The notes beneath the pieces were generated by a model. That model had not been told where the DNA came from, did not search any database, and saw only the letters and a list, made by a program, of their open reading frames with translations. Shown here piece by piece: positions 1 through 64,000 of a stretch of DNA of 64,000 nt (its first letter is position 1; the number at the start of each line of letters is the position of its first letter). A program made the position numbers and the translations under genes. The DNA lies in IMG/VR virus record IMGVR_UViG_3300043410_001892, positions 186,001 through 250,000 of that record; one strand, 5' to 3'.

Positions 1-9
1 TAAGCGTAT

Positions 10-38
10 ATTATAAAGTAATGTTTATTTTTTGTCAA
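10..38 (-). promoter_or_regulatory. consensus sigma70-type promoter pointing out of the window
   Basis: TTGACA-N17-TATAAT on the minus strand (-35 at 38..33, -10 at 15..10). Confidence 0.8.
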
Positions 39-180
39 GTAATTTTAGCTCATCTTCTAAGTATTCAATGTATTCAGTTAGACCTGATATCATCTTTGAA
101 TTACCTGAACTTTGATGTTTAGCTAGATCTGATTTTACTTGATTGATTTTTTCTTTCAACTCTTCTTTAGTTAAGCTCAT
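25..180 (-). CDS. small coiled-coil hypothetical protein (51 aa, MSLTKEELKEKINQVKSDL...), below the ORF-track cutoff
   Basis: Manual translation; ATG overlaps the TGA of the upstream ORF (ATGA coupling). Confidence 0.6.
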   Translation of the reverse strand: MSLTKEELKEKINQVKSDLAKHQSSGNSKMISGLTEYIEYLEDELKLLDKK

Positions 181-455
181 TTTAATTCCGTCCTTGCTAA
201 TTCTAAAAACATTTGATATTTTTCGTAGGCTTGTTTGACAGCTGGAACTTTTTCTCTAACAAACATATCTTCGTAATATGTTTTATTCCATTCTTCACAT
301 TTTTCAGCTTTCACTATTAACTCTTCAAAACTTCGTTGGTTTATCTTAACAGTTAGTAGTTGCTCATATCGATAATCATTGGCACTTATATAGTGTTGAT
401 CTAAACAAACTTCCCTAATTCCATATTTTCCAAATTTTTCAACTATATTAGACAT
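177..455 (-). CDS. hypothetical protein (probable start MSNIVEK at 455)
   Basis: TAATG stop/start overlap with the PRTase gene; C-terminal PAVKQAYEKY motif. Confidence 0.6.
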   Translation of the reverse strand: MSNIVEKFGKYGIREVCLDQHYISANDYRYEQLLTVKINQRSFEELIVKAEKCEEWNKTYYEDMFVREKVPAVKQAYEKYQMFLELARTELK

Positions 456-949
456 TATTTCTTCCAAAAGTCTTCCCAGGGAAACACAATCCAAGTATCT
501 TCTTCACGTTTGTCAATTTCTTCAACAGCAAAGTCAACTTCTACTGTACTACCTAAATTATTAAAGATTGTAGCAAACTTAACATTTTCATGCCAAACAT
601 TATCGGCCCATCTTGGATCAGTTGGTATACAATTTGATTGCCAATCTTGCATAATCCAGTTAAATGTTTCACCTGAATCGTTTATATCATCAACAATTAA
701 GATATTTTCAGATTCAAATGCATCGTTAGCTAACCAACAGTTAGATTCAGTATATACATGGTCACGTAAACTAACGTGTATTACGTACATCTTAATTCCT
801 AAGTATTGACTTAACATATTGGCGGGTGTAACCCCGCCTCTACTAATACCAATAATATATTCTGGAGTCCAACCGCTGGCATTAATTTGACGAGCAAGTT
901 CTAAAACTGCACCTTCAAGTTGTTGCCAAGAGTAATGTACTTTTTTCAT
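455..949 (-). CDS. type I phosphoribosyltransferase (xanthine/guanine PRT-like)
   Basis: IIGISRGG loop, PRPP-binding ILIVDDINDSGETF, C-terminal WIVFPWE as in Gpt-like enzymes. Confidence 0.85.
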   Translation of the reverse strand: MKKVHYSWQQLEGAVLELARQINASGWTPEYIIGISRGGVTPANMLSQYLGIKMYVIHVSLRDHVYTESNCWLANDAFESENILIVDDINDSGETFNWIMQDWQSNCIPTDPRWADNVWHENVKFATIFNNLGSTVEVDFAVEEIDKREEDTWIVFPWEDFWKK

Positions 950-1401
950 TCTGGTTCCTTTGGTAATAAGCTATCTGCATAGCAAACTGAGTAAACTAAT
1001 TTTAGATTTTCGTATGCTTTATCTAAACCTGGGTATTCTTCACATAGTTTTCTAAAAGCATTCCATTCTGGAAACTTATCTACAAAATCTGTTCCATAAC
1101 TTGGACTAACCGGACTCCAACCTCCGCCAGTTCCGGTATACACGTAATTTGAATTATTAGTAGTATTATAAAACATTGAACCAGTGTACGATCCACTAAA
1201 GGTAGAACCAGTGTAAGGACCATTAGTGTTGTTACTAATAGTAATAGTATCACCAGCACTCATTGACGATGATATACCATAACTACCAGTTACACTCATA
1301 CCAGTTAAATAAGATGACAACGTGTCTGTTGTAAATGCTGGAATAGAAGTTGTACTGTATAATGATTCTGGAAGTGTAATTGTATCAATTGAATTTGTCA
1401 T
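946..1401 (-). CDS. hypothetical protein with a Ser/Thr-rich N-terminus
   Basis: ORF track; likely start MTNSID; C-terminal YPGLDKAYENLK motif. Confidence 0.55.
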   Translation of the reverse strand: MTNSIDTITLPESLYSTTSIPAFTTDTLSSYLTGMSVTGSYGISSSMSAGDTITISNNTNGPYTGSTFSGSYTGSMFYNTTNNSNYVYTGTGGGWSPVSPSYGTDFVDKFPEWNAFRKLCEEYPGLDKAYENLKLVYSVCYADSLLPKEPE

Positions 1402-2485
1402 ATAATTTCTCTGCATTAAAAAATGCCTTGGTTAAATAATCAGCTTGTTGCTGAATATATGTTTTCATTGAATCGTAATTTTCAATATAATCGATAATTT
1501 TGTTACATAACTCAAAACTATGATCCTCATATGCTTTAAAGTCTTCTGTCCATTCTGATGGATATTTAAAATGGAACTTATACATTTCTTTATAGCTTAA
1601 TCTATCTGGTACCATAGGTATAGCATCAAGCATTACTCCTTCATAACAGCTAATACCAAGTGTTTCTTGTAAGTTTGCACTAAACACAATCTTTGCTTCG
1701 CTTAATAATGTATGATATTCATCTTTAGTTAGTTTTTCATCTTGGCAAACTACAAAATCGTATTGTGGCATTTGCTTTGCTATTGCTCTAAATATTTCAA
1801 CTTGTTTCTCTGGAGCAATACGATGTGGAAAAACAATCAAATCACGTTTTTCTTTATTTTTAAAAGGAGCTAATGTGTCTGTTAAGTATTCCATTGGCCA
1901 GCCAGTACGTACAATACTACCATCGTCATATACTTCATCCCAGTCTTCGTCGTACCATGGATTTTCACTAGGATATCCACTATTGATAACTTTGTCAAAG
2001 AACATTTTAACATGGAATTCTGTAGCAAAGTAATTATGAGTAAATGCAGTGTATAATGCTCGTTCGGTATGTTTAACCCAAGCATCTTTGATAGCACCTA
2101 AGAAGTCATGTTCATCGTAATTACCAGCATGCCATAGTCCATGAAATTGCCAATTAAACCCCATTAAGTCATTGATGTATTTTAATTGAAGTATTGAAGT
2201 ATTCCAAGCATCTGTAAATAAGAAATGATCGTCAGGTGTTGTTTTGCCTTCAAATTGCTTTAATAAGAATGTACATAATTGTGAACTTTTCCAGTAGTTA
2301 GTATCTACAAAGTTTAAGAATGCGCCTTGTGTGACTTCTGTTGATTGACGATAACCATCTATTTGGCAAATATTAAATTTATCATTAAGATTGTCTTGTA
2401 GTTGCTGAGGTATATGAGTATGCCATTGACCAGTATAACGTGTGTCTAAAGGTTCTACAGGAAATATCCATATTGTAGGTTTCAT
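1385..2485 (-). CDS. GT-B fold glycosyltransferase
   Basis: FPHRIAPEKQ, ANLQETLGISCYEG and PMVPDRLSYKEMY match the GT4-like donor-binding region; likely start MKPTIW at 2485. Confidence 0.8.
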   Translation of the reverse strand: MKPTIWIFPVEPLDTRYTGQWHTHIPQQLQDNLNDKFNICQIDGYRQSTEVTQGAFLNFVDTNYWKSSQLCTFLLKQFEGKTTPDDHFLFTDAWNTSILQLKYINDLMGFNWQFHGLWHAGNYDEHDFLGAIKDAWVKHTERALYTAFTHNYFATEFHVKMFFDKVINSGYPSENPWYDEDWDEVYDDGSIVRTGWPMEYLTDTLAPFKNKEKRDLIVFPHRIAPEKQVEIFRAIAKQMPQYDFVVCQDEKLTKDEYHTLLSEAKIVFSANLQETLGISCYEGVMLDAIPMVPDRLSYKEMYKFHFKYPSEWTEDFKAYEDHSFELCNKIIDYIENYDSMKTYIQQQADYLTKAFFNAEKLYDKFN

Positions 2486-2504
2486 AATGTATTCCAAGTA
2501 ATTG

Positions 2505-2529
2505 AAAGAAAGCCCCAATTGGAGCTTTC
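2505..2529 (-). terminator. possible intrinsic terminator
   Basis: GAAAGCTCC-AATT-GGGGCTTTC hairpin followed by a short T run. Confidence 0.45.
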
Positions 2530-2545
2530 AAGTTAAAGAGGTTGA

Positions 2546-2794
2546 TTAAGATTTTTTAAAGTTTTTTGGTCTAACGCCGTTAGGCCATGGTTTATTACCT
2601 TGATAAGGTTTACGTGGGCGTTTGCTTGCTAAATACGCACCGTATGATTTAGTGTCCTTGCGATATAAATCTGCTGGATCAAACTTACGCATTTCAATTC
2701 TACAAAAATCATGAAATGCTTCGAGATCTTCAAAGATCTTAACAACATCAGGACGTGATTCAAAGTATGAGAATGATTTGTAATTTTTAGCCAT
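2546..2794 (-). CDS. hypothetical basic protein
   Basis: ORF track, in operon order. Confidence 0.6.
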   Translation of the reverse strand: MAKNYKSFSYFESRPDVVKIFEDLEAFHDFCRIEMRKFDPADLYRKDTKSYGAYLASKRPRKPYQGNKPWPNGVRPKNFKKS

Positions 2795-2795
2795 T

Positions 2796-3005
2796 TTATT
2801 TTTTTCCGTTTCTTAATATAGTTGTATGGGTACGAAGTGAAAGTAATGTTTTTAATTCGTGCAATTCACATCTTAGTTTTGCTATTTTTGGATCGTTTTT
2901 TTTAGTATTATTGATGTAATAATATTTTTGTTCAAACAGTTTTATCTCTTGACGCTTTTGCTCAATCTTTTTTTGTAGCATTGTTTTAGATATATAATGT
3001 TTCAT
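2796..3005 (-). CDS. hypothetical protein
   Basis: ORF track; ATGA overlap with the upstream gene. Confidence 0.45.
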   Translation of the reverse strand: MKHYISKTMLQKKIEQKRQEIKLFEQKYYYINNTKKNDPKIAKLRCELHELKTLLSLRTHTTILRNGKK

Positions 3006-3364
3006 GAATATTTAATAAATGAACCATTTTCATTATCTTCAGATATTTCAATCCAAATCTCTCTATCTGAATATTTCTGTGAAATAGTTTGATGTAACTC
3101 ATTACTAATCATTTCACAGCTCTTATTATCTAGTGATAGTATAGCATCACTATACAATAAAGTCAACCAACGTTTAAATTGGATAAACTCAATATCTCTG
3201 TCAGCGTGTGTAACTTCAATCCAAACTTTAAAATGAAATATATGTCTATGTGGATATCCTAAGAACTCTACATCCTCTAATTTTGGATCAGTTAGAGCAG
3301 CAGGATAACAGTGTATTCCTTCTTTTGAAAATGTGACAAAAATAAATTTGCTAGTTGTTTCCAT
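3002..3364 (-). CDS. QueD-like T-fold protein, DpdL-like (putative 7-carboxy-7-deazaguanine decarboxylase)
   Basis: LGYPHRHIF fits the LxxxHRHxF signature I recall for DpdL; SCEMIS and EISEDNENG resemble the QueD C-terminal motifs; next to the TGT-like gene. Confidence 0.65.
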   Translation of the reverse strand: METTSKFIFVTFSKEGIHCYPAALTDPKLEDVEFLGYPHRHIFHFKVWIEVTHADRDIEFIQFKRWLTLLYSDAILSLDNKSCEMISNELHQTISQKYSDREIWIEISEDNENGSFIKYS

Positions 3365-4034
3365 GTTTTTTCTTATTTTGATGTGCTAAAAGTCTAGCCT
3401 CTGACCAAGGTTTGCCTTTCTCAGGGCCGGTTTTTTTTTGTGATTCTGCGGCTAAAATTCGTGCTTCAGACCACGGTTTACCTTTTAATGATTTACTTAT
3501 TTTTTCTTTATGAATATCAGTTAACATTACACCTGTTTTTGATTTACTAATTTTTAATTTAGTTTCATTACGATGTAACTTCCCCTCCATACCTGATTTA
3601 AGAGTTCCATTTTTAATTTTAGTTTCAATAATTTTCCGTTTAGTGTCAGCTGGCAATTTTTTACCTAAATGCGATTTTGATAAGTTTTTTCGATGCTCTT
3701 CACTCTTAACTCTATTCTTCCACGATGGCGGTTTGTTATCTAAACAAATGTTCGTTAATATGCCATTTTCTTCAAATCCAATTCTGCCGTATTTAAGAAT
3801 TTCTTCAGTTTCTAATTTGTAAGCGTCGTCTTCATTAATGATATTATCTATAACTTTTTTGATTATAGGAGGCATATTATGTTGAATTAAAAATTGTATG
3901 CGATAAAACTTATGACGATTTAACGTATTTTCTGCTGTTTCGGTTAAATGATCAAAACATCTGTTGGCTGTTCCTTTACCTATATAAAATGGTAAGTTAT
4001 CTCTAGGATCTATATAATGATAAATGTAATACAT
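3351..4034 (-). mobile_element. free-standing GIY-YIG homing endonuclease gene with NUMOD3-like repeats
   Basis: YIYHYIDPR...FYIGKG..R, conserved E and LTN; repeats SEEHRKNLSKSHLGKK, ETKLKISKSKTG, HKEKISKSLKGK; AGGAG RBS. Confidence 0.85.
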
Positions 4035-4051
4035 GGTATTCTCCTTGTAGT

Positions 4052-4090
4052 TTATTTATCAAACGTTACCCATATCATTTGCTGTTTCAT
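4052..4090 (-). pseudogene. 12-codon remnant (MKQQMIWVTFDK*) of the original 5' end of the DpdL-like gene
   Basis: MIWVTF aligns with FIFVTF at the N-terminus of 3002..3364; starts 2 nt after the upstream stop. Confidence 0.6.
4053..4060 (-). promoter_or_regulatory. T4-like late promoter motif upstream of the endonuclease
   Basis: GATAAATA about 20 nt upstream of the ATG. Confidence 0.5.
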
Positions 4091-4092
4091 AT

Positions 4093-4620
4093 TTAACTCT
4101 TTAATGTATCGTTGTTGTAAGCATCCCAACCTGTAAACATATTAGGATTTTGTAATGTCTGTAAACTATGTGTCCAAATACCTGGATTAGTTGCATTAAA
4201 TGTAACATCATCGAGTTTAATCATAGTATTAGTATTCCATTTGTGTATATTTGCAATTGGCATTCTAATTTGTGGAATAAACTTTTCATATGAGCATAGC
4301 TCAGTTTTTACATTAAAGTCATTTAATACAGTATATGGAATATCTAATGAACAAGTTTTACCTGTTTTTAAAAAATACTCAATAGTATGAGCCCAAGACA
4401 TCCATGATCCGGCATTTTGTGGATTAAAGCTATGGTTTGCACCAAAGAATATATGATCTACATCGTCTTCAAGATATATCTCAATTGCTTCTATGGTTTG
4501 AATACCTACTACAAACAGTGTTTTCATACCGTATGCAGGTGTATGTTCTACTTCATTGCCTGTAAAAAACTTTACAGGCGTTGTAATTTCGTTTTTATAT
4601 GGTCTTATCATTTTTAACAC
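4093..4620 (-). CDS. hypothetical protein in the deazaguanine cluster
   Basis: ORF overlaps the end of the TGT-like gene; FTGNEVEHTP and HIFFGANHSF motifs; function unknown. Confidence 0.65.
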   Translation of the reverse strand: MLKMIRPYKNEITTPVKFFTGNEVEHTPAYGMKTLFVVGIQTIEAIEIYLEDDVDHIFFGANHSFNPQNAGSWMSWAHTIEYFLKTGKTCSLDIPYTVLNDFNVKTELCSYEKFIPQIRMPIANIHKWNTNTMIKLDDVTFNATNPGIWTHSLQTLQNPNMFTGWDAYNNDTLKS

Positions 4621-6253
4621 TTTCTTCTAAGTTAGTTAATACTTCTATTTGTTTTTCGGTAAACTCTTCAGAATCAACATCATCTTCGTTATCACCGAAG
4701 TCAAAATATTTATTCAATATTGTTTGATGGTTATAAATTTTAAGTCCGGTATTTCCTCTAGTACCAGGAATTGTCATCCATAGTCTATCGTATTTTTCAA
4801 TTATATCTAAAGATTCTTGTTTGTTCTTAGTTGCAAATATTGAATCAATTAGATCACGTACAATAATTGTATCATGAACTTCTTTTATTAGCATATTTGG
4901 AAATACATTATTGTCGTATGCTTGATTTGCCTCTTGTACAGCATTCACATGGCTCCAAACATTGTGACCCATTAAAATTGCATAACTAAAACTATCCCAA
5001 CTTGTTCTACCAACTTTGTTAACTTTATTAACATCGCCAAGTGTAATCCAATACTTAGGATCATTTAAGTATTTAGGGTCTTTAAATAACGCTACATGGT
5101 CAATATTATCAGCATTGACTTCTGTCCAATTAGGAACACCTTGTTTATAAATGCAAATATCTTTAATTTCTACTTGATCAATAATTGGACTAGATTTAAA
5201 TACATTAAAGATTTTATCTTGAATAACTGCATCTTTAAATAATCTAGTATCCGTTGAATATTTTTTATCATCAACGCTTGGAACCATTCGATAAACCCAT
5301 TTAGATCTATCTGTTAGTTCAGTATTGATGTATACTTGTCCATTTGCTGTAGCTAAAAACGGACTAGCACAATCATAACTAATTGTAAAGTTAGGATTAT
5401 GATATTTTCGTACTGCTCGTTGAATATCAGTTAGCAAACAAGCCCATTCGAGCTTGCTTGTTCCTAAAAAGTGCATCCAGTCTTGTTTTCCTTGTTCTAA
5501 TAAACCGTCATGTATAATAGTAATAAGTCTTCTAAGAACTAAGGATAAATCGCACATATTCTGACCACCCATTGCCCATCCATTAAATGCTTTATCGCCA
5601 TAGATGTTAGGATCACAATATTTTTTCATACGATCATACCAATCATTTGCATCATCGTGTGTTTCGCCTTGCAGTACATTAAGGAATTTACATTTACCAG
5701 TTCTATTTTGGATAAAGTATTCATTATTGATATCTGTACCTGCTACTGCATCAGCATATGAGTTAACACCTGTTGCCTTACGCCCAGCCGGGCTACGTGC
5801 TACCCAAGCCGGAATATCAAGACACATGCCATAATCCATTAGCTCATCCATCCAACGCAATACTTGTTCACGTTTCTTTTGTGCTTTAGGACAATTAGGA
5901 TTTTTCCAATCAGCTGGCCAGACACCTTTACCAATTTGGAATCCTCCTGAGTCGCCTAATACAAAACTTGTAGTTCTATCTCTGTTACGAAACATGTCTT
6001 CACTATCGTCAAACTTGTCTAAATCTAAGTTTGCATGTCCAGCTGAATACAAGCACCATTTATAATAAAATTGCCCTTTCTCTGGTTCCAAGTAGTTAAG
6101 ACTTTCTACACCTGCAGAAAAAGATGCAGGAATTCTTGCTGGATCTACATACTGATTATATCTCTGTTTTCCAATAAACGTAGCATAAAAGCCCGACGTT
6201 GCTGGTAGAAACACAGCGTAATCATTCTGTGTTGCTGTTAGGTTCCTGTTCAT
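4595..6253 (-). CDS. tRNA-guanine transglycosylase-family protein, DpdA-like (7-deazaguanine insertion into DNA)
   Basis: TGT motifs in the expected order: LGDSGGFQ, MCLDIP, NVLQG, AMGG, MHFLG, SYDCASP, GHN; located next to the replication genes and the DpdL-like gene. Confidence 0.8.
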   Translation of the reverse strand: MNRNLTATQNDYAVFLPATSGFYATFIGKQRYNQYVDPARIPASFSAGVESLNYLEPEKGQFYYKWCLYSAGHANLDLDKFDDSEDMFRNRDRTTSFVLGDSGGFQIGKGVWPADWKNPNCPKAQKKREQVLRWMDELMDYGMCLDIPAWVARSPAGRKATGVNSYADAVAGTDINNEYFIQNRTGKCKFLNVLQGETHDDANDWYDRMKKYCDPNIYGDKAFNGWAMGGQNMCDLSLVLRRLITIIHDGLLEQGKQDWMHFLGTSKLEWACLLTDIQRAVRKYHNPNFTISYDCASPFLATANGQVYINTELTDRSKWVYRMVPSVDDKKYSTDTRLFKDAVIQDKIFNVFKSSPIIDQVEIKDICIYKQGVPNWTEVNADNIDHVALFKDPKYLNDPKYWITLGDVNKVNKVGRTSWDSFSYAILMGHNVWSHVNAVQEANQAYDNNVFPNMLIKEVHDTIIVRDLIDSIFATKNKQESLDIIEKYDRLWMTIPGTRGNTGLKIYNHQTILNKYFDFGDNEDDVDSEEFTEKQIEVLTNLEESVKNDKTI

Positions 6254-6632
6254 CTTTTTCCTGTGTTAGTTTTTTAATTTCGTTTTCTAAAACTGTGATT
6301 TTGTTTTGTAATTCTTTTACAAGATAATGCTCTGTAACATTATTAGTACTTCTAGCATCAATTTGATTATTTAACCAAGTATTATAGATGTAATTTGTCG
6401 CCGGATTGCGCTGAAATTGTTCTAAGGTATAGATTTTTGACCTTACTTCATCTATTTGCCATTTTATATTTTGAAAGTCGTTATAAAAACTCTCAAATGG
6501 TCCAAATGCGCCAGTTGTTTGATCTAAACTGGCTAATACTGCTATTTTATTGTATGATTCTCTAATAGAATCATTATCAGAAGTATAAATTACATCTAAT
6601 AGTTTTAATGCTTTTCTAAAATCAGTAATCAT
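6222..6632 (-). CDS. hypothetical coiled-coil protein
   Basis: ORF track. Confidence 0.55.
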   Translation of the reverse strand: MITDFRKALKLLDVIYTSDNDSIRESYNKIAVLASLDQTTGAFGPFESFYNDFQNIKWQIDEVRSKIYTLEQFQRNPATNYIYNTWLNNQIDARSTNNVTEHYLVKELQNKITVLENEIKKLTQEKDEQEPNSNTE

Positions 6633-7369
6633 TTTGTTTGTGCAGGTAATGTATAAGTGTAAACTGAAACGCCACTTTCAACTACAATTTGAAGCATTCC
6701 CATATCTGATATTTTCATAGTAATATTGCCATCAAGATTTAAAATACTTAATACTTGAGGAATTGACCATGCAAACGTATTTTTTAATCCAACTGGAACA
6801 TTTGGTTGAAATACTAAAGAACCTGCATGTGAGTTTGCATCACCAAACTTAAATATAAGGTTGTTATTTTCTGTTGTTACTTGAAAGAACGTTTCTTCAG
6901 TATGTGCAGCAGCTTGAAACTTTAATTTTGTTATACTTGCTGACGACGGAGTAAATTCAATGTCATATGATATCTGTACTTTATTTTTTGGTGTTTTTAC
7001 TTTTTCTTCAATAATAGATCGATTCATAAATCGATAATGATTTTGAAAATCGCCTGATGCATTATTAAAGTGTAACCCAGTTGGAGTAGGTTCACCATCT
7101 CTTGCTTCTAATGTCAATGTAATAACTGCATCTTTTTTGTATTCTGGACATTTAAGATGTAGATCTAGTTTGTTTAAGTTTGGAAAACCAAATACAAACC
7201 CTTCATGTAGTCCGTATACTAGACCGTTTGTTTTACCACTCATAAGTACTGATCTATCTTCAGACTGTGATTCGACTTCAATATAGTCTGCATGGGTTGT
7301 AATTTTAGCTAAAGGTAAAAAACCTAATGAATTTGTATGTGCTACAACGTCTTGTAAAAATGATTTCAT
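6629..7369 (-). CDS. putative DNA polymerase sliding clamp (gp45-like)
   Basis: 246 aa alpha/beta protein directly downstream of polB, with a clamp-like size and C-terminus; a clamp loader is present in the window. Confidence 0.55.
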   Translation of the reverse strand: MKSFLQDVVAHTNSLGFLPLAKITTHADYIEVESQSEDRSVLMSGKTNGLVYGLHEGFVFGFPNLNKLDLHLKCPEYKKDAVITLTLEARDGEPTPTGLHFNNASGDFQNHYRFMNRSIIEEKVKTPKNKVQISYDIEFTPSSASITKLKFQAAAHTEETFFQVTTENNNLIFKFGDANSHAGSLVFQPNVPVGLKNTFAWSIPQVLSILNLDGNITMKISDMGMLQIVVESGVSVYTYTLPAQTK

Positions 7370-7388
7370 GTTATTCTCCTAGTGTTTT

Positions 7389-7417
7389 ATTATAATATAG
7401 TTTGTTCAGTAAGTCAA
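7389..7417 (-). promoter_or_regulatory. sigma70-type promoter
   Basis: TTGACT-N17-TATAAT followed by an AGGAG RBS. Confidence 0.75.
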
Positions 7418-7424
7418 GTTTATT

Positions 7425-10085
7425 TTAATCAAAGTCAAAAAATAAGTTAGATAAGTTTGTTTCAGAAGTTTCAATTAGTTTCCAGTTTAGTATACCAATT
7501 AAGTTGTCTAATTTATTATCAATGATAGTTTTTTCCATTTCTCTATGATCAAATGGTAGATCTTTAAACCATTGTGGTAATCTTAGTTCATCTACCGGGT
7601 ATGCAACACTTACATAACCTAATGGATTGGGTTTAAGTTTACATACAATTACTTTTGCACCATCAGTAATGCTCATAGAATACTTGTCACCGTTCATACG
7701 TTTTAAAGAATTCCAGTTTGCACTTGCTCTAACATGCCCAGGCATATTAACTTTACCAATTTTTGCCTCTTTTTCAGTATATGAAGTAATGCTGTTAGCT
7801 CGTTTAGGTGATCCTTTTTCCCATCCTGGTCTTGATTTAAATAAGGTTCTAAACTCACTAATAAAGTTTAGCACAGATTGTTCTGATTCACCGTCTAGCA
7901 CCTTAGTTAGTATATCAGATAAGAAGTCTTGGATAAATTCTGGAGTATCACTACGCTTTAAATCTAAACCCATAGCTTTAATTTCACCAGTTTTACCATG
8001 TGTATCCTTACGTTTACCTTCTTTGTCGTATACTAATACTGCATATCGCTTTTTAGTAATAAACAATGATTTACTTCCTACGATCTCACGACCAGCTTTA
8101 ATTACTTCACCGCGTGTTTTAGGACAATGAAATGCATCTAACATAAATTGTTGGAATGTATTATTCACTTGATCACTGATTTGATCATACAACTGTACAA
8201 TAGTTTCTTTAGTCCATGGAATAGTTCCAGCATCAATATCTTTTTTCAATGTATTATATGCTGAAAAGTAACAAGAGTCAGTATCACCATATATAATAGC
8301 TTTGCCTAAATGATTATATTCACCTGTAATAATTTCATTTACCTTTGCAGCCATATGTTTAGCTACTTGTCTACCAGTTAGTGTAGTAGATTGACCAATA
8401 CGCTTATCAAAGAATCTACAACCTGGATTAAGAATTGCACCGTATAAACTATTTAGGTTAATCTTCTTAACTAGTTGTCGTTTATCCCAGTATTCTTCTT
8501 CAATTTTATTACCAGAAGCAATGGCTTCTTTCAGTTTCTTCTGCATATCTTTACGTTCTGAATACCAACGTTTAAGTAGACCTGAAATAACACCTTCTTT
8601 TTCGTATGTAAATATAGTTCCATTGGCTGACATGACCCATGGTTGATTACTTTCAAACACTAGTCTATATACTTCTGCAGCACTCAATACATTACTATCG
8701 CCGTTTTCCCAGTCAACTACGATATCAGTACCTATTTCTTCATTCATTACTGAAGTATATTCAAGTGTACCAAATAATCCTTCCCATGCAGCAGCAAATG
8801 ATTTACCTTTAGCTATTTGTAAGCTAATATATTCGTCAGTTGCTATTGGTCTTAATTGTCCTACAATAGTTTCCGGACCCATATTTAATGCTCTAATAAC
8901 ACTAGGATATAGTGAATTGATATCAAGTGATCCAACCCAATCGTGAATACCTTCTTTTGGATATGCAACATACGCACCGGCAGCTTGAACTGCATCTTCT
9001 CTGCGTCTATTTGGAACAACAAAACCTCTATTATGTGCTTCGTTGATAATAGCTTGCTCTGTTACTGCAACTGCGCCCATGGTTGTTTGTAATAATACAG
9101 TATTTTCATGTGCAACAGTATTAGCCAAATCGATAAACTTTAGTTTTTTATCAAGACGATCTAATAGCATAGTATCTTGTCTGTTATATTCAATGAATGT
9201 TTTAAAATCATTGTTGTATAACTGATCAAGTGTACCTTCGTATTGTGTTTTTCTATCACCTAACTCGTATTCTGCAATAGCATCGAGTCTAAAACTATGT
9301 CGTTCTTCATATGTGTACTTTTGATATAGTTGTAAACTATCTAAATGGATACGTCCAATAAGATCATATGTTACTGCAGTTTTGCCATAGCGTTCATATT
9401 CACGTCTTTTTGGAAATTGATCAAATAAACAGAATCTGCGGGTATCATCTTTTGATAATACTTTAGTAACACGATTTACTGTATATGGAATATCAAACCC
9501 TTCGCTATTCCAACCACTTAAAATGTCAGCATCATCGATTAGTGTAAGAAACGTATCTAATAATTCTGCTTCAGTTTTAAATAAAAAAGTATTTGGGAAC
9601 TCTTTTACTTGTTCAGTGGCTTCCTCCATGGTTAATGTCTTAGGAGGAATAGCTAAACAGATAAGAGTTTCCAACCATTGTAAGTGTACAGCAATTGAAG
9701 TGATTGGCATAAATGCATCATCAGGTGTTGCATAGCCACGTTCTGGGTCAAAATCAACCTCGATATCAAAAAACGCAACATTTAACTTAGGTGCGTCATG
9801 ATTGAGGTAATTTTCAGATAAATGTGTGAAAATTGGATTGATATCAGCTTCAAACGTTTTTGAATTTGCGTGTATAGAAAGTTCTTTTCTATACTCTTTT
9901 GTATTTTTACAGACAATACGTGATACTGGATCACCGTAAATTGATTGATATCTACCTTTTGGGTCTTTATAATATAATGTGTGTTTAACAGGTGAATCTT
10001 TAAACTCTCTTTCACCTTTTTCATTTCTTTCTACAATTTTAATGACATCGTTACTTCTATCAAAGTATGCATCTACATAACTCAT
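7425..10085 (-). CDS. family B DNA polymerase with a 3'-5' exonuclease domain (gp43-like)
   Basis: Exo FDIEV, GWNSEGFDIPY, YNRQD; polymerase DINSLYPS, KINLNSLYG, YGDTDS, KKRY. Confidence 0.97.
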   Translation of the reverse strand: MSYVDAYFDRSNDVIKIVERNEKGEREFKDSPVKHTLYYKDPKGRYQSIYGDPVSRIVCKNTKEYRKELSIHANSKTFEADINPIFTHLSENYLNHDAPKLNVAFFDIEVDFDPERGYATPDDAFMPITSIAVHLQWLETLICLAIPPKTLTMEEATEQVKEFPNTFLFKTEAELLDTFLTLIDDADILSGWNSEGFDIPYTVNRVTKVLSKDDTRRFCLFDQFPKRREYERYGKTAVTYDLIGRIHLDSLQLYQKYTYEERHSFRLDAIAEYELGDRKTQYEGTLDQLYNNDFKTFIEYNRQDTMLLDRLDKKLKFIDLANTVAHENTVLLQTTMGAVAVTEQAIINEAHNRGFVVPNRRREDAVQAAGAYVAYPKEGIHDWVGSLDINSLYPSVIRALNMGPETIVGQLRPIATDEYISLQIAKGKSFAAAWEGLFGTLEYTSVMNEEIGTDIVVDWENGDSNVLSAAEVYRLVFESNQPWVMSANGTIFTYEKEGVISGLLKRWYSERKDMQKKLKEAIASGNKIEEEYWDKRQLVKKINLNSLYGAILNPGCRFFDKRIGQSTTLTGRQVAKHMAAKVNEIITGEYNHLGKAIIYGDTDSCYFSAYNTLKKDIDAGTIPWTKETIVQLYDQISDQVNNTFQQFMLDAFHCPKTRGEVIKAGREIVGSKSLFITKKRYAVLVYDKEGKRKDTHGKTGEIKAMGLDLKRSDTPEFIQDFLSDILTKVLDGESEQSVLNFISEFRTLFKSRPGWEKGSPKRANSITSYTEKEAKIGKVNMPGHVRASANWNSLKRMNGDKYSMSITDGAKVIVCKLKPNPLGYVSVAYPVDELRLPQWFKDLPFDHREMEKTIIDNKLDNLIGILNWKLIETSETNLSNLFFDFD

Positions 10086-10273
10086 GCTGCACCTCCGTTA
10101 CGATTAATATCGCGGTTTGTTGCATGATTGTTAATCCATGTCATAAATGATTCTTCGTCACGTATTTTAGCAACTTCTTCATGTGCGTGTACAACGATGC
10201 TGCATTCACATCTTGATGAGCATATTTCTGGACGGATACAATCCGCACAGGTACTAAATTTAAAGTCTTCCAT
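10082..10273 (-). CDS. small Cys-rich hypothetical protein
   Basis: CADC..C...C.C; ATGA overlap with polB. Confidence 0.5.
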   Translation of the reverse strand: MEDFKFSTCADCIRPEICSSRCECSIVVHAHEEVAKIRDEESFMTWINNHATNRDINRNGGAA

Positions 10274-10359
10274 ATTGTAAATCTCTGTGTATGTGATTTG
10301 TGGCTCACAAATACCCTTTTGCAGCTTATGGCCTGCCTACCATGTTCTATAATTTTTAT

Positions 10360-10614
10360 TTAGATTTTTTTAGTAACGTCTAAGATTGCTTCAATTTCTT
10401 CCCAATCTTCGTTATGATCTGCCCAGTTACCTTTATGTGCAATTTTAATAGCTTTATTGATAACTGCTGGTTTGATTTGTAACTCTTCTGCTACTGCTTT
10501 TACAGTATCTTTTAAGCCAGTTTGTAAATCTTCAACTTCTCTTAATACTAATGAACCTTCATTGATTAGTTTTTCAAGTTTAGATTTTTCTTCTGGACCG
10601 TATGCTCTACTCAT
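10360..10614 (-). CDS. small dsDNA-binding/transcription regulator (T4 DsbA-like)
   Basis: 84 aa helical protein, LKDTVKAVAEELQIKPAVINKAIKIAHK; own promoter and AGGAG RBS. Confidence 0.45.
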   Translation of the reverse strand: MSRAYGPEEKSKLEKLINEGSLVLREVEDLQTGLKDTVKAVAEELQIKPAVINKAIKIAHKGNWADHNEDWEEIEAILDVTKKI

Positions 10615-10644
10615 TGTTTTCTCCTTTGTTTAAATTATGTATAT

Positions 10645-10673
10645 ATTATAGTATCAGTTGTTCGTATTGTCAA
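10645..10673 (-). promoter_or_regulatory. consensus sigma70-type promoter for the polymerase operon
   Basis: TTGACA-N17-TATAAT. Confidence 0.8.
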
Positions 10674-10684
10674 CTACTAATTAT

Positions 10685-10712
10685 AAAAAAAGGCAGTTTA
10701 ACCTGCCTTTTT
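10685..10712 (-). terminator. intrinsic terminator
   Basis: AGGCAG-6nt loop-CTGCCT flanked by A and T tracts, immediately after the stop at 10715. Confidence 0.75.
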
Positions 10713-10714
10713 AT

Positions 10715-11662
10715 TTAATAGTTTCTTAATTCATTTGCCGTTTCTGGATCTTTTTCCATTTCTTGTTTAAGTGAATTTAATTGCTGTAATAAATTACGAA
10801 TTTCTTCAACATCTGTTTGAGCCGGCGGAGGCGTAACTGGTGCAGCTGGCGGAGGTGTTCCCTGTGAAGCTGGCGGTGTTACTTGGTCTGCAGGTTTAGC
10901 ACCTTGCCCTTTAGGCGGTTGATTATTTAACCCCCCTTGAATCTGATCAGTTCTGAGCGCATTACTGTCTGGTTGATCTTTTTCTTTTTTAGGATCTGGT
11001 TCAACTTTTGGAGTTACTGGTTCAACTTTTGGAGTTACTGGTTTAACTTTTGGAGTTACTGGTTCAACTTTAGCAGCAGTTAATTCGTCAAACTTAGATT
11101 GAAATGCTGGAGTCCAAATACCATCTTCAGGTATTCCTGCATTATATTTAAGATTCAAAAGATGTTGTAACGCTTGAATACTACCGTCTGGTTTTGGTTT
11201 TGTCTTTTCATCTTTGTTTGGTTTTTCATTATTAGTTGGCTTTTCATTATTGTCTGTCTTAACTTTTCCTGTAAGTGCATCAAAATAATCTTTAGCCAGC
11301 CATCCGCTGCCAACTAATCCAGCAGCACCTATTCCTTTGCCAAGTGTTTGTCCAGTTTTGTTTACTGCAACATCTTCAGGTGATGGAACATCCCATGTTT
11401 TATGAGCAGCAGTTACTTTACCACTTGGATCTTTAACTTTTGGAACTTTGATAGTTTTTCCAAGTGCTGATTGTTGTCCAAGACCTCTAATTAAGTTCCA
11501 AAATGGTCGATCAGCACCTTCAGACAAATATTCATTCTCAACTGTATTCATATGTTCTTGCAACAAAGATACAGGTGATTGAATTGGTTGTTCTTGATGA
11601 TCAATTGCATCTAATTTTTGTCGTAAATTAGACATTGATTCCGCTATAGTAACTTGTTTCAT
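10715..11662 (-). CDS. putative virion internal protein with a peptidoglycan-binding-like motif and Pro-rich repeats
   Basis: IQALQHLLN...IPEDGIW; Gly/Ala hydrophobic segment; KVEPVTP repeats. Confidence 0.5.
   Translation of the reverse strand: MKQVTIAESMSNLRQKLDAIDHQEQPIQSPVSLLQEHMNTVENEYLSEGADRPFWNLIRGLGQQSALGKTIKVPKVKDPSGKVTAAHKTWDVPSPEDVAVNKTGQTLGKGIGAAGLVGSGWLAKDYFDALTGKVKTDNNEKPTNNEKPNKDEKTKPKPDGSIQALQHLLNLKYNAGIPEDGIWTPAFQSKFDELTAAKVEPVTPKVKPVTPKVEPVTPKVEPDPKKEKDQPDSNALRTDQIQGGLNNQPPKGQGAKPADQVTPPASQGTPPPAAPVTPPPAQTDVEEIRNLLQQLNSLKQEMEKDPETANELRNY
10998..11071. repeat. 21-bp tandem repeat x3.5 (encodes KV[E/K]PVTP)
   Basis: unit ggttcaacttttggagttact seen directly. Confidence 0.9.
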
Positions 11663-12837
11663 TATTTTTGTGCTCCGTATTTTTGTAAGATATGTTGTCT
11701 AATTGCTTGTACTGTCTGCTCATTAAACTCACCATCTTCCGGAATTTGATCACCGTACTGTTGATTTATCGCAGATTGGAACATTTGAACTTCTTGAGAT
11801 GCTTGTTCAAGGTTTGAAGGTTGTGCATCTGCGCCAATTTCTGGGGTTTCAACACCGTATCCGCCACGCAATGCTGCTTGTCCGCCGTATGCTGCTGCAC
11901 CGGCTGCTATTCCTTTTCCTAATCCTAAAAACTTACCAGGTCCTACGATTGAACCAGCTACATTTCCGCCTGTGTATGCTCTGGGATAATTTTTATCAGC
12001 ATTTTGAAAACGAGCTATTTCTGCAGGAACTTCATCTTTATACGATGTTCCTTTTACAAGTGATTTTACACCTGCGTTAATATCTGGACCTAATCCAAAC
12101 GTTGCACCATTATACGCACCAAGTCCGGCTGCCTTAGCAGCTTCCCAATCAAAGTCTTCATTCATACTAAGTACAATTGATTCTGCTAATGACGGTACAT
12201 TTGGAGTAATTTTATTTTTTGCTATATTGTTCATTGAATCTGATCCTAAACTTGGTGGCGGAGCCGGAGGAGCCGGAGGAGTTGAATAATTGTTAGGTGT
12301 ATCTTGTCGACCATATACTGGTGCTTTATGAGCATCATAGTCTTGAAGAAAACTTAACGCCTCAGGCGGTAATTGAACTCCACGTTGTTGTAGATTAAGG
12401 ATCTTATCTCTAATAGCTCTTTTTAATCTTACATATTCAGCTAGTCGATGCGTTCTTAAGTTTTGTTTCTCAGCTGCGGCTTGGCTTTGTGTAGTTAAAT
12501 GAGCACCTGCAGCTTTATATACTCTATCATCATCAAACCAACCAGCTTGTGGTAGTTTAGCGTTTGGAGGAAGTAATCCGGCAGCTGAGAGTTTCTCAGC
12601 TGCTTCAAATGGTACTTCATCTTCATCATCGACATCAGTACTTCCATCGGCTTCGATGTAATTTCCTGTAACAGGATCCACTAGTCCTTCAAACCCATTT
12701 TGTTTAGCTAATTTTGCTATTATTGGATATCGTATACTATTGTCTTGTTCGTAGCCTGAGATATAGGCAACTAATGATGAAAGTGTTAAACCTTCAGATA
12801 ACACGTCTAACTTGTTTAATAAATTTCTAAAATCCAT
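11662..12837 (-). CDS. putative virion internal protein with a C-terminal peptidoglycan-binding-like motif
   Basis: likely start MDFRNLL; VQMFQSAIN...IPEDGEFNEQTVQAIR; Gly/Ala-rich segments. Confidence 0.5.
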   Translation of the reverse strand: MDFRNLLNKLDVLSEGLTLSSLVAYISGYEQDNSIRYPIIAKLAKQNGFEGLVDPVTGNYIEADGSTDVDDEDEVPFEAAEKLSAAGLLPPNAKLPQAGWFDDDRVYKAAGAHLTTQSQAAAEKQNLRTHRLAEYVRLKRAIRDKILNLQQRGVQLPPEALSFLQDYDAHKAPVYGRQDTPNNYSTPPAPPAPPPSLGSDSMNNIAKNKITPNVPSLAESIVLSMNEDFDWEAAKAAGLGAYNGATFGLGPDINAGVKSLVKGTSYKDEVPAEIARFQNADKNYPRAYTGGNVAGSIVGPGKFLGLGKGIAAGAAAYGGQAALRGGYGVETPEIGADAQPSNLEQASQEVQMFQSAINQQYGDQIPEDGEFNEQTVQAIRQHILQKYGAQK

Positions 12838-13378
12838 TATCTTTTCCTTGACGTGGGGCACCAACTATTCTGTCATATTGGTGCATACTTAAAACTTTTC
12901 CAGTTGAACTTAACTTAATCAATCTTTCAGTAACATCGTGTAAGTCCATATCTGTTTGAGCATCTTCTCTTGCATACTCTAATAATCGAATTAGTAATGG
13001 TATATCCATTTTAACAATATCTGTTGGATTTTCTGTAGATTCAGTCGGTACAGCACTGTAACCAGGTATAGCATCTTCCATTACTTTAGCTGCAATCATT
13101 TGAGCATAACTTTTGAGTTCTGCTTTTTGAGCAAAAACTTGTTCTTCTTGTTCAGCAGATGCCTCAGCCATGTATTTTTTAAATAATGATGGCTTTGATG
13201 GTTTCTTTTCAATTGGTTCAGCATAGTGCTGCATTGCCATTTGTACAGGCAATGCAACTTTATGCGGATTTGAACCTTCTGTAATGATAGACATGAATTT
13301 CTTCATATCGTTAGTATTTTCTACAGGAACAGACTCTTTAACTGAGTCCATTGCTTGTAGAATCTTTTTCATATCCAT
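12827..13378 (-). CDS. putative internal head protein
   Basis: multiple (I/L/V/M)xE motifs; TAATG coupling with the upstream gene. Confidence 0.5.
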   Translation of the reverse strand: MDMKKILQAMDSVKESVPVENTNDMKKFMSIITEGSNPHKVALPVQMAMQHYAEPIEKKPSKPSLFKKYMAEASAEQEEQVFAQKAELKSYAQMIAAKVMEDAIPGYSAVPTESTENPTDIVKMDIPLLIRLLEYAREDAQTDMDLHDVTERLIKLSSTGKVLSMHQYDRIVGAPRQGKDNGF

Positions 13379-15108
13379 TATTTAATAACTCGTTCAGTGA
13401 TCATTTTTAAACGATCTAATTCAGTTGATTCTTTATATGCACCGTAACCCATTCCTTGATTTAAGCCTTGAGTATATTTTTGTAATTCTTCTGGATGTTG
13501 TGAATAGTACAATCTACGTGCTGCATAATCTTGTTCTTTAGCAGCATTATCTGCATCTTTTTGTGCCATTCTAGCATCAAATTGAGCTGAATGTTTATTG
13601 GCCATTTGATCAAAATTATCACTTTTGTTATCAAACCATTGTTGGGCACGTTCGTGATCTCGATCCATTTGTGCCCATTGTCTTTCATCAGCACCTGGTC
13701 CAAATAATCCTGGCATTCTTTGTTGCGCACGTTTCCAATCTGCATCTGAAATTGGTTTTCCACCTTGTGACATTGGCTCTTGTGACATTGGCTCAAATTG
13801 TGCGTTTTGTTTTTCTTGAGCGGCATATTCTTCAGGTGAAATATCATAACCCATGTCATCTTTGAATTCATTCAATCCGCTATTTCTCATAATTGCATTA
13901 ATTTCTGCTGACTCAGTTTTAGATTTTTTAATAGCGTTATCTACTGCACCTCTATGTTCTTCTGGACCAGTTTCAAGTTTACCATCCTCGTCATAATCTT
14001 TGTCAGCTGTTTTTGCAGCTTTCTTTTCTTCTAAATAAGAAACAGATTCTTTAATATTTTTCCACATTGCAGCAGCGGCGATTTTTTTACCTTTTTCGCC
14101 GCCACCTGCTTTGGCTGCAACTTTATCAAAGTTTTTGCCTGGTTTACCGATGTCTTTGCCTGCTTTTGCGTCTTTAGCTACTTTTGATCTTTCTTTAGAG
14201 GTAAGATGACCGCCAGGTTTTTTTTTACCTTCGTAAAATGACTCATCAGTTTTTGTTTCTTTTTTAGCGTAAGGATTGCCAGTATCTTGACTGTTTACAC
14301 TTGATTTAGGTTTTTCTTTTTTTTCACCTGAATCTTTTTTAGGTTCTGATTTAGAACTAGAATCTTTTTTTGGTTGTGTTTTTTTAGCAGGTTGTTTTGG
14401 TGCAGATGATTCTGCAGATTTACTTCCTGGACGTTTAGGCTGTTCTTTTTTGGTGATAATTTCATCATCCATTGCGTTGCCTTTTAAGTTTTCTTCATCA
14501 TCTGGAATGCCGTTGTGGTTAGCATCAACTTTTGATTGAACAAAGTTACGTAAGATTCTATGTTTGTTTACTAATTTTTTAGTACTAGCTGGAAGTTGTT
14601 TCTCTACCATACCGGATCCACCACATTCTCCGCATGTATGCATAACACCTTCTTTAACTGCTTTTGGTTTTTCAAGTTTATCGGCTTGATCAATTTTAAG
14701 GGCTGCAAGTGTTTTTCTTGCTTCCATTAAAGCTTTTTTCATTTGTCTTTTTTCACTTTCTGAGTACATATCGCTTTTCTCTATCTTATCGCCGTATTCG
14801 CTGAACTTCATTTCGTATTCTAAATAATGATAAACTGAAGAAATATAATCTGCAGCTTTGGTAATTTTAGCTTGAACCCAAGATTCAAACTGATCATTAT
14901 CTTCAATTTTCTTAAATAATTTAACACTGTATTTTGCCAACTTAAACAAGTCAGCTTTAACCATTGCACCTTCATCATCACTTTCGATGTTATGATCTTT
15001 ATGATCAATTTCTTTATGTGAAATATCAACACTTGGTGCAGGTAAATCGAATTTAGGCAAATCTAGTTCAAGACCTGCAAATTCTGAAAGTTTTTTTCTA
15101 TGTTTCAT
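13378..15108 (-). CDS. highly charged, modular putative internal head protein
   Basis: likely start MKHRKK at 15108 (GGAG RBS, upstream CTAAATA); WVQAKITKAADY domain, CGECGG motif, DxDxDG-like motifs. Confidence 0.55.
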   Translation of the reverse strand: MKHRKKLSEFAGLELDLPKFDLPAPSVDISHKEIDHKDHNIESDDEGAMVKADLFKLAKYSVKLFKKIEDNDQFESWVQAKITKAADYISSVYHYLEYEMKFSEYGDKIEKSDMYSESEKRQMKKALMEARKTLAALKIDQADKLEKPKAVKEGVMHTCGECGGSGMVEKQLPASTKKLVNKHRILRNFVQSKVDANHNGIPDDEENLKGNAMDDEIITKKEQPKRPGSKSAESSAPKQPAKKTQPKKDSSSKSEPKKDSGEKKEKPKSSVNSQDTGNPYAKKETKTDESFYEGKKKPGGHLTSKERSKVAKDAKAGKDIGKPGKNFDKVAAKAGGGEKGKKIAAAAMWKNIKESVSYLEEKKAAKTADKDYDEDGKLETGPEEHRGAVDNAIKKSKTESAEINAIMRNSGLNEFKDDMGYDISPEEYAAQEKQNAQFEPMSQEPMSQGGKPISDADWKRAQQRMPGLFGPGADERQWAQMDRDHERAQQWFDNKSDNFDQMANKHSAQFDARMAQKDADNAAKEQDYAARRLYYSQHPEELQKYTQGLNQGMGYGAYKESTELDRLKMITERVIK

Positions 15109-15130
15109 GATAAACTCCGTTATAGTATAT

Positions 15131-16498
15131 TTAGCTTCTTTTAATGGTTCCACCGGTAAATAAGTCTCCGCCTTCCATTTGTGCGCCAAATAAATTACCT
15201 TTTTTTCCTTTTATATCTAAAGCATTAACTGCAGTACCGTCTTTCTTTTTTGGTTGTAGAGTTTTAGTTTGAATTACCTTTGTACCGCTCTTACCAGGTG
15301 ATCCGCTGTATGCTTTCATTTTTCTATTTTTTCCAAGACTACCTACTGGATTTTCAACTGAACCAATATTTGCTGCAGTTGTATCACTTGCTGATTCAGC
15401 AAGTGGTAGTTTTGCATTGCATTGATCAAGATGAGTCTTTAATTCAGTATATAATATTTTAATATATCTTTTGTACACTTTTTGATACTGTGGTTTAGGG
15501 TTTTGTCTAAAGAACTGATAATAATGTTCTGTATTGTCGTCCTTAGACATACCAAGATGTCCAGTCTTTGATAATTCATTAAGAATGGCTTGCATATTTG
15601 CAGCATGACTTTTTAAATCACGATATTGACTTTTAGATTTTCTAATAATAGACACTGCAGAGTTATGTGCAAATGCTGGTATTTCTCTTTGATCAGCAAG
15701 ATACAATTCAACTGTTCTTTTATCCATCGGACCGCTTGATACATTAGATTGTGTACCTTGTGCAGTTTCTCCACGCTTTGCTACATAAGATTTAGTTTCA
15801 TGATTTTCAGGATCTTTTTTTATTTGAATTACATGAGTTAGCTCGTGTATTAAAACTGGAGTTAGTGAAGAAGCAATTGTTTCAGCTATGCTGTGACTGA
15901 AATTAGTTGGATCAAATGAATGAATAAATTCATTAAATTGCTCAATATCAGTAACCTGTACTTGTGGCATTTTAACATTTACAAATGGTAGCCCTTTAGT
16001 TAGCAACTTATTTGCAATTGATGTTACAAAATTCAATAACGGAGTTCTAATCAATTTGTAATTAAGAACAACCATTGGTATATTACCAAATAGTTCACCT
16101 GTGTTTTTCTCAGTTGCATACGCAGTTGCTTTCATTTCATCAAACTCTAATATTACCATTAGTTGCATTATATCACTGGTGTGTCTCCCAAATTCTGCAG
16201 ATAGGTTTTCAGCAATGCGCCCAACAGCAGCTTCACATAACAAATAAGCAAACTCTTTATTAGTAATTACTGAATTATTTGATACGGTAATGCCTGCTGG
16301 TATTTTTTTAGTATTGGGATTGTTTGATTGAACTTGAGATCGGGTTGAAGTAATAGTAGTTCCATCAAATTGTATGTTATTTGATAAATCAACTTCGTTA
16401 CCTGCATTATTATTGATTATAGATATAATTGCTGATTTTAATTGATCTGCATGTTGTGATAATGATATAGCTTCTGCTATAATTTCAGAGATTATCAT
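15131..16498 (-). CDS. zincin-like metallopeptidase domain protein, probably virion-packaged
   Basis: LIHELTHVIQ (HEXXH) plus downstream YLADQREIPAF; N-terminus MIISEIIAE. Confidence 0.6.
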   Translation of the reverse strand: MIISEIIAEAISLSQHADQLKSAIISIINNNAGNEVDLSNNIQFDGTTITSTRSQVQSNNPNTKKIPAGITVSNNSVITNKEFAYLLCEAAVGRIAENLSAEFGRHTSDIMQLMVILEFDEMKATAYATEKNTGELFGNIPMVVLNYKLIRTPLLNFVTSIANKLLTKGLPFVNVKMPQVQVTDIEQFNEFIHSFDPTNFSHSIAETIASSLTPVLIHELTHVIQIKKDPENHETKSYVAKRGETAQGTQSNVSSGPMDKRTVELYLADQREIPAFAHNSAVSIIRKSKSQYRDLKSHAANMQAILNELSKTGHLGMSKDDNTEHYYQFFRQNPKPQYQKVYKRYIKILYTELKTHLDQCNAKLPLAESASDTTAANIGSVENPVGSLGKNRKMKAYSGSPGKSGTKVIQTKTLQPKKKDGTAVNALDIKGKKGNLFGAQMEGGDLFTGGTIKRS

Positions 16499-16755
16499 AA
16501 CTTATTACCCCACAATTCAAACCATGCAGGAGTACCAGGTTTGATGTTATTTTCACGCTGATACTTTCCACGCTCGTCGTTTATAAATGATTCTTGTTTT
16601 AGGTTAGCGCGGTATTCGTGTAGTCTTGCTTCAGCACCTAAACCACCTAGATAGCTTGCAATTTTTAATTCTTGTATTGGATCATCGGGCGCGAGAAAAC
16701 AGTCATCAGGACTGTCTTGTATTATGTTTTCTGTTGTTATTCTATACTGTTTCAC
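16495..16755 (-). CDS. hypothetical protein
   Basis: ORF track. Confidence 0.6.
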   Translation of the reverse strand: MKQYRITTENIIQDSPDDCFLAPDDPIQELKIASYLGGLGAEARLHEYRANLKQESFINDERGKYQRENNIKPGTPAWFELWGNKL

Positions 16756-16758
16756 ATT

Positions 16759-17172
16759 TTAAACCCCATATCTGTTTCGTTTTGCAGCAGCAACTGGGCT
16801 AATTTTATGAGTATCGGGCGATTCTGTTGATCTTTTAGATGATCCTACTGACTTTCTGCTAATGCCCATTTGTTTTGCTGCAGCATCGAGCATTTTATCA
16901 TCTTCGTCTGAGAATGAGATTGTAACAAAATCACCACCTAATGATCCTTTATGAGTTACTGCTGCTTTGTTAGGAGCACTTGAGAGCATCACACCGTACT
17001 TGTAAGCACGATATGGGTCGTTATTGTTATTTAATGCAGGATATGCAGTTAAACCAGGAACTGCATCTCTTGCAGATTTATGTAGTTTATTCTCACGAAT
17101 GATAACTTGCATCTCAGCAATGTCACGTTCTAGTTGTTCTATATCTTCTTTTGTAATTTTTTTCATATTCAT
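16759..17172 (-). CDS. hypothetical protein
   Basis: ORF track. Confidence 0.6.
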   Translation of the reverse strand: MNMKKITKEDIEQLERDIAEMQVIIRENKLHKSARDAVPGLTAYPALNNNNDPYRAYKYGVMLSSAPNKAAVTHKGSLGGDFVTISFSDEDDKMLDAAAKQMGISRKSVGSSKRSTESPDTHKISPVAAAKRNRYGV

Positions 17173-18878
17173 TCCAATGTACAGTTTAATCCCTCCCGTG
17201 TGGCTTGAAATAAAGTTTTACCGTCTACAGTAATTTCTTCATCTACACCCGTTATTAGTTGGAAATTAATTTTGTCACCTAATTTAGCGTACTCTCTTGC
17301 TTGTGTGCTACTAACGTTTGTATCATTAGATCTGTCACCGCTACTGACAAACTTTAATACTACGTGTTCTCTACCATTTGGTCCTCGTACATAATCGGTT
17401 GTACGAGTTGGACCACTGTTCCAGTTATTTAATGCAGTTTCTAAACTATTATTACCTGGGCCTAACCTATCACTTCCTGCAATAAATGTCATGTGTCTAT
17501 AGCCTTTATCGTATAGCCAACATGCAGCTTTCCATGGATCTGTTACAAAATCTGACACTATAAATTCAGCATATTCCGGATGAATTTTCTTAATAAACTC
17601 AGTCTTAATATCGTAATTTAATGGATCATGTTTTGGATCACATTTGTTACTAGCAAAAATATACGCATGATTCTTACCAAGATCTACAGTTTGTTGCATT
17701 ACTTTTGTATGTCCAATAGTCGGCGGATTCATTCTACCAAAGCAAAAAACTGCCATTGGCATATTGCTTTTTGTTTCAATTTCTTCCGCTGGTATTTTGT
17801 ATTTTGAAAAGTTAGCACGACTAAATTCTAACCGATTAATGATCTTTAATTTATCATTACCGGCTCCTATTACATAGCCTTCGTGACTTATAATACTATT
17901 TATAATAGGTTGAACGGCACTGTGCAGTTGTTGCTCGTCAATCTGTCGTTTAATATCTAATTTAAGATTAGATATAGCACTCCATATTGCCCATAATCCT
18001 ATTATACCTCTTTGAATATCTGCATTAAAACTGCCATCTTTTCTACACAGTTTTTCTCGTACACTATGGGTAAATCGAGGCTGTGCAAATTCTAAAAACC
18101 GTTCAACAATATTAGTTTCCATATCACCAGAGTTTATCATTTTAGTAATAAATGGACTCATTGCTGCAATTATACATTTGCATTTAGCCGTAGTAATTTT
18201 AGCAATACAAGCGTCTACGTTGCTGGAATGCGTTGTTATTGCATCTTGTGCGCGTAAAAGTAATGTGTTGTTTACTGTTATATTTGGTTTATTAGGCATT
18301 TGAGTTGCAATAAATGTGATATCTTTGCAATTTGAAAATACATCAAACCCTGTAATAGGTTCGTCGGCTGCGTTTAGCCCTGGAAAGAATGTGTGTACAG
18401 CAATACCGCCTACACTATTAGAAATTGATTGTCCTAAGTCACTATTACAATCGACATGATATTCAACAGTGTTAGGTTTAAAGATAAATTGATTGTTAAT
18501 ACAAGTAGGAGTTCCTGTCCATAACAAATCACCCATATAATACGTGTCTGTTACTTTTGGAATAATATTTTCTAATGCAGGACGTAGAATATCTTCTTTA
18601 GCCCATAAGTCGCTACGTAATGAATTTCGAGAATTGTCATAATCTCGAATAGTTGTAAAGTCAAGTTTGCCAGCAGCGATTTGTTTAAACATGTGTTTAT
18701 CAACAAATACTAAATTACCATTTGGATCTCGACCAAAAACTATTGCAGGAAAGCCATCCCATTTAATAGTTAATGTATCAGTGTTAAAAGAAAGACTACT
18801 TAGTTCATTAACTGCTCTCTGAGCTCCTTTAGATCCTTCTAAAATAATTAGATCTTCAGGGTGTGCAATTCCTGCCAT
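17169..18878 (-). CDS. fusion of a ligase-like nucleotidyltransferase domain (DUF6267-like) and a HIGH-class cytidylyl/adenylyltransferase
   Basis: N-terminal IKWDG, GDLLW, HEGYV, KLKII; C-terminal FGRMNPPTIGH, AGSDR, SSTQAR. Confidence 0.7.
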   Translation of the reverse strand: MAGIAHPEDLIILEGSKGAQRAVNELSSLSFNTDTLTIKWDGFPAIVFGRDPNGNLVFVDKHMFKQIAAGKLDFTTIRDYDNSRNSLRSDLWAKEDILRPALENIIPKVTDTYYMGDLLWTGTPTCINNQFIFKPNTVEYHVDCNSDLGQSISNSVGGIAVHTFFPGLNAADEPITGFDVFSNCKDITFIATQMPNKPNITVNNTLLLRAQDAITTHSSNVDACIAKITTAKCKCIIAAMSPFITKMINSGDMETNIVERFLEFAQPRFTHSVREKLCRKDGSFNADIQRGIIGLWAIWSAISNLKLDIKRQIDEQQLHSAVQPIINSIISHEGYVIGAGNDKLKIINRLEFSRANFSKYKIPAEEIETKSNMPMAVFCFGRMNPPTIGHTKVMQQTVDLGKNHAYIFASNKCDPKHDPLNYDIKTEFIKKIHPEYAEFIVSDFVTDPWKAACWLYDKGYRHMTFIAGSDRLGPGNNSLETALNNWNSGPTRTTDYVRGPNGREHVVLKFVSSGDRSNDTNVSSTQAREYAKLGDKINFQLITGVDEEITVDGKTLFQATREGLNCTLE

Positions 18879-18899
18879 AATATACCTCTTATAAAAAAA

Positions 18900-19268
18900 T
18901 TAATCGTAAGTGCCGTCTTTTATATTATCAGACACGTCCTTAAACAACTGCTTACATACTTTCTTACAAATCTTAATATCTATATCATCTGGTAATTCAC
19001 GTATTGGATAATCCGTTAGATAACATTTATATGCTTTTTCTATTGTAGGTTTAAACATTTTAAAACTAACATCTTTACCATCTTTTATTTTATCTTTGCA
19101 TTTAAGAATAGTAGGATGCAAGTGTCGACGATAAACTTCGTCATTATTATGTAAATAGTGGAGAAGATCATCGACTAAGTCAAAATCTATTTCACTACCT
19201 TTTTCAGTTTGTTTTGTAAATTGCTCACTTTTAAAGTGTGCATTTTCAAGTAATTCGTTAATACGCAT
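18900..19268 (-). CDS. putative head-associated hypothetical protein
   Basis: N-terminus MRINELLE; upstream TATAAATA. Confidence 0.55.
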   Translation of the reverse strand: MRINELLENAHFKSEQFTKQTEKGSEIDFDLVDDLLHYLHNNDEVYRRHLHPTILKCKDKIKDGKDVSFKMFKPTIEKAYKCYLTDYPIRELPDDIDIKICKKVCKQLFKDVSDNIKDGTYD

Positions 19269-19289
19269 GATAAATCCCGTGTTATTAGT

Positions 19290-19298
19290 ATATTTATA
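19290..19298 (-). promoter_or_regulatory. T4-type late promoter TATAAATA
   Basis: exact TATAAATA about 22 nt upstream of the ATG at 19268, heading the 10.7-19.3 kb block. Confidence 0.6.
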
Positions 19299-19904
19299 CT
19301 AATTAAGAATCCTATCGATTGATAACTTAATATTGCCTAAATGTAATTTAACAAATAAAAGAGTGTGTTCTCCTTTAACATATAATTGTGAGCCAGCATC
19401 ATATCTATTTGGTTTTACAGATAACAACCGTTCAGTTTTTGGTTGAAGTTTAATTTTGTCATTGTTGTTAGACCATTCTATAAACTCAGGATTAAGATTA
19501 GCTACTCCACCGAGCGTAACTCTAAAATCATATGGAGTATTTGGCATGTATACCATTCCTCGTTCTAATCCATCTGGTGGAATACCAATTGAATCAACAA
19601 ACCTTGGTATTAAATCTCGAATAGCAGTAATATCATTGTAATTGTTAGTATAGATAATTAACGTTGGTAAATTAACTCTTGTTGCAAAGTTTTCCATATT
19701 CATTATATGTTCATATAGAAGAGTAGTTGCGTTATAATGATCTGGATAACGAATACTATCTATTTTAGAAACCATCTTAAGTCGTTTAGCATATTTAGAC
19801 TTGTCATGTCCTTTAAAGATATCGCCATTGGCGAGAGTCAATACGATATTGTATTGAAACTCGCCTTTGTACAATTTCTTAACAGTGGTAAACTTAATTG
19901 TCAT
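19299..19904 (-). CDS. hypothetical protein
   Basis: ORF track; ATGA overlap with clpA. Confidence 0.55.
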   Translation of the reverse strand: MTIKFTTVKKLYKGEFQYNIVLTLANGDIFKGHDKSKYAKRLKMVSKIDSIRYPDHYNATTLLYEHIMNMENFATRVNLPTLIIYTNNYNDITAIRDLIPRFVDSIGIPPDGLERGMVYMPNTPYDFRVTLGGVANLNPEFIEWSNNNDKIKLQPKTERLLSVKPNRYDAGSQLYVKGEHTLLFVKLHLGNIKLSIDRILN

Positions 19905-22180
19905 ACTGCTTGATTAACTGCCCGTACATGATCAAGTGTTAGTACTGGCCCTTTAGTAATTACTTTAGGTTTTGCTGTTAATGAAATCTTGTCATCAACA
20001 ACACTAATTGTTAACCAACCGCCGTTTTTAAGATCACCAAACAACATCATTTTAGCAAGATCGCGCTTGATCTCTTTATCAATTACACGATGTAGCGGTC
20101 TAGCACCCATCTTAGGATCAAAGCCTTTTTCTAACAACCAATTAGTTGCAGTTTTGTCAACTTTAATACGTACACCTTTGTCTTTAACTTGTTCACGAAC
20201 TTCATCCATAAACTTGTTAATAACTTTAACCATTGAATCTTTACCTAATTTGCTAAAGGTAATAATACCGTCAAGTCTGTTACGGAACTCAGGAGTTAAA
20301 AACTTCTTAAGTTCTGCATCTGAATAGTCTTTTTCTTGAGTACCAAAGCCAATTTGATTCTTTTCTGCAGCTTGAGCACCAGCATTAGTGGTTAGAATTA
20401 GTACAATATGTCGACAATCTGCTTGTCTGCCGTTTGAACCTGTAATAAAACCATTGTCCATCATTTGCAATAGTACAGTTGATACATCCGGATGTGACTT
20501 TTCAATCTCATCAAACAGCAATACTGCGTTAGGATTTTCTTGAATTTGTGTGATCAATAACCCTGCACTGTCTTCAAAGCCAACATAACCCGGAGGACTA
20601 CCAATTAATTTACTAATACTATGCTTTTCTTGATACTCAGACATATCAAAACGTAACAATTTAGTACTCAAGTGTTTAGCAAGTGCCTTAGCAGTTTCAG
20701 TTTTACCGCAACCTGTAGGCCCCATAAACACAAAACTACCAATTGGTTTATTTTCAGGTTTTAAACCTGCTTGTGCAACCATGATCTTATCAACAATTTC
20801 AGTAATTGCAGTGTCTTGGCCAAATACTTCTGTTTCAAGGGATTCTTGTAATGTGGCAATAGCACCGGTTTCAGTTTGCATAATTTGTTCAATAGGCATA
20901 TTGATCATTTTTGCTAATTCAAACTGAATTTCAGGCTCAGATACGATTCTGTGTTCAGCAAGTTTTAAGTTAAATCGCGAACATGCACAGTCAATTAAGT
21001 CAATAGCTTTGTCAGGTAGCTTTTTATCCGCTTGATATTTAACAGATAATTTAATTGCAGCCTGTAATGCATCGTCTTTGATTTTAAGTTTATGATGTCC
21101 TTCGTAGTATTTCTTAATACCTTTAAGAATCTGCAAAGTCATTTCTTGTGTAGGTTCATCAACAGTAATACGTTGGAATCTACGCATCAATGCACGATCT
21201 TTCTCAAAATGCTTACGATATTCATCCCATGTAGTTGACGCAATAACTTTGATGTTACCTTTACTAAGTGCAGGTTTCATCATATTAGCCAAGTCATTAG
21301 ATGAATTACCTGAAGCACCTGCACCACTAATCATGTGTGCTTCGTCGATAAACAATACGCATTTGCCTAATTTTTGTAGTGCTTTGATTACTTGTTTAAA
21401 GCGTTCTTCAAAGTCGCCTCTGTACTTAGATCCTGCTAACATTGCAGCAATATCAAGATTGTACACTGTATAATCTAATAAGAAATCTGGCACTGCTTCG
21501 TTGACAATATTATAAGCAAGCCCTTCAGCAATTGCAGTTTTACCTACACCTGGATCACCTACCATAATAATATTATTTTTACTACGACGACCTAATGCTA
21601 GTGCAATATGCTCTAACTCGTCTTCTCTACCAATAACAGGATCAATCTTTTTATTCTTAACTTCTTCATTTAAGTTAGTAGTATAAGATTGCAACGCCTT
21701 GTTAGTTGATTGATTTTTATTATCACCTACGTCATCGCCCATGTCAGTTGAATTCTGCATGTATTCGTTGAACTTTTCTTTAGTGATATTTACTTGTGAT
21801 ATATAGTAAAATGCCCATGTGCGCTTTTCACCTAACATTGCTAAGAAAAAGTTAGATGGTTCTATTTTTTGCCCACCATTAAACAATACCTGTGTAAATG
21901 ATCTATTCAACACACGTTCAACTGCTTGTGTTTTTTTAGGTTTAACAACAACGTCAACTGTAGTAATTTCTTGACATTTAGTTTGTAAATGATTAAGTAA
22001 TAAATTTTTCAAATAGTTTACGTCTGCCCCAACTCCTTGTAAAGCATTAGTAAATGAACTATCTTCCATAAGCATCGAGCATAGAACATGTTCTAATGTT
22101 ACATACTCATGGTGCATATTTTTTGCAGAGATAATAGCTTTGTCAAAAATCTCTTGTAATTTTTCGCTTGGTTCAACCAT
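19901..22180 (-). CDS. clpA: ATP-dependent Clp protease ATP-binding subunit ClpA
   Basis: N-domain HEYVTLEH; two AAA+ modules (GDPGVGKT/FIDEAH and GPTGCGKT/LFDEIEK); IGF ClpP-docking loop; no ClpB M-domain. Confidence 0.92.
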   Translation of the reverse strand: MVEPSEKLQEIFDKAIISAKNMHHEYVTLEHVLCSMLMEDSSFTNALQGVGADVNYLKNLLLNHLQTKCQEITTVDVVVKPKKTQAVERVLNRSFTQVLFNGGQKIEPSNFFLAMLGEKRTWAFYYISQVNITKEKFNEYMQNSTDMGDDVGDNKNQSTNKALQSYTTNLNEEVKNKKIDPVIGREDELEHIALALGRRSKNNIIMVGDPGVGKTAIAEGLAYNIVNEAVPDFLLDYTVYNLDIAAMLAGSKYRGDFEERFKQVIKALQKLGKCVLFIDEAHMISGAGASGNSSNDLANMMKPALSKGNIKVIASTTWDEYRKHFEKDRALMRRFQRITVDEPTQEMTLQILKGIKKYYEGHHKLKIKDDALQAAIKLSVKYQADKKLPDKAIDLIDCACSRFNLKLAEHRIVSEPEIQFELAKMINMPIEQIMQTETGAIATLQESLETEVFGQDTAITEIVDKIMVAQAGLKPENKPIGSFVFMGPTGCGKTETAKALAKHLSTKLLRFDMSEYQEKHSISKLIGSPPGYVGFEDSAGLLITQIQENPNAVLLFDEIEKSHPDVSTVLLQMMDNGFITGSNGRQADCRHIVLILTTNAGAQAAEKNQIGFGTQEKDYSDAELKKFLTPEFRNRLDGIITFSKLGKDSMVKVINKFMDEVREQVKDKGVRIKVDKTATNWLLEKGFDPKMGARPLHRVIDKEIKRDLAKMMLFGDLKNGGWLTISVVDDKISLTAKPKVITKGPVLTLDHVRAVNQAV

Positions 22181-22214
22181 TATTAGATCCTTGTGTAGTA
22201 GTTAATAAAGCAAT

Positions 22215-22243
22215 ATTATAAAGTATTTTAATTATAAAGTCAA
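22215..22243 (-). promoter_or_regulatory. sigma70-type promoter for clpA
   Basis: TTGACT-N17-TATAAT. Confidence 0.7.
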
Positions 22244-23091
22244 ATAATTTGACTGTTTATTTGTTGCAATTGTGCCACCAATTCTGGTTTGGTAACTGCA
22301 GGGGTTTTTATTTTTACAACAGTAACAAATCTTCCAATCTGTCTATTGTGTAAATTAGTAAACCCGCCGTGCGCTTTTGCATATTCTGTACCAGGTTGTA
22401 CTCCTGGTTTAATAGTAATGTTATGTTTTTCACCTATTAAGTTGGTAACTTCTTTAACACAACCAATCATTGCTTCAATTGGTGAAATTTCAATTGAAGT
22501 AAATATGTCATTACCTTCGCGTCTAAAATTAGGATCAGGTATTACATTTATAGTTACATTTAAATTACCACGTGGAACACCCGGCTGTGAGTTATCTCCT
22601 AAGCCGTCATATCTAATAGTATCTCCGTTATCAATACCTGCAGGTACGTTAATTACAACATGCTGTGGTTCTCCGCTAGGCAAGTTAATATTAGCATCTA
22701 TTTGTTTTCCTTTAAATGTATCTGCTAATGTGACTTGAATTTGTAAATTTAAATCTCGGTTACGGCGACCTTGTTGGAATCCATGTGCAAAGTGTTGTCC
22801 AAAAATATCATGCATATTAAACTGGAAGCCTCCACCGAAACTGTTACTAAATGGTCCTCCTCCACCAAATCCACCAAATCCACCAAATGGATTTCCATTT
22901 TGTTGCATATCATATTCTTGGCGTTTTTGTGGATCACTTAATGTATCATATGCTACTGAAATATCTTTAAATGTAGCTTGGTCTCCACCTTTGTCGGGAT
23001 GATGTTTATTTGCTAATGAACGATATGCTTTTTTAATATCGTCTTGTGATGCATCTTTTGATACACCTAATTTTGAATAAAAGTCTGTCAT
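22240..23091 (-). CDS. dnaJ: DnaJ-family chaperone (class B/CbpA-like, no zinc finger)
   Basis: J-domain with HPD, G/F-rich linker, DnaJ C-terminal domain. Confidence 0.9.
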   Translation of the reverse strand: MTDFYSKLGVSKDASQDDIKKAYRSLANKHHPDKGGDQATFKDISVAYDTLSDPQKRQEYDMQQNGNPFGGFGGFGGGGPFSNSFGGGFQFNMHDIFGQHFAHGFQQGRRNRDLNLQIQVTLADTFKGKQIDANINLPSGEPQHVVINVPAGIDNGDTIRYDGLGDNSQPGVPRGNLNVTINVIPDPNFRREGNDIFTSIEISPIEAMIGCVKEVTNLIGEKHNITIKPGVQPGTEYAKAHGGFTNLHNRQIGRFVTVVKIKTPAVTKPELVAQLQQINSQII

Positions 23092-23111
23092 GATTAATCT
23101 CTCATAATAAA

Positions 23112-23158
23112 AGGTCAGTTAGTATAGTAATTATACTATACTAGAACTGACCTGTCAA
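23112..23158 (-). promoter_or_regulatory. sigma70 promoter embedded in a long terminator-like hairpin
   Basis: TTGACA(23158-23153)-N17-TATAAT(23135-23130) inside an inverted repeat at 23112-23153 that is followed by TTTT. Confidence 0.7.
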
Positions 23159-23166
23159 GATTTTGA

Positions 23167-23412
23167 TTACTTACGTTTTTTAACTACTTTTTTTGGTGCA
23201 GGTTTAGCTGCTGGTTTTACAACTGGTTTTTTAGGTGGAACTTTTTTACCTTCAAACTTCTTGTGAACTTTGATAGTTTTACATTGTTTCTTACCTTTTA
23301 CAGTTTTGCAAACTTCTTTAGTAGTTGGACCAACGTGTCCTTCTTCATGATTAGCATACGCAACTGGAGCTGCTAACATGCCAATAATAATTAATGATAA
23401 TAGTTTTTTCAT
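23167..23412 (-). CDS. small secreted Lys-rich protein
   Basis: signal peptide ending in AYA; one Cys pair; basic tail. Confidence 0.6.
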   Translation of the reverse strand: MKKLLSLIIIGMLAAPVAYANHEEGHVGPTTKEVCKTVKGKKQCKTIKVHKKFEGKKVPPKKPVVKPAAKPAPKKVVKKRK

Positions 23413-23423
23413 ATTATTTCCTT

Positions 23424-23888
23424 TTATGATTTTGGAATTGGTTTAGCTGCAGGGCGTTTTCTTGCCACTTTAGGAGCTTCTTGTACAACAGGTTCTGGAG
23501 CTGGCTCTGGAATAACAACTGGTTCTGGTGCTATCACAGGAGCTGGTGCAGGCGCTGCTGGTGGAACATATACCGGTGCAGGAGCTGGTGCTGCTGGCGG
23601 TGGTGTAAAGCTGCTAAAGTCAGGTAAACTCGGACCTGCAATTTTTTCTTGTGTACGACCGTGTGCTGAGATACCTAATACAACACCCATTGCAATGTGA
23701 TAAAGACCGCCACCTTGTAATGTTAGTGGTTGCCACATATCTAAGTTTTGGCCTGGGTTATAGTATTGTAATATATTGTATAAGATTGGTCCTAAAACGA
23801 AGTCAAACAAACATGTAACCATGTATGTCATTGCCATCATTGGGCGCCAGTATCTTGTCATAAAATCCTCTTTATTTTGTTCTTCCAT
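23424..23888 (-). CDS. putative holin (3TM/GTA-holin-like) with a Pro/Ala-rich tail
   Basis: WRPMMAMTY...FDF...LTLQGGGLYHIAMGVVLG...GRTQEK; position in the lysis cassette. Confidence 0.6.
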   Translation of the reverse strand: MEEQNKEDFMTRYWRPMMAMTYMVTCLFDFVLGPILYNILQYYNPGQNLDMWQPLTLQGGGLYHIAMGVVLGISAHGRTQEKIAGPSLPDFSSFTPPPAAPAPAPVYVPPAAPAPAPVIAPEPVVIPEPAPEPVVQEAPKVARKRPAAKPIPKS

Positions 23889-23903
23889 GTACGTTCCTTG
23901 TAT

Positions 23904-24173
23904 TTAAATCGCTTTTGCTGCGGTTGATGCAATTGTGATTGCAATTTCTATAATTTTATTCAATTCTGCTTGTGCGTTAAGTGCTGCAGCATCTTCTATG
24001 ATAATCCCTGTCGTAGAAATGTCTGATAATAATTCTTCATATTCTGAAGCACTAAGTTTTCCATTTTGATAATTGTTAGTTAGATCTTTAAGTTCTGTAG
24101 CTGCAGCCTCTAATGCATGACTTTTAACTGCATCAAATCCACTTAAACTATTTAAAATGTCTTGTGTATTCAT
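23904..24173 (-). CDS. hypothetical protein
   Basis: ORF track. Confidence 0.55.
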   Translation of the reverse strand: MNTQDILNSLSGFDAVKSHALEAAATELKDLTNNYQNGKLSASEYEELLSDISTTGIIIEDAAALNAQAELNKIIEIAITIASTAAKAI

Positions 24174-24574
24174 CTTGGTTTACCTCCTATAGTTTGGGCA
24201 ATTGTAGTTGCCGCTGTTGTTAAAATATCCATTTTTTGTTTACAATAAGCTTCACTTATCTTTTCTGTTTTATGATATCGAACATGTAACGGTTGTGTTA
24301 AGTCCATTAGTGATTCTGATAATTTTATAGTAGCTTTATTTTCTGGTATGAATTCAGCATAGTTTTTAAATTCAATACTTTTTAAATATATACGATCTAC
24401 AATAGGAACCATTTGTTGTTGGTTGCTGCAGAACTCGGAGCTTATTTGAGATAAGCTACGGATATCGTTAATTAGTTGATATTCATTTTGATCAAACTTA
24501 GCCATAAAATATGCATCCATTGCAGCGCAACCAGATAGCATACTAAGTATAATAATTGCTAATACTTTTTTCAT
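24170..24574 (-). CDS. lipoprotein
   Basis: MKK plus hydrophobic core plus LSGC lipobox. Confidence 0.7.
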   Translation of the reverse strand: MKKVLAIIILSMLSGCAAMDAYFMAKFDQNEYQLINDIRSLSQISSEFCSNQQQMVPIVDRIYLKSIEFKNYAEFIPENKATIKLSESLMDLTQPLHVRYHKTEKISEAYCKQKMDILTTAATTIAQTIGGKPR

Positions 24575-24870
24575 TTTACGTCCTCATATATTTTCTTTTG
24601 TTGCGTGTACCAATCTTGCCAAGCAAGATATCGTTCTCGTAGTTCATAGTAAGAACCGTAATTCTCACTAGCATTTTCTAATATATCACTTAGTTCCGGG
24701 TTAGTTTGAGATAATGTCTTTAACGTCGGTGCCGACTCCATCAAGGATGGAGGTACCTTTGGGAAGCTCATTGTTAACGGCACTGTTGTAGAGCACCCTT
24801 GCAACATCAGGAACAGTACACTCGGCATTGATAATTTCTTTGTGTTCTTGAATAATCTTTTTTGTTGCAT
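24571..24870 (-). CDS. o-spanin (Rz1-like lipoprotein)
   Basis: LQGC lipobox, Pro-rich segment, partly overlaps the i-spanin in another frame; start could also be 24828. Confidence 0.7.
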   Translation of the reverse strand: MQQKRLFKNTKKLSMPSVLFLMLQGCSTTVPLTMSFPKVPPSLMESAPTLKTLSQTNPELSDILENASENYGSYYELRERYLAWQDWYTQQKKIYEDVK

Positions 24871-25201
24871 ATACTTTTTCCTTGATAACTTTTACTTTTT
24901 CTACTACACGAGTTTCAATTTGAACATTAACTTCTTTAGATTGTTGTTCAGCTATTTCTATTTTTTGTTCAAGTTCTGCTACACGATTACGCCATTCCAT
25001 TTCAACACCGTAACCACCTTTAAAGTAAACACCGGCAACTAATAAGATTGTTGACAGTATATTTAACAATAACTGATATTGGTTAAGGAATGGTATGTAC
25101 TTAATAAAAAATCCTGCTATAGTACCAATAGCACCTAATAGCAGGACTGTATTAACTACCCAAAGTAAATATGCATCAGGGAGGAAATGTAAGAAAAACA
25201 T
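24701..25201 (-). CDS. i-spanin (Rz-like)
   Basis: N-terminal TM helices then coiled coil; immediately downstream of the endolysin. Confidence 0.7.
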   Translation of the reverse strand: MFFLHFLPDAYLLWVVNTVLLLGAIGTIAGFFIKYIPFLNQYQLLLNILSTILLVAGVYFKGGYGVEMEWRNRVAELEQKIEIAEQQSKEVNVQIETRVVEKVKVIKEKVYATKKIIQEHKEIINAECTVPDVARVLYNSAVNNELPKGTSILDGVGTDVKDIISN

Positions 25202-25821
25202 TATGCACTCAATACTTTGATTGCGTTAGCATAGTGGTGTTTTCTGTCTTCTAACCCAATAGTTCCGCCATTAATTCTTTTTGTTAAAGTAACAATGTCA
25301 CCTTTGTCTGCCCATTGATTTAAATTATTAGTTTCCCAGAACCAGCAAGCACTTTGTACTGCACCTTCAAATGTTTCTAAATATTCAATTGTTTCATCGA
25401 TATCCATTTCTAAGCTTTCTGCAAAACGAGTATAGTTGTCTTTACCGGTTAATTGGATAAGCCCACGCCCACAGAATTTAAATCCGTCACCAGTTGATTC
25501 ATCGCCATTCCCCATACGACCGCCATACACTTTGCTTGCAATTTTTTGTGGATTTCCAGCATATGATTCTGCTAATGCATCGGTTGGGAAATATTTAGGG
25601 AATACTTTTCTCAATGTTGCTGCACGATAGTTTAAGTTTTCTTTCAATGCAGTGTAGTTTCCACTTTCGTGAGCAGTTTGAGCTAAAAATGCAGCAACTC
25701 GTTCTTTGCTCCAGATATCGTATTCTGGTAAGATTGAGCTTAATGCATCATACCATTCTGCGATGTAAGGGTTGCCTGGTATAATTTTTGCTAAGTGTTC
25801 TTGTGTAAATGTAAATGCCAT
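25201..25821 (-). CDS. glycoside hydrolase family 19 endolysin
   Basis: FLAQTAHESG, ENLNY, GRGLIQLTGKDNY, SACWFW, TKRINGGTIGLEDR; likely start MAFTF. Confidence 0.92.
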   Translation of the reverse strand: MAFTFTQEHLAKIIPGNPYIAEWYDALSSILPEYDIWSKERVAAFLAQTAHESGNYTALKENLNYRAATLRKVFPKYFPTDALAESYAGNPQKIASKVYGGRMGNGDESTGDGFKFCGRGLIQLTGKDNYTRFAESLEMDIDETIEYLETFEGAVQSACWFWETNNLNQWADKGDIVTLTKRINGGTIGLEDRKHHYANAIKVLSA

Positions 25822-26549
25822 TATTTTTTCTCCAATGCTACAGCCCATCCGCTGTTTTCAAATATAAATGTATTACCAACTTTGGTAATATTGTAGTTTC
25901 CAATTCTTTTTGTAAAGTACATTACTTCTGCAATAGCACTTCCTTCTATTATAATTGGACCTTGTATAGAATTATATACTTCAGATTTAGGTCCACTTGT
26001 AATAATATCAAAAGTTATAGTATCACTGTACGGTGTTTTAAATCTAAGTGACTCGTTAACAATATCAACTTCTGAAAAACTTTCTTTAAAGAAGGTACTA
26101 AAATTATCTAAACCGTGTTGTTTAGTTTTTTCTTCGTATGCTGCAGTGTCAGTAGGTATTGCTGATTTTAAATTTCTTAAAGTTGCGTCTTTGCTCTTAA
26201 AATTTTTAAAATATCGAAATCTCATATCAGACATTCCAGTTAATAATTCTATACCGTTTAGTAATTCAAGAATGTTTGCCGGAGCTCTACTATTTCTTTC
26301 TAATTCAACAAAAACTTTATAAGTTCCATCTTCTGTTTCGCCAGGACTAACATCTGCATCAAGTACAAAGTCATATCCCATTTCAACAAAGTTTTCTAAA
26401 TCGTTTGCAGGATCTTCATGATCAACTGTAAATGAGAGTACAATTACATCTTTGTCATTTCCGATTTTACTTTGGTAACAATCAATTTCAAAAACTTTTT
26501 TTACTAATTCTCGAAGATCTTTTGCGTGTAAACTTTCATTGATACTCAT
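25821..26549 (-). CDS. hypothetical protein
   Basis: ORF track. Confidence 0.6.
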   Translation of the reverse strand: MSINESLHAKDLRELVKKVFEIDCYQSKIGNDKDVIVLSFTVDHEDPANDLENFVEMGYDFVLDADVSPGETEDGTYKVFVELERNSRAPANILELLNGIELLTGMSDMRFRYFKNFKSKDATLRNLKSAIPTDTAAYEEKTKQHGLDNFSTFFKESFSEVDIVNESLRFKTPYSDTITFDIITSGPKSEVYNSIQGPIIIEGSAIAEVMYFTKRIGNYNITKVGNTFIFENSGWAVALEKK

Positions 26550-26552
26550 AAT

Positions 26553-27164
26553 TTACATCGGCATAGAAGCCGACCCTCCTGGCATTCCACCGCCCATTGG
26601 TGGCATTCCGCCACCTGGAGGAGGCATTCCACCACCTAACCCTGGCATAGGAGGTGTTGCTGCACCTGGTGCACCAGGTGCACCAGGAACTGGTGTTCCT
26701 TGACCTGGTATTGAATTTGGATCTATGTTTTCATTTTTTAATTTAGCCATGTAACCATGGTACATATCAAATGCTAATTTTTTTGGCATTTGAATTTCTA
26801 CAATCCAAATTGGATGTCTATCTAATTTACCTTTTTTAGTGTTAGGTCTGATATCTTCTTGTGTTTTAATTGGACGTGGTTCGATGAGATGCGATTTTTG
26901 ATATTTAACTTTGCATTTTAAATCTACTAATCGTTTTCCACCGTCAGGATTTGGCATGCTTTCTCTCGGCCACATAAAACCAGCTGTAATATAATGGCGA
27001 TCAACTTTTGGACCATAGGCCAATTCACCATTTTCCCAGTTTTCATATACATATAGATCTAATTCATCGAGAACTCGTTCAAAGTCTTTTAGTATTGCTA
27101 AATTTGAATTATTTTCATATAGATCTTGTATGTTTTTAATAATGTCTAATACATCATGATGCAT
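26553..27164 (-). CDS. hypothetical protein with a Pro/Gly/Met-rich C-terminus
   Basis: ORF track; upstream GATAAATA. Confidence 0.6.
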   Translation of the reverse strand: MHHDVLDIIKNIQDLYENNSNLAILKDFERVLDELDLYVYENWENGELAYGPKVDRHYITAGFMWPRESMPNPDGGKRLVDLKCKVKYQKSHLIEPRPIKTQEDIRPNTKKGKLDRHPIWIVEIQMPKKLAFDMYHGYMAKLKNENIDPNSIPGQGTPVPGAPGAPGAATPPMPGLGGGMPPPGGGMPPMGGGMPGGSASMPM

Positions 27165-27311
27165 AATAATATCCTAAAATGTTTATACTTATTTATCTTG
27201 GTTCGAAATCATACAGTATTTCTTTGTATTTGGCGAAATGCCAGTAAATATATGTGTAGCGACCATGTCGCTGTGGTTGTTACTATTCTAACATAACTAG
27301 GAGTTACCTAT

Positions 27312-28043
27312 ATGGGACACAAACGAGTACAAAAACGTTTTACATCACACGTCAACATAGTAGAATTTCAACAACCAAAACAAATTAAACCTAAACGCTA
27401 CAGTGTATCTTTAAATCCTCGCAACCAAAGTCAAAAAGAGTATGTTGCGATGTTACAAGATGAATCTACTAGTATTGTTTTTGCAATTGGTCCGGCTGGA
27501 ACAGGGAAAACGATGTTAGCTGTGCAACAAGGTATTAAATTGTTTCAAGAGGGAGTTATAGATAAAATTATTGTGACGAGACCGGCAGTGTCGGTAGATG
27601 AAGAATTGGGATTCTTACCAGGAACTTTAAATGAAAAGATGGCTCCTTGGACAAGACCTATTTTTGATGTATTCGGAGAGTATTACCATCAGACAGATAT
27701 TGCAAAGTTTTTGGCTGAAGGTGAGATTGAGATTAGCCCACTAAGCTATATGAGAGGTAGGACATTTAAGAATGCTTATATCATTTTTGATGAGGCGCAG
27801 AATACAACGCCAAATCAAATGAAAATGGCTCTTACCCGCTTAGGAGAAAATTCGAGAATGGTTGTAACAGGGGATTTAGCACAAGCTGATCGCTTGCATG
27901 ACAATGGATTATTAGAATTTATTGATAGATTAGACAATAATAAGACAGCGTTAAGCCATATTGATGTTGCGTATTTTACGCATAAAGATATTGAACGTCA
28001 TAGTGCAGTTAAGGAGGTATTAGCACTCTACGGGGAAAGTTAG
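27312..28043 (+). CDS. phoH: PhoH-family ATPase
   Basis: GPAGTGKT, TRPAV, LGFLPG, YMRGRTF, DEAQN, LTRLGE, GDLAQAD. Confidence 0.95.
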   Translation: MGHKRVQKRFTSHVNIVEFQQPKQIKPKRYSVSLNPRNQSQKEYVAMLQDESTSIVFAIGPAGTGKTMLAVQQGIKLFQEGVIDKIIVTRPAVSVDEELGFLPGTLNEKMAPWTRPIFDVFGEYYHQTDIAKFLAEGEIEISPLSYMRGRTFKNAYIIFDEAQNTTPNQMKMALTRLGENSRMVVTGDLAQADRLHDNGLLEFIDRLDNNKTALSHIDVAYFTHKDIERHSAVKEVLALYGES

Positions 28044-28060
28044 AAGTTTAAAAATAGAAC

Positions 28061-28084
28061 TAGCAGCTGACTAATCAGCTGCTA
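28061..28084. terminator. hairpin between convergent genes
   Basis: TAGCAGCTGA-CTAA-TCAGCTGCTA perfect 10-bp stem. Confidence 0.65.
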
Positions 28085-28284
28085 TGTTTTAGCATAAAAA
28101 GAAAAAACTTTTGTTCATCAAATACCTTGTAACTTTCAATTTTACGATTGTTAAAATCAAAGTACACTTCGACACCATAGGTTTCTTTAAGCCAATTCCA
28201 AAAGATGTTTGGAAATCCTAGCTCTTTCCATTCTATAGTTGCTTTATTATGAGCATCCTGTAATATATCAAGATCAATTGTCAT
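28075..28284 (-). CDS. small hypothetical protein
   Basis: ORF track; C-terminal FxxFxLK motif. Confidence 0.55.
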   Translation of the reverse strand: MTIDLDILQDAHNKATIEWKELGFPNIFWNWLKETYGVEVYFDFNNRKIESYKVFDEQKFFLFMLKHSS

Positions 28285-28712
28285 AGTTTTTCAACAGTTA
28301 TACCACATTTTTCTAAAAACTCAAGTCCAGCAGTACTACGATAAGTTTCTGTATAGAACACTTTAATAATGCCGGACTGATATATCCCTTTAGCACACTC
28401 TATACACGGAGCATGTGTAATAAACATAAAAGCACCTTTACCTGATTCAGTCGAACTAGCTAATTTCATTAGCGCATTCATTTCTGCATGGATGACTTCT
28501 GGTTTGGTTTTAAGATATGAACCACCATCTTGGATAATATCCATTTCTACTTCGCAAACATTATTCCAACCGGTAGGTGTACCGTTGTAGCCAAGACTAA
28601 TAATACGATCATCTTTAACTACAACCGCACCAACTTTAAGCTTAACTGCGGAACTAAGTTCCGCAAATGTATAAGCCGTTTTCATAAAAGCTTGTTTAAA
28701 CTTAGCTTTCAT
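28281..28712 (-). CDS. dCMP deaminase
   Basis: KVGAV, GYNG, HAEMNA, PCIEC. Confidence 0.9.
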   Translation of the reverse strand: MKAKFKQAFMKTAYTFAELSSAVKLKVGAVVVKDDRIISLGYNGTPTGWNNVCEVEMDIIQDGGSYLKTKPEVIHAEMNALMKLASSTESGKGAFMFITHAPCIECAKGIYQSGIIKVFYTETYRSTAGLEFLEKCGITVEKL

Positions 28713-29563
28713 TACTTAATGCCAATCATCGGTAATGAGCTGTTAGGAACCATAGTAGTAGGCAATTCACCGTTCCATTTTTCAATAGCATTAAGTTCTG
28801 CTACGCCTGGGTTGTTTTTAACAGCTTCACCTTTTAAGTGAATGGCTTTAGCTTCAGCTTCTGCTACTAATAACCTTGCATTAGCTTCACCTTCTGCCTG
28901 TGCAACCGCAATAGCAGCCTGTGCTTTAGCAGTTTCAACTTGGTTTTGTCTTGTAATTGCCTGTTGCGATGCATTAATCTTTTCATTTATTGCAGTAGTA
29001 ACAGTGTCTGGTAATCTAATATCGCCGACCCAAGAAAGATGATCTAAAATAATACCGTATTGTTCAATCTCACCACGAACACGCTTTTCAGCAGCTTTGA
29101 TTAAATCACTTTTGCCTTCGCCGTAGACTGTTTCAATTGACTTAGTCGATGATTCAGTATTGATTGCATCGCGCACTAGGTTTCTTAAGTAAACATCTGT
29201 AATTTCAGTAATACCTTTACGATACTTTTGGAATAAAACTGGAATTTTATCCTCTTGTAGCGTATATGTGATACCAATATCAGCATTTACACTTAAACCT
29301 TCTTTAGTTTGGAAGGTAATTGATTCGTCTTCTGCACGTCCTTCGGTATGTGATTTAGTCCAAGTGTAGTTCTGCATAAAGGTTGGAAACGTGTATAACT
29401 CTTCGTTTACACCAATCCAGTATCGTCCTGGTCCTAATTGTTCAGTATCAACACCTTTGTCGCCACCAAGTAAATGAACTTTAACACCAACTGTACCTAC
29501 TTCAACTTTTGAACAACCTACGAGTGCAGTGGCAATTGCAGCAACTAAAAGTAATTTTTTCAT
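28712..29563 (-). CDS. SPFH/band-7 (prohibitin-like) lipoprotein
   Basis: LVGC lipobox, SPFH domain, AEAEA coiled coil, KWNGELP. Confidence 0.85.
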   Translation of the reverse strand: MKKLLLVAAIATALVGCSKVEVGTVGVKVHLLGGDKGVDTEQLGPGRYWIGVNEELYTFPTFMQNYTWTKSHTEGRAEDESITFQTKEGLSVNADIGITYTLQEDKIPVLFQKYRKGITEITDVYLRNLVRDAINTESSTKSIETVYGEGKSDLIKAAEKRVRGEIEQYGIILDHLSWVGDIRLPDTVTTAINEKINASQQAITRQNQVETAKAQAAIAVAQAEGEANARLLVAEAEAKAIHLKGEAVKNNPGVAELNAIEKWNGELPTTMVPNSSLPMIGIK

Positions 29564-29769
29564 TATTTTTTCTCCTCAAAAAGTTTTTCAATTTTGACAT
29601 TTGCATCTTTAAGTAATGCGTAAAGTACAATTGGATCAATGACTAGTGCAATAAACCAACCTAGTGTAAAAATATACCAGTCGTTTGATGACATACAGTA
29701 TGGTAACACAAATATAAATTGGAGTGTAAAAAACACTAACACTCCAAGTAGTTTAAAATATGACAGCAT
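29563..29769 (-). CDS. small two-TM membrane protein
   Basis: two hydrophobic segments; AGGAG RBS. Confidence 0.6.
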   Translation of the reverse strand: MLSYFKLLGVLVFFTLQFIFVLPYCMSSNDWYIFTLGWFIALVIDPIVLYALLKDANVKIEKLFEEKK

Positions 29770-29828
29770 AAATGCTCCTGTTTATAAAAATAAAAGTATA
29801 TTATACACTATATTATAATAAATGCAAA

Positions 29829-30752
29829 TTATAAATTACCTAACCGTATTAAAGTGGCTGCAAGGTTTATTTCAACATCACTAACTAGTGTATGGTCTAC
29901 TAACCCTTGTTTAATAATAAGGATTGCTTTATCTTGTTTTGACTCGTCGTCACCAAATAATTGAATATTATCATATAACCATCTGTAGATGTCTTCCATT
30001 TCTTCTGGTCTTGCTTGCGAGCACACTAGTTTACGTGCATCAGATATCTTTCCTGCTTTAAAAAGTTCAACCATTTGAAGTTTATAATCAGTATCAGATG
30101 CACTGCCTTGTGTTGCAGCAACTAATTTACCATCTATACAGCTCATTTGTAATGTGTTGATACATTTTCTTAAATCAGGATAAGTTGCTGTTACAAAAGT
30201 ATCAAGAGTATCTAAATCAAATTCAATATTTTCTTCTACTAAAATAGTTGCTACCCTTGCTGTAAATTCTACAATATCAATTTTTTCAATATGGAAACCT
30301 TGACAACGTGAGTGAATTGCAGGAATAATTTTATTTGGGTAGTTACAAGTAAGAATAAATCTTGCAGTTTCGTGATATTCTTCCATAACTCCACGTAAAC
30401 TTGCTTGTGCTGGAGGAGTTAAGTAATCTGCTTCGTCTAATAATACAATTTTAAATTGTCCAAATGGAATCATTTGCACGAACGACGTAATTCGATCACG
30501 CATTGTATCAATACCGCGTTCTCTTGATGCGTTTATTTCTAAAATGTCCAATGGATCGATGTCTAATTCGTTGAATAGTATTTTTGCAAGAGTAGTTTTA
30601 CCAATACCTGCAGCGCCACTGAATAAAAGATGTGGAATAGTTTTTTGGGCAACCCATGATTCAATTTTATTCTTTTGATCTTCGTCTTTAAAAACATAGC
30701 CATTAAGAGTTTTTGGTCGATATGATTCAACCCATAGAGCTTTTGTTGCCAT
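29829..30752 (-). CDS. clamp loader ATPase subunit (gp44/RFC-like)
   Basis: WVESYRP, GAAGIGKTT, INAS, LDEAD, SRC. Confidence 0.92.
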   Translation of the reverse strand: MATKALWVESYRPKTLNGYVFKDEDQKNKIESWVAQKTIPHLLFSGAAGIGKTTLAKILFNELDIDPLDILEINASRERGIDTMRDRITSFVQMIPFGQFKIVLLDEADYLTPPAQASLRGVMEEYHETARFILTCNYPNKIIPAIHSRCQGFHIEKIDIVEFTARVATILVEENIEFDLDTLDTFVTATYPDLRKCINTLQMSCIDGKLVAATQGSASDTDYKLQMVELFKAGKISDARKLVCSQARPEEMEDIYRWLYDNIQLFGDDESKQDKAILIIKQGLVDHTLVSDVEINLAATLIRLGNL

Positions 30753-30781
30753 TGTGTTACCTTTATTAGTTAAAAAAATAT

Positions 30782-30810
30782 ATTATACAGTGAACGACAC
30801 AACTTGTCAA
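30782..30810 (-). promoter_or_regulatory. consensus sigma70-type promoter
   Basis: TTGACA-N17-TATAAT; the -35 lies in the loop of an inverted repeat at 30791-30825. Confidence 0.8.
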
Positions 30811-30831
30811 GTGTCGTGTCGTTCAGTATTA

Positions 30832-31215
30832 TTAGTACATTGGTTGACTAAAGTCAAACGTTTGTTCTGTGGAAGGATTTGATAGTCCAATATTAACATC
30901 GGACGGCAAATGATTAGAAACTGCTAAAATTGCCTTATTGTCAACTCGTCTAACGGTGACAATATCACCGTTTTCTTTTTTAACTTTAACGCCGCGTGTC
31001 CAACGACCGTGTTCAATTAAAATCCAGTCACCAACGCTTACATCTTGTTGTTCTGGACCAATTTTATATACTTGACCCCATCTTGGTCTAATACCTTCGG
31101 ATGTTCCGTCGTCACTTTTAATAATAATACCACCTGCTGATACTTGTTCTTCAAAGTTCATATCAGTAATTAATACATTATCGTGTATAGTTTCTAATGT
31201 TTCTGTTATTATCAT
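30832..31215 (-). CDS. groES: GroES-like co-chaperonin
   Basis: DNVLI, SAGGIII, GQVYKIGP, VSVGDWIL, ILAV. Confidence 0.75.
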   Translation of the reverse strand: MIITETLETIHDNVLITDMNFEEQVSAGGIIIKSDDGTSEGIRPRWGQVYKIGPEQQDVSVGDWILIEHGRWTRGVKVKKENGDIVTVRRVDNKAILAVSNHLPSDVNIGLSNPSTEQTFDFSQPMY

Positions 31216-31574
31216 GCTTTACCTTTGTGTTTCTCTTTTAAACCATTTTGCAAATCTTCTGTTTTTACAAGTTCAGTTGATGTTGATACAAATGGAACAG
31301 GAGTAGATTGTGTTACCGGAGTAGTAATTGGGGCTAACACATGTGGTTTAGGTTTAACCATTGGTTCTGGAATTCTGTGTGATTGTACAGGAGTCCCAGA
31401 TGACGGAATATCATCTGTATGAGTAGCTCGAATGATCTGTCCATTTGGACCAATTTCGTCGCCTCTTGCATTAATTTTAACATTGCTAACAGCAGGTGTT
31501 AATTCATGTTGAGCTGCTAATTTAGCCATGTCGACATATTTGCCTCTTGCTGATCGATATAAATTTTGTGTCAT
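31212..31574 (-). CDS. hypothetical protein
   Basis: AGGAG RBS; upstream GATAAATA. Confidence 0.6.
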   Translation of the reverse strand: MTQNLYRSARGKYVDMAKLAAQHELTPAVSNVKINARGDEIGPNGQIIRATHTDDIPSSGTPVQSHRIPEPMVKPKPHVLAPITTPVTQSTPVPFVSTSTELVKTEDLQNGLKEKHKGKA

Positions 31575-31598
31575 ATATAATCTCCTTTAGTTTTATAT

Positions 31599-32108
31599 TT
31601 ATCTTAAAAAATCATGCCAATCTAAATTATATTTGATGCTATCAATTTTATGCACACCTAGCAAATATAAAACAAAACTTGAAACGCTTGAGCCTCTCCC
31701 AACTCCCCAGACAACATTATTTTCTAAACAAGTATCTATAAAGAATTTAAGCCATTGAAGAAGGTGCATCATATTTCTATTCTTAAATTCAGTTAGTTCT
31801 TCGTGTACACGGGTAGTTTCAATAGTTGAGTTACATTTAGCTATGCAATAAGATTCTACATCAAAATTATAGTAATAATCAGGCATAAACCATTCATTTT
31901 GATTTAACATGTCATATTCTTCAATTGACAATGAGTTTACAGATTCATCAAATTGATGAATTTCAATTTCTGATACGGTTGATAATTGTGAAATTTCGTA
32001 ACATTTTTCGGTTACAATAGTAGTTAATGGGATTTGATGCCCTGCGTACAAGGCATCAAATATGTCTTTTTTATTAAAAATTGGATTTGAAAATTTGTCT
32101 GTTCTCAT
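31599..32108 (-). CDS. stand-alone fragment resembling the DNA polymerase III alpha (DnaE) palm region
   Basis: RVHEEL...WGVGRGSSVSSFVLYLLGVHKIDSIKYNL..DFL matches the DnaE GRGS region; ends before PDxDxD. Confidence 0.7.
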   Translation of the reverse strand: MRTDKFSNPIFNKKDIFDALYAGHQIPLTTIVTEKCYEISQLSTVSEIEIHQFDESVNSLSIEEYDMLNQNEWFMPDYYYNFDVESYCIAKCNSTIETTRVHEELTEFKNRNMMHLLQWLKFFIDTCLENNVVWGVGRGSSVSSFVLYLLGVHKIDSIKYNLDWHDFLR

Positions 32109-32116
32109 AATGTATT

Positions 32117-32347
32117 TTAACTTACATTAATGAGTTTGTCAAGTCCTTTATTGCGAGATTCAACGGCTAAATCCCATTCTGCTTTTCTTCTTTGTCTTAA
32201 TTCTTCAGTGTACACATCTAATATGTTTATTATCTGTGATTGTACACTTGGGTTAGAAGTTAAGAAATACTTTTTATTTAAATCATTTATTTTTGATTCA
32301 ATTTCATTTGTTTTGAGTTCAGCCAAGTTTGTTACTAATGGATGCAT
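32117..32347 (-). CDS. hypothetical protein
   Basis: ORF track. Confidence 0.55.
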   Translation of the reverse strand: MHPLVTNLAELKTNEIESKINDLNKKYFLTSNPSVQSQIINILDVYTEELRQRRKAEWDLAVESRNKGLDKLINVS

Positions 32348-32355
32348 AAATTACC

Positions 32356-32955
32356 TTATGGTTTTACATATTTTCCAAGATATCGCATAAACACTGTAAC
32401 CCCGTGATCATTTGACCAGGCTTCTAATACAACGTAAGATTCTTTACTTACATGCAATGTAGTTGGGAAACTAATGTCTTTAATTACGTACCCGTTATTT
32501 TGTGTTGTGAACACAGTAACATCAACACCTGCTGCAATAGTAGGAACAGTAGTTAAATGAACACGCACTGATGCATATTGTCCTGTAGCAGGCCAATTAA
32601 CAAATGCTAATGTAGTATCAGAGTTAATAGTTAATGTTAATTGTTGTGATATTCCTGAATCTAAGTTTACAGTTGCAACGTTTGATGCAATTGATCCAGT
32701 GTAGCTTGTACCGTATAATTTGTTAAAATTTCCATTTACAATTGAACTACCATTGATATCATTTTCAACTGGGTCTTCGTTGCTATCTAATGTACTTTTT
32801 AATACTGCTCGATTTTCAAATAATTGAAGTTCGATTTTTGCTTGATCTAAAGCTGTTTTGATTCTTAAGAAATTATCACGAAACCCTTGGCTATCGTTAT
32901 CAACACCTGCGATTGGATAATTAGTAAGAATTGTGTTAGTTATAATACTGCTCAT
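32356..32955 (-). CDS. putative tail/baseplate structural protein
   Basis: YPIAGVDNDSQGFRDNF N-terminus followed by a beta-rich domain. Confidence 0.55.
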   Translation of the reverse strand: MSSIITNTILTNYPIAGVDNDSQGFRDNFLRIKTALDQAKIELQLFENRAVLKSTLDSNEDPVENDINGSSIVNGNFNKLYGTSYTGSIASNVATVNLDSGISQQLTLTINSDTTLAFVNWPATGQYASVRVHLTTVPTIAAGVDVTVFTTQNNGYVIKDISFPTTLHVSKESYVVLEAWSNDHGVTVFMRYLGKYVKP

Positions 32956-35324
32956 ATGTTGTTCCTGTTATTAGTGAATATAATGTATTTATCAGCATAT
33001 TTGTTTGAAGATCGAATAATAATTCTATCTATCAAATAATCTAATAAATTAAATTTAAAATTACTGTGTTTGATATTAAGTAAAACTTGATCTGCAGATC
33101 CAACTTTACAATAACACAATGGAACTGCTAAAGTATATCCAAGTTCTGTCCGTGTGTTTGGTTGAATTGATCTCATCCACAGGGGTAATAATTCATTGTC
33201 TGTCGTACTAATTAGACTTAAACTCTGTTGCCATCTTGTTACACTACTTGGATAATACGTGTTGTTATTGACAATAGTATTTCGTGATAAATGATTTACT
33301 AATGAATCAATTGGATCGATCATGTGAATATAAATTACCTCATATACTGCTGTATGTGTACCAGGTATCAATGCTACAGCTTTCTTTACTTCACCAAATC
33401 GAAATCTTTTATTTTTATAATTAGTCTGCATTTGATTAATATAATCTGATACATCGGCTTCTTGTATACCTGCATAAATTAACATTGATAAATCTGTTTG
33501 CACACCAAATGCACGATCGTATGGACGATATATTAAATTTGGTTCAAAAATCGATTGGTTTGTAATAAAGCCATCCCACAATATTCTATCATTAAGATCC
33601 ATAAATGGTTTAACTACTACATTATCAAAGTTTGAGTGTGTAGGTGTTTTTATAGTTATTGAGAAGGTACGTTCAGTTGCGCTGTAATAAAACTGATCAC
33701 GTGCTTCAACTGTAAATTTAAATTGCCGATCAATTGTAGTTTCACCGCCATCATATATTGTATCAGTGTCTAATCGATAATCAAATGTAGTCAATCCCTT
33801 ACGACTAAATTGTTTATCAAATGTAGTAGTAGGTGATTGATCAAATGTAGTAAGCCCGTCATCCATCGCCGGAATTGAAATTACTGTTGTGAATTTAGTA
33901 ATACCGTTAATGTTAAAGGTAGTTTCTCCATTATCAAAACTAATTAAAGTCGTCTTTACATCAAAATAGGTATCATCACTATCAAATCTTAAATTACTTG
34001 ATAATAATGGAACTACTCCCATTATTTCACCGTCATATGACATAGTTAGCCCTGGCGGTAATGAACCAGCAACTACTGAATGAATTACTACAGCATCTTC
34101 AATTGTACTTGTTGCCTGTACACTAAACATCGATGGATAATCAGTTCGTATTTGTCCTAAATCGTTAGATCCAGCCCAAGTAATAACACTGTCTATTTCA
34201 CCGATAAGTTTAACAGTAAAGGTTCTCGAAGAACTATTAGTTTCAGTTTTATTCTCATCTCCGTGGGTTGATGCTGTTACTGTAAATGAGTAGGTAGTTG
34301 TAATAGCAGGCTGGTATGGAACATAACCATATATTTCACCAGTGATAACATCAAATGACAATCCAGTAGGTAATTTTGTAATATCATCAATTGAATAGTA
34401 AACTATACCAACGCTATAAACATCTAAAACTATAGTAACATAATTATTAGCTCGATATGTTCCTAAGTCACTTGGAGTAATCCATACTGGAGCTTGTAGA
34501 TATGTTACATCAGCTGTAAACAACCCAACATTTGAAATTAATTCGTCAGCATCTGCTCTAAAATAATCTTCGTTAACTACATATATTTCAAATTTACGTT
34601 TTGGAGTTAATATTCCATCTGTAACAGAAACAATAAATTCAAATTTACGATTAATAGATTTAACTTTTCGTACAGCAAGATAATCGTACACTGCATAATC
34701 AAATGGAATAGTATCATAACCGTTTTGTTTTGGAGGAATAGCAAAGTCAAATGGGCCTACATCGTAATAACCGTTGTCATATGATCCAGATCCGCTTGCT
34801 GGTGTGATTGCAGTTACTTCGTTAACAACACCAACAATTCTACCATCAGGTGTTAGTGTAAGACCTGATGGTAATTCTCCATCACCTCGATTAATGAAAA
34901 AAGATATTTCTTGTCCTGCAGATAAATCGTAATCAATTGCATTGAGTTGATAATTTACAACCGAATTATCAATTACAAATAATTGTTTTGCAGGACCAAT
35001 ATCAAGTAATCCAGCATTAGTTAGAATAATTGGAGCATCTGGCCCAACAACTGTTACTTCAAATGTTCTGTCAGCAATTAAATTATTGTATTTTGCACGA
35101 ATACAAAAGTTATAGATTGTATCATCTGTTACTTCAACTGGTGCTCCGATTAGTCGATTTCCTTGTAATTTTAGGCCGCGAGGCAACGACCCAGTTATAA
35201 TTGAATACGATACATTCAAATCGTCAGTTACTGGTAATTTTATATCAACATCAATTCCCTCGGCGAGGGTTTCAAGGTTAATTTTATTTAAGGTGGAATT
35301 TTGTGTCCAAACATTAAGTGCCAT
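32952..35324 (-). CDS. putative baseplate protein with repeated Ig-like (He_PIG-type) domains
   Basis: four GxLPxGLx(L/F/M) repeats; TTFD repeats; upstream GATAAATA. Confidence 0.6.
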   Translation of the reverse strand: MALNVWTQNSTLNKINLETLAEGIDVDIKLPVTDDLNVSYSIITGSLPRGLKLQGNRLIGAPVEVTDDTIYNFCIRAKYNNLIADRTFEVTVVGPDAPIILTNAGLLDIGPAKQLFVIDNSVVNYQLNAIDYDLSAGQEISFFINRGDGELPSGLTLTPDGRIVGVVNEVTAITPASGSGSYDNGYYDVGPFDFAIPPKQNGYDTIPFDYAVYDYLAVRKVKSINRKFEFIVSVTDGILTPKRKFEIYVVNEDYFRADADELISNVGLFTADVTYLQAPVWITPSDLGTYRANNYVTIVLDVYSVGIVYYSIDDITKLPTGLSFDVITGEIYGYVPYQPAITTTYSFTVTASTHGDENKTETNSSSRTFTVKLIGEIDSVITWAGSNDLGQIRTDYPSMFSVQATSTIEDAVVIHSVVAGSLPPGLTMSYDGEIMGVVPLLSSNLRFDSDDTYFDVKTTLISFDNGETTFNINGITKFTTVISIPAMDDGLTTFDQSPTTTFDKQFSRKGLTTFDYRLDTDTIYDGGETTIDRQFKFTVEARDQFYYSATERTFSITIKTPTHSNFDNVVVKPFMDLNDRILWDGFITNQSIFEPNLIYRPYDRAFGVQTDLSMLIYAGIQEADVSDYINQMQTNYKNKRFRFGEVKKAVALIPGTHTAVYEVIYIHMIDPIDSLVNHLSRNTIVNNNTYYPSSVTRWQQSLSLISTTDNELLPLWMRSIQPNTRTELGYTLAVPLCYCKVGSADQVLLNIKHSNFKFNLLDYLIDRIIIRSSNKYADKYIIFTNNRNNI

Positions 35325-35413
35325 ATTTGTTCTCGTTTTTAGTATTTATCCTTTAATTTACTTAATGCAGACTCCCATAATAACCGTACTAAATACAGTA
35401 TCATATAGGAATA

Positions 35414-35740
35414 TTGATGACAAATAATAAAAATACACAACTTTCGGAGAAGATTTTACAATTAGAAAAAGTTTACGTACAAAGAAAGTGGTGGTTGTAT
35501 GCTAGCTCTCTTGTCTACACTATACTAATAGTTGTAATTTTTAGTTGGGATTATTTAGTAAATAATGTGAGTAACAGATTATGGTGGGTTGGGATATCAC
35601 TAGCGTTATTAGTTAGTATAAATTGGTGGTATTGGACTATGAGATCATTAGCTTCATTAATTCAAAGCATCTATGTTGAATATGGAATTTTAGATGAATT
35701 GCGTGTTGAAATTGACGAAATAAAAAGAATAATAAAATGA
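35414..35740 (+). CDS. two-TM Trp-rich membrane protein
   Basis: two hydrophobic helices; AGGA RBS; upstream CTAAATA. Confidence 0.6.
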   Translation: MMTNNKNTQLSEKILQLEKVYVQRKWWLYASSLVYTILIVVIFSWDYLVNNVSNRLWWVGISLALLVSINWWYWTMRSLASLIQSIYVEYGILDELRVEIDEIKRIIK

Positions 35741-35958
35741 AAGTAAAAGAAATCACACAATTAGATGAAAAAGCAGTAAGTAAAGCCCAACAAAGATTTA
35801 TGGGTATGGTTCATGCTGCTCATAAAAGTGGAAAAGCTGCCAGTCCTGAAGTTGCAAAAGTAGCCAAAGGAATGAGTAAAAAAGCTGCTAAAGATTTTGC
35901 CAGTACAAAACATAAAGGTTTGCCTAATAAAAAGACAAAAAAGAAAAAGAAAGATTGA
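35737..35958 (+). CDS. small basic protein (DUF3008-like)
   Basis: KAVSKAQQRFMGM...FASTKHKGLP. Confidence 0.6.
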   Translation: MKVKEITQLDEKAVSKAQQRFMGMVHAAHKSGKAASPEVAKVAKGMSKKAAKDFASTKHKGLPNKKTKKKKKD

Positions 35959-35983
35959 CTTATTGATTAAATGATCGTATAAT
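35955..35983 (+). promoter_or_regulatory. sigma70-type promoter for queD
   Basis: TTGACT-N17-TATAAT. Confidence 0.75.
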
Positions 35984-36010
35984 ATGTTTTTTTAAATAAA
36001 GAGATATTAT

Positions 36011-36553
36011 ATGAAATGGCAAATAGATAAAGAGTTCCATTTTGAAATGGGGCATAGAGTATGGGCACAAAAATTAGAACATGCTGAGTTAAGTATTACA
36101 ACTGATTGTGCGTGTAAACATTTACACGGGCATAGTTATGCAATTAAAGTGTTTTTAGGATCTGATAGTTTAGATCAATCAGAAATGGTTACTGACTTTA
36201 AAAATTTAAACTTTATGAAACAATTTGTAGATGATGTATTAGATCATAAGTTTATGATCGATGTTAATGATCCAAACTTCAAATTAATTACAGGTCAAGA
36301 TTGGGAAAATAATCCAACAACAGATCATCCATTTGCAAACTTTATAAACCTTGGTAGTTATAACTGGGTTGGTTTATCAGATGATGAAAAATTACATCTT
36401 AATAGTTTTGTATTAGTAGATTTTGTACCAACTAGTGAAAATATTTGTAGATATTTGTTTGAATATGCACAATCACGTATTGGTGATTTAGCAAAAGTTA
36501 CTGCAGTTGAGCTGTGGGAAACAAAGAAAAGTCATTGTAGATATACAGGATAA
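36011..36553 (+). CDS. queD: 6-carboxy-5,6,7,8-tetrahydropterin synthase
   Basis: FEMGHR, CKHLHGHSY, MVTDF, LDH, PTSENI, LWET. Confidence 0.9.
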   Translation: MKWQIDKEFHFEMGHRVWAQKLEHAELSITTDCACKHLHGHSYAIKVFLGSDSLDQSEMVTDFKNLNFMKQFVDDVLDHKFMIDVNDPNFKLITGQDWENNPTTDHPFANFINLGSYNWVGLSDDEKLHLNSFVLVDFVPTSENICRYLFEYAQSRIGDLAKVTAVELWETKKSHCRYTG

Positions 36554-36556
36554 AAC

Positions 36557-36581
36557 AAAGGCAGCGTAAGCTGCCTTTTTT
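36557..36581 (+). terminator. intrinsic terminator
   Basis: AAAGGCAGC-GTAA-GCTGCCTTTTTT. Confidence 0.85.
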
Positions 36582-36586
36582 ATTGA

Positions 36587-36952
36587 CTAAACAGTCTTAT
36601 CTTTTTTAGGACGACCTTTTTTCTTTTCAACAGGTGGTACTAATTTAACAATATTTGTTAATGCGTCAGCTTTTGTAGGTTCTTTAACTTCTACAACTTT
36701 AGCTACTTTTGGCTTAGCTGGTTTTTTAACAGGTTTAACTTCTGCAACAACAGGTGTTACTACATCAATTGGTTTAGTTGCAGATGGTTTAGCTTTAGTT
36801 TTTGGTTTAGTTGCTTTTGGTTTTGCAGCTGGAGTTAATTTAACTTCTTTCACTACAATAGTTTCACCGATGTCAGCATGCACTAATATAGGTGCTGATG
36901 TATCTTCTTTTACTTCTGATTTTTTGAATAATTGTTTAATAAATTCAAACAT
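36587..36952 (-). CDS. Lys/Ala/Pro-rich histone-H1-like protein with a C-terminal AT-hook-like motif
   Basis: amphipathic MFEFIKQLFKK start; KPKA repeats; KKKGRPKK; upstream TATAAATA and AGGAG. Confidence 0.55.
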   Translation of the reverse strand: MFEFIKQLFKKSEVKEDTSAPILVHADIGETIVVKEVKLTPAAKPKATKPKTKAKPSATKPIDVVTPVVAEVKPVKKPAKPKVAKVVEVKEPTKADALTNIVKLVPPVEKKKGRPKKDKTV

Positions 36953-36971
36953 AAACTCTCCTTTTAATTAT

Positions 36972-37259
36972 TTATAAATGCCCTAGTGTCTTAAGACTAC
37001 TTACTGGCATATCCCATATCTTTCTTCGTTCTACTCCTTTTTCTTGAGCAAATCGTTTAGTGTCACAATTCTCACAAACATGATAAACTTCATTTGTTAG
37101 TCGTTGAGGTGACATTGACCCTTTTTCTCTTTTAAAAATTGTACTGCATTTATCGCACCTTAAGACTACCATAGATTTTTTTCGAGAATAAACATGGTGT
37201 TTACCTAATTTGCTAGTACGATAATACTGTGTAAGTTCGTATTCAATAGATATAATCAT
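36972..37259 (-). CDS. putative zinc-ribbon protein
   Basis: CDKC...CENC. Confidence 0.55.
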   Translation of the reverse strand: MIISIEYELTQYYRTSKLGKHHVYSRKKSMVVLRCDKCSTIFKREKGSMSPQRLTNEVYHVCENCDTKRFAQEKGVERRKIWDMPVSSLKTLGHL

Positions 37260-37338
37260 ACTTATATTTACATTAAGATTATAAAAATCTTTTGATAAAT
37301 ATTGTAAAACAAGCGTTCACAAAGGGGTGTGACATAAT

Positions 37339-40300
37339 ATGGCAAAAAAAATAATTGAAATTGGTGTTCAAGGGAATGACGGTACTGGCGACAGTATACG
37401 TGAAGCGTTTAGTAAAGTTAATGATAACTTTAGTGAAATTTATGCAGTATTTAAGAGTGAGGGTAAAATTAATTTTAGTGATCTATCTGATGGATGTACT
37501 TACATCAGTGATCAGCTTATCACCGCAAGTCACGATGGAACTACGTTAATTGCAAGAGATTTAGTACCAGGGAATGGTATATTCATATCTGCAACATCGT
37601 CGGCTATTACAATTGAAGCACAAGCAGCTTCATTATCAAATGATTTAAAACCAGAGATATCAGCACCATTTAATGCTAATAAATTTGCAATTGGTCGTTT
37701 GTCGGATCCAAGCGAAGACCTTGTAGATCTTTTTAACTTAGTATACGATATACCAACTACATTAGATGAGTTACCAGTAACTGTGGGATATGCAAATAGA
37801 CGATATGCACAGTTAACTGAATCAGGTGTTATTGGTGTTTTAGAAAATGGGGTTATAGTTCCAAGTCCTATACAAACAAGAGCAGAACCTACAACTCCTG
37901 ATATTACAAACCCATTGTACGATCCAACATTAACTGGTAATTACTTGTCAACTGAAGTATTACCACGTAAGGACGTAGTATACCGTGGTGGTGATAAGAT
38001 GACCGGTGCGTTAATCTTAAATGATCACCCAGGAGCAATGGCTGGAACAGTTGGTGCAATGTTTGATTCTGATCTACAGGCAGCAACTGCATTTTATGTA
38101 GATAACAAAACATTCACAAGTAATGTTAATTTATATGTTTCTGCGGCATCAGGTGACGATTTGCAACTTAGAACACCTGCAGGGAAAGAAGGTAGATATT
38201 GGAATTATGCGTTTAAATCTATCGGTGCTGCATTGTTACATGCTGAGTCATTGATTAATTTAGCAAGTCAAGAACCTGGTCCTTACAAACAACGTATTTC
38301 TTATACACTTGGAGCAGATCAAACATTTTCAACAGTTCAACGTGTAAGATTAACCGGTGGTGAATCTACAACACCTGGCTATGTTGCTGCATTTAACTTA
38401 TTACAAGCTAATCGGTCATTTATTCAATCAGAAACAATTTCATATATTAATAAAAAGTATGTGAATAAATTTTCTTATAATAAAACACTATTTTCAAACA
38501 GAATAGAGTTTTTAATTAAAGCAGTATGTGATGATTTATTGTTAGGTGCTACTGATCCAGATACATCAGTACCTGGAACAAATTATAGATCAATTCGGTC
38601 TGCTGTAAAATATTTACATGATGATCCATATTTAGAGCAATCGATTCAATGGTTATCTGCTATTGAGTTTATTAGAAATCAAATTATTGAGTTTACATAC
38701 GATGGACCTGCATTGCAAGATTATACTACTCAGTTAGTTACTGCATTATGCTATGATTTGATTTTTTCTTCAAACTATCAAAGTATTCAAGCTGGTATTG
38801 CATTTAAAAATGCCGGAACTAAAGTAAGTGCAGAACAATTAGGTTCAATGCTTACTATTAAACCTATTAACATTTTATCTGTAACAGTTAACGGTGGTGT
38901 TGTAACACTTAATTTCTTAACTCAATCATCGGCATTCTTATTAAACAGTGAAATATTAATTGATGCAGTGTTTACAAACGTTGACGATGAAACAAATGAA
39001 ATCATAATTAAACCGAGTGAAACTGTTAACAATGTTACTACTATTACTTCTGTTACTATTGATTCTGCATCAACTGTTTCATCTGTTAGTTTTAGAAAAG
39101 GTGGATATCCATTTATTAACGATGGCACATACACTGTAACAGGGTCGTTTGATCGTAAGAACTTAATTAATCTGTTGTTATTAACACCAGGTATTACAAC
39201 TTATCCAAGTTCTGCAGTTGATATTACTGCTAATGCTACAATAGTGCGTGATATAGTGTTAACTGGGACTATCCCAGAACCGGTTATGCCTACACCAAAC
39301 AATCCACCAGCAGGGTATAATGTTCTTGGTCATGTTCATGCAAAATCGTTGTTATTAGATAACATTTCATTTATTCAAGCTGAAGTAGTTGCTTATCTTA
39401 GTTCAGAATTCCCAGATGTATCATATAATCGAGAATTATGTTTGCGAGATGTGAAATATATCATTTGGAGTTTAGCATATGATTTAACATATGGCGGTAA
39501 TAGTCAAAGTGTATATGCTGGTAAAAAATATTGGAATAATTCAACCAACTTTATCATTGCATCTGAAAAAACCGCATGTGTAAGCGTAATTAACTATATC
39601 AATACATTGGCTCAAGCAGTCATTATAAACAGTGCGACTACTACGACCTATCAACAATCAGTTAGACAGTACAGAAATGATACATTAACTAATGGTAATG
39701 TAGCATCAGCATCAATTGCAAGCAATGTTGCTACGATTGCAGCAATTGTGACCAGTTTAAGTAATGTTCCTGCTATTATAAATCCAAGTGTTACAACTGG
39801 TTTAGCAGAAATGCAAACTATTTTTGATAGAATTACTGCAGATATTGGAAATTACACAGATGACACAAAATCTACATCGACAATATGGTATTTAGATAGT
39901 TATTTCCCAGTAATTAAGACATTAACTGATAAAGATAAGATTAATAACTTGTTTGATCAGATAATATCTATTGTATCCGGTGGTGTTTATCCGTCAGTAG
40001 TACCAGTTTATCCAATTGTAACTATTCCAACACCAGTTAACGTAAATGTTACTGATGCATGGATTGTTCAAGCTACCGGATTGCTTGATCAAACAGCAAT
40101 TAATACCATTGCACAATCTACAAATTCTTATATTGCGTCAGTTTATACAACAATTACCTATAATTCAACTACTTTACAAAATGATATTAAAGATTTGTTG
40201 TTTGCAGCAATTTACGATTTAAAATATGGTGGTACATTGGCTAGTTTTGATGTTGCAACTACATTTACATTGTTAGGATCTAATGTTAATACTCAAAAAA

Positions 40301-43300
40301 CAATAGTTCAAGCTGCAATTGATCATGCATGGTCTCTTACAAATACTTTATTAGTTGGAAATATAACTGGAGATACTTCAAATCATACAGTTAACAAATT
40401 GCGTGAAAAATTCACATTTGCTTCTTCATATTTTAGCAATAATCCGCCAATACAAGGCGACGATATTACAGTATCATTATTCTCAACTACTACATATGAC
40501 AATGCTACTAAATTAAGAACCTTAATTTTAAATAGTTTATCTACTATTTCAAACGATACCTTAACTTACATTGATTCAGTGTTTAAAGGTGGGTTTACTT
40601 ATGATGAATCTTTATGTTATAGAGATTTAGGTTTGATTATTGATGCAATGTCAATTGATTTAATCACTGGTGGTACATATCAATCTATAAATGCAGGTAA
40701 AAGTTTTTATAAAAACTCAAGTGCAAGAGCAGTTTCAATTGGTACACAATATACACAGTCATTTGATGGTATAATGTTTGCTCAATCAGTAGCATTGCAA
40801 GTATTAAATAAACAACTTAAGAATAGATACCAATTATTACCGCAAATTACACAATTTGCAACAACAAATCCATCTAATTTAACATATATTAGCACAGGCG
40901 AATTACCAACTGATAGTATCGGTGTTACAGGCGATCGTTCATTGCCAGTTTCTCAAAATGCAATTGACACATTTGTTGCAAACATGTTAAGATTAACTGA
41001 TATTATACAGTACGGTATAAGCGTTGCAGCAACACCGTCGTTTGGTTCAGGTATTTGGAATTTATTAATTGACAATGGCGGGAGAGGCTATGTAGATCAA
41101 GGTTCTCCGTCAAATAACGACTTATTCCCAGCTAAAGTAATTGTAGGTGTTGGTACTTCATCTATTGCTGCATCCAATGCGTATGGAAGTATTGTTACAT
41201 ATACATACGGCAGTGATATTTCCGGTGCACCTTTAGTGTTAGGCGATGTTGATACACTTCAAGTACGGTTAACAAAGCCTGGATTCTTTAAATCTGCTTA
41301 CACTTTAGTAGATCTTAACTGGTCTTTTGTTGGAACTACTGTTACAGTTACTAAAGCTAACCATACAATTACACAAGGTACTCGTATAATTGTAAACTTT
41401 GCCCAATTCTTTGGGTCTGGATCTAATGCCCCAATTGGAACTTGGATTGTATCGGCAGTAACAACTAACACATTTTCATTTGTAACAAGTTTAGCACCAA
41501 TTGGAACTAGTACATTAATGACTGTAACGGTTCAAGTAGGTGAACAAATTGAATTTGGTGAAACTGTTCGTGATTTGCAACTAACAATGTTCATTGAAAG
41601 TGGCATTTATTACGAAGATTATCCATTGAGAGTGTCATCAAACATATCTATTAAGGGTGACGAGTTCCGTAGAACTATAATTAGACCAAAAGATCGTATT
41701 AGTCAAAGCCCATGGCGTAAGATTTTCTTCTATCGTGATGCAATTGTTGATGCTTTAGAGGTAGGTTTAATTGATTATACCGGAACTAACTATGCTCCGA
41801 GCGGAATTACAGCGTCTTTAGACGGTGTAACTAATAAAATTGTGGTAACATTGAGCGGTAATTTCCAAGCACCATTGAGTTGGGTTGGTAAAGTGTTTGC
41901 TGATACTAATACTACAAACGGAAATGCAAAACGCGGTAAAGCTGTAGTTGACTCTGTTAGTGGTAATACTATAAATTGTACAGTAATTTACCCATTTAGC
42001 GTAAGTGGATTATATGCTGCCGGTAGTTGGAAGCTATTTGGTACTATAAATTACGGTCGTCACTACTTAACTAACCCATTAGATGTAACAAGTACGGCTA
42101 AAAACAACAAAGATATCGACGTTTTATTATGTAATGAAGGTACACGTATTGTTGGTGTAACATTCCAAGGTCATGGCGGGTTTGCTATGGTACTTGATCC
42201 AGAAGGAAACATCAAAACTAAGTCACCGTATATTCAAGAATGCGCAAGTTTCACACAAAGTAACAATTATAAGAGATTTGCAGGTGGACAATACATTGAC
42301 GGATTTGCAGGAAGACTATACGGTAACATCATAGGTGTTTCTAATGACGGTATTACTGTAACTGTACAAGGTGAAACTAATAGTGGTTTAGATATTAGAC
42401 CTCCACAACCACCATGTTCGTTCTATGTACGTGGAAAACGTTATCAAATTGATGATATTGTAAGTTTTGATGCAACTACTGCAACTGTAGTATTAACATT
42501 GGATAAAACTACACCGTATTTACATACAACATCTGGTGTTTTAACATACGACGATGTTAAAGCAAAACGTGATATCGGTTATGTTTTGGATGCAATTGCA
42601 AGCGATGCTGCATTAGGTACAACATATCGTTCAGTACATGCTGGTCGTTCTTTCTTAAAAATATATTCTAGTCGTTTAGTGGGAGATTTACAAGATCTTA
42701 CTATTGCAGGTATTAATAAAGCATTAGAATTGTCAAATACAACACTTAGCGGTAGTACATATTCAAGTATTAGAACTCAATATGCCACTAATATTGCTAT
42801 TATTACTTCTATGATTTCAAATGGAGTTAATGCAACACCAACTATTGTATGGTCTACTAGTTCAACAGCTGATGATAACTTAGCTCGTAATATTATTCAA
42901 AACAATAAAGCATTTATTAAGTCAGAAATTAGTGCATATATCGCACAATACTTTACTTTAGGTGATTACCCAAGATACAATGTATTAACAAGTGAACGAG
43001 ATGTTGGTTATGTACTTGACGCTATGACATATGACATGTTCTATGGTGGTGATAGTCAAACAAAAGATAGTGCAGAAGCATTCTTTTACAATAATACATC
43101 GTATATACCTGATGAAAATGTAATTTGTTCAGCTGCGTATACCAGATTAAAAGCTGTATTAGCTGCTGTAGTTGCGGGATCACCAGTTGTTGTAAGTTCA
43201 GGTAACAGTGTTTCACAAATACTAACAAATCCGCCAGCATCATCAGCCGGTTATGTTACTAAATTAAACACACTGAGCGACATTGTTATTGATTATATTG

Positions 43301-46300
43301 CAGACGGTAGTTATAGTTCACCAAGAACAAGTGCTCGTACATATCCATTGTTACCAGTAGGTACAACTGGAACTACAGCTTATAACTTATTCTTTGATAC
43401 CGGAACAAATCCAGCTACTAAAACAACTGCTGAAACTACTATTGAAACTTCTGTATCAACTTTCTTAAAAAATGGTGCAAACTTAAGAATTAATATTGAA
43501 GCTGGCGGTAACCGTTCAATGTTAGGTAACGATTTTGCTATGTTTAATGATTTAGCATATGGTATTTTAGCTACTAATGGTGCATTTACTGAACAAGTAT
43601 GTACATTCACATATTATGCGCATACCGGGCTTTGGGCAAACAATGGTAGTAACTTACGTGGTGTAGGATGTTCAAATACATTTGGTAACTACGGTATGAG
43701 AGCATCCGGTTATGACGTTACTGAATTACCAGATAGTACAAATCTTGCTAATCATATGATTCAAACTGCTCGAGTATATAAGCAAGGCATAGTTGCAAAC
43801 GAAATGATTCCAACCGCAACTGTTCCGGCTATTGCAGTGTGGATCATTGGGTATGATTATATTCCAACTAATGGTTCAATTATGGAAATTAATCATTCTG
43901 TTAATAGTGGAACTATCAATAGTTACACTGTAACATCGGCAGAATATACTACTATACAATTTGCAAATCAAACTGTTCTTAAATTAAATTTAAACACAAC
44001 TGACACAGGTTCTGGATCAGGTTTATCAAAAGAATTGTACGATGGACAAATGGTTTCTATTAGATCACTTAAAAATGTTAAGTTTAATAATGTTGATAAT
44101 GTTAAACCAACAAGACCGTCAACTGCGTTACAATATGTTGATAATTTAAATGATGTATATCGTATCATTGCTTACAATTTAACAGAATCAACTGGTGATA
44201 TGTTAGGTGATAACATTGCAATATTACAAAGTGATAACTCATTTGCATATTACAATTTTACAACTGATCCTAAATCAATAATAATAGGTGATCCTGATTC
44301 AAGTATCTATACTACTGTAGCATTAAACGGAGGCGCAACTACTAGTACATCATTAACTGTTACAAGTGCAACAGGTATTTTACAAGGTCACATAATTAGT
44401 GGTGTTGGCTTTACTGGACAGATAATTACTAACATTAACGGTAATGTTCTTACATTAAGTTCAGCACCAAATGCCACACCATATGGCACTGTGTATTTTT
44501 CATTCAAAACACAAGGTTCTAAAGTAGGTGATACTAAAATTGCAGTTGATCAAGTTTCTCAATTAAGAATAATAGATCAAATTAACAAAGGCACTTATAT
44601 TACAGCATGGAATGGTAGATTACATCGTGTATTGAGATATGTAACTCCAACATTTGCAGTGTCTAAAACTTATGCATCTTACAACAGTGGTACTTCTACA
44701 ATGGTAGTAACTGGTTCAGCAGGATCGATTACTGCTGGTATGTTAGTTATTAAACGAAATGCAACAACCGAAGCACTTGAATTTACCGGTACTGTAGTGT
44801 CGGCAACTGTAGTAGGTCTTACAACAGAAGTTGTGATATCAACTCCAAATCAAGTAGTAACTCCGTTAACTCAAGGCCCTGTAACATTTGGTGTAACTGC
44901 AAACGGTTATATTGAACTATCACCAAATGCATTTATAAACAATGCTGCTAATGGTGTTTCTGTTAATGCAATGACTTATCTAAGTTCAGACTTCCAAGTT
45001 GATAGTATTACTGCTAAAGTAGTAACTTTTGATATACCATTTAGTAAAGATAATTTATTACCAAAAGTTGATAGTTATCTAACATTTGCAGGCAACTCAA
45101 ATGCAAGTTATAATGGCGAATATCAAATAACCAGGGTAATAAATCAAACATTAGTAACATTGTCAACTATTACTGATTTTGTAGTAGGTATGGTTGTAAC
45201 TTCACAAGTAACTACACAATTTATTACAAACTCAGGCGGTGTTTCAACATTTACATCAACTGCAAATCATAACATGGTATTAAATGATCCAGTAACAGTA
45301 AATGTTTCAAGTAATATGAATGGTCTTGTTCAAAGCACTACGTATTATGTTAAAACAATTCCAACTTCAACATCGTTTACATTAAGTGCGACATCAGGCG
45401 GTACTGCATTAGGTAATTTTGGTATTGTTGTATCAGCTGGGGTTGTGATTATTTCGATAGCAACTAATTTAGGTGTATCAACGTTTACAACAAACACATC
45501 ACATGGTTTAGTTTCTGGTAATACATTTGCACCAAATATCAGTACAAACAGTTTTGTTGCTGGAACTACCTATTATGTTAAAGATGTAACATCAAATACG
45601 TTTACATTAAGTGCAACATCAGGTGGTTTAGCGTTAGGAAACTTTGGAACTACTAATGTAATTTCATCGTCAGTATCATTTAAAACTCCACAGACTGCTA
45701 TTATACCCGGCGGTAGTGCAATTATTCAATCTGTTTCATCTGATCCATTAGTTAAAACAATTGTAATCAGTCCTGCAGCATGGGTTCCTGCAAACTCGCC
45801 AATTAGAGCATCGTTAGCTGCAAGTGTAATGAGTATTTCAATTACATCAGGTGGTTCAGGATATACATCTGCACCATCTTTAACAATTGAAGGTGGTTCT
45901 CCAACTCAACGAGCAACTGCAACTTGTACAATTGTTAACGGTGAGATTAATGAAGTTCGTGTAATTATTAAAGGTAGTGGATATGTTTCTATACCGTCAG
46001 TTACAGTTACACCTGCGGTTGGTAATATTCCAACTTCAACTGCTGTATTATCTGTAAACTTATCAACTGCTGTATTGCGTGATGCTACTTCAACAACTGG
46101 TGTGTCTACAATACAGATGTCTGCATTGTATCCAACAGATCCAGGTACATTTGGAACTGTTACATCGATTACAGTATCTGCTGAAACTACAACTACTACT
46201 ACATATAATTCAGTTAGTGGTTATTCAATGGCTTATACAGTATCATCAGGATCTACAAAACCTGCAAATGATACTTGGTGCAAGGTTGAAGGTAATAGTA

Positions 46301-49300
46301 ATGCGTTGTATAATGGATTTTTCCAAGTTATTTCAACTGCAAGCACTACAATTACATTATTTTCTCCATTAAATCCAGGAATTTATGGAACTGGTACTAC
46401 AACTATTACTTCTACTCCTACAAACGGAACAAGTACAAGTTTAGGTATTAGTAAACCATTTAGTACTAAAGATGGATACACATTTAACATTGGTTATGCC
46501 GCAAATACATTTGCTCAAGTAACAACACGCATTAGTACATGTCGTGCTACTGGACATGACTTCTGTGATATTGGGACAGGTGGATATAGTACAACAAATA
46601 TTCCATATTCAATCTATGGTGAGCCTGCATTAAGTCGTCAAGTTTCACATGAAACATTAGATGAAAGTGTAGGACGTTGTTTCTATGTATCAACTAACCA
46701 AGATGGTATATTTAGAGTAGGTAAATTCTTCTCAGTAGACCAAGGTACAGGTGTTGTAACACTTAGTTCAAAGACTGCATTGTCAAATATTGAAGCATTT
46801 GGATTTAGTGGCGGCGGTGCTGTTGTAAATGAATTTTCAACAGACTCAACATTAACTGATAACTCCTCTAATAAAGTACCAGTTGAAAGTGCAGTACGTG
46901 GATATATTGATAAACGGTTAGGCATTGATCATGGTGGTTCTCCATTACCGTTCTTGTCAATTATTGGACCAGGATTTGTTCCATTAAATGGTTCAGCAAA
47001 AATGACAGGAGATTTGGTATTAGGTGGAAATGGTATTACAGGTGTTAGATCTCCAATTTCATCGTCTGATGTAGTAACTAAAGGTTATTTAGAGCAATCA
47101 TTATTAGCACACAATTCATTAAATGAACTCGATGATGTAACATTAACTACTCCAAGTAACGGACAATCAATATTTTATGATTCAGTATCAGCTAAATGGA
47201 GAAATGCTGTATTCTCAGGAGATGTTTCAGTTTTAGTTCGCCCATCGACTACACTTGACAATGTTATTGTTAGTAGAGGAACAGCATCTGGTATTGATAG
47301 TGAGTTTACATGTGATGCAAATGTTGGATTGTTTGTTGGACAACAAGTTACATTCTCTGGGACATATTCTGGTTCTGGGTTAATAAATGGTTATACTAAT
47401 CCATCTACATATTTTATTATTGCAACTAATGGAACTACAACTTTCCAACTTTCAACTGTAAAAGGTGGTGTTGCTGTTACTGCTACTGCAGGTACATTAG
47501 GTTTAACTGTAACGGTTCCGTTGATGTCAATTGCAATAGGTAGTGGAAGAATTGTTAATAGTATGATTAGTTCTGCTGCTAAAATTGATCAAAGTAAATT
47601 ATCTTTGAATTTAGCAGGTACATCAACTACTACAGGCGGAACATTAGGTGTAGCAAGTTTCAGTAGTTATCAATTTAGTGTTGATGCTAACGGTTGGGTA
47701 ACATTAGCTAATTCATCATCAGAAACAACCGGAACAACATTAACTAAATTGCAGCATGTTCCAGCTAAAACTGTATTGAGTAACTTAACCGATGGTTCTA
47801 CAAATGTTGTTGCAAATTCTGCATCTGAGGTAGTTAGAGTTGGTGAAGGTATACAACTTGGGTCGTTTACATCAGTTGGTGTTATGACAGTTACTTCAGT
47901 TTTAAATTCAAAACCAACTGGATTTGCTGTCGTTGGTATTACAACAACAGGTGAAGGGTCAAAAATTGTTAAAACTGGTACATCAGGTGGTATTGATGTT
48001 GCTGAATTATTAATTGATGGTTATTCTGTTCTTGATGTTGATGCAACACCTGTAGGTGGAGCTGCTTCAGCAATTGTACAGTTTAAGACACCAGGTAACT
48101 ACACATTCTTAACTGCAACAGGTAACAACACAGTTAATAACCCAAGTGTTATTAGTGTTGCCGGAACATTAGATGTTACTGGTACTAATAGTTCAATAAA
48201 ATGTTCATCTTTATCAACCGGTAGCACAGGTACAGAAGGTACATTAACTGGAGCTTGGAAATTAGCATCAGGTAGTTCGTTAGACTTTTCAGCAGGTTTT
48301 GTAACATCTTCGTCTGCAGGGTTAACATCGAGTGATTTAAATACAATAACAAGACCAGCATTGATATTAGATTTTGCAAATAGTAAAACACTTGATCCTC
48401 GTATTTCGTTTACTCGTAATTCAATTGGAACATATACTAATGCACAAGGTTTATTAGTAACTGCAAGCGTTCATCAAGCAAGATTTGATTTTAATCCAAC
48501 AACTGGTGTATCAAAAGGTTTGTTAATTGAAGAACAAAGAACTAATGTGTTATGTGGATCTGCATCATTTGCAATATCAGGCGGAACTAACCAATGGGTT
48601 GATAGCAGTATTTCAAGAGGGGTAGGATCAACTTCACCTGCAGGAACAGCTACTATTACATTTACTGCATCGGCAGGAAATGCAACAATTATAAGTAACG
48701 CAGTTGCATCGGGTACTTCATACAGAACTTTTTCAATATGGTTAAAAAGAGAAGCAGGTACAGGTGATATTCAATATACATTAAATAACGGTGCTACTTG
48801 GACTACACAGGCGATTACAAGTACATTAACACGTTATAGTTGGTCTGCTTCAGTTACTAATGCAAGTGTTGGTATTAGAATTGTAACATCAGGTAATTCA
48901 ATTACAATGTGGGGAGCTCAGTTAGAAGATGGAGCATTTGCAACATCTTACATTCCGACTACAACTGCTGCAGTTATAAGAAGAGCAGATGTTGCAATCG
49001 TAAATGGAACTAATTTTTCAAGATGGTATAGACAAGCCGAAGGAACATTTGTATTAACACATGCTGCATTAGGCATTGATGCTGTTGCAAATTCATATAA
49101 TGGTGTTAAAGTTCAATCTACTGATTTAACTGCGTCTATGGAAATACGATGCGGGTCAACTGGTACAGGTTTATTGTATGATGTAAAAGGTTTAACTAAT
49201 ACTGGTACTACTCAGTTTGATTTTATTGGATATTCAACATTAACAGTAAATACTCCAGTTATGCAAGCATTTGGTTATAAGGCAAATGATTGTGCATATA

Positions 49301-49464
49301 GTGTAAATGGTGATGTTGCAGAAGAAGATACTGTAGCAACTATTCCAACTACAATTGCTGAAATGGTAATCGGAGGCGCAGGCGCACAATATATCGAAAG
49401 AATTGCGTATTATCCACGTAGGTTAACTAACTTGGAAATTCGTTCACTCACATCAACTCTATAA
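37339..49464 (+). CDS. giant (4041 aa) baseplate/tail-fibre structural protein
   Basis: T4 gp9/gp10-like N-terminus (GNDGTGDSIREAFSKVNDNF); helical repeats; GGSGYTSAP repeats; C-terminal lectin-like domain (GLLIEEQRTN, WGAQLE..ATSYIPT); upstream GATAAATA. Confidence 0.8.
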   Translation: MAKKIIEIGVQGNDGTGDSIREAFSKVNDNFSEIYAVFKSEGKINFSDLSDGCTYISDQLITASHDGTTLIARDLVPGNGIFISATSSAITIEAQAASLSNDLKPEISAPFNANKFAIGRLSDPSEDLVDLFNLVYDIPTTLDELPVTVGYANRRYAQLTESGVIGVLENGVIVPSPIQTRAEPTTPDITNPLYDPTLTGNYLSTEVLPRKDVVYRGGDKMTGALILNDHPGAMAGTVGAMFDSDLQAATAFYVDNKTFTSNVNLYVSAASGDDLQLRTPAGKEGRYWNYAFKSIGAALLHAESLINLASQEPGPYKQRISYTLGADQTFSTVQRVRLTGGESTTPGYVAAFNLLQANRSFIQSETISYINKKYVNKFSYNKTLFSNRIEFLIKAVCDDLLLGATDPDTSVPGTNYRSIRSAVKYLHDDPYLEQSIQWLSAIEFIRNQIIEFTYDGPALQDYTTQLVTALCYDLIFSSNYQSIQAGIAFKNAGTKVSAEQLGSMLTIKPINILSVTVNGGVVTLNFLTQSSAFLLNSEILIDAVFTNVDDETNEIIIKPSETVNNVTTITSVTIDSASTVSSVSFRKGGYPFINDGTYTVTGSFDRKNLINLLLLTPGITTYPSSAVDITANATIVRDIVLTGTIPEPVMPTPNNPPAGYNVLGHVHAKSLLLDNISFIQAEVVAYLSSEFPDVSYNRELCLRDVKYIIWSLAYDLTYGGNSQSVYAGKKYWNNSTNFIIASEKTACVSVINYINTLAQAVIINSATTTTYQQSVRQYRNDTLTNGNVASASIASNVATIAAIVTSLSNVPAIINPSVTTGLAEMQTIFDRITADIGNYTDDTKSTSTIWYLDSYFPVIKTLTDKDKINNLFDQIISIVSGGVYPSVVPVYPIVTIPTPVNVNVTDAWIVQATGLLDQTAINTIAQSTNSYIASVYTTITYNSTTLQNDIKDLLFAAIYDLKYGGTLASFDVATTFTLLGSNVNTQKTIVQAAIDHAWSLTNTLLVGNITGDTSNHTVNKLREKFTFASSYFSNNPPIQGDDITVSLFSTTTYDNATKLRTLILNSLSTISNDTLTYIDSVFKGGFTYDESLCYRDLGLIIDAMSIDLITGGTYQSINAGKSFYKNSSARAVSIGTQYTQSFDGIMFAQSVALQVLNKQLKNRYQLLPQITQFATTNPSNLTYISTGELPTDSIGVTGDRSLPVSQNAIDTFVANMLRLTDIIQYGISVAATPSFGSGIWNLLIDNGGRGYVDQGSPSNNDLFPAKVIVGVGTSSIAASNAYGSIVTYTYGSDISGAPLVLGDVDTLQVRLTKPGFFKSAYTLVDLNWSFVGTTVTVTKANHTITQGTRIIVNFAQFFGSGSNAPIGTWIVSAVTTNTFSFVTSLAPIGTSTLMTVTVQVGEQIEFGETVRDLQLTMFIESGIYYEDYPLRVSSNISIKGDEFRRTIIRPKDRISQSPWRKIFFYRDAIVDALEVGLIDYTGTNYAPSGITASLDGVTNKIVVTLSGNFQAPLSWVGKVFADTNTTNGNAKRGKAVVDSVSGNTINCTVIYPFSVSGLYAAGSWKLFGTINYGRHYLTNPLDVTSTAKNNKDIDVLLCNEGTRIVGVTFQGHGGFAMVLDPEGNIKTKSPYIQECASFTQSNNYKRFAGGQYIDGFAGRLYGNIIGVSNDGITVTVQGETNSGLDIRPPQPPCSFYVRGKRYQIDDIVSFDATTATVVLTLDKTTPYLHTTSGVLTYDDVKAKRDIGYVLDAIASDAALGTTYRSVHAGRSFLKIYSSRLVGDLQDLTIAGINKALELSNTTLSGSTYSSIRTQYATNIAIITSMISNGVNATPTIVWSTSSTADDNLARNIIQNNKAFIKSEISAYIAQYFTLGDYPRYNVLTSERDVGYVLDAMTYDMFYGGDSQTKDSAEAFFYNNTSYIPDENVICSAAYTRLKAVLAAVVAGSPVVVSSGNSVSQILTNPPASSAGYVTKLNTLSDIVIDYIADGSYSSPRTSARTYPLLPVGTTGTTAYNLFFDTGTNPATKTTAETTIETSVSTFLKNGANLRINIEAGGNRSMLGNDFAMFNDLAYGILATNGAFTEQVCTFTYYAHTGLWANNGSNLRGVGCSNTFGNYGMRASGYDVTELPDSTNLANHMIQTARVYKQGIVANEMIPTATVPAIAVWIIGYDYIPTNGSIMEINHSVNSGTINSYTVTSAEYTTIQFANQTVLKLNLNTTDTGSGSGLSKELYDGQMVSIRSLKNVKFNNVDNVKPTRPSTALQYVDNLNDVYRIIAYNLTESTGDMLGDNIAILQSDNSFAYYNFTTDPKSIIIGDPDSSIYTTVALNGGATTSTSLTVTSATGILQGHIISGVGFTGQIITNINGNVLTLSSAPNATPYGTVYFSFKTQGSKVGDTKIAVDQVSQLRIIDQINKGTYITAWNGRLHRVLRYVTPTFAVSKTYASYNSGTSTMVVTGSAGSITAGMLVIKRNATTEALEFTGTVVSATVVGLTTEVVISTPNQVVTPLTQGPVTFGVTANGYIELSPNAFINNAANGVSVNAMTYLSSDFQVDSITAKVVTFDIPFSKDNLLPKVDSYLTFAGNSNASYNGEYQITRVINQTLVTLSTITDFVVGMVVTSQVTTQFITNSGGVSTFTSTANHNMVLNDPVTVNVSSNMNGLVQSTTYYVKTIPTSTSFTLSATSGGTALGNFGIVVSAGVVIISIATNLGVSTFTTNTSHGLVSGNTFAPNISTNSFVAGTTYYVKDVTSNTFTLSATSGGLALGNFGTTNVISSSVSFKTPQTAIIPGGSAIIQSVSSDPLVKTIVISPAAWVPANSPIRASLAASVMSISITSGGSGYTSAPSLTIEGGSPTQRATATCTIVNGEINEVRVIIKGSGYVSIPSVTVTPAVGNIPTSTAVLSVNLSTAVLRDATSTTGVSTIQMSALYPTDPGTFGTVTSITVSAETTTTTTYNSVSGYSMAYTVSSGSTKPANDTWCKVEGNSNALYNGFFQVISTASTTITLFSPLNPGIYGTGTTTITSTPTNGTSTSLGISKPFSTKDGYTFNIGYAANTFAQVTTRISTCRATGHDFCDIGTGGYSTTNIPYSIYGEPALSRQVSHETLDESVGRCFYVSTNQDGIFRVGKFFSVDQGTGVVTLSSKTALSNIEAFGFSGGGAVVNEFSTDSTLTDNSSNKVPVESAVRGYIDKRLGIDHGGSPLPFLSIIGPGFVPLNGSAKMTGDLVLGGNGITGVRSPISSSDVVTKGYLEQSLLAHNSLNELDDVTLTTPSNGQSIFYDSVSAKWRNAVFSGDVSVLVRPSTTLDNVIVSRGTASGIDSEFTCDANVGLFVGQQVTFSGTYSGSGLINGYTNPSTYFIIATNGTTTFQLSTVKGGVAVTATAGTLGLTVTVPLMSIAIGSGRIVNSMISSAAKIDQSKLSLNLAGTSTTTGGTLGVASFSSYQFSVDANGWVTLANSSSETTGTTLTKLQHVPAKTVLSNLTDGSTNVVANSASEVVRVGEGIQLGSFTSVGVMTVTSVLNSKPTGFAVVGITTTGEGSKIVKTGTSGGIDVAELLIDGYSVLDVDATPVGGAASAIVQFKTPGNYTFLTATGNNTVNNPSVISVAGTLDVTGTNSSIKCSSLSTGSTGTEGTLTGAWKLASGSSLDFSAGFVTSSSAGLTSSDLNTITRPALILDFANSKTLDPRISFTRNSIGTYTNAQGLLVTASVHQARFDFNPTTGVSKGLLIEEQRTNVLCGSASFAISGGTNQWVDSSISRGVGSTSPAGTATITFTASAGNATIISNAVASGTSYRTFSIWLKREAGTGDIQYTLNNGATWTTQAITSTLTRYSWSASVTNASVGIRIVTSGNSITMWGAQLEDGAFATSYIPTTTAAVIRRADVAIVNGTNFSRWYRQAEGTFVLTHAALGIDAVANSYNGVKVQSTDLTASMEIRCGSTGTGLLYDVKGLTNTGTTQFDFIGYSTLTVNTPVMQAFGYKANDCAYSVNGDVAEEDTVATIPTTIAEMVIGGAGAQYIERIAYYPRRLTNLEIRSLTSTL

Positions 49465-49474
49465 GGAATAAACA

Positions 49475-51526
49475 ATGAGTAGTTTTATAGGTAATAAACC
49501 AAATCAAGTACCAACAAATGGTGATCTGGGAAGATTAGCATTTATGGATTTTATAGGCATGGAGGACATTGGGTCCTCCATCCCAACTATTGTATCTGCA
49601 TCTAACATTTATCCACAAGTAAAGATATCTTATGTTAGTGGAACTGTTACAATTGATACAATAACTCCTCCTCAGGATTTAATAAATGGTGGACAAATAA
49701 CGTTAATACCAACTGGAGTATTTGCATTAAGCACTTCTGGAAATATTGCACTTGCAATCAACTCTGAAATTTCAAAAGCAATTATTTTGACATATGATTC
49801 AGTTGTTGCAAAATGGTATCCAAGTTATACTAATACAGTTAATAATTTAACACTAAATGGTACTGCAAATTCTACTATTACACTTGGAACAGGTGGTACC
49901 GTTGCATACACAAAAGATAAATTATCAGTATTTGCGCAAACAACTGCATCAGAATTTGCCAGTGTTATTTCAGATGGATCAACCGGTTCCGGTAAAATAG
50001 TATTGGCAACAAGTCCAACATTAGTAACACCTGTATTAGGTGCTGCAACTGCAACTTCGATTAATAAAATTGCACTTACTGCAGTGGCTACTGGATCTAC
50101 AATTACACTTGCAGATCAAAAAACATTAACCGTAAATAACACCGTAACACTTACTGGTACTGATGCATCAACCATTACATTTGGGACAGGCGGTACCGTT
50201 ACTTATACATCTAATAAATTATCAGTATTTGCTGCAACAACTTCATCTGAATTAGCTGGTGTTATTTCAGATGAAACTGGATCTGGTTTATTAGTGTTTA
50301 ATACAAGTCCAACATTAGTAACACCTGCATTAGGTGCTGCAACTGCAACTTCAATTAATAAAATTGCACTTACTGCGGTAGCTACTGGGTCTACAATTAC
50401 ACTTGCAGATCAAAAAACATTAACTGTAAATAATACAGTAACACTTACTGGTACTGATGCATCAACCATTACATTTGGGACAGGCGGTACAGTTGCATAT
50501 ACATCTAATAAATTATCAGTATTTGCTGCAACAAGCTCATCTGAATTAGCCGGTGTTATTTCAGATGAAACTGGATTTAGTACAACTGGTTTACTGATGT
50601 TTAATAACAATCCAACAGTAGTTACTGGAATAGTTGCTGATGCAGCATCAACTACATTTAATTTAATCAATACTGTTTCAACAACGGTAAATGCATTTGG
50701 TGCAGCAACAACATTAAATGTTGGATATACTGGTACAGGTGTAGCATCAACTACAAATATTTCAACAGGAGCATTAGCTGGATCATTTATTAAAACAGTT
50801 AACTTAGGAACCGGCGCTGCTTCTGGATCAACTACTAATATTAATATTGGTTCAAATATTGCCGGAACTACAGCAATTAATAGTCCAACTATTTCTACAT
50901 TAAGTGCTACTCTTGATTTATTTACAACAACTGTTGGAACTGTTAATTTTGGTAGTGTAGCCACTACTATGGGTATAGGATATACTGGTACTGCAGCATC
51001 TACACTTAATATTTCAACAGGCGCAGTTACAACTGGTACAACAAAAACAATCAATATAGGAACAGGTGGAGCTGCAAGTTCTACTACAACTATGAATATT
51101 GGAACAAGTGCAGGCGCATCTAATGTAACAATTGGGTCAACTGTATCTGGTACAACTACTGTTAATTACAATTTAGATGTATTGCAGAACATTACAGCTC
51201 GTCAAAATGTTACAGCATATTTTAGTTCTGATAGAAGATTAAAAGAAAACATCACACCTATTGAAAACCCATTAGATAAGTTGTTAACATTATCAGGAAA
51301 TACATTTAAGTGGTCTGATGAATACTATGCAACACAAAATCAAGAAATGGTTAAACAATATGATGTTGGGGTTATTGCTCAAGAAGTATTAGAAGTATTG
51401 CCAGAAGCAGTACATGAGCGTGATTCTGGAATGTTAGCAGTTGATTATACAAAATTAATACCATTATTAATTGAATGTATTAAGGCTCAACAAAAACAGA
51501 TTGATAATTTATTAGCAAAGGAGTAA
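49475..51526 (+). CDS. tail fibre with a C-terminal intramolecular chaperone (peptidase S74)
   Basis: SSDRRLKENI, GVIAQEV..VLPEAV, VDYTKLIPLLIECIK. Confidence 0.88.
   Translation: MSSFIGNKPNQVPTNGDLGRLAFMDFIGMEDIGSSIPTIVSASNIYPQVKISYVSGTVTIDTITPPQDLINGGQITLIPTGVFALSTSGNIALAINSEISKAIILTYDSVVAKWYPSYTNTVNNLTLNGTANSTITLGTGGTVAYTKDKLSVFAQTTASEFASVISDGSTGSGKIVLATSPTLVTPVLGAATATSINKIALTAVATGSTITLADQKTLTVNNTVTLTGTDASTITFGTGGTVTYTSNKLSVFAATTSSELAGVISDETGSGLLVFNTSPTLVTPALGAATATSINKIALTAVATGSTITLADQKTLTVNNTVTLTGTDASTITFGTGGTVAYTSNKLSVFAATSSSELAGVISDETGFSTTGLLMFNNNPTVVTGIVADAASTTFNLINTVSTTVNAFGAATTLNVGYTGTGVASTTNISTGALAGSFIKTVNLGTGAASGSTTNINIGSNIAGTTAINSPTISTLSATLDLFTTTVGTVNFGSVATTMGIGYTGTAASTLNISTGAVTTGTTKTINIGTGGAASSTTTMNIGTSAGASNVTIGSTVSGTTTVNYNLDVLQNITARQNVTAYFSSDRRLKENITPIENPLDKLLTLSGNTFKWSDEYYATQNQEMVKQYDVGVIAQEVLEVLPEAVHERDSGMLAVDYTKLIPLLIECIKAQQKQIDNLLAKE
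49850..50575 (+). repeat. 294-bp tandem duplication (two near-identical copies plus a diverged partial copy)
   Basis: acaagtccaacattagtaacacctg at 50009 and 50303; copies end at tcagatgaaactgga. Confidence 0.9.
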
Positions 51527-51529
51527 TAC

Positions 51530-54500
51530 ATGACACTACCATTAAGCAATAATGCTATATCAATGGGACAAGTTAACACTGAATTAAACTTAGCAGCCAA
51601 TGCACAAATATCATTAAATGATCCTGCAGTTCGTACATTACTTGCAAAAACAGGTGATAAGACAACCATTTCGTTAGCAGACGGTTGGGGTAAATCTAAC
51701 ATTGGAGCTGTAACAAATCTTGCAGTTACAAATGGATCAGTTACTGTTATGTCAGCTACTGTTACATGGACTACACCTGCAACAGGAACTATAACAAAAT
51801 ATGAAATTTATGCAAAAGATGCAAATAATGTAGTTAAAGGTTTAATAACAATTAATGCACCATTTTCTCCAATACCAACATCTGCAACAGTAACTGGTAT
51901 GGCGTCAAATACTGCATATACCATTTATGTTACTACGTCAAACACATCGTCAAGTGCAACTGCAAGTGCAACTGTTCCGGTAACAACATTAGCATACAAC
52001 TTCCCATTTACTACAGTTTCCAATGTAAATCCAAATACAGTTACATCATCAACTGTGGTTTCAGTTGGTGGATTACCAGTAAATCAAATTGTTACAGTTT
52101 CGGTCTCAGGTAGTGCTGGCGCACAATTTGCTGCAGCAAGCACACAAGCTGGTGCAACTTCATTTACGTCAACTTCTGGATTATACACAGCATCATCAAG
52201 TGGTATATTATATGTTGCTGCTCGAGTCACTTCAGGAACATTTTTAGCTGATGCAACTGCAACTGTTACAGTTGGTGATGGCAGTAGTACATTCACTGCA
52301 ACTACACGAGCAGCTGATATATCTCCATCAAACACAGTGCCAATTATAATTCCAGCAAAAATAGATGTTCCTATCAATTCAGCAGTAACGTCAGAACAGT
52401 TTACAATTACTGGATTAGAACCAAATTATACTGGATTAGTAATTAGTGCATCGGCTGGCGCAACATTTGTTGCAGGTCCAACTAGTGGATCGTTACCGTC
52501 AGTTTATGTAAATTCTGGGACATTTACAGTTGGCGCAGACACTAACATTTATATTAAAGCAAGAGTAACATCGAGCTCATTATTTGGAGCTGATGTAACT
52601 GGAACTTATACTATTGGATCAGGTACAGCCACATTTAAAGCTACAACAACTTCAAATGCATTTACTATTCCTGCAAAAACTGGACAGGCAATTAATACAT
52701 TAATTACTTCAGATTCAATACTTGTTACTGGTCTTGAATATTCTACAAGTTATCAAGTATCAGTTGCAAATGGGTCTGGTTCTACAGGTGCAGCTTATGA
52801 AGCAGTTACTGGTACAGGTACGTTAACAGGAACATTTACATCATCTACTACATCAGTAACATCATCTGCTGTAGGTGAAATAAGAGTACAAGTAAGAGTT
52901 CAATCAAGTACACAAGGTTCTACAACAACTAGTGCTACATTATCAATTGGATCTTATAAGTCAGGTACATTTAGTGTAACAACACCAGTTCCTGATACAA
53001 GTCCAACATTTGGATCAACTTTTGCAGCTATTACAAACGTTCCGTTAGGTTCGTTAATTTTAGCAGCAGAATCTCCAATAACAGTAACCAGTTTAGAACC
53101 AAATTATAATATTCCAGTTAGTGTTACTGGTGGGTATTATTATATATCATCATCAACATTTACACCAGGTAATGTAACATTTATTAATACCGACTCAACA
53201 GTTACAACACCGACCGGTACATTGTATCTTGGTCTTAAAGCATCTGCTAACTCGTCTTCGTTTTTAACTGATTCGACTGCAACTGTAACTATAGGTTCGG
53301 GATCAACTTCGTTTAAAGTTACAACTACAACAGGAACATTTTCATTTACAACAGCTTCAAATCTTAATATAAGCACATCTTCAACTTCAAATGTTATAGC
53401 AGTAAATGGTTTACCATATCCGGGTACTGTTACAGTTAGTATACCAAACGCTGATGCTAAAGTTGATGCAGGTACAACAACATCAATGAGCGGAACATAT
53501 GAGTTTATTAAGAGTAATGTTTCTACTGTACAAGACGGAACTGGCGGTAAGGTTTATTTAGCAATCCGAGGAACATCGAGTGATTTATTCTCAACTACCG
53601 TTACATATACTGCCAGCATAGCATACACGCAAGGAACAAAATCTGGTACTTATAGTATTGGAACAAGAGCAGCAGTTACACAACCATCGACTCAATTTAC
53701 ATTTACAGATTTAACTGGACAGGCAAGATCTTCAACAATTACATCTAGTCAGATTTCAATTACTGTAGAACCTAATTATACTCACACTATCACTGCTACT
53801 ACAAATACTGGTACAACTGTAGGAGTTGATGCAGGTACAACTACATCAATGAGTGGTTCTTATGGTACATCAAAATCAGTAACAACTGATGGAACTGGTG
53901 TAATTTATATAACGGCATCGGTACAAACAGGTACTGCATATTCGACTGCATATAATTGTACAATAACCGTTGGCACAATGTCTGATACTTTTACAGCAAC
54001 AACTCTTGTACAGATTATTATTCCAGGATCAATCACATTGGGATTTAGTGGCACTACATCAAGTTCAACTACAATGACTATTTCAGCTGGAAGCGGAAGT
54101 GCACCTGATTCATATTATTATGAAAGATACACAGATGCTGCATATACTGCTAATAAGTTTACTGGAACAAGTCAAAGTTCAAATAGTTTTTCAGTTAGCT
54201 TACCAAGTTCAAACACTACTTATTATATTAAAGGTTTTGCAACTAATACTGCAGGAACAGGTTCAGGAACAGGTTCAGTTACATCAGCTGCAGCAGCACC
54301 AACAAGTGCTTCGATAGCATTTTCGTCAATTGCTGAAACATCTGCAACATTAACTGTTACATCGACTGGTGCAACAACATGGGGTTATCAGCAATATACT
54401 GATGCAAATTATAATGTAGCAGTCGGAAGTACTGTATCAAGTAATGCTACAAATAGTTTTGGGTTGTCAAGTTTAACAGGTGCAACTTATTATTATTTTA

Positions 54501-56896
54501 AAGGGTATGGTTCAAATACTGGTGGATCATCACCGTATTCAGCAGGACAATCAGTTTTAACAGTTCCTGGGTCAGTATCGGTGACTGCATCAACTCCAGT
54601 TTGGAATGCAGCTAGTTCAGTTTACACTTATACTATTAGTCTTTCGTATACCGGAACGGTTTCATCGTGGATAGCATATAGAGGACAAAATCCAAATTTA
54701 ACTGCACCAACCGCACTTGGTACTGGAATTTTACCAAGTTCGTCATTTTCTGCAACATCAGCTGTAAGTACAACTACATATTATTCAGGAAAGGCAACTA
54801 ATGCATCTGGAACATCTGCGTCATATGGGCCAACTATATCAGTAACAGTTGGAGCTGCTCCAATTACTGCACCATCTAGTGCATCAATTGCATCTTCGTC
54901 AATTACTGAAACTACGTTAACATTGACTATTACATCTACTAATGCTACAACTTGGGGTTATCAAGAATATACTAACTCAAATTATAACGTAGCAGTTGGA
55001 AATGCTGTATCAAGTACGTCTACAAATAGCTTTGGTGTAACAGGTCGTACTGGTGGTTCTACATATTATTATGCAGGTTTTGGTTCAAATGCATCGGGAA
55101 CATCGCCGTATTCTACAGGAATATCAGTATTAATGAAACCAAGTACACCAACATTAACAGTTAGTAGTACACCATCCTGGAATGCAACTACATCAAAATA
55201 TGATTATAGTACAACTTATTCTGGAGGTGGAACAACAGTTTCTAGTTATAAATTGTATCAAGGAACTTCAACAAGTGATTCTAATCCTACATTGTTAGGA
55301 TCTAGTATTGTTGCGGTAGGTGTGACAGCTTCTACTAGCATGTACCTTAGGGCAACTGCAGTTAACACTTCAGGTGAGTCTAGTGCAACTGGGTATGCTA
55401 CTATAACTGCACCAGCAGCACCAATAACACCAGCAGCTCCAACAATAACGTTTACAGCAGGAACTGGTACAGGAGTTACAGTAACTATTTCAAGTACAAA
55501 TGCAACCGCATACAAATATAGTTACGCAACAACTACACCGTCATCTGCATCAACTGATAGCAATGGCACTGTTACAATAGCTAATGGTACACTGTCAACT
55601 AACACAACGTATTATTTCGTTGCAATTGCAATAAGAACTGCAGGTGGTGTAACTACACAATCAGCACTATCAAGTGCATATTCATATGCAACACCAGCAC
55701 CGGCAGTTGGTACTGCATCTATTACTATATCTGATGTAGGTATAAGAAGTATTAAAGGAACAGTTTCTGCAACCAATGCAACTTACTACTATACACAAAA
55801 TTACGATCCATATGCAGTCGGTGTTTGGCCAACTCCAAGATATAGACCATCAAGTTCATCACAATGGACCACTAGTACTGCATTTTCTCAAAACATACCT
55901 AGCGGACAAGCTATGTATGTATTAGCAATTAATTATAAATCTGGGTTTAATCCATATTCATCGACTGACGGATGGACAGGTGTAAATTCATTTTCAGAAG
56001 GATATTCGTCTGGAACTGTTACACTAGTAGCATCTACTGGAACATACAATTCTCCTTCAACATCTACTGCGTCATTAGCAATACCATGGGATGTTGTTAA
56101 AATTAGAATCAGTGCAACCGGCGGCGGCGGTGGAGGCGGTGGTGCTAACTCAGTTAATAATGACGGTACTGGAGGTGCAGGTGGTGGATCACCGACATTG
56201 GCTGCAACATTTAATAAACCATCAGGCCAAACACACTTACTGATTTCAGTAGGCGGTGGCGGATACAGTGGTAACGGCGGTGGTTATACAAGTGGAAGTG
56301 GCACTGGCGGTAATGGTGGTATTGGTATATCTGGATATGCAGGTGGTGCAGGTGGCACTAAAGGCGGCACTGGAGTTTCAGGTGGTGGCGGTGGCGGTGG
56401 CGGCGCTTCTGTAGTTTCTACATACCCTAATAGCTATACATTAATAGTAGTAGGCGGTGGCGGTGGCGGACTCGGTGGTACATATCAATATAAAAGCAAC
56501 ATACCAATCGGTGGTGTAGTAACATCGTATTCGGGTAAAACTGACTATTCGGGAATGGTTAATGGTACTGCCGGTGCAACACCAATTGCAACCGTTAACG
56601 GTGGTGGCGGTGGCGGTGGCGCCGGACCAGGCGGAGCAGGTGGGGTTGCTGGTAAAGACAGTGTAAATCTACCCGGAATAGGCGGTGCAAGTGCAGTATA
56701 TTATAACAGTACTTATTATGTCGGGTCTGGTGCAACTTGGACTGCAGCACCTACTGCACTTGTAACATCAACGTCTACTGATGCACCAGGTACCGGTGGT
56801 AAAGGTGGAACTTCATTTAGTAATACTAATTATATTGCAGCTGATTCATGGGCTGGATCTGCCGGACAGGTAACTTATACATTCTATGATGTATAA
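51530..56896 (+). CDS. Ser/Thr-rich tail fibre/adhesin with Ig/FN3-like repeats and a glycine-rich C-terminal domain
   Basis: N-terminal AISMGQVNTEL; repeated beta modules; GGGGGG tracts. Confidence 0.75.
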   Translation: MTLPLSNNAISMGQVNTELNLAANAQISLNDPAVRTLLAKTGDKTTISLADGWGKSNIGAVTNLAVTNGSVTVMSATVTWTTPATGTITKYEIYAKDANNVVKGLITINAPFSPIPTSATVTGMASNTAYTIYVTTSNTSSSATASATVPVTTLAYNFPFTTVSNVNPNTVTSSTVVSVGGLPVNQIVTVSVSGSAGAQFAAASTQAGATSFTSTSGLYTASSSGILYVAARVTSGTFLADATATVTVGDGSSTFTATTRAADISPSNTVPIIIPAKIDVPINSAVTSEQFTITGLEPNYTGLVISASAGATFVAGPTSGSLPSVYVNSGTFTVGADTNIYIKARVTSSSLFGADVTGTYTIGSGTATFKATTTSNAFTIPAKTGQAINTLITSDSILVTGLEYSTSYQVSVANGSGSTGAAYEAVTGTGTLTGTFTSSTTSVTSSAVGEIRVQVRVQSSTQGSTTTSATLSIGSYKSGTFSVTTPVPDTSPTFGSTFAAITNVPLGSLILAAESPITVTSLEPNYNIPVSVTGGYYYISSSTFTPGNVTFINTDSTVTTPTGTLYLGLKASANSSSFLTDSTATVTIGSGSTSFKVTTTTGTFSFTTASNLNISTSSTSNVIAVNGLPYPGTVTVSIPNADAKVDAGTTTSMSGTYEFIKSNVSTVQDGTGGKVYLAIRGTSSDLFSTTVTYTASIAYTQGTKSGTYSIGTRAAVTQPSTQFTFTDLTGQARSSTITSSQISITVEPNYTHTITATTNTGTTVGVDAGTTTSMSGSYGTSKSVTTDGTGVIYITASVQTGTAYSTAYNCTITVGTMSDTFTATTLVQIIIPGSITLGFSGTTSSSTTMTISAGSGSAPDSYYYERYTDAAYTANKFTGTSQSSNSFSVSLPSSNTTYYIKGFATNTAGTGSGTGSVTSAAAAPTSASIAFSSIAETSATLTVTSTGATTWGYQQYTDANYNVAVGSTVSSNATNSFGLSSLTGATYYYFKGYGSNTGGSSPYSAGQSVLTVPGSVSVTASTPVWNAASSVYTYTISLSYTGTVSSWIAYRGQNPNLTAPTALGTGILPSSSFSATSAVSTTTYYSGKATNASGTSASYGPTISVTVGAAPITAPSSASIASSSITETTLTLTITSTNATTWGYQEYTNSNYNVAVGNAVSSTSTNSFGVTGRTGGSTYYYAGFGSNASGTSPYSTGISVLMKPSTPTLTVSSTPSWNATTSKYDYSTTYSGGGTTVSSYKLYQGTSTSDSNPTLLGSSIVAVGVTASTSMYLRATAVNTSGESSATGYATITAPAAPITPAAPTITFTAGTGTGVTVTISSTNATAYKYSYATTTPSSASTDSNGTVTIANGTLSTNTTYYFVAIAIRTAGGVTTQSALSSAYSYATPAPAVGTASITISDVGIRSIKGTVSATNATYYYTQNYDPYAVGVWPTPRYRPSSSSQWTTSTAFSQNIPSGQAMYVLAINYKSGFNPYSSTDGWTGVNSFSEGYSSGTVTLVASTGTYNSPSTSTASLAIPWDVVKIRISATGGGGGGGGANSVNNDGTGGAGGGSPTLAATFNKPSGQTHLLISVGGGGYSGNGGGYTSGSGTGGNGGIGISGYAGGAGGTKGGTGVSGGGGGGGGASVVSTYPNSYTLIVVGGGGGGLGGTYQYKSNIPIGGVVTSYSGKTDYSGMVNGTAGATPIATVNGGGGGGGAGPGGAGGVAGKDSVNLPGIGGASAVYYNSTYYVGSGATWTAAPTALVTSTSTDAPGTGGKGGTSFSNTNYIAADSWAGSAGQVTYTFYDV

Positions 56897-56897
56897 G

Positions 56898-58106
56898 TTA
56901 TGAAATCTTCAATAATATAGTATCTTCATTAATGCGACCGTTTAATTTAGTATCGGTCGCATTAATATCTTCTAAAAACTTACGCAACATGATTTTATTC
57001 GCATCTTTAAACTCTTTAATCTTTTCTTCTGGCTTTCTTATAGATTTTTGAACACTTTTATGCTCATCAAAACCTAAAATAACAGTACCTTTAACAGTTA
57101 AAGGCCCTGTAAACTCATCTGCAACGTATTTTCCAATTTTTCTGTTCTTAGTATTGTAAACCCATAGCTCAGATGCACCAATTATGTTCACTGGATTAGC
57201 AGAAACAAGCTTCAATGGTTCAAATGTCTTCAAATATTTCAATTTTTCAACTAATTTGTCCTTAGAAACTGACTTTTTAACTCTTGGGGCTTTATTAACC
57301 TTGCTTTCTTCAATCAACATGTTGCATGCTGATTCAATTTCTTTATAAAATGCCAATAAATTTCGTATTTCTTTCTTAGATTTAGTATTATATGCTTCTT
57401 GAAGTTGTTCGTAGCTGTCTAATTTTGTTTCATCAGTGGGTTTTCCGGCATTTAGCTCTTCTAAATCCTTTAAATTACGCGAGTAAATGTCTTTAATTAT
57501 ACGTGCATGCGCTGCTTTAGTTTCCTTAGCTTTAAACACGTTTATTAGCTTAAATGCTTTGGGATCAAACGTAGCTGCGTTAGTAACCCAGCTGTCTATA
57601 GCATCTTCTATAACTTCGCACATGCTAATAGACGCTTCTTTTACACGAGCTTGTATAGTAATAGTTTGAGTTGGCTTTTTAATATCGCTATCTTCATCTT
57701 CTACTTCAATATCAGCAGTACCTGCTTCAATAGTATCAGCAATTGCTTGTCTTAGCCATTCAGCCGCATCTCTGCCGTTATTAAAAGTTTCATGAACAGC
57801 TGGCATACCTCTGACAAGACAAGAAGCAATAGAACCCATAGTAGTACTTGACCGCCAATCTTTAGTAGCTTTATAATCTGTAATTTCTTTGTCTGTAAAG
57901 TCATTTGTATTCATCCATTTAAGTACTGCTGGTTTAATATCTTTACTGCTCAATTGTAAATTATAATAATGCATGGCATTATGCCATCTTTTTCTATATT
58001 CACTTGGAGACCAATATTCCCAGTCAGCCCAACTTGGGCTTAAATCTTTCTTAGCATTTTCACGTATTGTTACTGATGTAACTTTTGTTTTCTTTTTTGT
58101 TGCCAT
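56898..58106 (-). CDS. hypothetical protein
   Basis: 402-aa ORF; no family recognised. Confidence 0.65.
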   Translation of the reverse strand: MATKKKTKVTSVTIRENAKKDLSPSWADWEYWSPSEYRKRWHNAMHYYNLQLSSKDIKPAVLKWMNTNDFTDKEITDYKATKDWRSSTTMGSIASCLVRGMPAVHETFNNGRDAAEWLRQAIADTIEAGTADIEVEDEDSDIKKPTQTITIQARVKEASISMCEVIEDAIDSWVTNAATFDPKAFKLINVFKAKETKAAHARIIKDIYSRNLKDLEELNAGKPTDETKLDSYEQLQEAYNTKSKKEIRNLLAFYKEIESACNMLIEESKVNKAPRVKKSVSKDKLVEKLKYLKTFEPLKLVSANPVNIIGASELWVYNTKNRKIGKYVADEFTGPLTVKGTVILGFDEHKSVQKSIRKPEEKIKEFKDANKIMLRKFLEDINATDTKLNGRINEDTILLKIS

Positions 58107-58107
58107 G

Positions 58108-58905
58108 TTATGTCCAAAGTCCGTCTCTTATTTTAATAAGTCTAATCATCATTTCAGTATCTTCGATTTGATATTTTTGTTCAATCTCATGTTCAATTTC
58201 TCGCATAGATTTAAGTTTAGCATCTTCTTCTGGAGGACGATCTCTAAATATATCACCTGTGTCGTTATCGTAAAACTCATTAATACCCGATGTATCACTT
58301 GGATCAACTCGGTTAGGACGCTCTTCAGTCCACCAAGTATATAATCTTGCAAGTTCTATTGCTACTACTGCTTGGTGTGATAACCTTGGAAAGTTAGATT
58401 CTGAATCAGGATAAGTTATTGAAGAAGCCCATTGTAAATAGTCTAAACCAGCTTGTTTACAACGCCAACCTCTAACATGTCCAAACCAACGATCTGGGTA
58501 ATTATATTTTTCTTTTGCATGTTCATCGTCCCATCTAATATAACTCCATGCTAATTCAATTTCAACAAAATTAACTAATTCGTTAAACATACATGGTAAA
58601 AATCTACCACCAAGATCTTGCCATGTTCCGGGTTTAATATCTTGTGGGTGAGCAGTCAATGCATGTGTTTTTGTAATCCATCTATTATCAATATAATATT
58701 TAATATTGTAATAAGTGTCTTGAGGAAACATAACCACATCTTGAATTTTATCAAGTAGTGTTTCTGCAATCCAATATCGAACTGGGTGGGTGGCCTTAGC
58801 AATCGTAGAAATAGAAGTCCACCCTTCACTAGATGCGTATTCAGGGTACTCAGTTCCACGAATCCAAGTACCAAACTTGCTTAAAGACCAATAGTTAGCT
58901 CTCAT
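58108..58905 (-). CDS. Trp-rich hypothetical protein
   Basis: 265-aa ORF with an AAGGA RBS. Confidence 0.65.
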   Translation of the reverse strand: MRANYWSLSKFGTWIRGTEYPEYASSEGWTSISTIAKATHPVRYWIAETLLDKIQDVVMFPQDTYYNIKYYIDNRWITKTHALTAHPQDIKPGTWQDLGGRFLPCMFNELVNFVEIELAWSYIRWDDEHAKEKYNYPDRWFGHVRGWRCKQAGLDYLQWASSITYPDSESNFPRLSHQAVVAIELARLYTWWTEERPNRVDPSDTSGINEFYDNDTGDIFRDRPPEEDAKLKSMREIEHEIEQKYQIEDTEMMIRLIKIRDGLWT

Positions 58906-58917
58906 TGTTTTTATCCT

Positions 58918-59286
58918 TTAGTTATTTACGAATTGTTGTAAACTTGGTGGAGAATAAGATTCTGGTTTTAAGATCTTACCATCCTCTCTTTTGATAACTT
59001 TACCTGTAGTTGGATCTACTTTAGACATATTTGATCGAATTACTTCATTCCATGCACCTTCTGCATCTACACCTAATGAATGTAATGCACCAACTGTAAC
59101 AACTAAAATATCAATTAGTGCATCAAGTTGTTCAACACGATCATTATCATCAACTGCAGCATGTAATTCACCGACTTCTTCTTTAATTAAATCTAAGTAC
59201 ATATTATATTGTGATTCACTGTAAGTGTCAACTGATTGATCACCAGCTATCATAAATGTTTTTTGATCTGTAAATACGTTTGTCAT
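58918..59286 (-). CDS. MazG-like/PRA-PH-like nucleoside triphosphate pyrophosphohydrolase
   Basis: LIKEEVGEL, LDALIDILVV, SNMSK, REDGKILKP; strong RBS before the Met at 59286 (ORF is open to 59418). Confidence 0.85.
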   Translation of the reverse strand: MTNVFTDQKTFMIAGDQSVDTYSESQYNMYLDLIKEEVGELHAAVDDNDRVEQLDALIDILVVTVGALHSLGVDAEGAWNEVIRSNMSKVDPTTGKVIKREDGKILKPESYSPPSLQQFVNN

Positions 59287-59407
59287 ATAATTCCTTTTTT
59301 TAGTTGTTTCTATTAAATCTTTAATTATTTCTTTGTCGACTTCTTTCATTATTTCTTCGCCTAATATACGAGTTAGTTCTCTTTCTTGCAGTGACCGGTA
59401 ATGTGGT

Positions 59408-59506
59408 TTAAGTTTCATCTTCTGGTTCCATTGCTAAGTAAATTAAAGCACATTCTTCTAACATTTTAAATTCTAATTGCATTGCTGTCAACTCTGATTC
59501 ATTCAT
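59408..59506 (-). CDS. possible 32-aa acidic peptide (MNESELTAMQLEF...)
   Basis: manual translation; fills the gap and overlaps both neighbours. Confidence 0.3.
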   Translation of the reverse strand: MNESELTAMQLEFKMLEECALIYLAMEPEDET

Positions 59507-59693
59507 TTTTAATGTCTTTGGTTAGGGTTGGTGTAACACATCCGACCGGTTTAGGTCGGATGTATGGTTCTTTTATAAACTCTACGTGGCAATCCACGCA
59601 TATAAACATATCCCTAGATGTTATAATTAACATCCCAGCGCCGCAACGCGGACACTGGTTTCCTGTTACTTCTTCATATGACTGTGTAGTCAT
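59499..59693 (-). CDS. small zinc-ribbon protein
   Basis: CPRCG...CVDC; ATGA overlap with the ligase. Confidence 0.55.
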   Translation of the reverse strand: MTTQSYEEVTGNQCPRCGAGMLIITSRDMFICVDCHVEFIKEPYIRPKPVGCVTPTLTKDIKNE

Positions 59694-61048
59694 TTAGTCT
59701 TTCCCATTGCGCTATCAAACTGATCCTGTATTCGTTGCAACGAATCAGCTTCTGATTTATCTTTGCGGAACTCTACAAATCTTGGCAAAAATAAACTGTA
59801 ATATTGGTTGCTTGATGTAGGTGGCATAATGTTATTAGATTTAATTGTTACAATAGTTCCATATAACTCGTCTTTACGAGTAAAGATATCTTTACGTAAA
59901 TCATCTGAGAAACCAGAAGCATTTACTTCTAACAATTCATCTGAAGAGCGACAAGTAATTGAACCAAACAGTTTTTCGTTTTTACCTTTGCCTTCTGTAA
60001 ATCCTACAATTTCTAAATCAACATCTACTTCAAGTTTAAGTTTAACTTGGTCTTTGCTTGTACCATCACGCCATTTAGCATCTGGACGTTTAATAATAGT
60101 ACCTTCAAGACCTTGTTCTACTAACTCAAGGTAATGTTTAAATGCTTCTTCCCATGAAAACACTAACTTAGTTTCAATCATTTTAACATATTGATAATCA
60201 GTTACTGCTTGTGATGCTACTCGATTTTTTAATTTATGGTATCGATCCCTATACTCTTCAGAGCCTTTACCTTTTGGTACAGCTTCAGATAACGGAATTT
60301 GATCCCATACTAAAAATAATGGCCATTCATTTTCAGCAAACGATCCGCCGTCTGAAACACTGTTTAAAATACCATTGCCAATTTCACGTGGTAACACAAC
60401 TCCGTCACGACATACAACAAGTTCGCCATGTGTTTGTGTATTACATTCCATTTTACGTTGCATGTAATCAACAATGCCTTTAAATTGGTCTAACGGCATT
60501 GGATTACCACTTCTGCTTAATAATTCAATAGACAAGTCTTCATAGAAGTTAGCATTGATATACATGCCGTCTGCTTTTAACTGTGAATACACACCTTTAG
60601 ACCATGGCCAAGTATCAAGTTTAACATGTTTAGGTAATGAGCAACGTTGATATGGAAACTCTGGAATTAAACCCTTCCACACTTTATTTACTGTGGCTGC
60701 TTGAACACCACAGCGCAAGTCTTTATTTACAATTTTGATAACAACCTGTGCATCTTGTGCTGATACTGATTCTAAAATATTTTTAAGATGATCAATGCCT
60801 GCGTGACCTGTATAAGTACGGTCAGCTAGTGCATGTAAGTGGACAATAGCTTCGTCAAGCTGCATTTTTGCAAGTCCTGTGTTAGGAGTAAACTCAGGAA
60901 TTTTTTTGATATTAAACGGTAGTAATTTATTATTAGCACAGTAGCAAATGTCTTTCAACAACTTGTTAGTGCTGTTCTGTTTGAGGATAGCTAATTTAGC
61001 GTTAGTTTTAGGTTCATTAGCTAACTGCTCTAAAATTGTAGAGATCAT
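59690..61048 (-). CDS. ATP-dependent DNA ligase (gp30-like)
   Basis: QLKADG, GELV, VWD, EGTIIK, VKLK, LFLPRF..FRKDK; AGGAG RBS before MISTILE. Confidence 0.93.
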   Translation of the reverse strand: MISTILEQLANEPKTNAKLAILKQNSTNKLLKDICYCANNKLLPFNIKKIPEFTPNTGLAKMQLDEAIVHLHALADRTYTGHAGIDHLKNILESVSAQDAQVVIKIVNKDLRCGVQAATVNKVWKGLIPEFPYQRCSLPKHVKLDTWPWSKGVYSQLKADGMYINANFYEDLSIELLSRSGNPMPLDQFKGIVDYMQRKMECNTQTHGELVVCRDGVVLPREIGNGILNSVSDGGSFAENEWPLFLVWDQIPLSEAVPKGKGSEEYRDRYHKLKNRVASQAVTDYQYVKMIETKLVFSWEEAFKHYLELVEQGLEGTIIKRPDAKWRDGTSKDQVKLKLEVDVDLEIVGFTEGKGKNEKLFGSITCRSSDELLEVNASGFSDDLRKDIFTRKDELYGTIVTIKSNNIMPPTSSNQYYSLFLPRFVEFRKDKSEADSLQRIQDQFDSAMGKTK

Positions 61049-61077
61049 ATACACTCCTGTTTAATTAAAAAAAATAT

Positions 61078-61106
61078 ATTATACAGCAATTAGCTAATGT
61101 TGTCAA
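61078..61106 (-). promoter_or_regulatory. consensus sigma70-type promoter for the ligase operon
   Basis: TTGACA-N17-TATAAT. Confidence 0.8.
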
Positions 61107-61109
61107 GAG

Positions 61110-61196
61110 TTAATCATCTAATAAAAACATTAGTATTGCCAGTGTTGAAATGATTGCGCACATTACTGCACCAAATTCGTCTGCTACATTAGTCAT
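61110..61196 (-). CDS. possible 28-aa single-TM peptide (MTNVADEFGAVMCAIISTLAILMFLLDD)
   Basis: manual translation; GGGGGA RBS-like sequence 6 nt upstream. Confidence 0.35.
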   Translation of the reverse strand: MTNVADEFGAVMCAIISTLAILMFLLDD

Positions 61197-61210
61197 AAGT
61201 ATTCCCCCAT

Positions 61211-61242
61211 AAAAAAAGCTCTTGGTGTCAACCAAGAGCTTT
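61211..61242 (-). terminator. intrinsic terminator
   Basis: AAAGCTCTTGGT-TGAC-ACCAAGAGCTTTTTTT. Confidence 0.85.
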
Positions 61243-61261
61243 GATACCATGCTAATAATAT

Positions 61262-61930
61262 TTAGTCTTTGGAACTAAGGATGTTTAATAAACTTAAAAA
61301 TAAGTTGATAAAATCCAAATACAAGTTCAATGCACATAACAGTTCGGTATTAGTGTTTGCGCTATATCTGAGCATTTCTTGAGTTTTCTGAACATCGTAT
61401 GCAGTAAAGCCCATAAACACAATAATAGTAATGCCACTAATAACTAAACTGAATACTGAACTCATAACAAAGATATTAATCAGCCCAGCAAAAATCAATG
61501 CAATTAAACCAACCATTAAAAAGTCACCCCATGATGACAAATCTCGTCGTGTATAAGCACCATATACTGCCATAGAACCAAATAGCACTGCTGCACTGGA
61601 CAATGCAGTAGCAACTGATTCAAACGAAGCCATTGCTATTGCTGGCCCCATCATAACACCAATCATCGATGAAACGATTAAAAATCCAACATAACCAACG
61701 ACTGAACTAGCATCATCGTTAGTTAAAAACCAAGCTAATAACATTATTGCAGGTAATGGTGCAAATATTGAAACCCAAAGCATAGGGCCGGTGTATAAGA
61801 AATGCATTAGTGCAGGACTGGCATAGACTGCTGCAACTGTCAAAAATGACGTTAAGATTGATAAGAACACATTTTTATATACACGCACCATTGGTGTATA
61901 TACAAGTTCTTTTTGTAAAGCTGATAACAT
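61262..61930 (-). CDS. Bax inhibitor-1/YccA family membrane protein
   Basis: 7 TM helices; TRRDLS..G.FL, FTAYDVQK, ALNLYLDFINLF; GGAG RBS before MLSALQ. Confidence 0.9.
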   Translation of the reverse strand: MLSALQKELVYTPMVRVYKNVFLSILTSFLTVAAVYASPALMHFLYTGPMLWVSIFAPLPAIMLLAWFLTNDDASSVVGYVGFLIVSSMIGVMMGPAIAMASFESVATALSSAAVLFGSMAVYGAYTRRDLSSWGDFLMVGLIALIFAGLINIFVMSSVFSLVISGITIIVFMGFTAYDVQKTQEMLRYSANTNTELLCALNLYLDFINLFLSLLNILSSKD

Positions 61931-61931
61931 A

Positions 61932-62216
61932 TTATTCTCCTTTATATTTAGGTTGTTGACCTGCACTTGCCATAATAATTTCTTTATTAGGTCCGCAGGA
62001 ATAAAATTCTACTTCGTAAAGATCTCTCGCGTGACCTAAGTATGTACACCCAAGAGGTTTTGAAATTGCTCGTCTTTGATCAGTGTATTTTACAGTATTA
62101 AATGTTAATCCTCCAACTACTGCTAACCCAACCATTACAACTGTTACTAATGCGGATTGAAATATCAGTCCGCCTAATACTCCTAAGAAAATTATTAGTA
62201 TCATTGTTAAAATCAT
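61932..62216 (-). CDS. small membrane protein
   Basis: two N-terminal hydrophobic helices. Confidence 0.55.
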   Translation of the reverse strand: MILTMILIIFLGVLGGLIFQSALVTVVMVGLAVVGGLTFNTVKYTDQRRAISKPLGCTYLGHARDLYEVEFYSCGPNKEIIMASAGQQPKYKGE

Positions 62217-63241
62217 TCTGTAACTCCTTTAGAATTGTGATAATTATATAGTTCAAATGAAGCAAGGTTTTTGCCTTTGCTTTCTGCCATTATGTCAAAG
62301 TTATCTAAAAAGCTCAATGCCCAGTCATTGACTGCAACATTCCAGTAAAAGTTAGAATGAGCTCGAAGTTTTTGTTTATTTAATCCAGATTCAAGCAATA
62401 GTTGAAGTTCTGGCAAAGTTTGTTTGTTATGGGTTGGTAGCACATCTTCCCTACTAATAGAATAATGCATAGTGGGGCGACGACCACGCCAGCTATCAAT
62501 AACCCTTTGTACGCGCTCATCGTCCGGCTGTATGTATTCGCCTGTTTTAATAAAGTGATGGTGTATATCCAAAACCACAGGTACTCTACTAGCAAGGGTA
62601 AGGCAGTCATCAAGTCCAAAAGAAATCTCCTCATTTTCTACAGTAATACAATTTTTAGCAACATCGCTTAATCTTTCGTAAGCGTCTAAGAAACCTTGTG
62701 GACCACGTTTACCTGCAATATGCACATTGATTTTCATATCCTGAAATTCCTTGCCATATCCCATCCAACGTGCCATGTCTGCATGATATTCAAATTCTTC
62801 AATACTGCGTTCAACTACGTCATCTCGATCAGATGCTAGTACACAAAACTGACCTGGGTGGAAACTAAGTTTAATATCATTCGTTTTTGCAATTTCGCCA
62901 ACACGAGCAAACTCACGCGCAATATAAGCAATCACATCAGGTTTTTTGTAAAAGTAAGAATAGTTTTCGTGTGTGTAAACAGGAAGTATATCGCTACTAA
63001 TACGTAACATACGTAATGGTTGTGGAAGTGTAGAAACTTTGAGTACTAATTTACGAGTAGCTTCAATATTTTGTTTTATTAGTTCCCACAGTTTTTTCTC
63101 AGCATTAGCTGGGAGTTGTCTGCCAAGCCAAGCAACTGTAGTAGTGCCTGTGTTATATTTTTTACAATCGTCAGTTGATTTAATTCCGTCAACTTGATGC
63201 GGAAAATCAATAAACTTGCAAGCAAAGCCTATTCTGTACAT
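62213..63241 (-). CDS. uvsE: UV damage endonuclease (UvsE/UVDE)
   Basis: RIGFAC, LRISSD, SFHPGQF, NVH, TVENEE, VLDIHHH, HYS, AHS, MAESKGK. Confidence 0.92.
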   Translation of the reverse strand: MYRIGFACKFIDFPHQVDGIKSTDDCKKYNTGTTTVAWLGRQLPANAEKKLWELIKQNIEATRKLVLKVSTLPQPLRMLRISSDILPVYTHENYSYFYKKPDVIAYIAREFARVGEIAKTNDIKLSFHPGQFCVLASDRDDVVERSIEEFEYHADMARWMGYGKEFQDMKINVHIAGKRGPQGFLDAYERLSDVAKNCITVENEEISFGLDDCLTLASRVPVVLDIHHHFIKTGEYIQPDDERVQRVIDSWRGRRPTMHYSISREDVLPTHNKQTLPELQLLLESGLNKQKLRAHSNFYWNVAVNDWALSFLDNFDIMAESKGKNLASFELYNYHNSKGVTE

Positions 63242-63265
63242 GAATACCTCGTGTTAGTAGTGAAT

Positions 63266-63289
63266 AAAAAAGGGGTCATAAGACCCCTT
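63266..63289 (-). terminator. intrinsic terminator
   Basis: AAGGGGTC-TTAT-GACCCCTTTTTT. Confidence 0.8.
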
Positions 63290-63294
63290 ATTGT

Positions 63295-63534
63295 TTAAGC
63301 AACGTTGTGTACTGGTTCACTAAATTTTAATGCAAACCATGCAAACTTTTCATCGGAATTAAATTGAACGTATTGTTCGTTGTCACCGTCAAATACAATG
63401 TGTGCATCGTATTCTGCTAATGCTTCTTGTGCAATACGTCTAACGCCGTCTTTGTCGTTGTCAAGAATATGTTGACGAACTGTTGCCATGTACCAGTTGT
63501 CGTGAAGTTTTGTATCAAATTCTAATTTATGCAT
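63295..63534 (-). CDS. small hypothetical protein
   Basis: GAGG RBS before MHKLEF; C-terminal FAWFALKF motif. Confidence 0.6.
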   Translation of the reverse strand: MHKLEFDTKLHDNWYMATVRQHILDNDKDGVRRIAQEALAEYDAHIVFDGDNEQYVQFNSDEKFAWFALKFSEPVHNVA

Positions 63535-63569
63535 AGTAAACACCTCATGTAAGTAATTAAAAAAAATAT

Positions 63570-63598
63570 ATTATACAATAATAATAAAACAATTGCAA
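63570..63598 (-). promoter_or_regulatory. sigma70-type promoter
   Basis: TTGCAA-N17-TATAAT. Confidence 0.65.
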
Positions 63599-63612
63599 GT
63601 ACTAAGACATTC

Positions 63613-63640
63613 AAAAAGAAAGGAGCCTAAGCTCCTTTCT
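63613..63640 (-). terminator. intrinsic terminator directly after pmoC
   Basis: AGAAAGGAGC-TTAG-GCTCCTTTCTTTTT. Confidence 0.85.
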
Positions 63641-63658
63641 GTATGTACAACTTAGATA

Positions 63659-64000
63659 CTACGCTAAGTTGGATTTAAGTAATTTTGAAATAGCTTGTAC
63701 TTCAATATTTACCACACCTAATACACCTAAAGCAGCCCATCCAAAGAATACAAACCCGTAGTGTAATGGTGCTACGAATAGTTCTTCCATGAACCAGAAA
63801 GTGTGTCCCCATTCGTTTAATCCAACGTTTGGAAGAATCATAAATGGCCCGATTACAGATACCATGTATTGTAATGGTAAGCCTTTTTGGTAGGTAGGCA
63901 AGCGTGTTTTAGCATATAAGAATGCTGCGACACCTGTGATGATGTAGATAGGATAACTTAGATAAAACTCAATAACATGACTTGGTGTAAAATCAGTATC
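63659..64000 (-). CDS. pmoC: particulate methane monooxygenase subunit C (5' part lies outside the window)
   Basis: Frame is open to the window edge: DTDFTPSHVIEFYLSYPIYIITG...KTRLP...GPFMILPNVGLNEWGHTFWFMEELFVAPLHYGFVFFGW. Confidence 0.97.
   Translation of the reverse strand, partial: DTDFTPSHVIEFYLSYPIYIITGVAAFLYAKTRLPTYQKGLPLQYMVSVIGPFMILPNVGLNEWGHTFWFMEELFVAPLHYGFVFFGWAALGVLGVVNIEVQAISKLLKSNLA

Follow-up and report, generated by a model that had tools for sequence, protein, structure and literature searches.

A predicted 7-deazaguanine DNA-modification cluster with a linked glycosyltransferase in a freshwater jumbo phage

The genes encoded next to the DNA polymerase of a freshwater jumbo phage raise the question of whether they serve to replace guanine in the phage DNA with a 7-deazaguanine derivative, and whether the glycosyltransferase (GT) among them takes part in making the final base. 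We analysed a window of 64,000 nucleotides (positions 186,001–250,000 of IMG/VR record IMGVR_UViG_3300043410_001892, parent contig of 372 kb). A preliminary description, made from the sequence alone, had pointed to a co-oriented run of genes directly downstream of the clamp and polymerase, containing a TGT-fold protein, a 175-aa unknown, a T-fold protein with LxxxHRHxF, a GT-B glycosyltransferase and a purine PRTase, with queD at 36011, and had proposed a new DNA hypermodification, for example a glycosylated deazaguanine. The observation was confirmed: all the named genes are present, and the genes of the run are co-oriented on the minus strand, often with overlapping stop and start codons. 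The features are as follows.

7425–10085, minus strand: family-B DNA polymerase (PolB).
6629–7369, minus strand: clamp-like protein.
6222–6632, minus strand: 136-aa ORF.
4595–6253, minus strand: divergent TGT-fold protein, DpdA-like, of the PA5oct gp316 family, 552 aa; LGDSGGFQ at residues 99–106 and ISYDCASPF at residues 291–299.
4093–4611, minus strand: U175, a conserved unknown enzyme-like protein; the ORF reaches 4620 from a GTG, but the real start is probably the ATG at 4611, giving 172 aa, as in its homologs and in the JGI gene call.
3351–4034, minus strand: GIY-YIG/NUMOD3 homing endonuclease (PF07460, PF22945, phrog_314).
3002–3364, minus strand: DpdL-type T-fold protein (QueD paralog), 120 aa, with LGYPHRHIF.
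2796–3005, minus strand: U69, a small basic protein (pI 10.1).
2546–2794, minus strand: U82, a small basic protein (pI 9.8), immediately upstream of the GT.
1385–2485, minus strand: GT4-type (GT-B, retaining-type signature) glycosyltransferase; the ORF reaches 2518, but the real start is probably the ATG at 2485, giving 366 aa.
946–1416, minus strand: U156, an unknown acidic protein with a Ser/Thr/Gly-rich N-terminal half and no family hit.
455–949, minus strand: type I purine phosphoribosyltransferase (PRTase), closest to xanthine-guanine PRTase (Gpt).
36011–36553, plus strand: canonical QueD (6-carboxytetrahydropterin synthase) with CxxxHGH.

The homing endonuclease, which had not been mentioned in the preliminary description, is a mobile insert between U175 and DpdL and is probably not part of the pathway. 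PolB (PF03104 and PF00136 on the JGI gene call) is 49% identical to that of Phosso and 45% to that of Atu_ph07; clamp homologs were found in PA5oct, Vibrio phage 2.275.O and Phosso, the last annotated as a sliding clamp.

The arrangement is not a chance pattern of ORFs. The order PolB-clamp-TGT-U175-DpdL-U82-GT-(U156)-(PRT)-FolE-QueE recurs in essentially all of 80 related IMG/VR loci wherever the contig reaches far enough, and the families have thousands of metagenomic homologs. U82 is present in 74 of the 80 loci, always between DpdL and the GT, the PRTase in 44, U156 in 16 and U69 in only 1, so that U69 is not conserved elsewhere.

We next asked whether the precursor pathway is complete. 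QueD is supported by PF01242 (E 1.7e-28) and TIGR03367 (E 7e-19), with the motif CKHLHGH seen in the alignment. The preliminary description had named a search for folE, queE and queC in the rest of the genome as a check, and FolE (NF006824, E 2e-91) and QueE (several QueE equivalog models at E 1e-9 to 7e-14, all below their cut-offs) were found immediately to the left of window position 1 in the parent contig. No QueC, QueF or Gat was found by tblastn in the window plus about 5 kb of flanks, the whole 372-kb genome not being searched for QueC. The set FolE, QueD, QueE and DpdL without QueC is exactly that tied to plain 2'-deoxy-7-deazaguanosine (dDG) (PMC10516641).

The TGT-like protein gave no Pfam, PHROG, NCBIfam or PDB sequence hit and fails every sequence model of TGT and DpdA. 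Its AF2 model (pLDDT 90.9), however, has a TGT fold: the top 50 Foldseek PDB hits are all TGT (E 4e-6), and VIA gives Z 17–18 over about 300 aligned residues. Its profile matches the DpdA of phages ACP17, X1 and BCSR5 (hhalign 98%, E 2.4e-13, from DSGGFQ through ISYD), which makes it a remote homolog of these proteins; against phiST DpdA3 the value is 83% over 88 columns. Residues D101, S102, G104, D146, G225, H261 and D294 are invariant across 56 sequences of 26–81% identity; the correspondence of the three aspartates to Asp102, Asp156 and Asp280 of Z. mobilis TGT rests on motif resemblance and not on a structural alignment. Homologs are PA5oct gp316 (37%), Vibrio phage 2.275.O (35%) and Phosso (28%).

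Since the closest solved structures are all tRNA-guanine transglycosylases, and the GT4 enzymes structurally similar to the window GT include tRNA-queuosine mannosyltransferase clusters, the enzyme might instead modify tRNA in a queuosine-like way, and the cluster would then reprogram translation during infection, with the GT making a glycosylated queuosine-like nucleoside in tRNA. We consider this very unlikely, as the profile is homologous to phage DpdA, PA5oct DNA itself is reported to resist G-dependent restriction (PMC12191111), no tRNA genes occur in the window, and the trio also occurs in bacterial islands beside a nuclease and an integrase, which is an R-M-like context.

The 120-aa T-fold protein is a bona fide DpdL homolog with an exact match to the LxxxHRHxF motif defined in PMC10516641 (phrog_17812, E 9e-33). 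In tblastn it is 59% identical to the protein of Phosso, 56% to RHph_I1_18, 55% to ACP17, 49% to PA5oct and 31% to phiST, and it was also aligned with named DpdL proteins and with QueD; hhalign of DpdL against QueD gives 68% over the C-terminal 39 residues.

U175 has 3480 homologs, none of the 120 examined having a Pfam domain, and many invariant polar residues (E23, E25, H56, N62, H63, S64, C90, D93, Q117, R119, K135, D137, D138, H151). One homolog lies directly upstream of DpdA in ACP17 (30%), and another is PA5oct gp364 (42%), encoded elsewhere in that genome. The AF2 model (pLDDT 81.6) is an alpha/beta fold without a significant Foldseek hit; a weak resemblance to QueE by two methods (VIA Z 6.5, Atlas TM 0.52) was not confirmed by hhalign.

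The GT has an Atlas model (pTM 0.87) with TM 0.72–0.79 to GT4 clusters. R233, K238 and E285 are invariant and E293 is near-invariant, the two glutamates forming an intact EX7E motif, and 7 of 15 family members hit PF00534 (best 8e-12). The donor-binding residues are likewise intact. Homologs lie beside DpdL in Phosso (46%), PA5oct (43%), ACP17 (33%), X1 (25%; X1/BUDD) and BCSR5 (22%). Co-occurrence of the GT and the 175-aa protein with dpdA across phages had been proposed beforehand as a test, and it came out positive: besides these phages, the GT lies beside DpdL in 22 of 27 informative DpdL loci in GTDB genomes, in four gene orders, and U175 recurs in ACP17 and PA5oct. A distant GT paralog in Xanthomonas phage PhiXhv-15 sits in a different, GlmS-linked context.

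Synteny extends across unrelated phages: PA5oct has TGT-GT-DpdL-..-PRT-QueE, ACP17 has QueD-FolE-U175-DpdA-GT-DpdL-QueE, Phosso has DpdL-GT-..-FolE-..-QueE, and X1 and BCSR5 also carry the module. In the Pseudomonas jumbo phage PA5oct (Wroclawvirus, 287 kb, a different host and genome), gp316–gp322 lie directly downstream of PolB and the clamp and include DpdL (49%), the PRTase (gp321, 32%), QueE and an extra short SDR-like gene (gp320, PF01370). All these genes are annotated as hypothetical; the DNA is reported as G-modified from restriction patterns (PMC12191111), but the base has not been identified, and there is no chemical evidence for any member.

These data bear on an alternative, namely that the system makes plain dDG, as in Cellulophaga phage phiST and vibriophage VP1, which shows full dDG replacement. 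The GT would then not decorate the DNA base, but could make a transient glycosylated intermediate, act on another target such as a protein or an envelope component, or serve as a scaffold. The gene set fits this reading, dDG has no side-chain nucleophile for a sugar, and plain 7-deazaguanine offers no obvious acceptor apart from N2. The GT is acidic (pI 5.0), unlike the T4 DNA glucosyltransferases, which fits a small-molecule acceptor better than DNA. Five of the 27 informative DpdL loci, and phiST, do without the GT, so DpdL systems can work without it. On the other hand, tight GT-DpdL adjacency is preserved through four gene orders and in very distant lineages, including chromosomal islands, which is hard to explain unless the GT works in the same pathway; its catalytic signature is intact; and ACP17 DpdA plus DpdL alone, without the GT, gave no dDG in E. 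coli, the authors suggesting that other enzymes may be needed (PMC10516641). We therefore regard this alternative as possible but rather unlikely.

The PRTase (PF00156, E 3.6e-15; phrog_8995; NCBIfam xanthine PRTase, E 1.8e-16, 60 bits against a cut-off of 138) could point to a pre-replicative route at the nucleotide level, as in tubercidin and toyocamycin biosynthesis, in which it would couple CDG or 7-deazaguanine to PRPP, the nucleotide would be processed to a dNTP and incorporated by the phage polymerase, and the TGT-like protein would play a minor or different role. The PRTase does lie inside the cluster here, in PA5oct and in related loci, the tubercidin pathway also uses CDG, a PRTase and a decarboxylase and lacks QueC, and the module sits in the replication gene block next to PolB. 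However, no PRTase was found in the ACP17, X1, BCSR5 or Phosso stretches examined, nor in most of the chromosomal-island loci of isolate genomes, so it is dispensable; it resembles Gpt most closely, a TGT-fold enzyme with conserved aspartates is present in nearly every locus, and no dGTP-removing MazG-like enzyme was found in the window. This route is thus improbable. Tubercidin biosynthesis also differs in using a UbiD-family decarboxylase and GMP-reductase-like tailoring, in having no TGT, and in yielding a free nucleoside.

Comparison with the closest known systems shows what is already described and what is not. The dDG system of phiST (Cui, Hutinet et al., NAR 2023, PMC10516641) likewise has the CDG pathway without QueC, a DpdL with LxxxHRHxF and a TGT-superfamily enzyme encoded next to the polymerase genes, with restriction evasion at G as the expected outcome, but its DpdA3 is short (259 aa) and only remotely similar, it has no GT homolog, U175 or PRTase, it does have a MazG-like gene, and its product is known to be plain dDG. 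In the bacterial Dpd system and phage DpdA1/DpdA2 (dPreQ0, dADG, dG+), a TGT-superfamily enzyme also inserts a queuosine-pathway base into DNA, but these systems use preQ0 and therefore need QueC, their DpdA proteins match Pfam DpdA/TGT models, and they have no DpdL or GT. Glucosylation of 5-hydroxymethylcytosine in T4 (alpha- and beta-glucosyltransferases, GT-B fold) is the only well-established logic in which a phage GT-B enzyme adds a sugar to an already modified DNA base to block restriction; the acceptor there is a hydroxymethyl pyrimidine, there is no detectable sequence relationship, and the window GT carries the GT4 EX7E signature. GT4-type enzymes acting on 7-deazaguanine-derived acceptors are HuiG of huimycin (UDP-GlcNAc) and tRNA queuosine mannosyltransferase (QTMAN/GTDC1). 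QTMAN clusters are among the structural neighbours of the window GT (TM 0.72–0.75), although the similarity is no greater than to other GT4 families (TM 0.74–0.79), the QTMAN_N Pfam domain is not detected, and the acceptors are a free secondary-metabolite base and a tRNA nucleoside, not DNA. We found no paper describing a glycosylated deazaguanine base in DNA.

Taken together, our results indicate that the region is most likely (probability about 0.6) the core of a 7-deazaguanine DNA-modification system of the DpdL branch, which has no QueC, in a freshwater jumbo myophage related to the Rak2, Atu_ph07 and PA5oct group. The proposal of a new hypermodification is thus partly supported and stands as a well-founded hypothesis, not as a finding: the gene content, the predicted TGT fold, the DpdL and GT4 assignments and the GT-DpdL linkage come directly from the analysis, whereas action of the TGT-like enzyme on DNA is inferred from context and from the PA5oct restriction data, decarboxylation of CDG by DpdL has never been shown for any member (PMC10516641), and it was not shown that the sugar ends up on the deazaguanine, or in DNA at all. 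The functional link of the system to the GT is well supported; a glycosylated base is plausible, at roughly even odds, but unproven.

In the model that we propose, FolE, QueE and QueD convert GTP to 7-carboxy-7-deazaguanine (CDG), as follows from their family assignments. The DpdL-type protein, possibly together with U175, would convert CDG into the base to be inserted, for which published work proposes decarboxylation to 7-deazaguanine. The TGT-fold enzyme would exchange guanine in phage DNA for that base, as inferred from fold, conserved aspartates, homology to phage DpdA and context. The GT, nearly always encoded within a few hundred bases of DpdL, would transfer a sugar from a host NDP-sugar either to the free base before insertion or to the base once in DNA; this is inferred, and the analysis did not identify the sugar, the attachment site or the timing. 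The Gpt-like PRTase, also by inference, would be an accessory enzyme that most simply recycles the released guanine into GMP and then GTP, the pathway's own precursor. The expected result would be phage DNA that resists G-dependent restriction and carries a base other than plain dDG, which may be a still-undescribed sugar-bearing one.

The window is part of a 372,173-bp viral contig from a JGI freshwater metagenome, with about 33% G+C. Its family-B DNA polymerase is closest to those of the jumbo myophages Phosso (49%) and Atu_ph07 (45%) and of Rak2- and 121Q-like coliphages. A near-identity DNA search of the phage collection returned no match, and no tRNA gene was found in the window. From position 10085 down to position 455, the minus strand carries the following genes in this order, with one further gene of interest on its own:

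PolB and a clamp-like gene
A 136-aa ORF
A 552-aa protein containing DSGGFQ and ISYD (TGT-like)
A 175-aa unknown protein (U175)
3351–4034, minus strand, a GIY-YIG/NUMOD3 homing endonuclease, by its PHROG and Pfam hits, inserted between U175 and DpdL and overlapping the DpdL start by 14 bases
A 120-aa protein containing LGYPHRHIF (DpdL)
A small basic ORF (U69)
2546–2794, minus strand, an 82-aa basic protein (U82, pI 9.8) immediately upstream of the glycosyltransferase
A glycosyltransferase-like protein (GT)
A 156-aa unknown protein (U156)
A PF00156 phosphoribosyltransferase (PRTase)
36011–36553, plus strand and apart from this run, QueD

The gene run noted in the preliminary description is therefore confirmed. 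It had also been suggested beforehand that folE, queE and queC be sought outside the window; in the parent contig, FolE (NF006824, E 2e-91) and a QueE-like radical-SAM protein lie just beyond window position 1, while tblastn with QueC, QueF and Gat-QueC from a vibriophage found nothing in the window or those flanks, the rest of the 372-kb genome not being examined. DpdL thus occurs together with FolE, QueD, QueE and a DpdA-like protein, and without a detected QueC.

The TGT-like protein matches no Pfam, PHROG, NCBIfam or PDB sequence. None of 56 family members hits the curated models PF01702 (TGT) or PF23859 (DpdA) at E 0.01, and their profile finds no TGT in the PDB; only the feature search of the Atlas lists TGT and DpdA clusters, at scores of 0.93 and 0.88. 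The family is nevertheless very large, with more than 7,400 matching proteins clustered at 90% identity and 931 clusters at 50% identity, and at least 120 of them carry no Pfam domain. Structure comparison had been named in advance as a check. An AlphaFold2 model from a diverse alignment is confident (pLDDT 90.9, pTM 0.90), all of its top 50 Foldseek PDB matches are tRNA-guanine transglycosylases (best E 4e-6), and VIA-align gives Z 17–18 over about 300 residues to archaeal, bacterial and eukaryotic TGTs.

Across the 56 sequences, of 26–81% identity, the invariant residues are D101, S102 and G104 (in DSGGFQ), D146, G225, H261 and D294 (in ISYD). By motif resemblance, and not by a structural alignment, the aspartates correspond to the catalytic and base-binding D102, D156 and D280 of Z. 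mobilis TGT. Profile–profile comparison links the family to the DpdA proteins of ACP17, X1 and BCSR5 (hhalign 98%, E 2.4e-13, spanning DSGGFQ to ISYD); in this alignment, D101 and D146 pair with the invariant DSGG and FDEIP aspartates, and the ISYD motif pairs with ISYDS. The link to phiST DpdA3 is weaker (83%, E 1e-5). The DpdA subfamily to which the authors of PMC10516641 assign ACP17 was not compared. On this basis, we call the protein a divergent DpdA-like member of the TGT superfamily that current sequence models do not detect. Base exchange on DNA rather than tRNA was not assayed, and only context bears on it: the replication module, the linked CDG genes and the restriction data for PA5oct (PMC12191111).

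The same TGT-like family is also paired with a preQ1-type pathway and no GT. In Vibrio phage 2.275.O._10N.286.54.E11 (retrieved locus L003, 6905–13931), a 596-aa homolog lies downstream of PolB and the clamp and is followed by a 370-aa protein with a weak Amidoligase_2 hit, then QueF, a YhhQ-like transporter, QueC, a Gat-like amidotransferase and FolE.

The 120-aa protein is 55% identical (E 1e-42) to the ACP17 protein and 31% identical, over 93% of the query, to the phiST protein named DpdL by Cui, Hutinet and colleagues (PMC10516641). It carries their diagnostic LxxxHRHxF motif as LGYPHRHIF, where phiST has LSLNHRHLF and ACP17 has LGSPHRHLF, while the QueD of the window keeps CxxxHGH (CKHLHGH). 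The evidence for a T-fold, QueD-like profile is less clear: the window protein has no PF01242 hit, and hhalign against QueD gives only a moderate 68% (E 5e-5) over 39 columns, which leaves the matter undecided here; the 99.9% HHpred match is published for phiST DpdL and was not repeated. The proposed decarboxylation of CDG has never been demonstrated for any member, heterologous tests having failed (PMC10516641), and we did not measure it.

For the GT, the ESM Atlas holds a confident model (pTM 0.87), with no further model computed by us. Its neighbours are GT4-type GT-B families (TM 0.74–0.79 to Glycos_transf_1 and Glyco_transf_4 clusters), which supports a predicted fold of two Rossmann domains. 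In an alignment of 15 sequences reaching down to 23% identity, R233, K238 and E285 are invariant and E293 is nearly so, together giving the EX7E signature and the conserved Arg/Lys of the donor site. The window protein itself has no significant Pfam hit, whereas 7 of the 15 family members match PF00534 (best 8e-12) and 2 match PF13692, so that membership at the Pfam level is neither secured nor excluded. The enzyme looks catalytically competent and is acidic (pI 5.0). We considered a specific kinship with tRNA-queuosine mannosyltransferase, but the TM-scores to those clusters (0.72–0.75) are no better than for other GT4 families and QTMAN_N is not detected, and this was rejected as a specific claim. 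We also considered a glucosyltransferase for hydroxymethyl-pyrimidines; Pfam scans of ORFs between 10.7 and 37 kb found no hydroxymethylase or thymidylate-synthase-like gene, only a dCMP deaminase.

U175 has 3,480 homologs and a dense set of invariant Glu, His, Asp, Asn, Cys, Arg and Lys residues, as expected of an enzyme. Homologs occur in ACP17, immediately upstream of its DpdA, and in PA5oct (gp364). Its model (pLDDT 81.6) has no significant Foldseek match. Two independent shape searches rank QueE first among named families (VIA Z 6.5, Atlas TM 0.52), but these values are within the noise range stated for the methods, hhalign against phage QueE is negative (0.9%), and there is no CxxxCxxC or equivalent 4Fe-4S motif, the protein having only two Cys, one of them invariant. 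A possible QueE-derived, cluster-less, CDG-binding fold is recorded as a lead only. U175 is not related to the Phosso 'glycosylase', PA5oct gp320 or phiST CGPG_00066. Against the 143/155-aa proteins upstream of the GT in X1 and BCSR5, only a weak N-terminal similarity was seen (hhalign 28%), which speaks neither for nor against a relationship. Single-sequence and profile searches of the TGT-like protein, of the ACP17-type DpdA alignment and of U175 against PDB sequences gave nothing meaningful, and single-sequence searches of DpdL and the GT found nothing either.

The PRTase contains a type I domain (PF00156, E 3.6e-15, above its cut-off) and, in its translation, ILIVDDINDSGET, the PRPP loop. 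It does not reach the equivalog level for Gpt: NF006613 scores 60 bits against a cut-off of 138, and only the N-terminal 100 residues align. The combination of CDG, a PRTase and a decarboxylase is known from tubercidin biosynthesis (bioRxiv 10.64898/2026.04.15.718813), and a nucleotide-level, tubercidin-like route through this enzyme was one of the alternatives that we considered. However, the PRTase is present in only about half of the related loci and was not found in the stretches examined for the other lineages.

Whether the GT belongs to the pathway was the key point that the preliminary description had proposed to examine through co-occurrence across phages, and the outcome is positive. 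In PA5oct, the order is PolB, clamp, TGT-like (37%), GT (43%), DpdL (49%), two small genes, PRTase (32%) and QueE. A truncated NAD-dependent epimerase/dehydratase-like protein (gp320, PF01370, 172 aa; PA5oct locus L001, 10419–10937) lies there between DpdL and the PRTase; it might hint at sugar-nucleotide or redox chemistry and has no counterpart in the window. In ACP17, the order is QueD, FolE, U175, DpdA, GT, DpdL and QueE. In X1 and BCSR5, the GT is directly upstream of DpdA, with DpdL and QueE nearby. In Phosso, the clamp and one intervening gene are followed by DpdL, GT and, further on, FolE and then QueE, with other genes between. All 80 IMG/VR loci retrieved with the GT (51–100% identity) keep the order PolB-clamp-TGT-U175-DpdL-U82-GT-(U156)-(PRT)-FolE-QueE as far as each contig extends. 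U82 is present in 74 of these 80 loci; it has no family match and could be a DNA-binding or partner subunit of the GT.

A search for DpdL in one genome per GTDB species returned 42 loci. Of the 27 with at least 3 kb on both sides, 22 carry the GT family, usually within 300 bases, and 20 carry the TGT-like or ACP17-type DpdA. These GTDB loci show four different gene orders: TGT-DpdL-GT, GT-DpdL-TGT, DpdA-DpdL-GT and GT-TGT-DpdL. Some of them lie in large contigs of isolate genomes; the trio of GT, DpdL and TGT-like protein occurs with QueD in chromosomes of isolated Magnetospirillum, and alone in Methylobacterium and Aurantimonas (locus L118 and, similarly, loci L111, L112, L114, L116, L117, L119, L120 and L128). 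In Magnetospirillum aberrantis SpK (locus L118, 7176–13675, from a 424-kb contig), the trio plus QueD sits next to a CoiA-like nuclease, a HEPN_LA2681 protein, a two-component pair and a phage-type integrase. This looks like a chromosomal island, which may be a Dpd-like restriction-modification island using the same chemistry, and it fits DNA rather than tRNA as the target, tRNA being another of the alternatives that we considered.

Conversely, phiST and several T4-like DpdL phages have no detectable GT, and phiST DNA is known to contain plain dDG in place of all G. These cases bear on the alternative that the product is plain dDG and that the GT does something else. A distant paralog of the GT (27% identity over 58% of the query) in Xanthomonas phage PhiXhv-15 (locus L013, 6606–9840), a 229-kb phage, sits next to a GlmS-like aminotransferase and a PIG-L/BshB-like deacetylase, with no DpdL, and could belong to a different amino-sugar pathway. 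In PA5oct, the modified base was not identified (PMC12191111). GT4 enzymes acting on deazaguanine-type acceptors are known from huimycin (HuiG; bioRxiv 10.64898/2026.04.15.718813), but literature searches for a glycosylated deazaguanine in phage DNA found nothing. Base-call signatures of modification could not be followed, since all carriers are represented by assembled contigs (freshwater, aquatic and mat metagenomes) without a read-level signal.

Elsewhere in the window, two giant ORFs of 4041 aa (37339–49464, plus strand) and 1788 aa (51530–56896, plus strand) are present, which we did not analyse. The phage encodes a chaperone set (19901–23091 and 30832–31215, minus strand) consisting of a ClpB-like double AAA+ protein (759 aa), a DnaJ homolog with J and C-terminal domains, and a GroES-like Cpn10. 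A 169-aa protein (31599–32108, minus strand) matches only the NTPase-domain part of the DNA polymerase III alpha subunit (PF07733); Phosso annotates a similar 'DnaE-like' fragment two genes upstream of its TGT-like gene (Phosso locus L002, 5083–5658). PhoH, on the plus strand and opposite to its neighbours, lies together with a dCMP/cytidine deaminase and an SPFH/Band-7 protein at 27312–29563.

Taken together, these data suggest the following mechanism. GTP would be converted to CDG by FolE, QueD and QueE, as follows from family assignments. DpdL, perhaps with U175, would convert CDG into the base to be inserted, a step proposed in the literature but not proven. The remaining steps are inferred by us: the DpdA-like enzyme would exchange G in phage DNA for that base, and the GT4 enzyme would add a sugar from a host NDP-sugar, either to the free base or to DNA. 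The latter inference rests on linkage and an intact active site, and the sugar, its site and the order of steps were not identified. The Gpt-like PRTase probably salvages the released guanine back toward GTP, which is likewise inferred. We estimate a probability of about 0.85 that this is a deazaguanine DNA-modification system, and we are as confident that the GT works in the same pathway; that the mature DNA base carries a sugar is possible, at even odds or slightly less. The interpretation in the preliminary description, a candidate new hypermodification with a glycosylated deazaguanine as an example, is thus supported in part. The system belongs to a known kind, with a realistic chance of hiding a new kind of DNA base.

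Our analysis explains two loose ends in the literature, namely the unidentified G modification of PA5oct and the failure of ACP17 DpdA plus DpdL to make dDG in E. coli; that experiment omitted the GT and U175 genes, which lie beside and between those two genes. Cultured phages carry the module, including PA5oct and Paride, which are phage-therapy candidates, as well as ACP17, X1 and BCSR5, so that the question is directly open to experiment. The work also defines a large TGT-fold family that no current sequence model recognises, which means that deazaguanine-modified phage genomes are being under-counted in metagenomes.

A bolder possibility, tentative and somewhat less likely than not, is that phages of this very large clade, together with PA5oct-like, ACP17-like and X1-like phages and some bacterial genomic islands, replace guanine with a glycosylated 7-deazaguanine derivative, made by a four-part core of a long DpdA-like transglycosylase, DpdL, a GT4 glycosyltransferase and, in many cases, the U175 enzyme. 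This would be a sugar-bearing purine in DNA, which the literature that we could search does not describe. In phages, the known DNA sugar decorations all sit on pyrimidines, on hmC and on hmU derivatives. A glycosylated deazapurine would be a new class of natural DNA base, and it would also bring a new DNA- or base-directed glycosyltransferase and a new target for modification-dependent defences.

What the first reader, a model, noticed from the sequence alone, without database searches (positions are those of the whole stretch)
3002..4095. Homing endonuclease appears to have decapitated the dpdL-like gene and supplied a replacement N-terminus
Seen: 2 nt after the stop of the 175-aa gene is a mini-ORF MKQQMIWVTFDK* (4090-4052). 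Its MIWVTF aligns with FIFVTF in the N-terminus of the DpdL-like ORF (METTSKFIFVTFSKEGIH). That ORF starts at 3364, inside the last codons of the GIY-YIG gene. The stub ends exactly at a GATAAATA late-promoter motif and the endonuclease RBS. Inference: the endonuclease cassette inserted about 10 codons into the gene and carries a recoded duplicate 5' end. This would restore the host gene without splicing and probably destroy the cleavage site: intronless homing with gene-start replacement.
Basis: partly seen in the sequence, partly recalled or inferred. Interest (0 to 1): 0.75.

Follow-up and report, generated by a model that had tools for sequence, protein, structure and literature searches.

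The report
Homing endonuclease replaces a gene's start
A selfish endonuclease gene has inserted ten codons into a phage DNA-modification gene (dpdL) and brought a substitute gene start, leaving the old start as a stub; about 25 related phage loci show the same design, which is new for phages but has partial precedents in fungal mitochondria.

Summary

- **The stub is the gene's old start.** MKQQMIWVTFDK* (4090-4052, minus strand) matches 27 of 30 nt of the 5' end of dpdL in the closest endonuclease-free relative. That relative starts MKQRMIWVTFSKEGIH at the same place, 2 nt after the stop of the upstream 175-aa gene.
- **The insert.** A 732-nt cassette (4060-3329) sits after codon F10. It carries a late-promoter-like GATAAATA, an AAGGAG ribosome-binding site, an intact 227-aa GIY-YIG/NUMOD3 endonuclease, and a new dpdL start (METTSKFIFVTF) whose ATG lies inside the endonuclease's last codons.
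- **It recurs.** About 25 distinct related cassettes from phage and metagenome contigs all sit in front of dpdL or a relative, whatever gene lies upstream. Every one carries a stub or a degraded copy of one.
- **Likely immunity change.** 20 of 21 endonuclease-bearing dpdL alleles have Phe or Tyr where 73 of 76 endonuclease-free alleles have Trp (TGG).
- **It has moved.** The cassette is about 89% identical to that of locus L007, while the flanking genes are about 70% identical. A near-isogenic pair (L018/L135) shows a filled and an empty site.
- **No intron signal.** Rfam finds none, and stubs decay in other loci.

Cleavage, homing and lack of splicing are inferred, not shown. This is a new variant of intronless homing.

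The parts
4093..4620 (-). Upstream 175-aa gene of unknown function. In endonuclease-free relatives dpdL follows it directly, either 2 nt after the stop or with an ATGA overlap.
   Evidence: ORF list. Synteny with L001 and L003, where the 175-aa homolog abuts dpdL. No Pfam or PHROG match.
4061..4090 (-). Host-derived stub: the original first 10 codons of dpdL (MKQQMIWVTF), cut off by the insertion. It keeps the Trp codon TGG.
   Evidence: 27 of 30 nt identical to the 5' end of endonuclease-free L001 dpdL, at the same distance from the upstream stop. The same kind of stub sits upstream of the endonuclease in all related cassettes.
4052..4090 (-). Mini-ORF MKQQMIWVTFDK*, made of the stub plus three cassette codons (GAT AAA TAA).
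   Evidence: Sequence. The D-K-stop codons are shared with L007's cassette and not with endonuclease-free relatives.
3329..4060 (-). Inserted mobile cassette of 732 nt: promoter-like motif, ribosome-binding site, endonuclease ORF and replacement dpdL 5' end. The right edge is ambiguous by 6 nt (ACATTT is shared with the host allele).
   Evidence: Alignment to endonuclease-free L001 shows homology lost after GTAACGTTT and regained at ACATTTTCAAAAGAAGG. The cassette is 88-95% identical to L007's, against 55-83% and about 70% for the flanks. GC content is 30.3%, against 34.5% for the window.
4053..4060 (-). GATAAATA, a T4-late-promoter-like motif for the endonuclease. It is part of the conserved element TGGGTnAnnTTTnATAAATAAAC.
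   Evidence: Located. Seven of eight minus-strand [TG]ATAAATA sites in the window lie 16-30 nt upstream of an ORF start. nATAAATA is conserved at the same place in about 25 cassettes. Promoter activity is inferred.
4041..4046 (-). AAGGAG ribosome-binding site of the endonuclease, 6 nt before its ATG.
   Evidence: Sequence. GGAG is conserved in most related cassettes.
3351..4034 (-). Free-standing GIY-YIG homing endonuclease gene, 227 aa, with NUMOD3 DNA-binding motifs and an intact ORF.
   Evidence: Pfam PF22945 and PF07460, and PHROG 314 'homing endonuclease'. The N-terminus matches GIY-YIG chains in the PDB. Tyr, Arg, His, Glu and Asn columns typical of the GIY-YIG core are invariant among 25 homologs. 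It is the only copy in the 372-kb genome.
3329..3364 (-). Replacement dpdL 5' end (METTSKFIFVTF), with its ATG inside the endonuclease's last codons (14-nt overlap, 3351-3364). It carries TTT (Phe) where endonuclease-free alleles have TGG (Trp).
   Evidence: 33 of 36 nt identical to L007's new start. The W-to-F/Y change is associated with endonuclease presence. The overlap recurs: 14 nt in L007, L008-10 and L018 (L011 has 4 nt).
3002..3364 (-). dpdL, 120 aa: a QueD paralog and proposed 7-carboxy-7-deazaguanine decarboxylase. It is full length and intact.
   Evidence: More than 8000 homologs of 114-148 aa, with all 51 invariant columns kept. It has the LxxxHRHxF signature described for DpdL. 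It is 55% identical to a match in ACP17 and 31% to one in phiST. FolE and a radical-SAM gene lie nearby in the same genome.

Best explanation
**What it is.** A free-standing GIY-YIG homing endonuclease cassette has inserted into the coding sequence of the phage gene dpdL, right after codon 10 (Phe, TTT). The gene survives without splicing because the cassette carries its own copy of the gene's first 12 codons. This copy starts at an ATG embedded in the endonuclease's last codons and joins in frame to the resident gene body. The original first 10 codons remain upstream as a dead stub.

**How it most likely works (inferred).**
1. In a mixed infection the endonuclease cuts endonuclease-free dpdL alleles in or next to the conserved ATG-ATH-TGG-GTN-ACN-TTT ... 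AAA-GAA-GG sequence.
2. The break is repaired from the endonuclease-bearing genome. The gene body serves as the right homology arm, and the stub plus any shared upstream gene serves as the left arm.
3. Stub, endonuclease and new start are therefore copied in together.
4. The carrier genome is not cut. Its stub lacks the right half of the site, and its new start has the left half changed (TGG to TTY or TAT, often also ACN to CAA).

**The stub.** It abuts a late-promoter-like nATAAATA motif and the ribosome-binding site, and it is conserved in all cassettes. It has probably been co-opted as the endonuclease's promoter and perhaps as an operator, much like the I-TevI operator.

**Retention.** The start of dpdL sits inside the endonuclease ORF. 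Clean loss of the endonuclease would therefore damage dpdL, which favours keeping it.
For: **Shown**
- The stub is the old start. It is 27 of 30 nt identical to the 5' end of dpdL in endonuclease-free L001, at the same position. L003 is fully syntenic without the endonuclease.
- The cassette has sharp boundaries at the F codon on both sides.
- The cassette is a discrete transferable unit. It is 88-95% identical to L007's cassette, while the flanks are 55-83% and about 70% identical.
- A near-isogenic filled and empty pair exists. L018 and L135 have dpdL bodies about 98% identical. The 5' roughly 75 nt are replaced in L018. Its upstream stub is homologous to L135's native start.
- The clade is specific to this target. 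Every locus scoring at least 218 bits against the endonuclease profile and holding enough downstream DNA has dpdL or a relative directly downstream. No locus below 190 bits does. The gene upstream of the cassette varies: a 175-aa type, an HNH gene, ADH_N or others.
- The dpdL start codon overlaps the endonuclease 3' end in the loci where the junction was read (WIN, L007, L008-10, L018, L011).
- The Trp change tracks the endonuclease. 73 of 76 distinct endonuclease-free alleles have TGG. 20 of 21 endonuclease-bearing alleles have TTY or TAT. For the first set alone, Fisher p = 4.6e-9, uncorrected for phylogeny.
- Endonuclease-bearing alleles are scattered on the dpdL-body tree, needing about 5 changes of state.
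- The endonuclease ORF is intact with conserved core residues.
- The same arrangement occurs in contigs from three other samples in two other studies. An endonuclease-free relative co-occurs in the source sample.

**Supporting inference**
- L094 is an endonuclease-free allele carrying a short patch identical to a cassette's new 5' end, inside a Trp-type clade. This is what break repair without endonuclease acquisition would give.
- [TG]ATAAATA precedes ORF starts in the window.
- In T4, the I-TevI operator is a homing-site-like sequence overlapping its late promoter. T4 endonuclease genes that contain promoters of downstream genes are thought to be retained for that reason (PMC2988022).
Against: - No cleavage, homing or expression data exist. 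The target site is inferred only from which positions differ between alleles.
- No RNA runs hold this sequence, so splicing is excluded only indirectly.
- The Trp-change association is not phylogenetically independent. Well-supported branches of the tree force only one origin.
- One endonuclease-bearing lineage (L019, L196/7; a more distant endonuclease) keeps Trp.
- GATAAATA is not enriched in the window as a whole (6 found, 6.3 expected).
- dpdL has no clear Shine-Dalgarno sequence before its new ATG, so its expression in this arrangement is assumed, not shown.
- Stub conservation exceeds that of the endonuclease ORF only modestly (81% against 71% mean pairwise identity).
Confidence: 0.8

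Rival explanations
1. This is an ordinary intergenic free-standing endonuclease. It originally sat upstream of a natural Phe-type dpdL. The 'replacement start' is simply the donor phage's own dpdL 5' end, copied along by co-conversion. The stub is a functionless scar of a single illegitimate left-hand join, inherited since then. The structure is the same as in the best explanation. The difference is that stub and overlap have no role, and gene-start replacement is an accident rather than a property of the element.
For: - The new 5' ends look like natural alleles. Endonuclease-free Phe-type alleles exist without any stub (L005, L094, L173).
- L008's new start is homologous to a natural start along its whole length.
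- In L018 the foreign tract runs about 25 nt past the F codon, as a co-conversion tract would.
- Stubs closest to the host side decay. L008 has a frameshift, L016 has lost the Trp codon and L013 retains a fragment only.
Against: - None of about 25 distinct cassettes lacks a stub.
- The cassette-proximal stub plus promoter element (TGGGTYAGTTTYnATAAATAAAC) is at least 90% conserved at 19 of 27 positions across 15 compared cassettes. Their endonuclease genes average only 71% DNA identity. A neutral scar should decay faster than the ORF.
- The same cassette left end is joined to different host stubs (L008/L010 against L018), so the stub travels with the element.
Confidence: 0.15
2. The endonuclease lies in a self-splicing group I intron or another removable element. 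The stub would then be a real first exon, spliced or bypassed to the gene body.
For: Phage GIY-YIG endonucleases are often intron-encoded (PMC2988022). The stub is in phase with an ATG and directly follows the upstream gene, as the true start does in relatives.
Against: - No Rfam family, including group I introns, matches 2700-4500 even at E = 1.
- The endonuclease ORF fills 684 of the 732 inserted nt.
- Neither junction folds better than shuffled controls (z = -0.44 and +0.66).
- A complete in-frame gene with its own ATG and a second copy of the same codons follows the endonuclease wherever a downstream dpdL could be read (21 distinct alleles).
- Stubs in other loci carry frameshifts, deletions or no ATG, so they are not kept as coding exons.
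Confidence: 0.03
3. The mini-ORF resembles the dpdL start by chance in AT-rich DNA.
Against: - 27 of 30 nt are identical to a relative's true start, at the same offset from the upstream stop.
- The feature repeats in about 25 distinct cassettes.
Confidence: 0.01

Closest known systems
Intronless homing by free-standing GIY-YIG endonucleases of T4 (SegA-SegG; term coined for SegF, reviewed in PMC2988022)
   Same: - A free-standing GIY-YIG endonuclease gene sits next to a conserved phage gene that is its likely target.
- It is patchily distributed among relatives.
- It is spread by break repair with co-conversion of flanking markers.
- It has a late-type promoter.
- Expression signals of the downstream host gene are embedded in the endonuclease gene, which favours retention.
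   Different: - T4 seg and mob genes sit in intergenic regions, and their cleavage sites lie hundreds to thousands of bp away.
- Here the insertion is inside the coding sequence, after codon 10.
- Here the likely target is at the insertion point.
- Part of the host gene is duplicated, and the element supplies the host gene's start codon and first 12 codons.
Genes split by a free-standing endonuclease (Aeromonas phage Aeh1 nrdA split by mobE; Friedrich et al. 2007, cited in PMC8351571 and drawn in PMC2988022)
   Same: A free-standing endonuclease gene is inserted into a phage coding sequence without an intron, and the host function is retained.
   Different: - In Aeh1 both pieces are expressed and assemble into the enzyme, with no duplication of coding sequence (own knowledge of that paper).
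- Here the upstream piece is a 10-codon dead stub, and the downstream piece is made complete by a duplicated, altered 5' end.
Free-standing endonuclease and mobile-ORF elements in fungal mitochondria that carry partial duplicates of the host gene (atp9 N-terminus with free GIY-YIG genes, PMC7487136; Tremella nad4, cox1 and cob elements, PMC7315562; Allomyces atp6 hybrid gene, Paquin et al. 1994, from memory)
   Same: A mobile endonuclease element brings a foreign copy of part of the host gene. That copy takes over, and the original part is left behind as a pseudogene fragment. The result is replacement of a gene segment by horizontal transfer.
   Different: - Those cases are in eukaryotic organelles and mostly replace the 3' or C-terminal end, or are in-frame fusions.
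- They were not shown as a conserved, target-specific clade.
- Here the host is a phage, the 5' end and start codon are replaced, and the start codon overlaps the endonuclease ORF.
- Here a stub-promoter element is conserved.
I-TevI autorepression operator (T4 td intron; PMC2988022)
   Same: A partial copy of the homing site overlaps the late promoter just upstream of the endonuclease ORF. Here the stub abuts nATAAATA.
   Different: - I-TevI is intron-encoded.
- Its operator is a look-alike sequence, not a leftover of the target gene.
- Binding of this endonuclease to the stub is untested.

Membership tests
GIY-YIG homing endonuclease (free-standing, Seg-like) | N-terminal GIY-YIG catalytic domain | tested here: met
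   Pfam PF22945 (27.3 bits, cutoff 27). PHROG 314 'homing endonuclease', E = 3.7e-16. PDB GIY-YIG chains match residues 2-31.
GIY-YIG homing endonuclease (free-standing, Seg-like) | Conserved core residues (two Tyr, Arg, His, Glu, Asn) | tested here: met
   Y3, Y5, Y17, G19, R25, H29, E68, E75 and N95 are invariant in 25 homologs. Their assignment to catalytic roles rests on my recollection of I-TevI.
GIY-YIG homing endonuclease (free-standing, Seg-like) | C-terminal DNA-binding module | tested here: met
   NUMOD3, E = 8.4e-07, 29.3 bits against a cutoff of 20.4.
GIY-YIG homing endonuclease (free-standing, Seg-like) | Patchy presence among close relatives at a fixed genomic site | tested here: met
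   Absent in syntenic L001, L003 and L135. Present in the window, L007 and L018. About 5 changes of state on the dpdL tree.
GIY-YIG homing endonuclease (free-standing, Seg-like) | Site-specific cleavage of the endonuclease-free allele, and super-Mendelian inheritance | not testable with these tools
   Only comparative hints: the W-to-F/Y change in carriers, the higher identity of the cassette than its flanks, and the short conversion patch in L094.
DpdL (proposed CDG decarboxylase, QueD paralog) | Signature LxxxHRHxF in place of QueD's CxxxHGH | tested here: met
   The window protein has FLGYPHRHIF. L35, H39, R40, H41 and F43 are invariant in the alignment. The motif definition comes from PMC10516641.
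DpdL (proposed CDG decarboxylase, QueD paralog) | Homology to the named DpdL proteins of phages phiST and ACP17 | tested here: met
   tblastn gives 55% identity over 95% of the protein to ACP17 (E = 1e-34) and 31% to phiST (E = 5e-5). That these matches are the genes the paper named dpdL is inferred, not checked by locus tag.
DpdL (proposed CDG decarboxylase, QueD paralog) | Genomic company of FolE, QueD, QueE and DpdA, without QueC | tested here: inconclusive
   GTP cyclohydrolase I and a radical-SAM protein lie 2-4 kb beyond the window's start, as in relatives. DpdA, QueD and the absence of QueC were not established. The 552-aa neighbour has no Pfam or PHROG match.
DpdL (proposed CDG decarboxylase, QueD paralog) | Decarboxylase activity | not testable with these tools
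   Also unproven in the literature: heterologous expression gave no dDG.
Group I intron carrying an endonuclease | Conserved catalytic RNA core flanking or overlapping the ORF | tested here: not met
   No Rfam match at E <= 1 on either strand of 2700-4500. Only 48 nt of the insert lie outside the ORF. No significant folding.

The most novel reading that the evidence does not exclude
These cassettes are a distinct class of mobile element: a 'start-replacing' homing endonuclease.

- They colonise conserved coding sequence without any splicing, by carrying an immune copy of the gene's 5' end.
- The decapitated stub is not debris. It is a functional, portable part of the element: the endonuclease's late promoter and operator, and a left homology arm that works whatever gene lies upstream.
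- The overlap of the host gene's start with the endonuclease ORF makes host-gene expression depend on keeping the endonuclease.
- Tandem stubs then record successive invasions, and the design can jump to divergent paralogs (L176).
Probability: 0.35. Interest if true: 0.8.

Novelty: new variant of a known kind. Interest (0 to 1): 0.68.

Why it matters
- **A third route into coding sequence.** Homing endonucleases were thought to enter phage coding sequences either inside self-splicing introns or inteins, or by splitting a gene into two working pieces. Free-standing ones were otherwise placed between genes. This locus and its roughly 25 relatives show another way: cut the gene near its start and bring a new, cut-resistant start along.
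- **Homology arms in any phage.** The arrangement gives a free-standing endonuclease homology on both sides in any phage that carries the target gene, whatever its neighbours.
- **Annotation.** It explains mosaic 5' ends and short orphan ORFs upstream of endonuclease genes.
- **Spread of a variant.** It shows how a selfish element spreads an amino-acid variant (W to F) through a DNA-modification gene found in more than 8000 metagenomic homologs.
- **A testable site.** It offers a predicted, compact natural target for a new GIY-YIG enzyme.
- **Cross-kingdom parallel.** It links phage biology to partial gene duplications long seen next to endonuclease genes in fungal mitochondria.

Tried and rejected
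- **Near-identical DNA in GenBank phages.** None was found, so relatives had to come from metagenomes.
- **Rfam scan for an intron.** Nothing matched.
- **RNA folding at both junctions.** Neither folded better than shuffled sequence. I therefore make no claim of a hairpin hiding the ribosome-binding site.
- **RNA evidence on splicing.** All runs listed in a kind='any' search look like DNA; no RNA-only search was run.
- **Enrichment of GATAAATA in the window.** Not enriched (6 found, 6.3 expected). The promoter reading rests on position relative to ORF starts and on conservation across cassettes.
- **Extended co-conversion tract in the window's dpdL.** Identity to L007 drops to background within about 30 nt of the F codon. 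The closest endonuclease-free relative (82% amino-acid identity) is too distant to map it more finely. The mapping was done on the L018/L135 pair instead.
- **Same flank-duplication design at more distant endonuclease relatives in other genes.** A DNA-level scan of 54 loci gave one clear case (L067, a 17-nt exact repeat) and otherwise background. No generalisation beyond the dpdL clade is claimed.
- **Other copies of the endonuclease in the 372-kb genome.** None.
- **Not attempted.** Structure prediction and protein-DNA complex prediction; the complex tool gives no verdict for DNA partners.
Full report
**1. What is in the sequence**

All genes in this part of the window run on the minus strand. 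In the 5' to 3' direction of that strand they are:
- a family-B DNA polymerase (10085-7425);
- three ORFs of 246, 136 and 552 aa;
- a 175-aa ORF (4620-4093);
- the mini-ORF MKQQMIWVTFDK* (4090-4052);
- a 227-aa ORF (4034-3351);
- a 120-aa ORF (3364-3002);
- further small genes.

The mini-ORF begins 2 nt after the stop of the 175-aa gene. It ends in GATAAATAA. AAGGAG follows, and then the ATG of the 227-aa ORF. The 120-aa ORF starts 14 nt before the stop of the 227-aa ORF.

**2. What the two genes are**

*The 227-aa protein* is a GIY-YIG endonuclease with NUMOD3 DNA-binding motifs.
- It matches Pfam PF22945 and PF07460, and PHROG 314 'homing endonuclease'. Its N-terminus matches GIY-YIG chains in the PDB.
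- The usual core Tyr, Arg, His, Glu and Asn columns are invariant among 25 homologs.

*The 120-aa protein* has no Pfam family but more than 8000 metagenomic homologs.
- It carries FLGYPHRHIF, which fits the LxxxHRHxF signature that Hutinet et al. give for DpdL. DpdL is a QueD paralog proposed to decarboxylate 7-carboxy-7-deazaguanine (PMC10516641).
- It is 55% identical to a match in phage ACP17, one of the two phages whose dpdL was tested in that paper.
- GTP cyclohydrolase I and a radical-SAM gene lie just beyond the window's start in the same genome.

The genome is a complete 372,173-bp virus record with terminal repeats, from a freshwater metagenome. It holds a single copy of this endonuclease.

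**3. The stub is the gene's old start**

The closest endonuclease-free homolog, P0002, is 81% identical and begins MKQRMIWVTFSKEGIH. On its contig (L001) the gene starts 2 nt after the stop of the 175-aa homolog, exactly where the stub starts in the window.

A DNA alignment gives the following:
- 27 of 30 identical bases through ...GGGTAAC(G/A)TTT;
- then no homology across 732 nt;
- then homology again from ACATTTTCAAAAGAAGGAATACA.

A 20-kb contig (L003) is syntenic gene for gene with the window, from the polymerase to GTP cyclohydrolase I. It lacks the endonuclease, and its dpdL (MTDKQMIWVTFKK...) overlaps the 175-aa gene's stop. Joining the stub to the body at the F codon reads MKQQMIWVTFSKEGIHCYPAALT, one residue different from P0002 over the first 16 residues.

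**4. The insert is a discrete unit that has moved**

The nearest endonuclease homolog, P0122, is 86% identical. It sits in L007 in the same layout:
- the stub MTEHKMIWVTFDK*;
- the same junction TTT|GATAAATAAACTAC;
- a 14-nt overlap;
- the new start METTNKFIFVTF.

In a sliding comparison the cassette (4087-3338) is 88-95% identical between the two genomes. The 175-aa gene is 55-83% identical and the dpdL body about 70%. The new start is 33 of 36 nt identical.

A cleaner case is L018 against L135:
- Their dpdL bodies are about 98% identical.
- In L018 the first 75 nt or so are foreign.
- Upstream of L018's endonuclease lies a stub (...KQDWRPNKMIWVTF*) that is homologous to L135's native start (...RQDWRPNKMIWVTF).

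That pair is a filled site and an empty site.

**5. It is a family, tied to this one target**

I ran profile searches of the loci fetched from IMG/VR and from JGI metagenomes.
- Every locus scoring at least 218 bits against the endonuclease profile, and holding enough downstream DNA, has dpdL directly downstream. In one case (L176) it is a divergent T-fold relative.
- No locus below 190 bits does.

The gene upstream of the cassette differs between loci: a 175-aa type, an HNH endonuclease gene, an ADH_N gene, or others. The dpdL start codon lies inside the end of the endonuclease ORF in the loci where the junction was read.

On a tree of dpdL bodies, endonuclease-bearing alleles are scattered among endonuclease-free ones and need about 5 changes of state. 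The well-supported branches alone would allow a single origin, so this is suggestive rather than conclusive.

Contigs from three other samples in two other studies bridge both junctions of the window's arrangement. A contig of an endonuclease-free relative occurs in the source sample.

**6. The likely immunity change**

Among 76 distinct endonuclease-free alleles, 73 have TGG (Trp) in xIWVTF. Among 21 distinct endonuclease-bearing alleles, 20 have TTT, TTC or TAT. Their core peptides are FIFVTF, FIYVTF, FIYVKF, MIFVTF, and K/T/M/S-IFVQF or AIYVQF. Fisher's exact test on the first data set gives p = 4.6e-9, uncorrected for shared descent.

The logic is simple. A duplicated 5' end placed next to the intact gene body would rebuild the full target unless it is altered. 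The stub keeps TGG but has lost the right half of the site.

Three endonuclease-free Phe-type alleles exist. One of them, L094, sits in a Trp-type clade. It carries a short 5' patch whose first 13 aligned codons are identical to those of the L008 cassette's new start, with no stub. This is the expected product of break repair that copied the immune patch without the endonuclease.

That the endonuclease cuts here is an inference. One more distant endonuclease lineage keeps Trp (L019, L196/7).

**7. The stub is conserved, not just left behind**

All of about 25 distinct cassettes carry a version of the same element upstream of the endonuclease. In most it reads AT(A/T)TGGGTYAGTTTY(C/A)ATAAATAAACATAAGGAG. 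That is a stub reading IWVSF(H/N)K*, then nATAAATA, then a ribosome-binding site. A few more distant cassettes carry only degraded forms (L013, L016, L019, L185 and L192).

In several loci this cassette-borne stub is preceded by a second, host-derived stub. Examples are L008/L010 and L018, which have different host starts but the same cassette end, and L011. The host-side stubs decay: a frameshift in L008, a lost Trp codon in L016, a fragment only in L013.

Nineteen of 27 positions of the element are at least 90% conserved across cassettes. Their endonuclease ORFs average 71% DNA identity.

In the window, seven of eight minus-strand [TG]ATAAATA sites lie 16-30 nt before an ORF start. TATAAATA itself is depleted (3 found, 12.3 expected), as expected for a functional signal.

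By analogy with I-TevI, I infer that the stub now serves as promoter, and possibly as operator, for the endonuclease. The I-TevI operator is a homing-site look-alike overlapping its late promoter (PMC2988022). This is untested.

**8. Splicing**

- No Rfam family matches the region.
- The ORF fills 684 of the 732 inserted bases.
- Neither junction folds better than shuffled controls.
- Stubs elsewhere are visibly non-coding.

No RNA data could be found, so this rival is unlikely but not formally excluded.

**9. Comparison with what is known**

The T4 review states that free-standing seg and mob genes lie between genes and cut far from their own position. It also states that promoters of downstream genes embedded in them favour their retention. 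Aeh1 mobE splits nrdA into two working pieces (cited).

In fungal mitochondria, free GIY-YIG genes occur with partial duplications of atp9. Other elements there carry foreign copies of part of the host gene and displace the original.

My searches of the held literature found no description of a phage endonuclease that replaces a gene's start. That is absence in a limited library, not proof of novelty. I therefore file this as a new variant of intronless homing, with an organellar parallel.

**10. Verdict**

Shown: the anatomy, the identity of the stub, the unit character and transfer of the cassette, its target specificity, and the allele association. Inferred: the cleavage site, immunity through W to F/Y, homing, the promoter and operator role of the stub, and coupling of dpdL expression to the endonuclease.

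Noticed in passing
L008:849-1283 and L009:421-855: An HNH_3 endonuclease gene sits immediately upstream of the dpdL stubs and the GIY-YIG cassette. Two different homing endonuclease genes are therefore stacked at the same dpdL 5' end.
   Followed up: no
L176:83-763 and about 160 nt downstream: A cassette with the usual stub-promoter element sits in front of a divergent T-fold gene (...MSFIKVRAEFEGFHFYPNA...EHRHMF). That gene begins with the dpdL-type MTVIKQDVRP start. It looks like an ectopic jump that made a chimeric N-terminus.
   Followed up: partly
L067:1842-2750: A more distant GIY-YIG relative (159 bits), not next to dpdL, is flanked by an exact 17-nt direct repeat, ATGGAAGATATCACAAT. 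It is preceded by GTAACATTTTGATAAATAG, which resembles a dpdL stub plus promoter.
   Followed up: partly
L094:1941-2060: An endonuclease-free dpdL with no stub has 13 codons of 5' DNA identical to the L008 cassette's new start. Its body groups with Trp-type alleles (support 95/93). It is probably a short conversion tract without endonuclease gain, or a clean endonuclease loss.
   Followed up: partly
window 17897-17904, 19291-19298, 36969-36976, 27190-27197, 31596-31603, 32986-32993, 35343-35350 (minus strand): [TG]ATAAATA lies 16-30 nt upstream of an ORF start in 6 of these 7 sites. TATAAATA is depleted overall (3 found, 12.3 expected). This suggests T4-type late promoters in this jumbo phage.
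   Followed up: partly
window 2796-3005 (minus strand): The 69-aa ORF just downstream of dpdL is variable. It is absent in L007. Contigs in runs X3 and X4 join 2795 to 3000 with only 5 letters between.
   Followed up: no
window 3164-3214 and 4160-4200 (run X1, record 4): A 527-nt contig from the source sample joins the 175-aa gene to dpdL with 246 nt between instead of 945. An endonuclease-free relative therefore co-occurs with the carrier phage, at about a tenth of its depth.
   Followed up: no
L175:6255-6986, 4726-5568, 5803-6246 (genome C1:179001-186200) and window 455-949: GTP cyclohydrolase I, a radical-SAM (QueE-like) gene, an unassigned 147-aa ORF and a phosphoribosyltransferase flank dpdL. 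This is consistent with a 7-deazaguanine DNA-modification module. The 552-aa neighbour (window 4595-6253) matches no Pfam or PHROG family and could be the transglycosylase.
   Followed up: partly

What the first reader, a model, noticed from the sequence alone, without database searches (positions are those of the whole stretch)
63613..64000. Phage-encoded stand-alone pmoC with intact copper ligands
Seen: PmoC C-terminal half with FTPSH (a CuC His) and N-EWG-H...APLH (CuD Asn/His/His), followed at once by a terminator and phage genes, with no pmoA/pmoB. EFYLSYPIYI and VAPLHYGF are the pmoC rather than amoC variants. Established: large freshwater pmoC-phages have been described. Inference: the host is a gammaproteobacterial methanotroph and this auxiliary gene sustains methane oxidation during infection.
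Basis: partly seen in the sequence, partly recalled or inferred. Interest (0 to 1): 0.75.

Follow-up and report, generated by a model that had tools for sequence, protein, structure and literature searches.

The report
Phage-carried methane monooxygenase pmoC gene
A complete 372-kb freshwater jumbo phage carries its own intact, well-conserved copy of pmoC, the copper-binding core subunit of its methanotroph host's methane-oxidising enzyme; the gene is real, but phages of this kind were first described in 2020.

Summary
Window 63659-64000 (- strand) is the last 113 codons of a 250-codon pmoC. The rest lies just past the window end, in a 372,173-bp IMG/VR phage record with 83-bp terminal repeats. 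All six copper ligands are present. 165 of 169 columns invariant in 80 bacterial PmoCs are kept. The genome has no pmoA or pmoB.

It is not a chimera. GC is phage-like, and the gene is only about 82% identical in DNA to any bacterial pmoC. Contigs from an independent study bridge both junctions.

dN/dS against sister phage copies is 0.03-0.05 with dS 0.5-2, so the protein is under selection in phages. Its PmoC sits in an all-phage clade nested among freshwater Methylococcaceae pmoCAB operons.

This is a new member of the pmoC-phages of Chen et al. 2020, so interest is modest. Function and host remain inferred: I found no transcript evidence and no CRISPR link.

The more novel result is in sister phages. 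Their "fragmented" pmoC genes are split by small ORF-less group I introns at seven sites, six of them in the stretch that encodes the CuD helix. Removing the introns restores full-length PmoC. The window's gene is the intron-free allele.

The parts
63659..64000 (-). 3' part of pmoC: codons 138-250 and the stop codon. The full gene is genome 249659-250411 (would-be window 63659-64411), 250 aa.
   Evidence: ORF; Pfam AmoC E 3.7e-59; full gene; colinear with solved PmoC 6cxh_C over residues 1-250, E 2.3e-153
63977..63979 (-). His145 codon, equivalent to His173 of M. capsulatus Bath PmoC (CuC ligand). The other two CuC ligands, Asp128 and His132, lie just outside the window.
   Evidence: Numbering offset of +28 from the alignment to 1yew_C; positions; ligand identities from PMC12576850
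63761..63817 (-). CuD ligand codons: Asn199 (63815-63817), His203 (63803-63805), His217 (63761-63763), equivalent to Bath Asn227, His231, His245.
63737..63808 (-). Codons Gly202-Trp225 (CuD helix). In sister phages this stretch holds six of the seven group I intron insertion sites. All are unoccupied here.
   Evidence: Intron sites; no intron of this family in the window or its genome
63617..63640 (-). Intrinsic-terminator-like hairpin (10-bp stem, 4-nt loop, T run) 18 nt after the pmoC stop codon.
   Evidence: L001 2141-2118; window = L001 + 61499; sequence
63554..63577 (-). 24-nt exact repeat that includes the -10 element of a sigma-70-like promoter (TTGCAA, 17 nt, TATAAT) for the 82-aa ORF. 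Its twin is at 61062-61085.
63295..63543 (-). 82-aa ORF of unknown function, first gene of a 4-gene module absent from sister phages.
   Evidence: no family match; synteny
62213..63241 (-). UvdE-type UV damage endonuclease.
   Evidence: Pfam PF03851 E 2.3e-41; phrog_8420 E 1.2e-85
61262..61966 (-). Bax inhibitor-1 / YccA-family membrane protein, last gene of the 4-gene module.
   Evidence: Pfam PF01027 E 7.2e-45
61062..61085 (-). Second copy of the 24-nt repeat, in the promoter of the DNA ligase gene. The two copies bracket the module orf82-UvdE-orf94-Bax1-I.
59690..61054 (-). ATP-dependent DNA ligase. In sister phages it lies directly after the ClpP/lipoprotein/pmoC slot.
   Evidence: Pfam; synteny

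Best explanation
This is a full-length, functional pmoC carried as an auxiliary metabolic gene by a complete 372-kb T4-capsid-type jumbo phage of a freshwater Methylococcaceae methanotroph.

Shown:
- The gene is its own transcription unit: promoter-like sites, a conserved 5'-UTR hairpin, a ribosome-binding site and a terminator.
- It keeps nearly all residues that are invariant in host PmoCs.
- It has been kept under strong purifying selection while diverging for a long time inside phage genomes.
- It sits in a variable slot between ClpP and DNA ligase that is empty in some sister phages.

Inferred:
- During infection the phage makes PmoC.
- The host membrane-insertion machinery places it in the intracytoplasmic membrane.
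- It assembles with host PmoA and PmoB into pMMO protomers, replacing a subunit that becomes limiting when host expression stops.
- This keeps methane oxidation, and with it energy and reductant supply, running while a 372-kb genome is replicated and packaged.

The logic is the same as for cyanophage psbA.
For: Identity:
- Pfam AmoC E 3.7e-59 on the window part and 404 bits on the whole gene.
- End-to-end alignment with solved PmoC chains, E 2.3e-153.
- All six ligands present: Asp128, His132, His145 and Asn199, His203, His217 match Bath 156/160/173 and 227/231/245.
- 165 of 169 columns invariant in 80 bacterial PmoCs are kept. The four changes are at residues 2, 11, 16 and 248, in the termini.

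Phage origin:
- IMG/VR record with terminal repeats and CheckV completeness 100.
- Gp23 capsid E 9e-96; DNA polymerase and tail fibres in the window.
- Capsid 66-70% identical to jumbo myoviruses such as PA5oct.

Stand-alone: no pmoA or pmoB in the genome, nor in 80 viral pmoC loci. 74 of 80 bacterial loci have pmoA just downstream.

Not chimeric:
- pmoC GC is 38.9% against 35.5% for the genome.
- DNA identity to any bacterial pmoC is at most about 82%.
- A second contig is 100% identical over 12.75 kb.
- Single contigs from the source sample and from an independent study bridge both junctions.

Selection: dN/dS 0.027-0.053 against eight phage copies, with dS 0.5-2.1.

Expression signals:
- TTGACT, 16 nt, TATAAT, matching 11 of 12 positions.
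- A TATAAATA element of a motif class found upstream of 64 genes, conserved in sister phages.
- AGGAG ribosome-binding site and terminator.

Host: the PmoC lies in an 11-member all-phage clade (support 98/81) nested among freshwater Methylococcaceae pmoCAB PmoCs, best match 92%.

Precedent: Chen et al. 2020 found phage pmoC co-expressed with late structural genes.
Against: - No transcript or protein evidence for this phage. One RNA library held only a 232-nt contig on uvdE. No public RNA run held more than 10% of the gene's sampled words.
- No direct host link. A limited CRISPR-type search (20 kb of phage against 301 genomes of the candidate host family) gave only chance matches in coding DNA.
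- dS above 1 to every bacterial copy means the donor lineage need not be today's host.
- Close relatives of this phage lack pmoC altogether, so the gene is dispensable for the lineage.
- Assembly with host PmoA and PmoB, and any effect on methane flux, are untested anywhere.
- A terminator-like hairpin lies between the promoter-like sites and the ribosome-binding site. It could limit expression.
Confidence: 0.65

Rival explanations
1. The phage PmoC does not raise bulk methane oxidation. It acts like the extra monocistronic pmoC/amoC copies of methanotrophs and ammonia oxidisers: a condition-specific or stress-recovery subunit, an assembly or regulatory factor, or a variant that changes metal or substrate handling of pMMO.
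For: [quoted passage not shown] Chen et al. point to the same region as the likely basis of condition-dependent behaviour of different copies. Candidate host genomes also carry extra pmoC copies (G001 three matches, G004 two). The gene is monocistronic with its own promoter and leader.
Against: Nothing in the sequence separates this from simple subunit replacement. The catalytic core and all ligands match operon-encoded PmoC. In the tree it groups with operon copies that have pmoA downstream.
Confidence: 0.2
2. The phage PmoC is used against the host or against competitors. It could poison or re-route pMMO, alter intracytoplasmic membranes, or exclude superinfecting phages, rather than sustain metabolism.
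For: No positive evidence. The reading is allowed only because function is untested and because phage abundance is followed by host collapse in time series (Chen et al.).
Against: A dominant-negative protein would not need all six copper ligands, nor 165 of 169 host-invariant residues, kept at dN/dS of about 0.03.
Confidence: 0.05
3. pmoC is a neutral passenger picked up from a host and on its way to decay.
For: Sister phages lack it. It sits in a variable slot bounded by repeated promoter sequences. Published and database copies were described as fragmented.
Against: dN/dS is 0.027-0.053 at dS 0.5-2.1 among phage copies. The frame is intact with all ligands. The 'fragments' are intron-split genes that regain full length when the introns are removed.
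Confidence: 0.03
4. The pmoC end of the window is an assembly chimera with a host contig or a mis-binned bacterial fragment.
For: Chen et al. note that assemblies often break at pmoC because bacterial and phage copies are similar. Contigs in the source run also break inside the gene, and depth rises there.
Against: Depth on the flanks and on pmoC is alike, about 134-139. Single contigs cross the 3' junction in three runs and the 5' junction in two runs of a different study. No bacterial pmoC is more than about 82% identical in DNA. The same ClpP-pmoC-ligase order is seen in several independent contigs. pmoA does not follow the gene.
Confidence: 0.01

Closest known systems
pmoC-phages of Chen et al. 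2020 (Nat Microbiol; PMC7674155), especially the 314-366 kb gamma-type genomes LM_4, LR_4, LR_5 and LR_6 with predicted Methylobacter hosts
   Same: Large freshwater phage with a T4-type capsid. Stand-alone pmoC without pmoA or pmoB. Copper ligands conserved. PmoC diverges from bacterial copies mainly at the N and C termini. PmoC groups with Methylococcaceae. Close relatives without pmoC exist.
   Different: No genome in their Table 1 has this length of 372,173 bp, so this is most likely a further member. Here the gene is unsplit and sits next to a 4-gene UvdE/Bax1-I module. I could not compare sequences directly: their genomes are not in the GenBank phage collection I searched, which has no PmoC match at all.
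Operon-encoded PmoC of Methylococcaceae pMMO: solved structures 6CXH/7S4L and M. capsulatus Bath 7S4H/7S4J; freshwater MAG pmoCAB operons L085-L091
   Same: Same length and end-to-end alignment. 92% identity to freshwater MAG copies and 86-87% to Methylotuvimicrobium. Identical CuC and CuD ligands. A hairpin plus U-rich tract just upstream of the ribosome-binding site, as in bacterial leaders.
   Different: Not followed by pmoA and pmoB. Phage promoters and phage-like codon usage (GC3 0.31 against 0.35-0.39). Phage-specific substitutions at residues 2, 11, 16 and 248.
Orphan monocistronic pmoC/amoC copies in methanotrophs and ammonia oxidisers, and virus-encoded amoC (Thaumarchaeota viruses; amoC-phages, bioRxiv 10.64898/2026.06.18.733297)
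   Same: Only the C subunit is duplicated or mobilised, as a single gene with its own regulation.
   Different: Those are cellular paralogues, or belong to ammonia oxidisers and their viruses. This copy groups with methanotroph PmoC.
Cyanophage psbA (photosystem II D1), including its group I intron and the adjacent free-standing homing endonuclease (Zeng et al. 2009, cited in PMC3984707)
   Same: A phage copy of the core subunit of the host's energy-harvesting membrane enzyme. In sister pmoC-phages the gene is likewise invaded by group I introns and flanked by a free-standing homing-endonuclease-like gene.
   Different: A different enzyme and host. The window's own gene has neither the intron nor the adjacent endonuclease. 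The pmoC introns occupy seven sites, up to four in one gene. I know of no such report for psbA (from memory).

Membership tests
PmoC/AmoC, gamma subunit of copper membrane monooxygenases (Pfam PF04896) | Domain match above the curated cut-off, over the full length | tested here: met
   200.5 bits on the window part (cut-off 26.7). 404 bits over profile positions 6-244 on the whole gene. Residues 1-250 align to residues 1-250 of 6cxh_C.
PmoC/AmoC, gamma subunit of copper membrane monooxygenases (Pfam PF04896) | CuC site ligands Asp156, His160, His173 (Bath numbering) | tested here: met
   Asp128, His132, His145; offset +28 from the 1yew_C alignment; ligand list from PMC12576850. Only His145 lies inside the window.
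PmoC/AmoC, gamma subunit of copper membrane monooxygenases (Pfam PF04896) | CuD site ligands Asn227, His231, His245 | tested here: met
   Asn199, His203, His217, all inside the window.
PmoC/AmoC, gamma subunit of copper membrane monooxygenases (Pfam PF04896) | PmoC of gammaproteobacterial methanotrophs rather than AmoC | tested here: met
   Solved PmoC E 2e-153 against solved AmoC E 1e-71. 92% identity to Methylococcaceae copies that have pmoA and pmoB downstream. Nested among them in the tree.
PmoC/AmoC, gamma subunit of copper membrane monooxygenases (Pfam PF04896) | Assembles with PmoA and PmoB and supports methane oxidation | not testable with these tools
   Inferred from 165 of 169 host-invariant residues kept.
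pmoC-phage (Chen et al. 2020) | Phage genome with hallmark genes | tested here: met
   Virus record with terminal repeats, completeness 100. Gp23 capsid E 9e-96. DNA polymerase and tail fibres. Capsid 66-70% identical to jumbo myoviruses. Phage_sheath_1 (PF04984) gave no match, so the myovirus morphology is inferred from capsid relatives only.
pmoC-phage (Chen et al. 2020) | Stand-alone pmoC: no pmoA or pmoB anywhere in a complete genome | tested here: met
   The PF04744 search had no positive control, but tblastn with Methylobacter PmoA and PmoB found them in 71-74 of the 80 bacterial loci and not in the phage.
pmoC-phage (Chen et al. 2020) | Large genome (159-527 kb), GC 32-44%, freshwater origin | tested here: met
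   372,173 bp, GC 35.5%; 13 tRNAs. The runs that hold it are freshwater, aquatic and microbial-mat metagenomes.
pmoC-phage (Chen et al. 2020) | PmoC more than 90% similar to that of a coexisting methanotroph; abundances correlate | tested here: inconclusive
   92% identity to freshwater MAG PmoCs from other data sets. Coexistence and abundance in the source sample were not tested.
pmoC-phage (Chen et al. 2020) | pmoC transcribed in situ | tested here: inconclusive
   No pmoC signal in the one RNA library laid. No RNA run held more than 10% of the gene's words. This is absence of evidence only.
Auxiliary metabolic gene kept by selection | Purifying selection among viral copies; viral genes on both sides | tested here: met
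   dN/dS 0.027-0.053. ClpP upstream; orf82, UvdE and ligase downstream.
Group I intron (Rfam RF00028) | The window's pmoC or its genome contains such an intron | tested here: not met
   No match at gathering score in the window. The best match in the genome is 17.8 bits against a cut-off of 50, elsewhere in the genome. nhmmer with the intron family finds nothing in the genome.
Group I intron (Rfam RF00028) | The inserts in the pmoC of sister phages are group I introns: score, splice-site rule, covariation | tested here: met
   63.9-93.9 bits against a cut-off of 50. For every locus there is a splice solution that obeys the rule (exon ends in U, intron ends in G) and restores 250-262 aa PmoC. 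It was shown to be the unique top solution for the single-intron loci. The last base of L047 intron 1 is A where the others have G. 46 of 60 predicted pairs show compensatory changes across 11 copies. Splicing itself was not tested.

The most novel reading that the evidence does not exclude
In sister pmoC-phages one family of 242-258-nt ORF-less group I introns occupies seven different sites in pmoC. Six of them lie within about 70 nt, and up to four sit in one gene. A free-standing homing-endonuclease-like gene often lies next to pmoC. [quoted passage not shown] Related introns at many nearby sites in one protein-coding gene would also be unusually good circumstantial evidence for intron transposition to new sites, for example by reverse splicing.
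Probability: 0.7. Interest if true: 0.6.

Novelty: new member of a known kind. Interest (0 to 1): 0.3.

Why it matters
Aerobic methanotrophs are the main biological filter for methane leaving lakes. Phages that carry the catalytic-core subunit of pMMO could keep infected cells oxidising methane until lysis, or otherwise alter that flux.

This genome adds a complete, uninterrupted example under clear selection, useful as a reference allele. It has mapped regulatory signals and a defined insertion slot, and sister phages without the gene provide natural controls.

The side finding changes how the published 'fragmented' phage pmoC genes should be read: probably spliced and functional rather than broken. 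It also gives a directly testable system for group I intron mobility.

Tried and rejected
- **Chimeric assembly or host contamination:** rejected.
- **Truncated or frameshifted 5' half:** rejected. The gene continues intact beyond the window end.
- **CRISPR-spacer host link:** 20 kb of the window was searched against 301 genomes of the family of the nearest host-like MAG. It gave two exact 27-nt matches, but both lie in ordinary coding DNA with no repeat array. Only two candidates per genome were scored and only 5% of the phage was used, so this is a weak negative.
- **Transcript evidence:** one RNA library held only 232 nt of uvdE at depth 2. No RNA run held more than 10% of the pmoC words. 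No more reads could be laid, so intron splicing in the sister phages could not be checked in RNA.
- **GenBank phage collection:** no DNA match beyond clpP and no PmoC match at all. Direct comparison with the published pmoC-phage genomes was therefore not possible.
- **P1 guide-sequence test for the introns:** each intron pairs with its own 5' exon end over only 4 bp, and cross-controls reach 4 bp as well. This is consistent with group I introns but not discriminating.
- **Avoidance of U at intron sites in intron-free genes:** the window's gene has A at four of the seven sites, but there is no consistent pattern across intron-free phage genes. Dropped.
- **TATAAATA as a strict T4 late promoter:** the exact octamer is rare, with 25 copies and 7 genes. 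The looser class NATAAATA/NCTAAATA precedes 64 genes. Treated as a lead only.
- **Complex prediction with host PmoA and PmoB:** not run. At 92% identity to a host subunit a pass would not be informative.
- **Motif-by-motif pmoC versus amoC comparison:** not done, because no AmoC sequences were to hand.

Full report
**What is at the coordinates.** Window 63659-64000 on the - strand is an open frame of 113 codons that runs off the window end. It matches Pfam AmoC (PF04896) at E 3.7e-59, over profile positions 135-244 of 245. The window is bases 186001-250000 of a 372,173-bp IMG/VR virus record with terminal repeats and CheckV completeness 100. The repeat is 83 bp and the GC is 35.5%. Reading on in that record, the gene is complete: genome 249659-250411, 250 aa, an ATG eight bases after AGGAG. 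It aligns residue 1 to 250 with residues 1 to 250 of two solved PmoC chains, 6cxh_C and 7s4l_C, at E 2.3e-153.

**Copper ligands.** Using the +28 offset to the M. capsulatus Bath chain 1yew_C and the ligand lists in PMC12576850, all six ligands are present.
- CuC: Asp156, His160, His173 correspond to Asp128, His132, His145.
- CuD: Asn227, His231, His245 correspond to Asn199, His203, His217.

The window holds four of the six. Of 169 alignment columns that are invariant in 80 Methylococcaceae PmoCs, 165 are kept. The four changes are at residues 2, 11, 16 and 248, in the cytoplasmic termini. Chen et al. report the same pattern.

**It is a phage gene, alone, and not an artefact.**
- The record encodes a T4-type Gp23 capsid protein, E 9e-96. 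That protein is 66-70% identical to those of jumbo myoviruses such as Sinorhizobium phage Phosso, Vibrio phage 2.275.O and Pseudomonas phage PA5oct.
- The window itself holds a family-B DNA polymerase, an AAA+ protease and tail-fibre proteins.
- The record has 13 tRNAs and a tmRNA.
- pmoC occurs once.
- pmoA and pmoB are absent by Pfam search. They are also absent by tblastn with Methylobacter PmoA and PmoB. That tblastn search finds them just downstream of pmoC in 71-74 of 80 bacterial loci, and in none of 80 viral pmoC loci.
- pmoC has GC 38.9% and GC3 0.31. Phage genes have GC3 0.22 +/- 0.06, and the nearest bacterial pmoC genes 0.35-0.39.
- No bacterial pmoC is more than about 82% identical in DNA.
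- A 171-kb contig, L005, is 100% identical over 12.75 kb around the gene.
- In the source-sample run the depth is about 134-139 on the flanks and on pmoC. Single contigs cross the pmoC 3' junction in three runs, and the 5' junction in two runs from a different study.

The chimera hypothesis is rejected.

**Anatomy of the locus.** Read on the - strand, the order is as follows:
1. ClpP.
2. A 68-aa lipoprotein-like ORF.
3. A promoter-like site, TTGACT, 16 nt, TATAAT, matching 11 of 12 positions.
4. A TATAAATA element.
5. A hairpin with a U run.
6. The ribosome-binding site and pmoC.
7. A terminator hairpin at window 63617-63640.
8. orf82, UvdE, orf94, a Bax1-I/YccA-family protein, a 28-aa hydrophobic ORF and DNA ligase.

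The TATAAATA element belongs to a motif class (NATAAATA/NCTAAATA) that is enriched up to 8.5-fold upstream of genes and precedes 64 of about 500 genes. Both it and the leader hairpin are conserved in sister phages. The stem sequence differs between phages while still pairing (by eye from the alignment; not counted). Bacterial pmoC leaders have an analogous hairpin and U-rich tract before the ribosome-binding site. The motif resembles the T4 late promoter (from my own knowledge). It would fit the late co-expression that Chen et al. saw. That link is an inference.

**The slot is variable.** Phages whose ligase is 82-87% identical show the stretch between ClpP/lipoprotein and ligase in several states:
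- empty: L180, L183, L186;
- holding an unrelated 222-aa ORF: L177-L179, including a 372,016-bp contig;
- holding pmoC alone: L014, which is the same contig as L181;
- holding an intron-split pmoC: L175/L176, L184/L187;
- holding pmoC plus the four-gene UvdE module, as here.

That module is bracketed by an exact 24-nt repeat that covers the -10 region of two sigma-70-like promoters, at window 61062-61085 and 63554-63577. This suggests module gain by recombination between repeated promoter sequences.

**Selection and origin.** Against eight phage copies, dN/dS is 0.027-0.053 with dS 0.5-2.1. The protein has therefore been preserved through long divergence inside phages. In a careful maximum-likelihood tree of 115 PmoCs, the window's protein lies in an 11-member all-phage clade with support 98/81. 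With L011 the clade has 12 members and support 92/84. The clade nests among PmoCs of freshwater Methylococcaceae MAGs that have pmoCAB operons, with best identity 92%. Those MAGs are small, 2.1-2.8 Mb, and some carry extra pmoC copies. The virus/bacterium label changes at least three to four times within the gamma-type sequences alone. The label is therefore not a single clade, which suggests repeated transfers between hosts and phages. At least 117 IMG/VR contigs carry pmoC.

**How it most likely works.**
- Shown: an intact, independently regulated gene under strong selection, with every catalytic ligand and nearly every host-invariant residue.
- Inferred: the phage makes PmoC during infection. 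It is inserted into the intracytoplasmic membrane and joins host PmoA and PmoB. This keeps pMMO working when host gene expression has stopped, so that energy and reductant last until lysis.
- Main rival: it acts like the orphan pmoC/amoC copies, with a condition-specific or assembly role. The sequence data do not separate the two.
- Against any functional claim: there is no transcript evidence for this phage, no direct host link, and pmoC-less relatives exist.

**Comparison with what is known.** This is the pmoC-phage kind of Chen et al. 2020: 22 genomes of 159-527 kb, stand-alone pmoC, conserved Asp156/His160/His173, divergent termini, and pmoC-less relatives. No genome in their table has 372,173 bp. 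The GenBank phage collection has no PmoC match at all, so I could not test identity with a published genome. I file it as a new member of a known kind.

**Side finding: group I introns in sister phages.** The closest database proteins include 211-221-aa 'PmoCs' that end early. In the DNA, the coding sequence resumes about 250 nt later.
- The inserts match the Rfam group I intron model at 63.9-93.9 bits against a cut-off of 50.
- For every locus there is a splice solution that obeys the group I rule (exon ends in U, intron ends in G) and restores a 250-262-aa PmoC, including His217. It was shown to be the unique top solution for the single-intron loci.
- The introns are 242-258 nt, have no ORF, and form one family. 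Five of them are 80% identical on average, and eleven are 73% identical.
- Across the eleven copies, 46 of 60 predicted pairs show compensatory changes and few are broken.
- They occupy seven sites in the window's numbering: after Gly45, between Gly202 and His203, in Phe205, in Phe207, between Ala214 and Pro215, in Phe220, and between Gly224 and Trp225.
- L044 has two introns and L047 has four. L047 intron 1 has A where the others have the terminal G.
- A profile of the family hits only phage pmoC genes. It finds nothing in 80 bacterial loci and nothing in this phage's genome.
- The intron-bearing genes lie in at least four separate PmoC lineages and show dN/dS 0.035-0.053.
- Several of these loci, and three intron-free ones, carry a free-standing homing-endonuclease-like gene converging on pmoC: phrog_314 at E 1.7e-24 and 5.4e-12, with a weak SegE GIY-YIG match.

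[quoted passage not shown] Their text never uses the word intron. I found no paper that combines pmoC with group I intron. Related introns at different sites in one gene are regarded as the best circumstantial evidence for ectopic intron transposition (PMC3984707). Splicing itself is untested.

**Verdict.** The kind is already known, so interest in the finding itself is modest. The window's allele is a clean intron-free reference for a gene that is a target of mobile introns in its relatives.

Noticed in passing
L012/L013 6659-6916; L016/L017 and L022/L024 6615-6863; L025 6643-6893; L043 6130-6382; L044 6596-6844 and 6898-7149; L047 about 1540-1790, 1804-2052, 2076-2333, 2364-2612: The 'fragmented' pmoC genes of sister phages are split by one family of 242-258-nt ORF-less group I introns at seven sites. 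Rfam scores are 64-94 bits. 46 of 60 predicted pairs covary. Removing the introns restores full-length PmoC. This was not found in the searched literature.
   Followed up: yes
L175 6868-7752 (-); L184 7104-7757 (-); homologous C-terminal parts in L022/L024, L047, L018, L040, L045; a distant relative at genome 349213-349827: Free-standing homing-endonuclease-like genes (phrog_314; weak SegE GIY-YIG and NUMOD3 matches; repeated CxxC...HFxNC zinc-finger-like motifs) converge on the 3' end of pmoC in several phage lineages. This recalls the endonuclease next to cyanophage psbA. There is none next to pmoC in the window's phage.
   Followed up: partly
L177-L180, L183, L186 (ClpP to ligase interval); window 61062-61085 and 63554-63577: Close relatives of this phage lack pmoC at the same slot. 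One is a 372,016-bp contig. In the window's phage an extra four-gene module (orf82, UvdE, orf94, Bax1-I) is bracketed by an exact 24-nt repeat of a promoter -10 region, which suggests promoter-mediated module shuffling.
   Followed up: partly
genome 250443-250468 (L001 2944-2969, - strand), just outside the window; the same position in L006-L016; bacterial loci L085-L092 and L135 about 2960-2990: A hairpin followed by a U-rich tract lies 25-30 nt upstream of the pmoC start codon in phage and bacterial genes alike. The sequence differs but the layout is the same, and among phages the stem sequence differs while still pairing (by eye; not counted). It lies downstream of the promoter-like sites, so it may be a leader or stability element or an attenuator.
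   Followed up: partly
whole genome; e.g. upstream of genes at window 3351-4034, 18900-19268, 26553-27164 and 37339-49464: The motif NATAAATA/NCTAAATA is enriched up to 8.5-fold upstream of genes and precedes 64 genes, mostly 20-55 nt before the start codon. It is likely the late promoter of this phage group. The exact octamer TATAAATA is the rarest permutation of its own letters in the genome.
   Followed up: partly
window 19901-22180 (-) and genome 250731-251312 (-): The phage encodes a 759-aa AAA+ 'ATP-dependent protease' (phrog_4871, E 1e-245) and a ClpP-type peptidase. The ClpP gene lies directly upstream of the pmoC slot in several phage lineages.
   Followed up: no
window 61262-61966 (-): A Bax inhibitor-1/YccA-family membrane protein (PF01027, E 7e-45) lies 1.7 kb from pmoC. 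Homologues occur near pmoC in two other phage loci, L011 and L054. From memory, YccA-type proteins modulate FtsH. A link to membrane-protein quality control is speculation.
   Followed up: no
window 37339-49464 (+), 49475-51526 (+), 51530-56896 (+): A 4041-aa ORF is followed by a tail-fibre-like 683-aa protein and a 1788-aa protein with no family match. These are presumably giant virion or fibre proteins.
   Followed up: no
genome 273620-274041 (-) and 258894-264290; L025 1-229: ARAGORN finds a permuted tmRNA gene in this phage, and a cluster of 11 tRNAs lies 9-14 kb beyond pmoC. Another pmoC-phage contig, L025, also has a tmRNA match (54 bits, below Rfam's gathering score).
   Followed up: no
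L011 and L040 (ClpP, ligase-like gene, pmoC): Two phage contigs share the same gene order around pmoC, yet their PmoCs fall in different, well-supported clades of the tree. This hints at replacement of the pmoC allele at a fixed locus.
   Followed up: no
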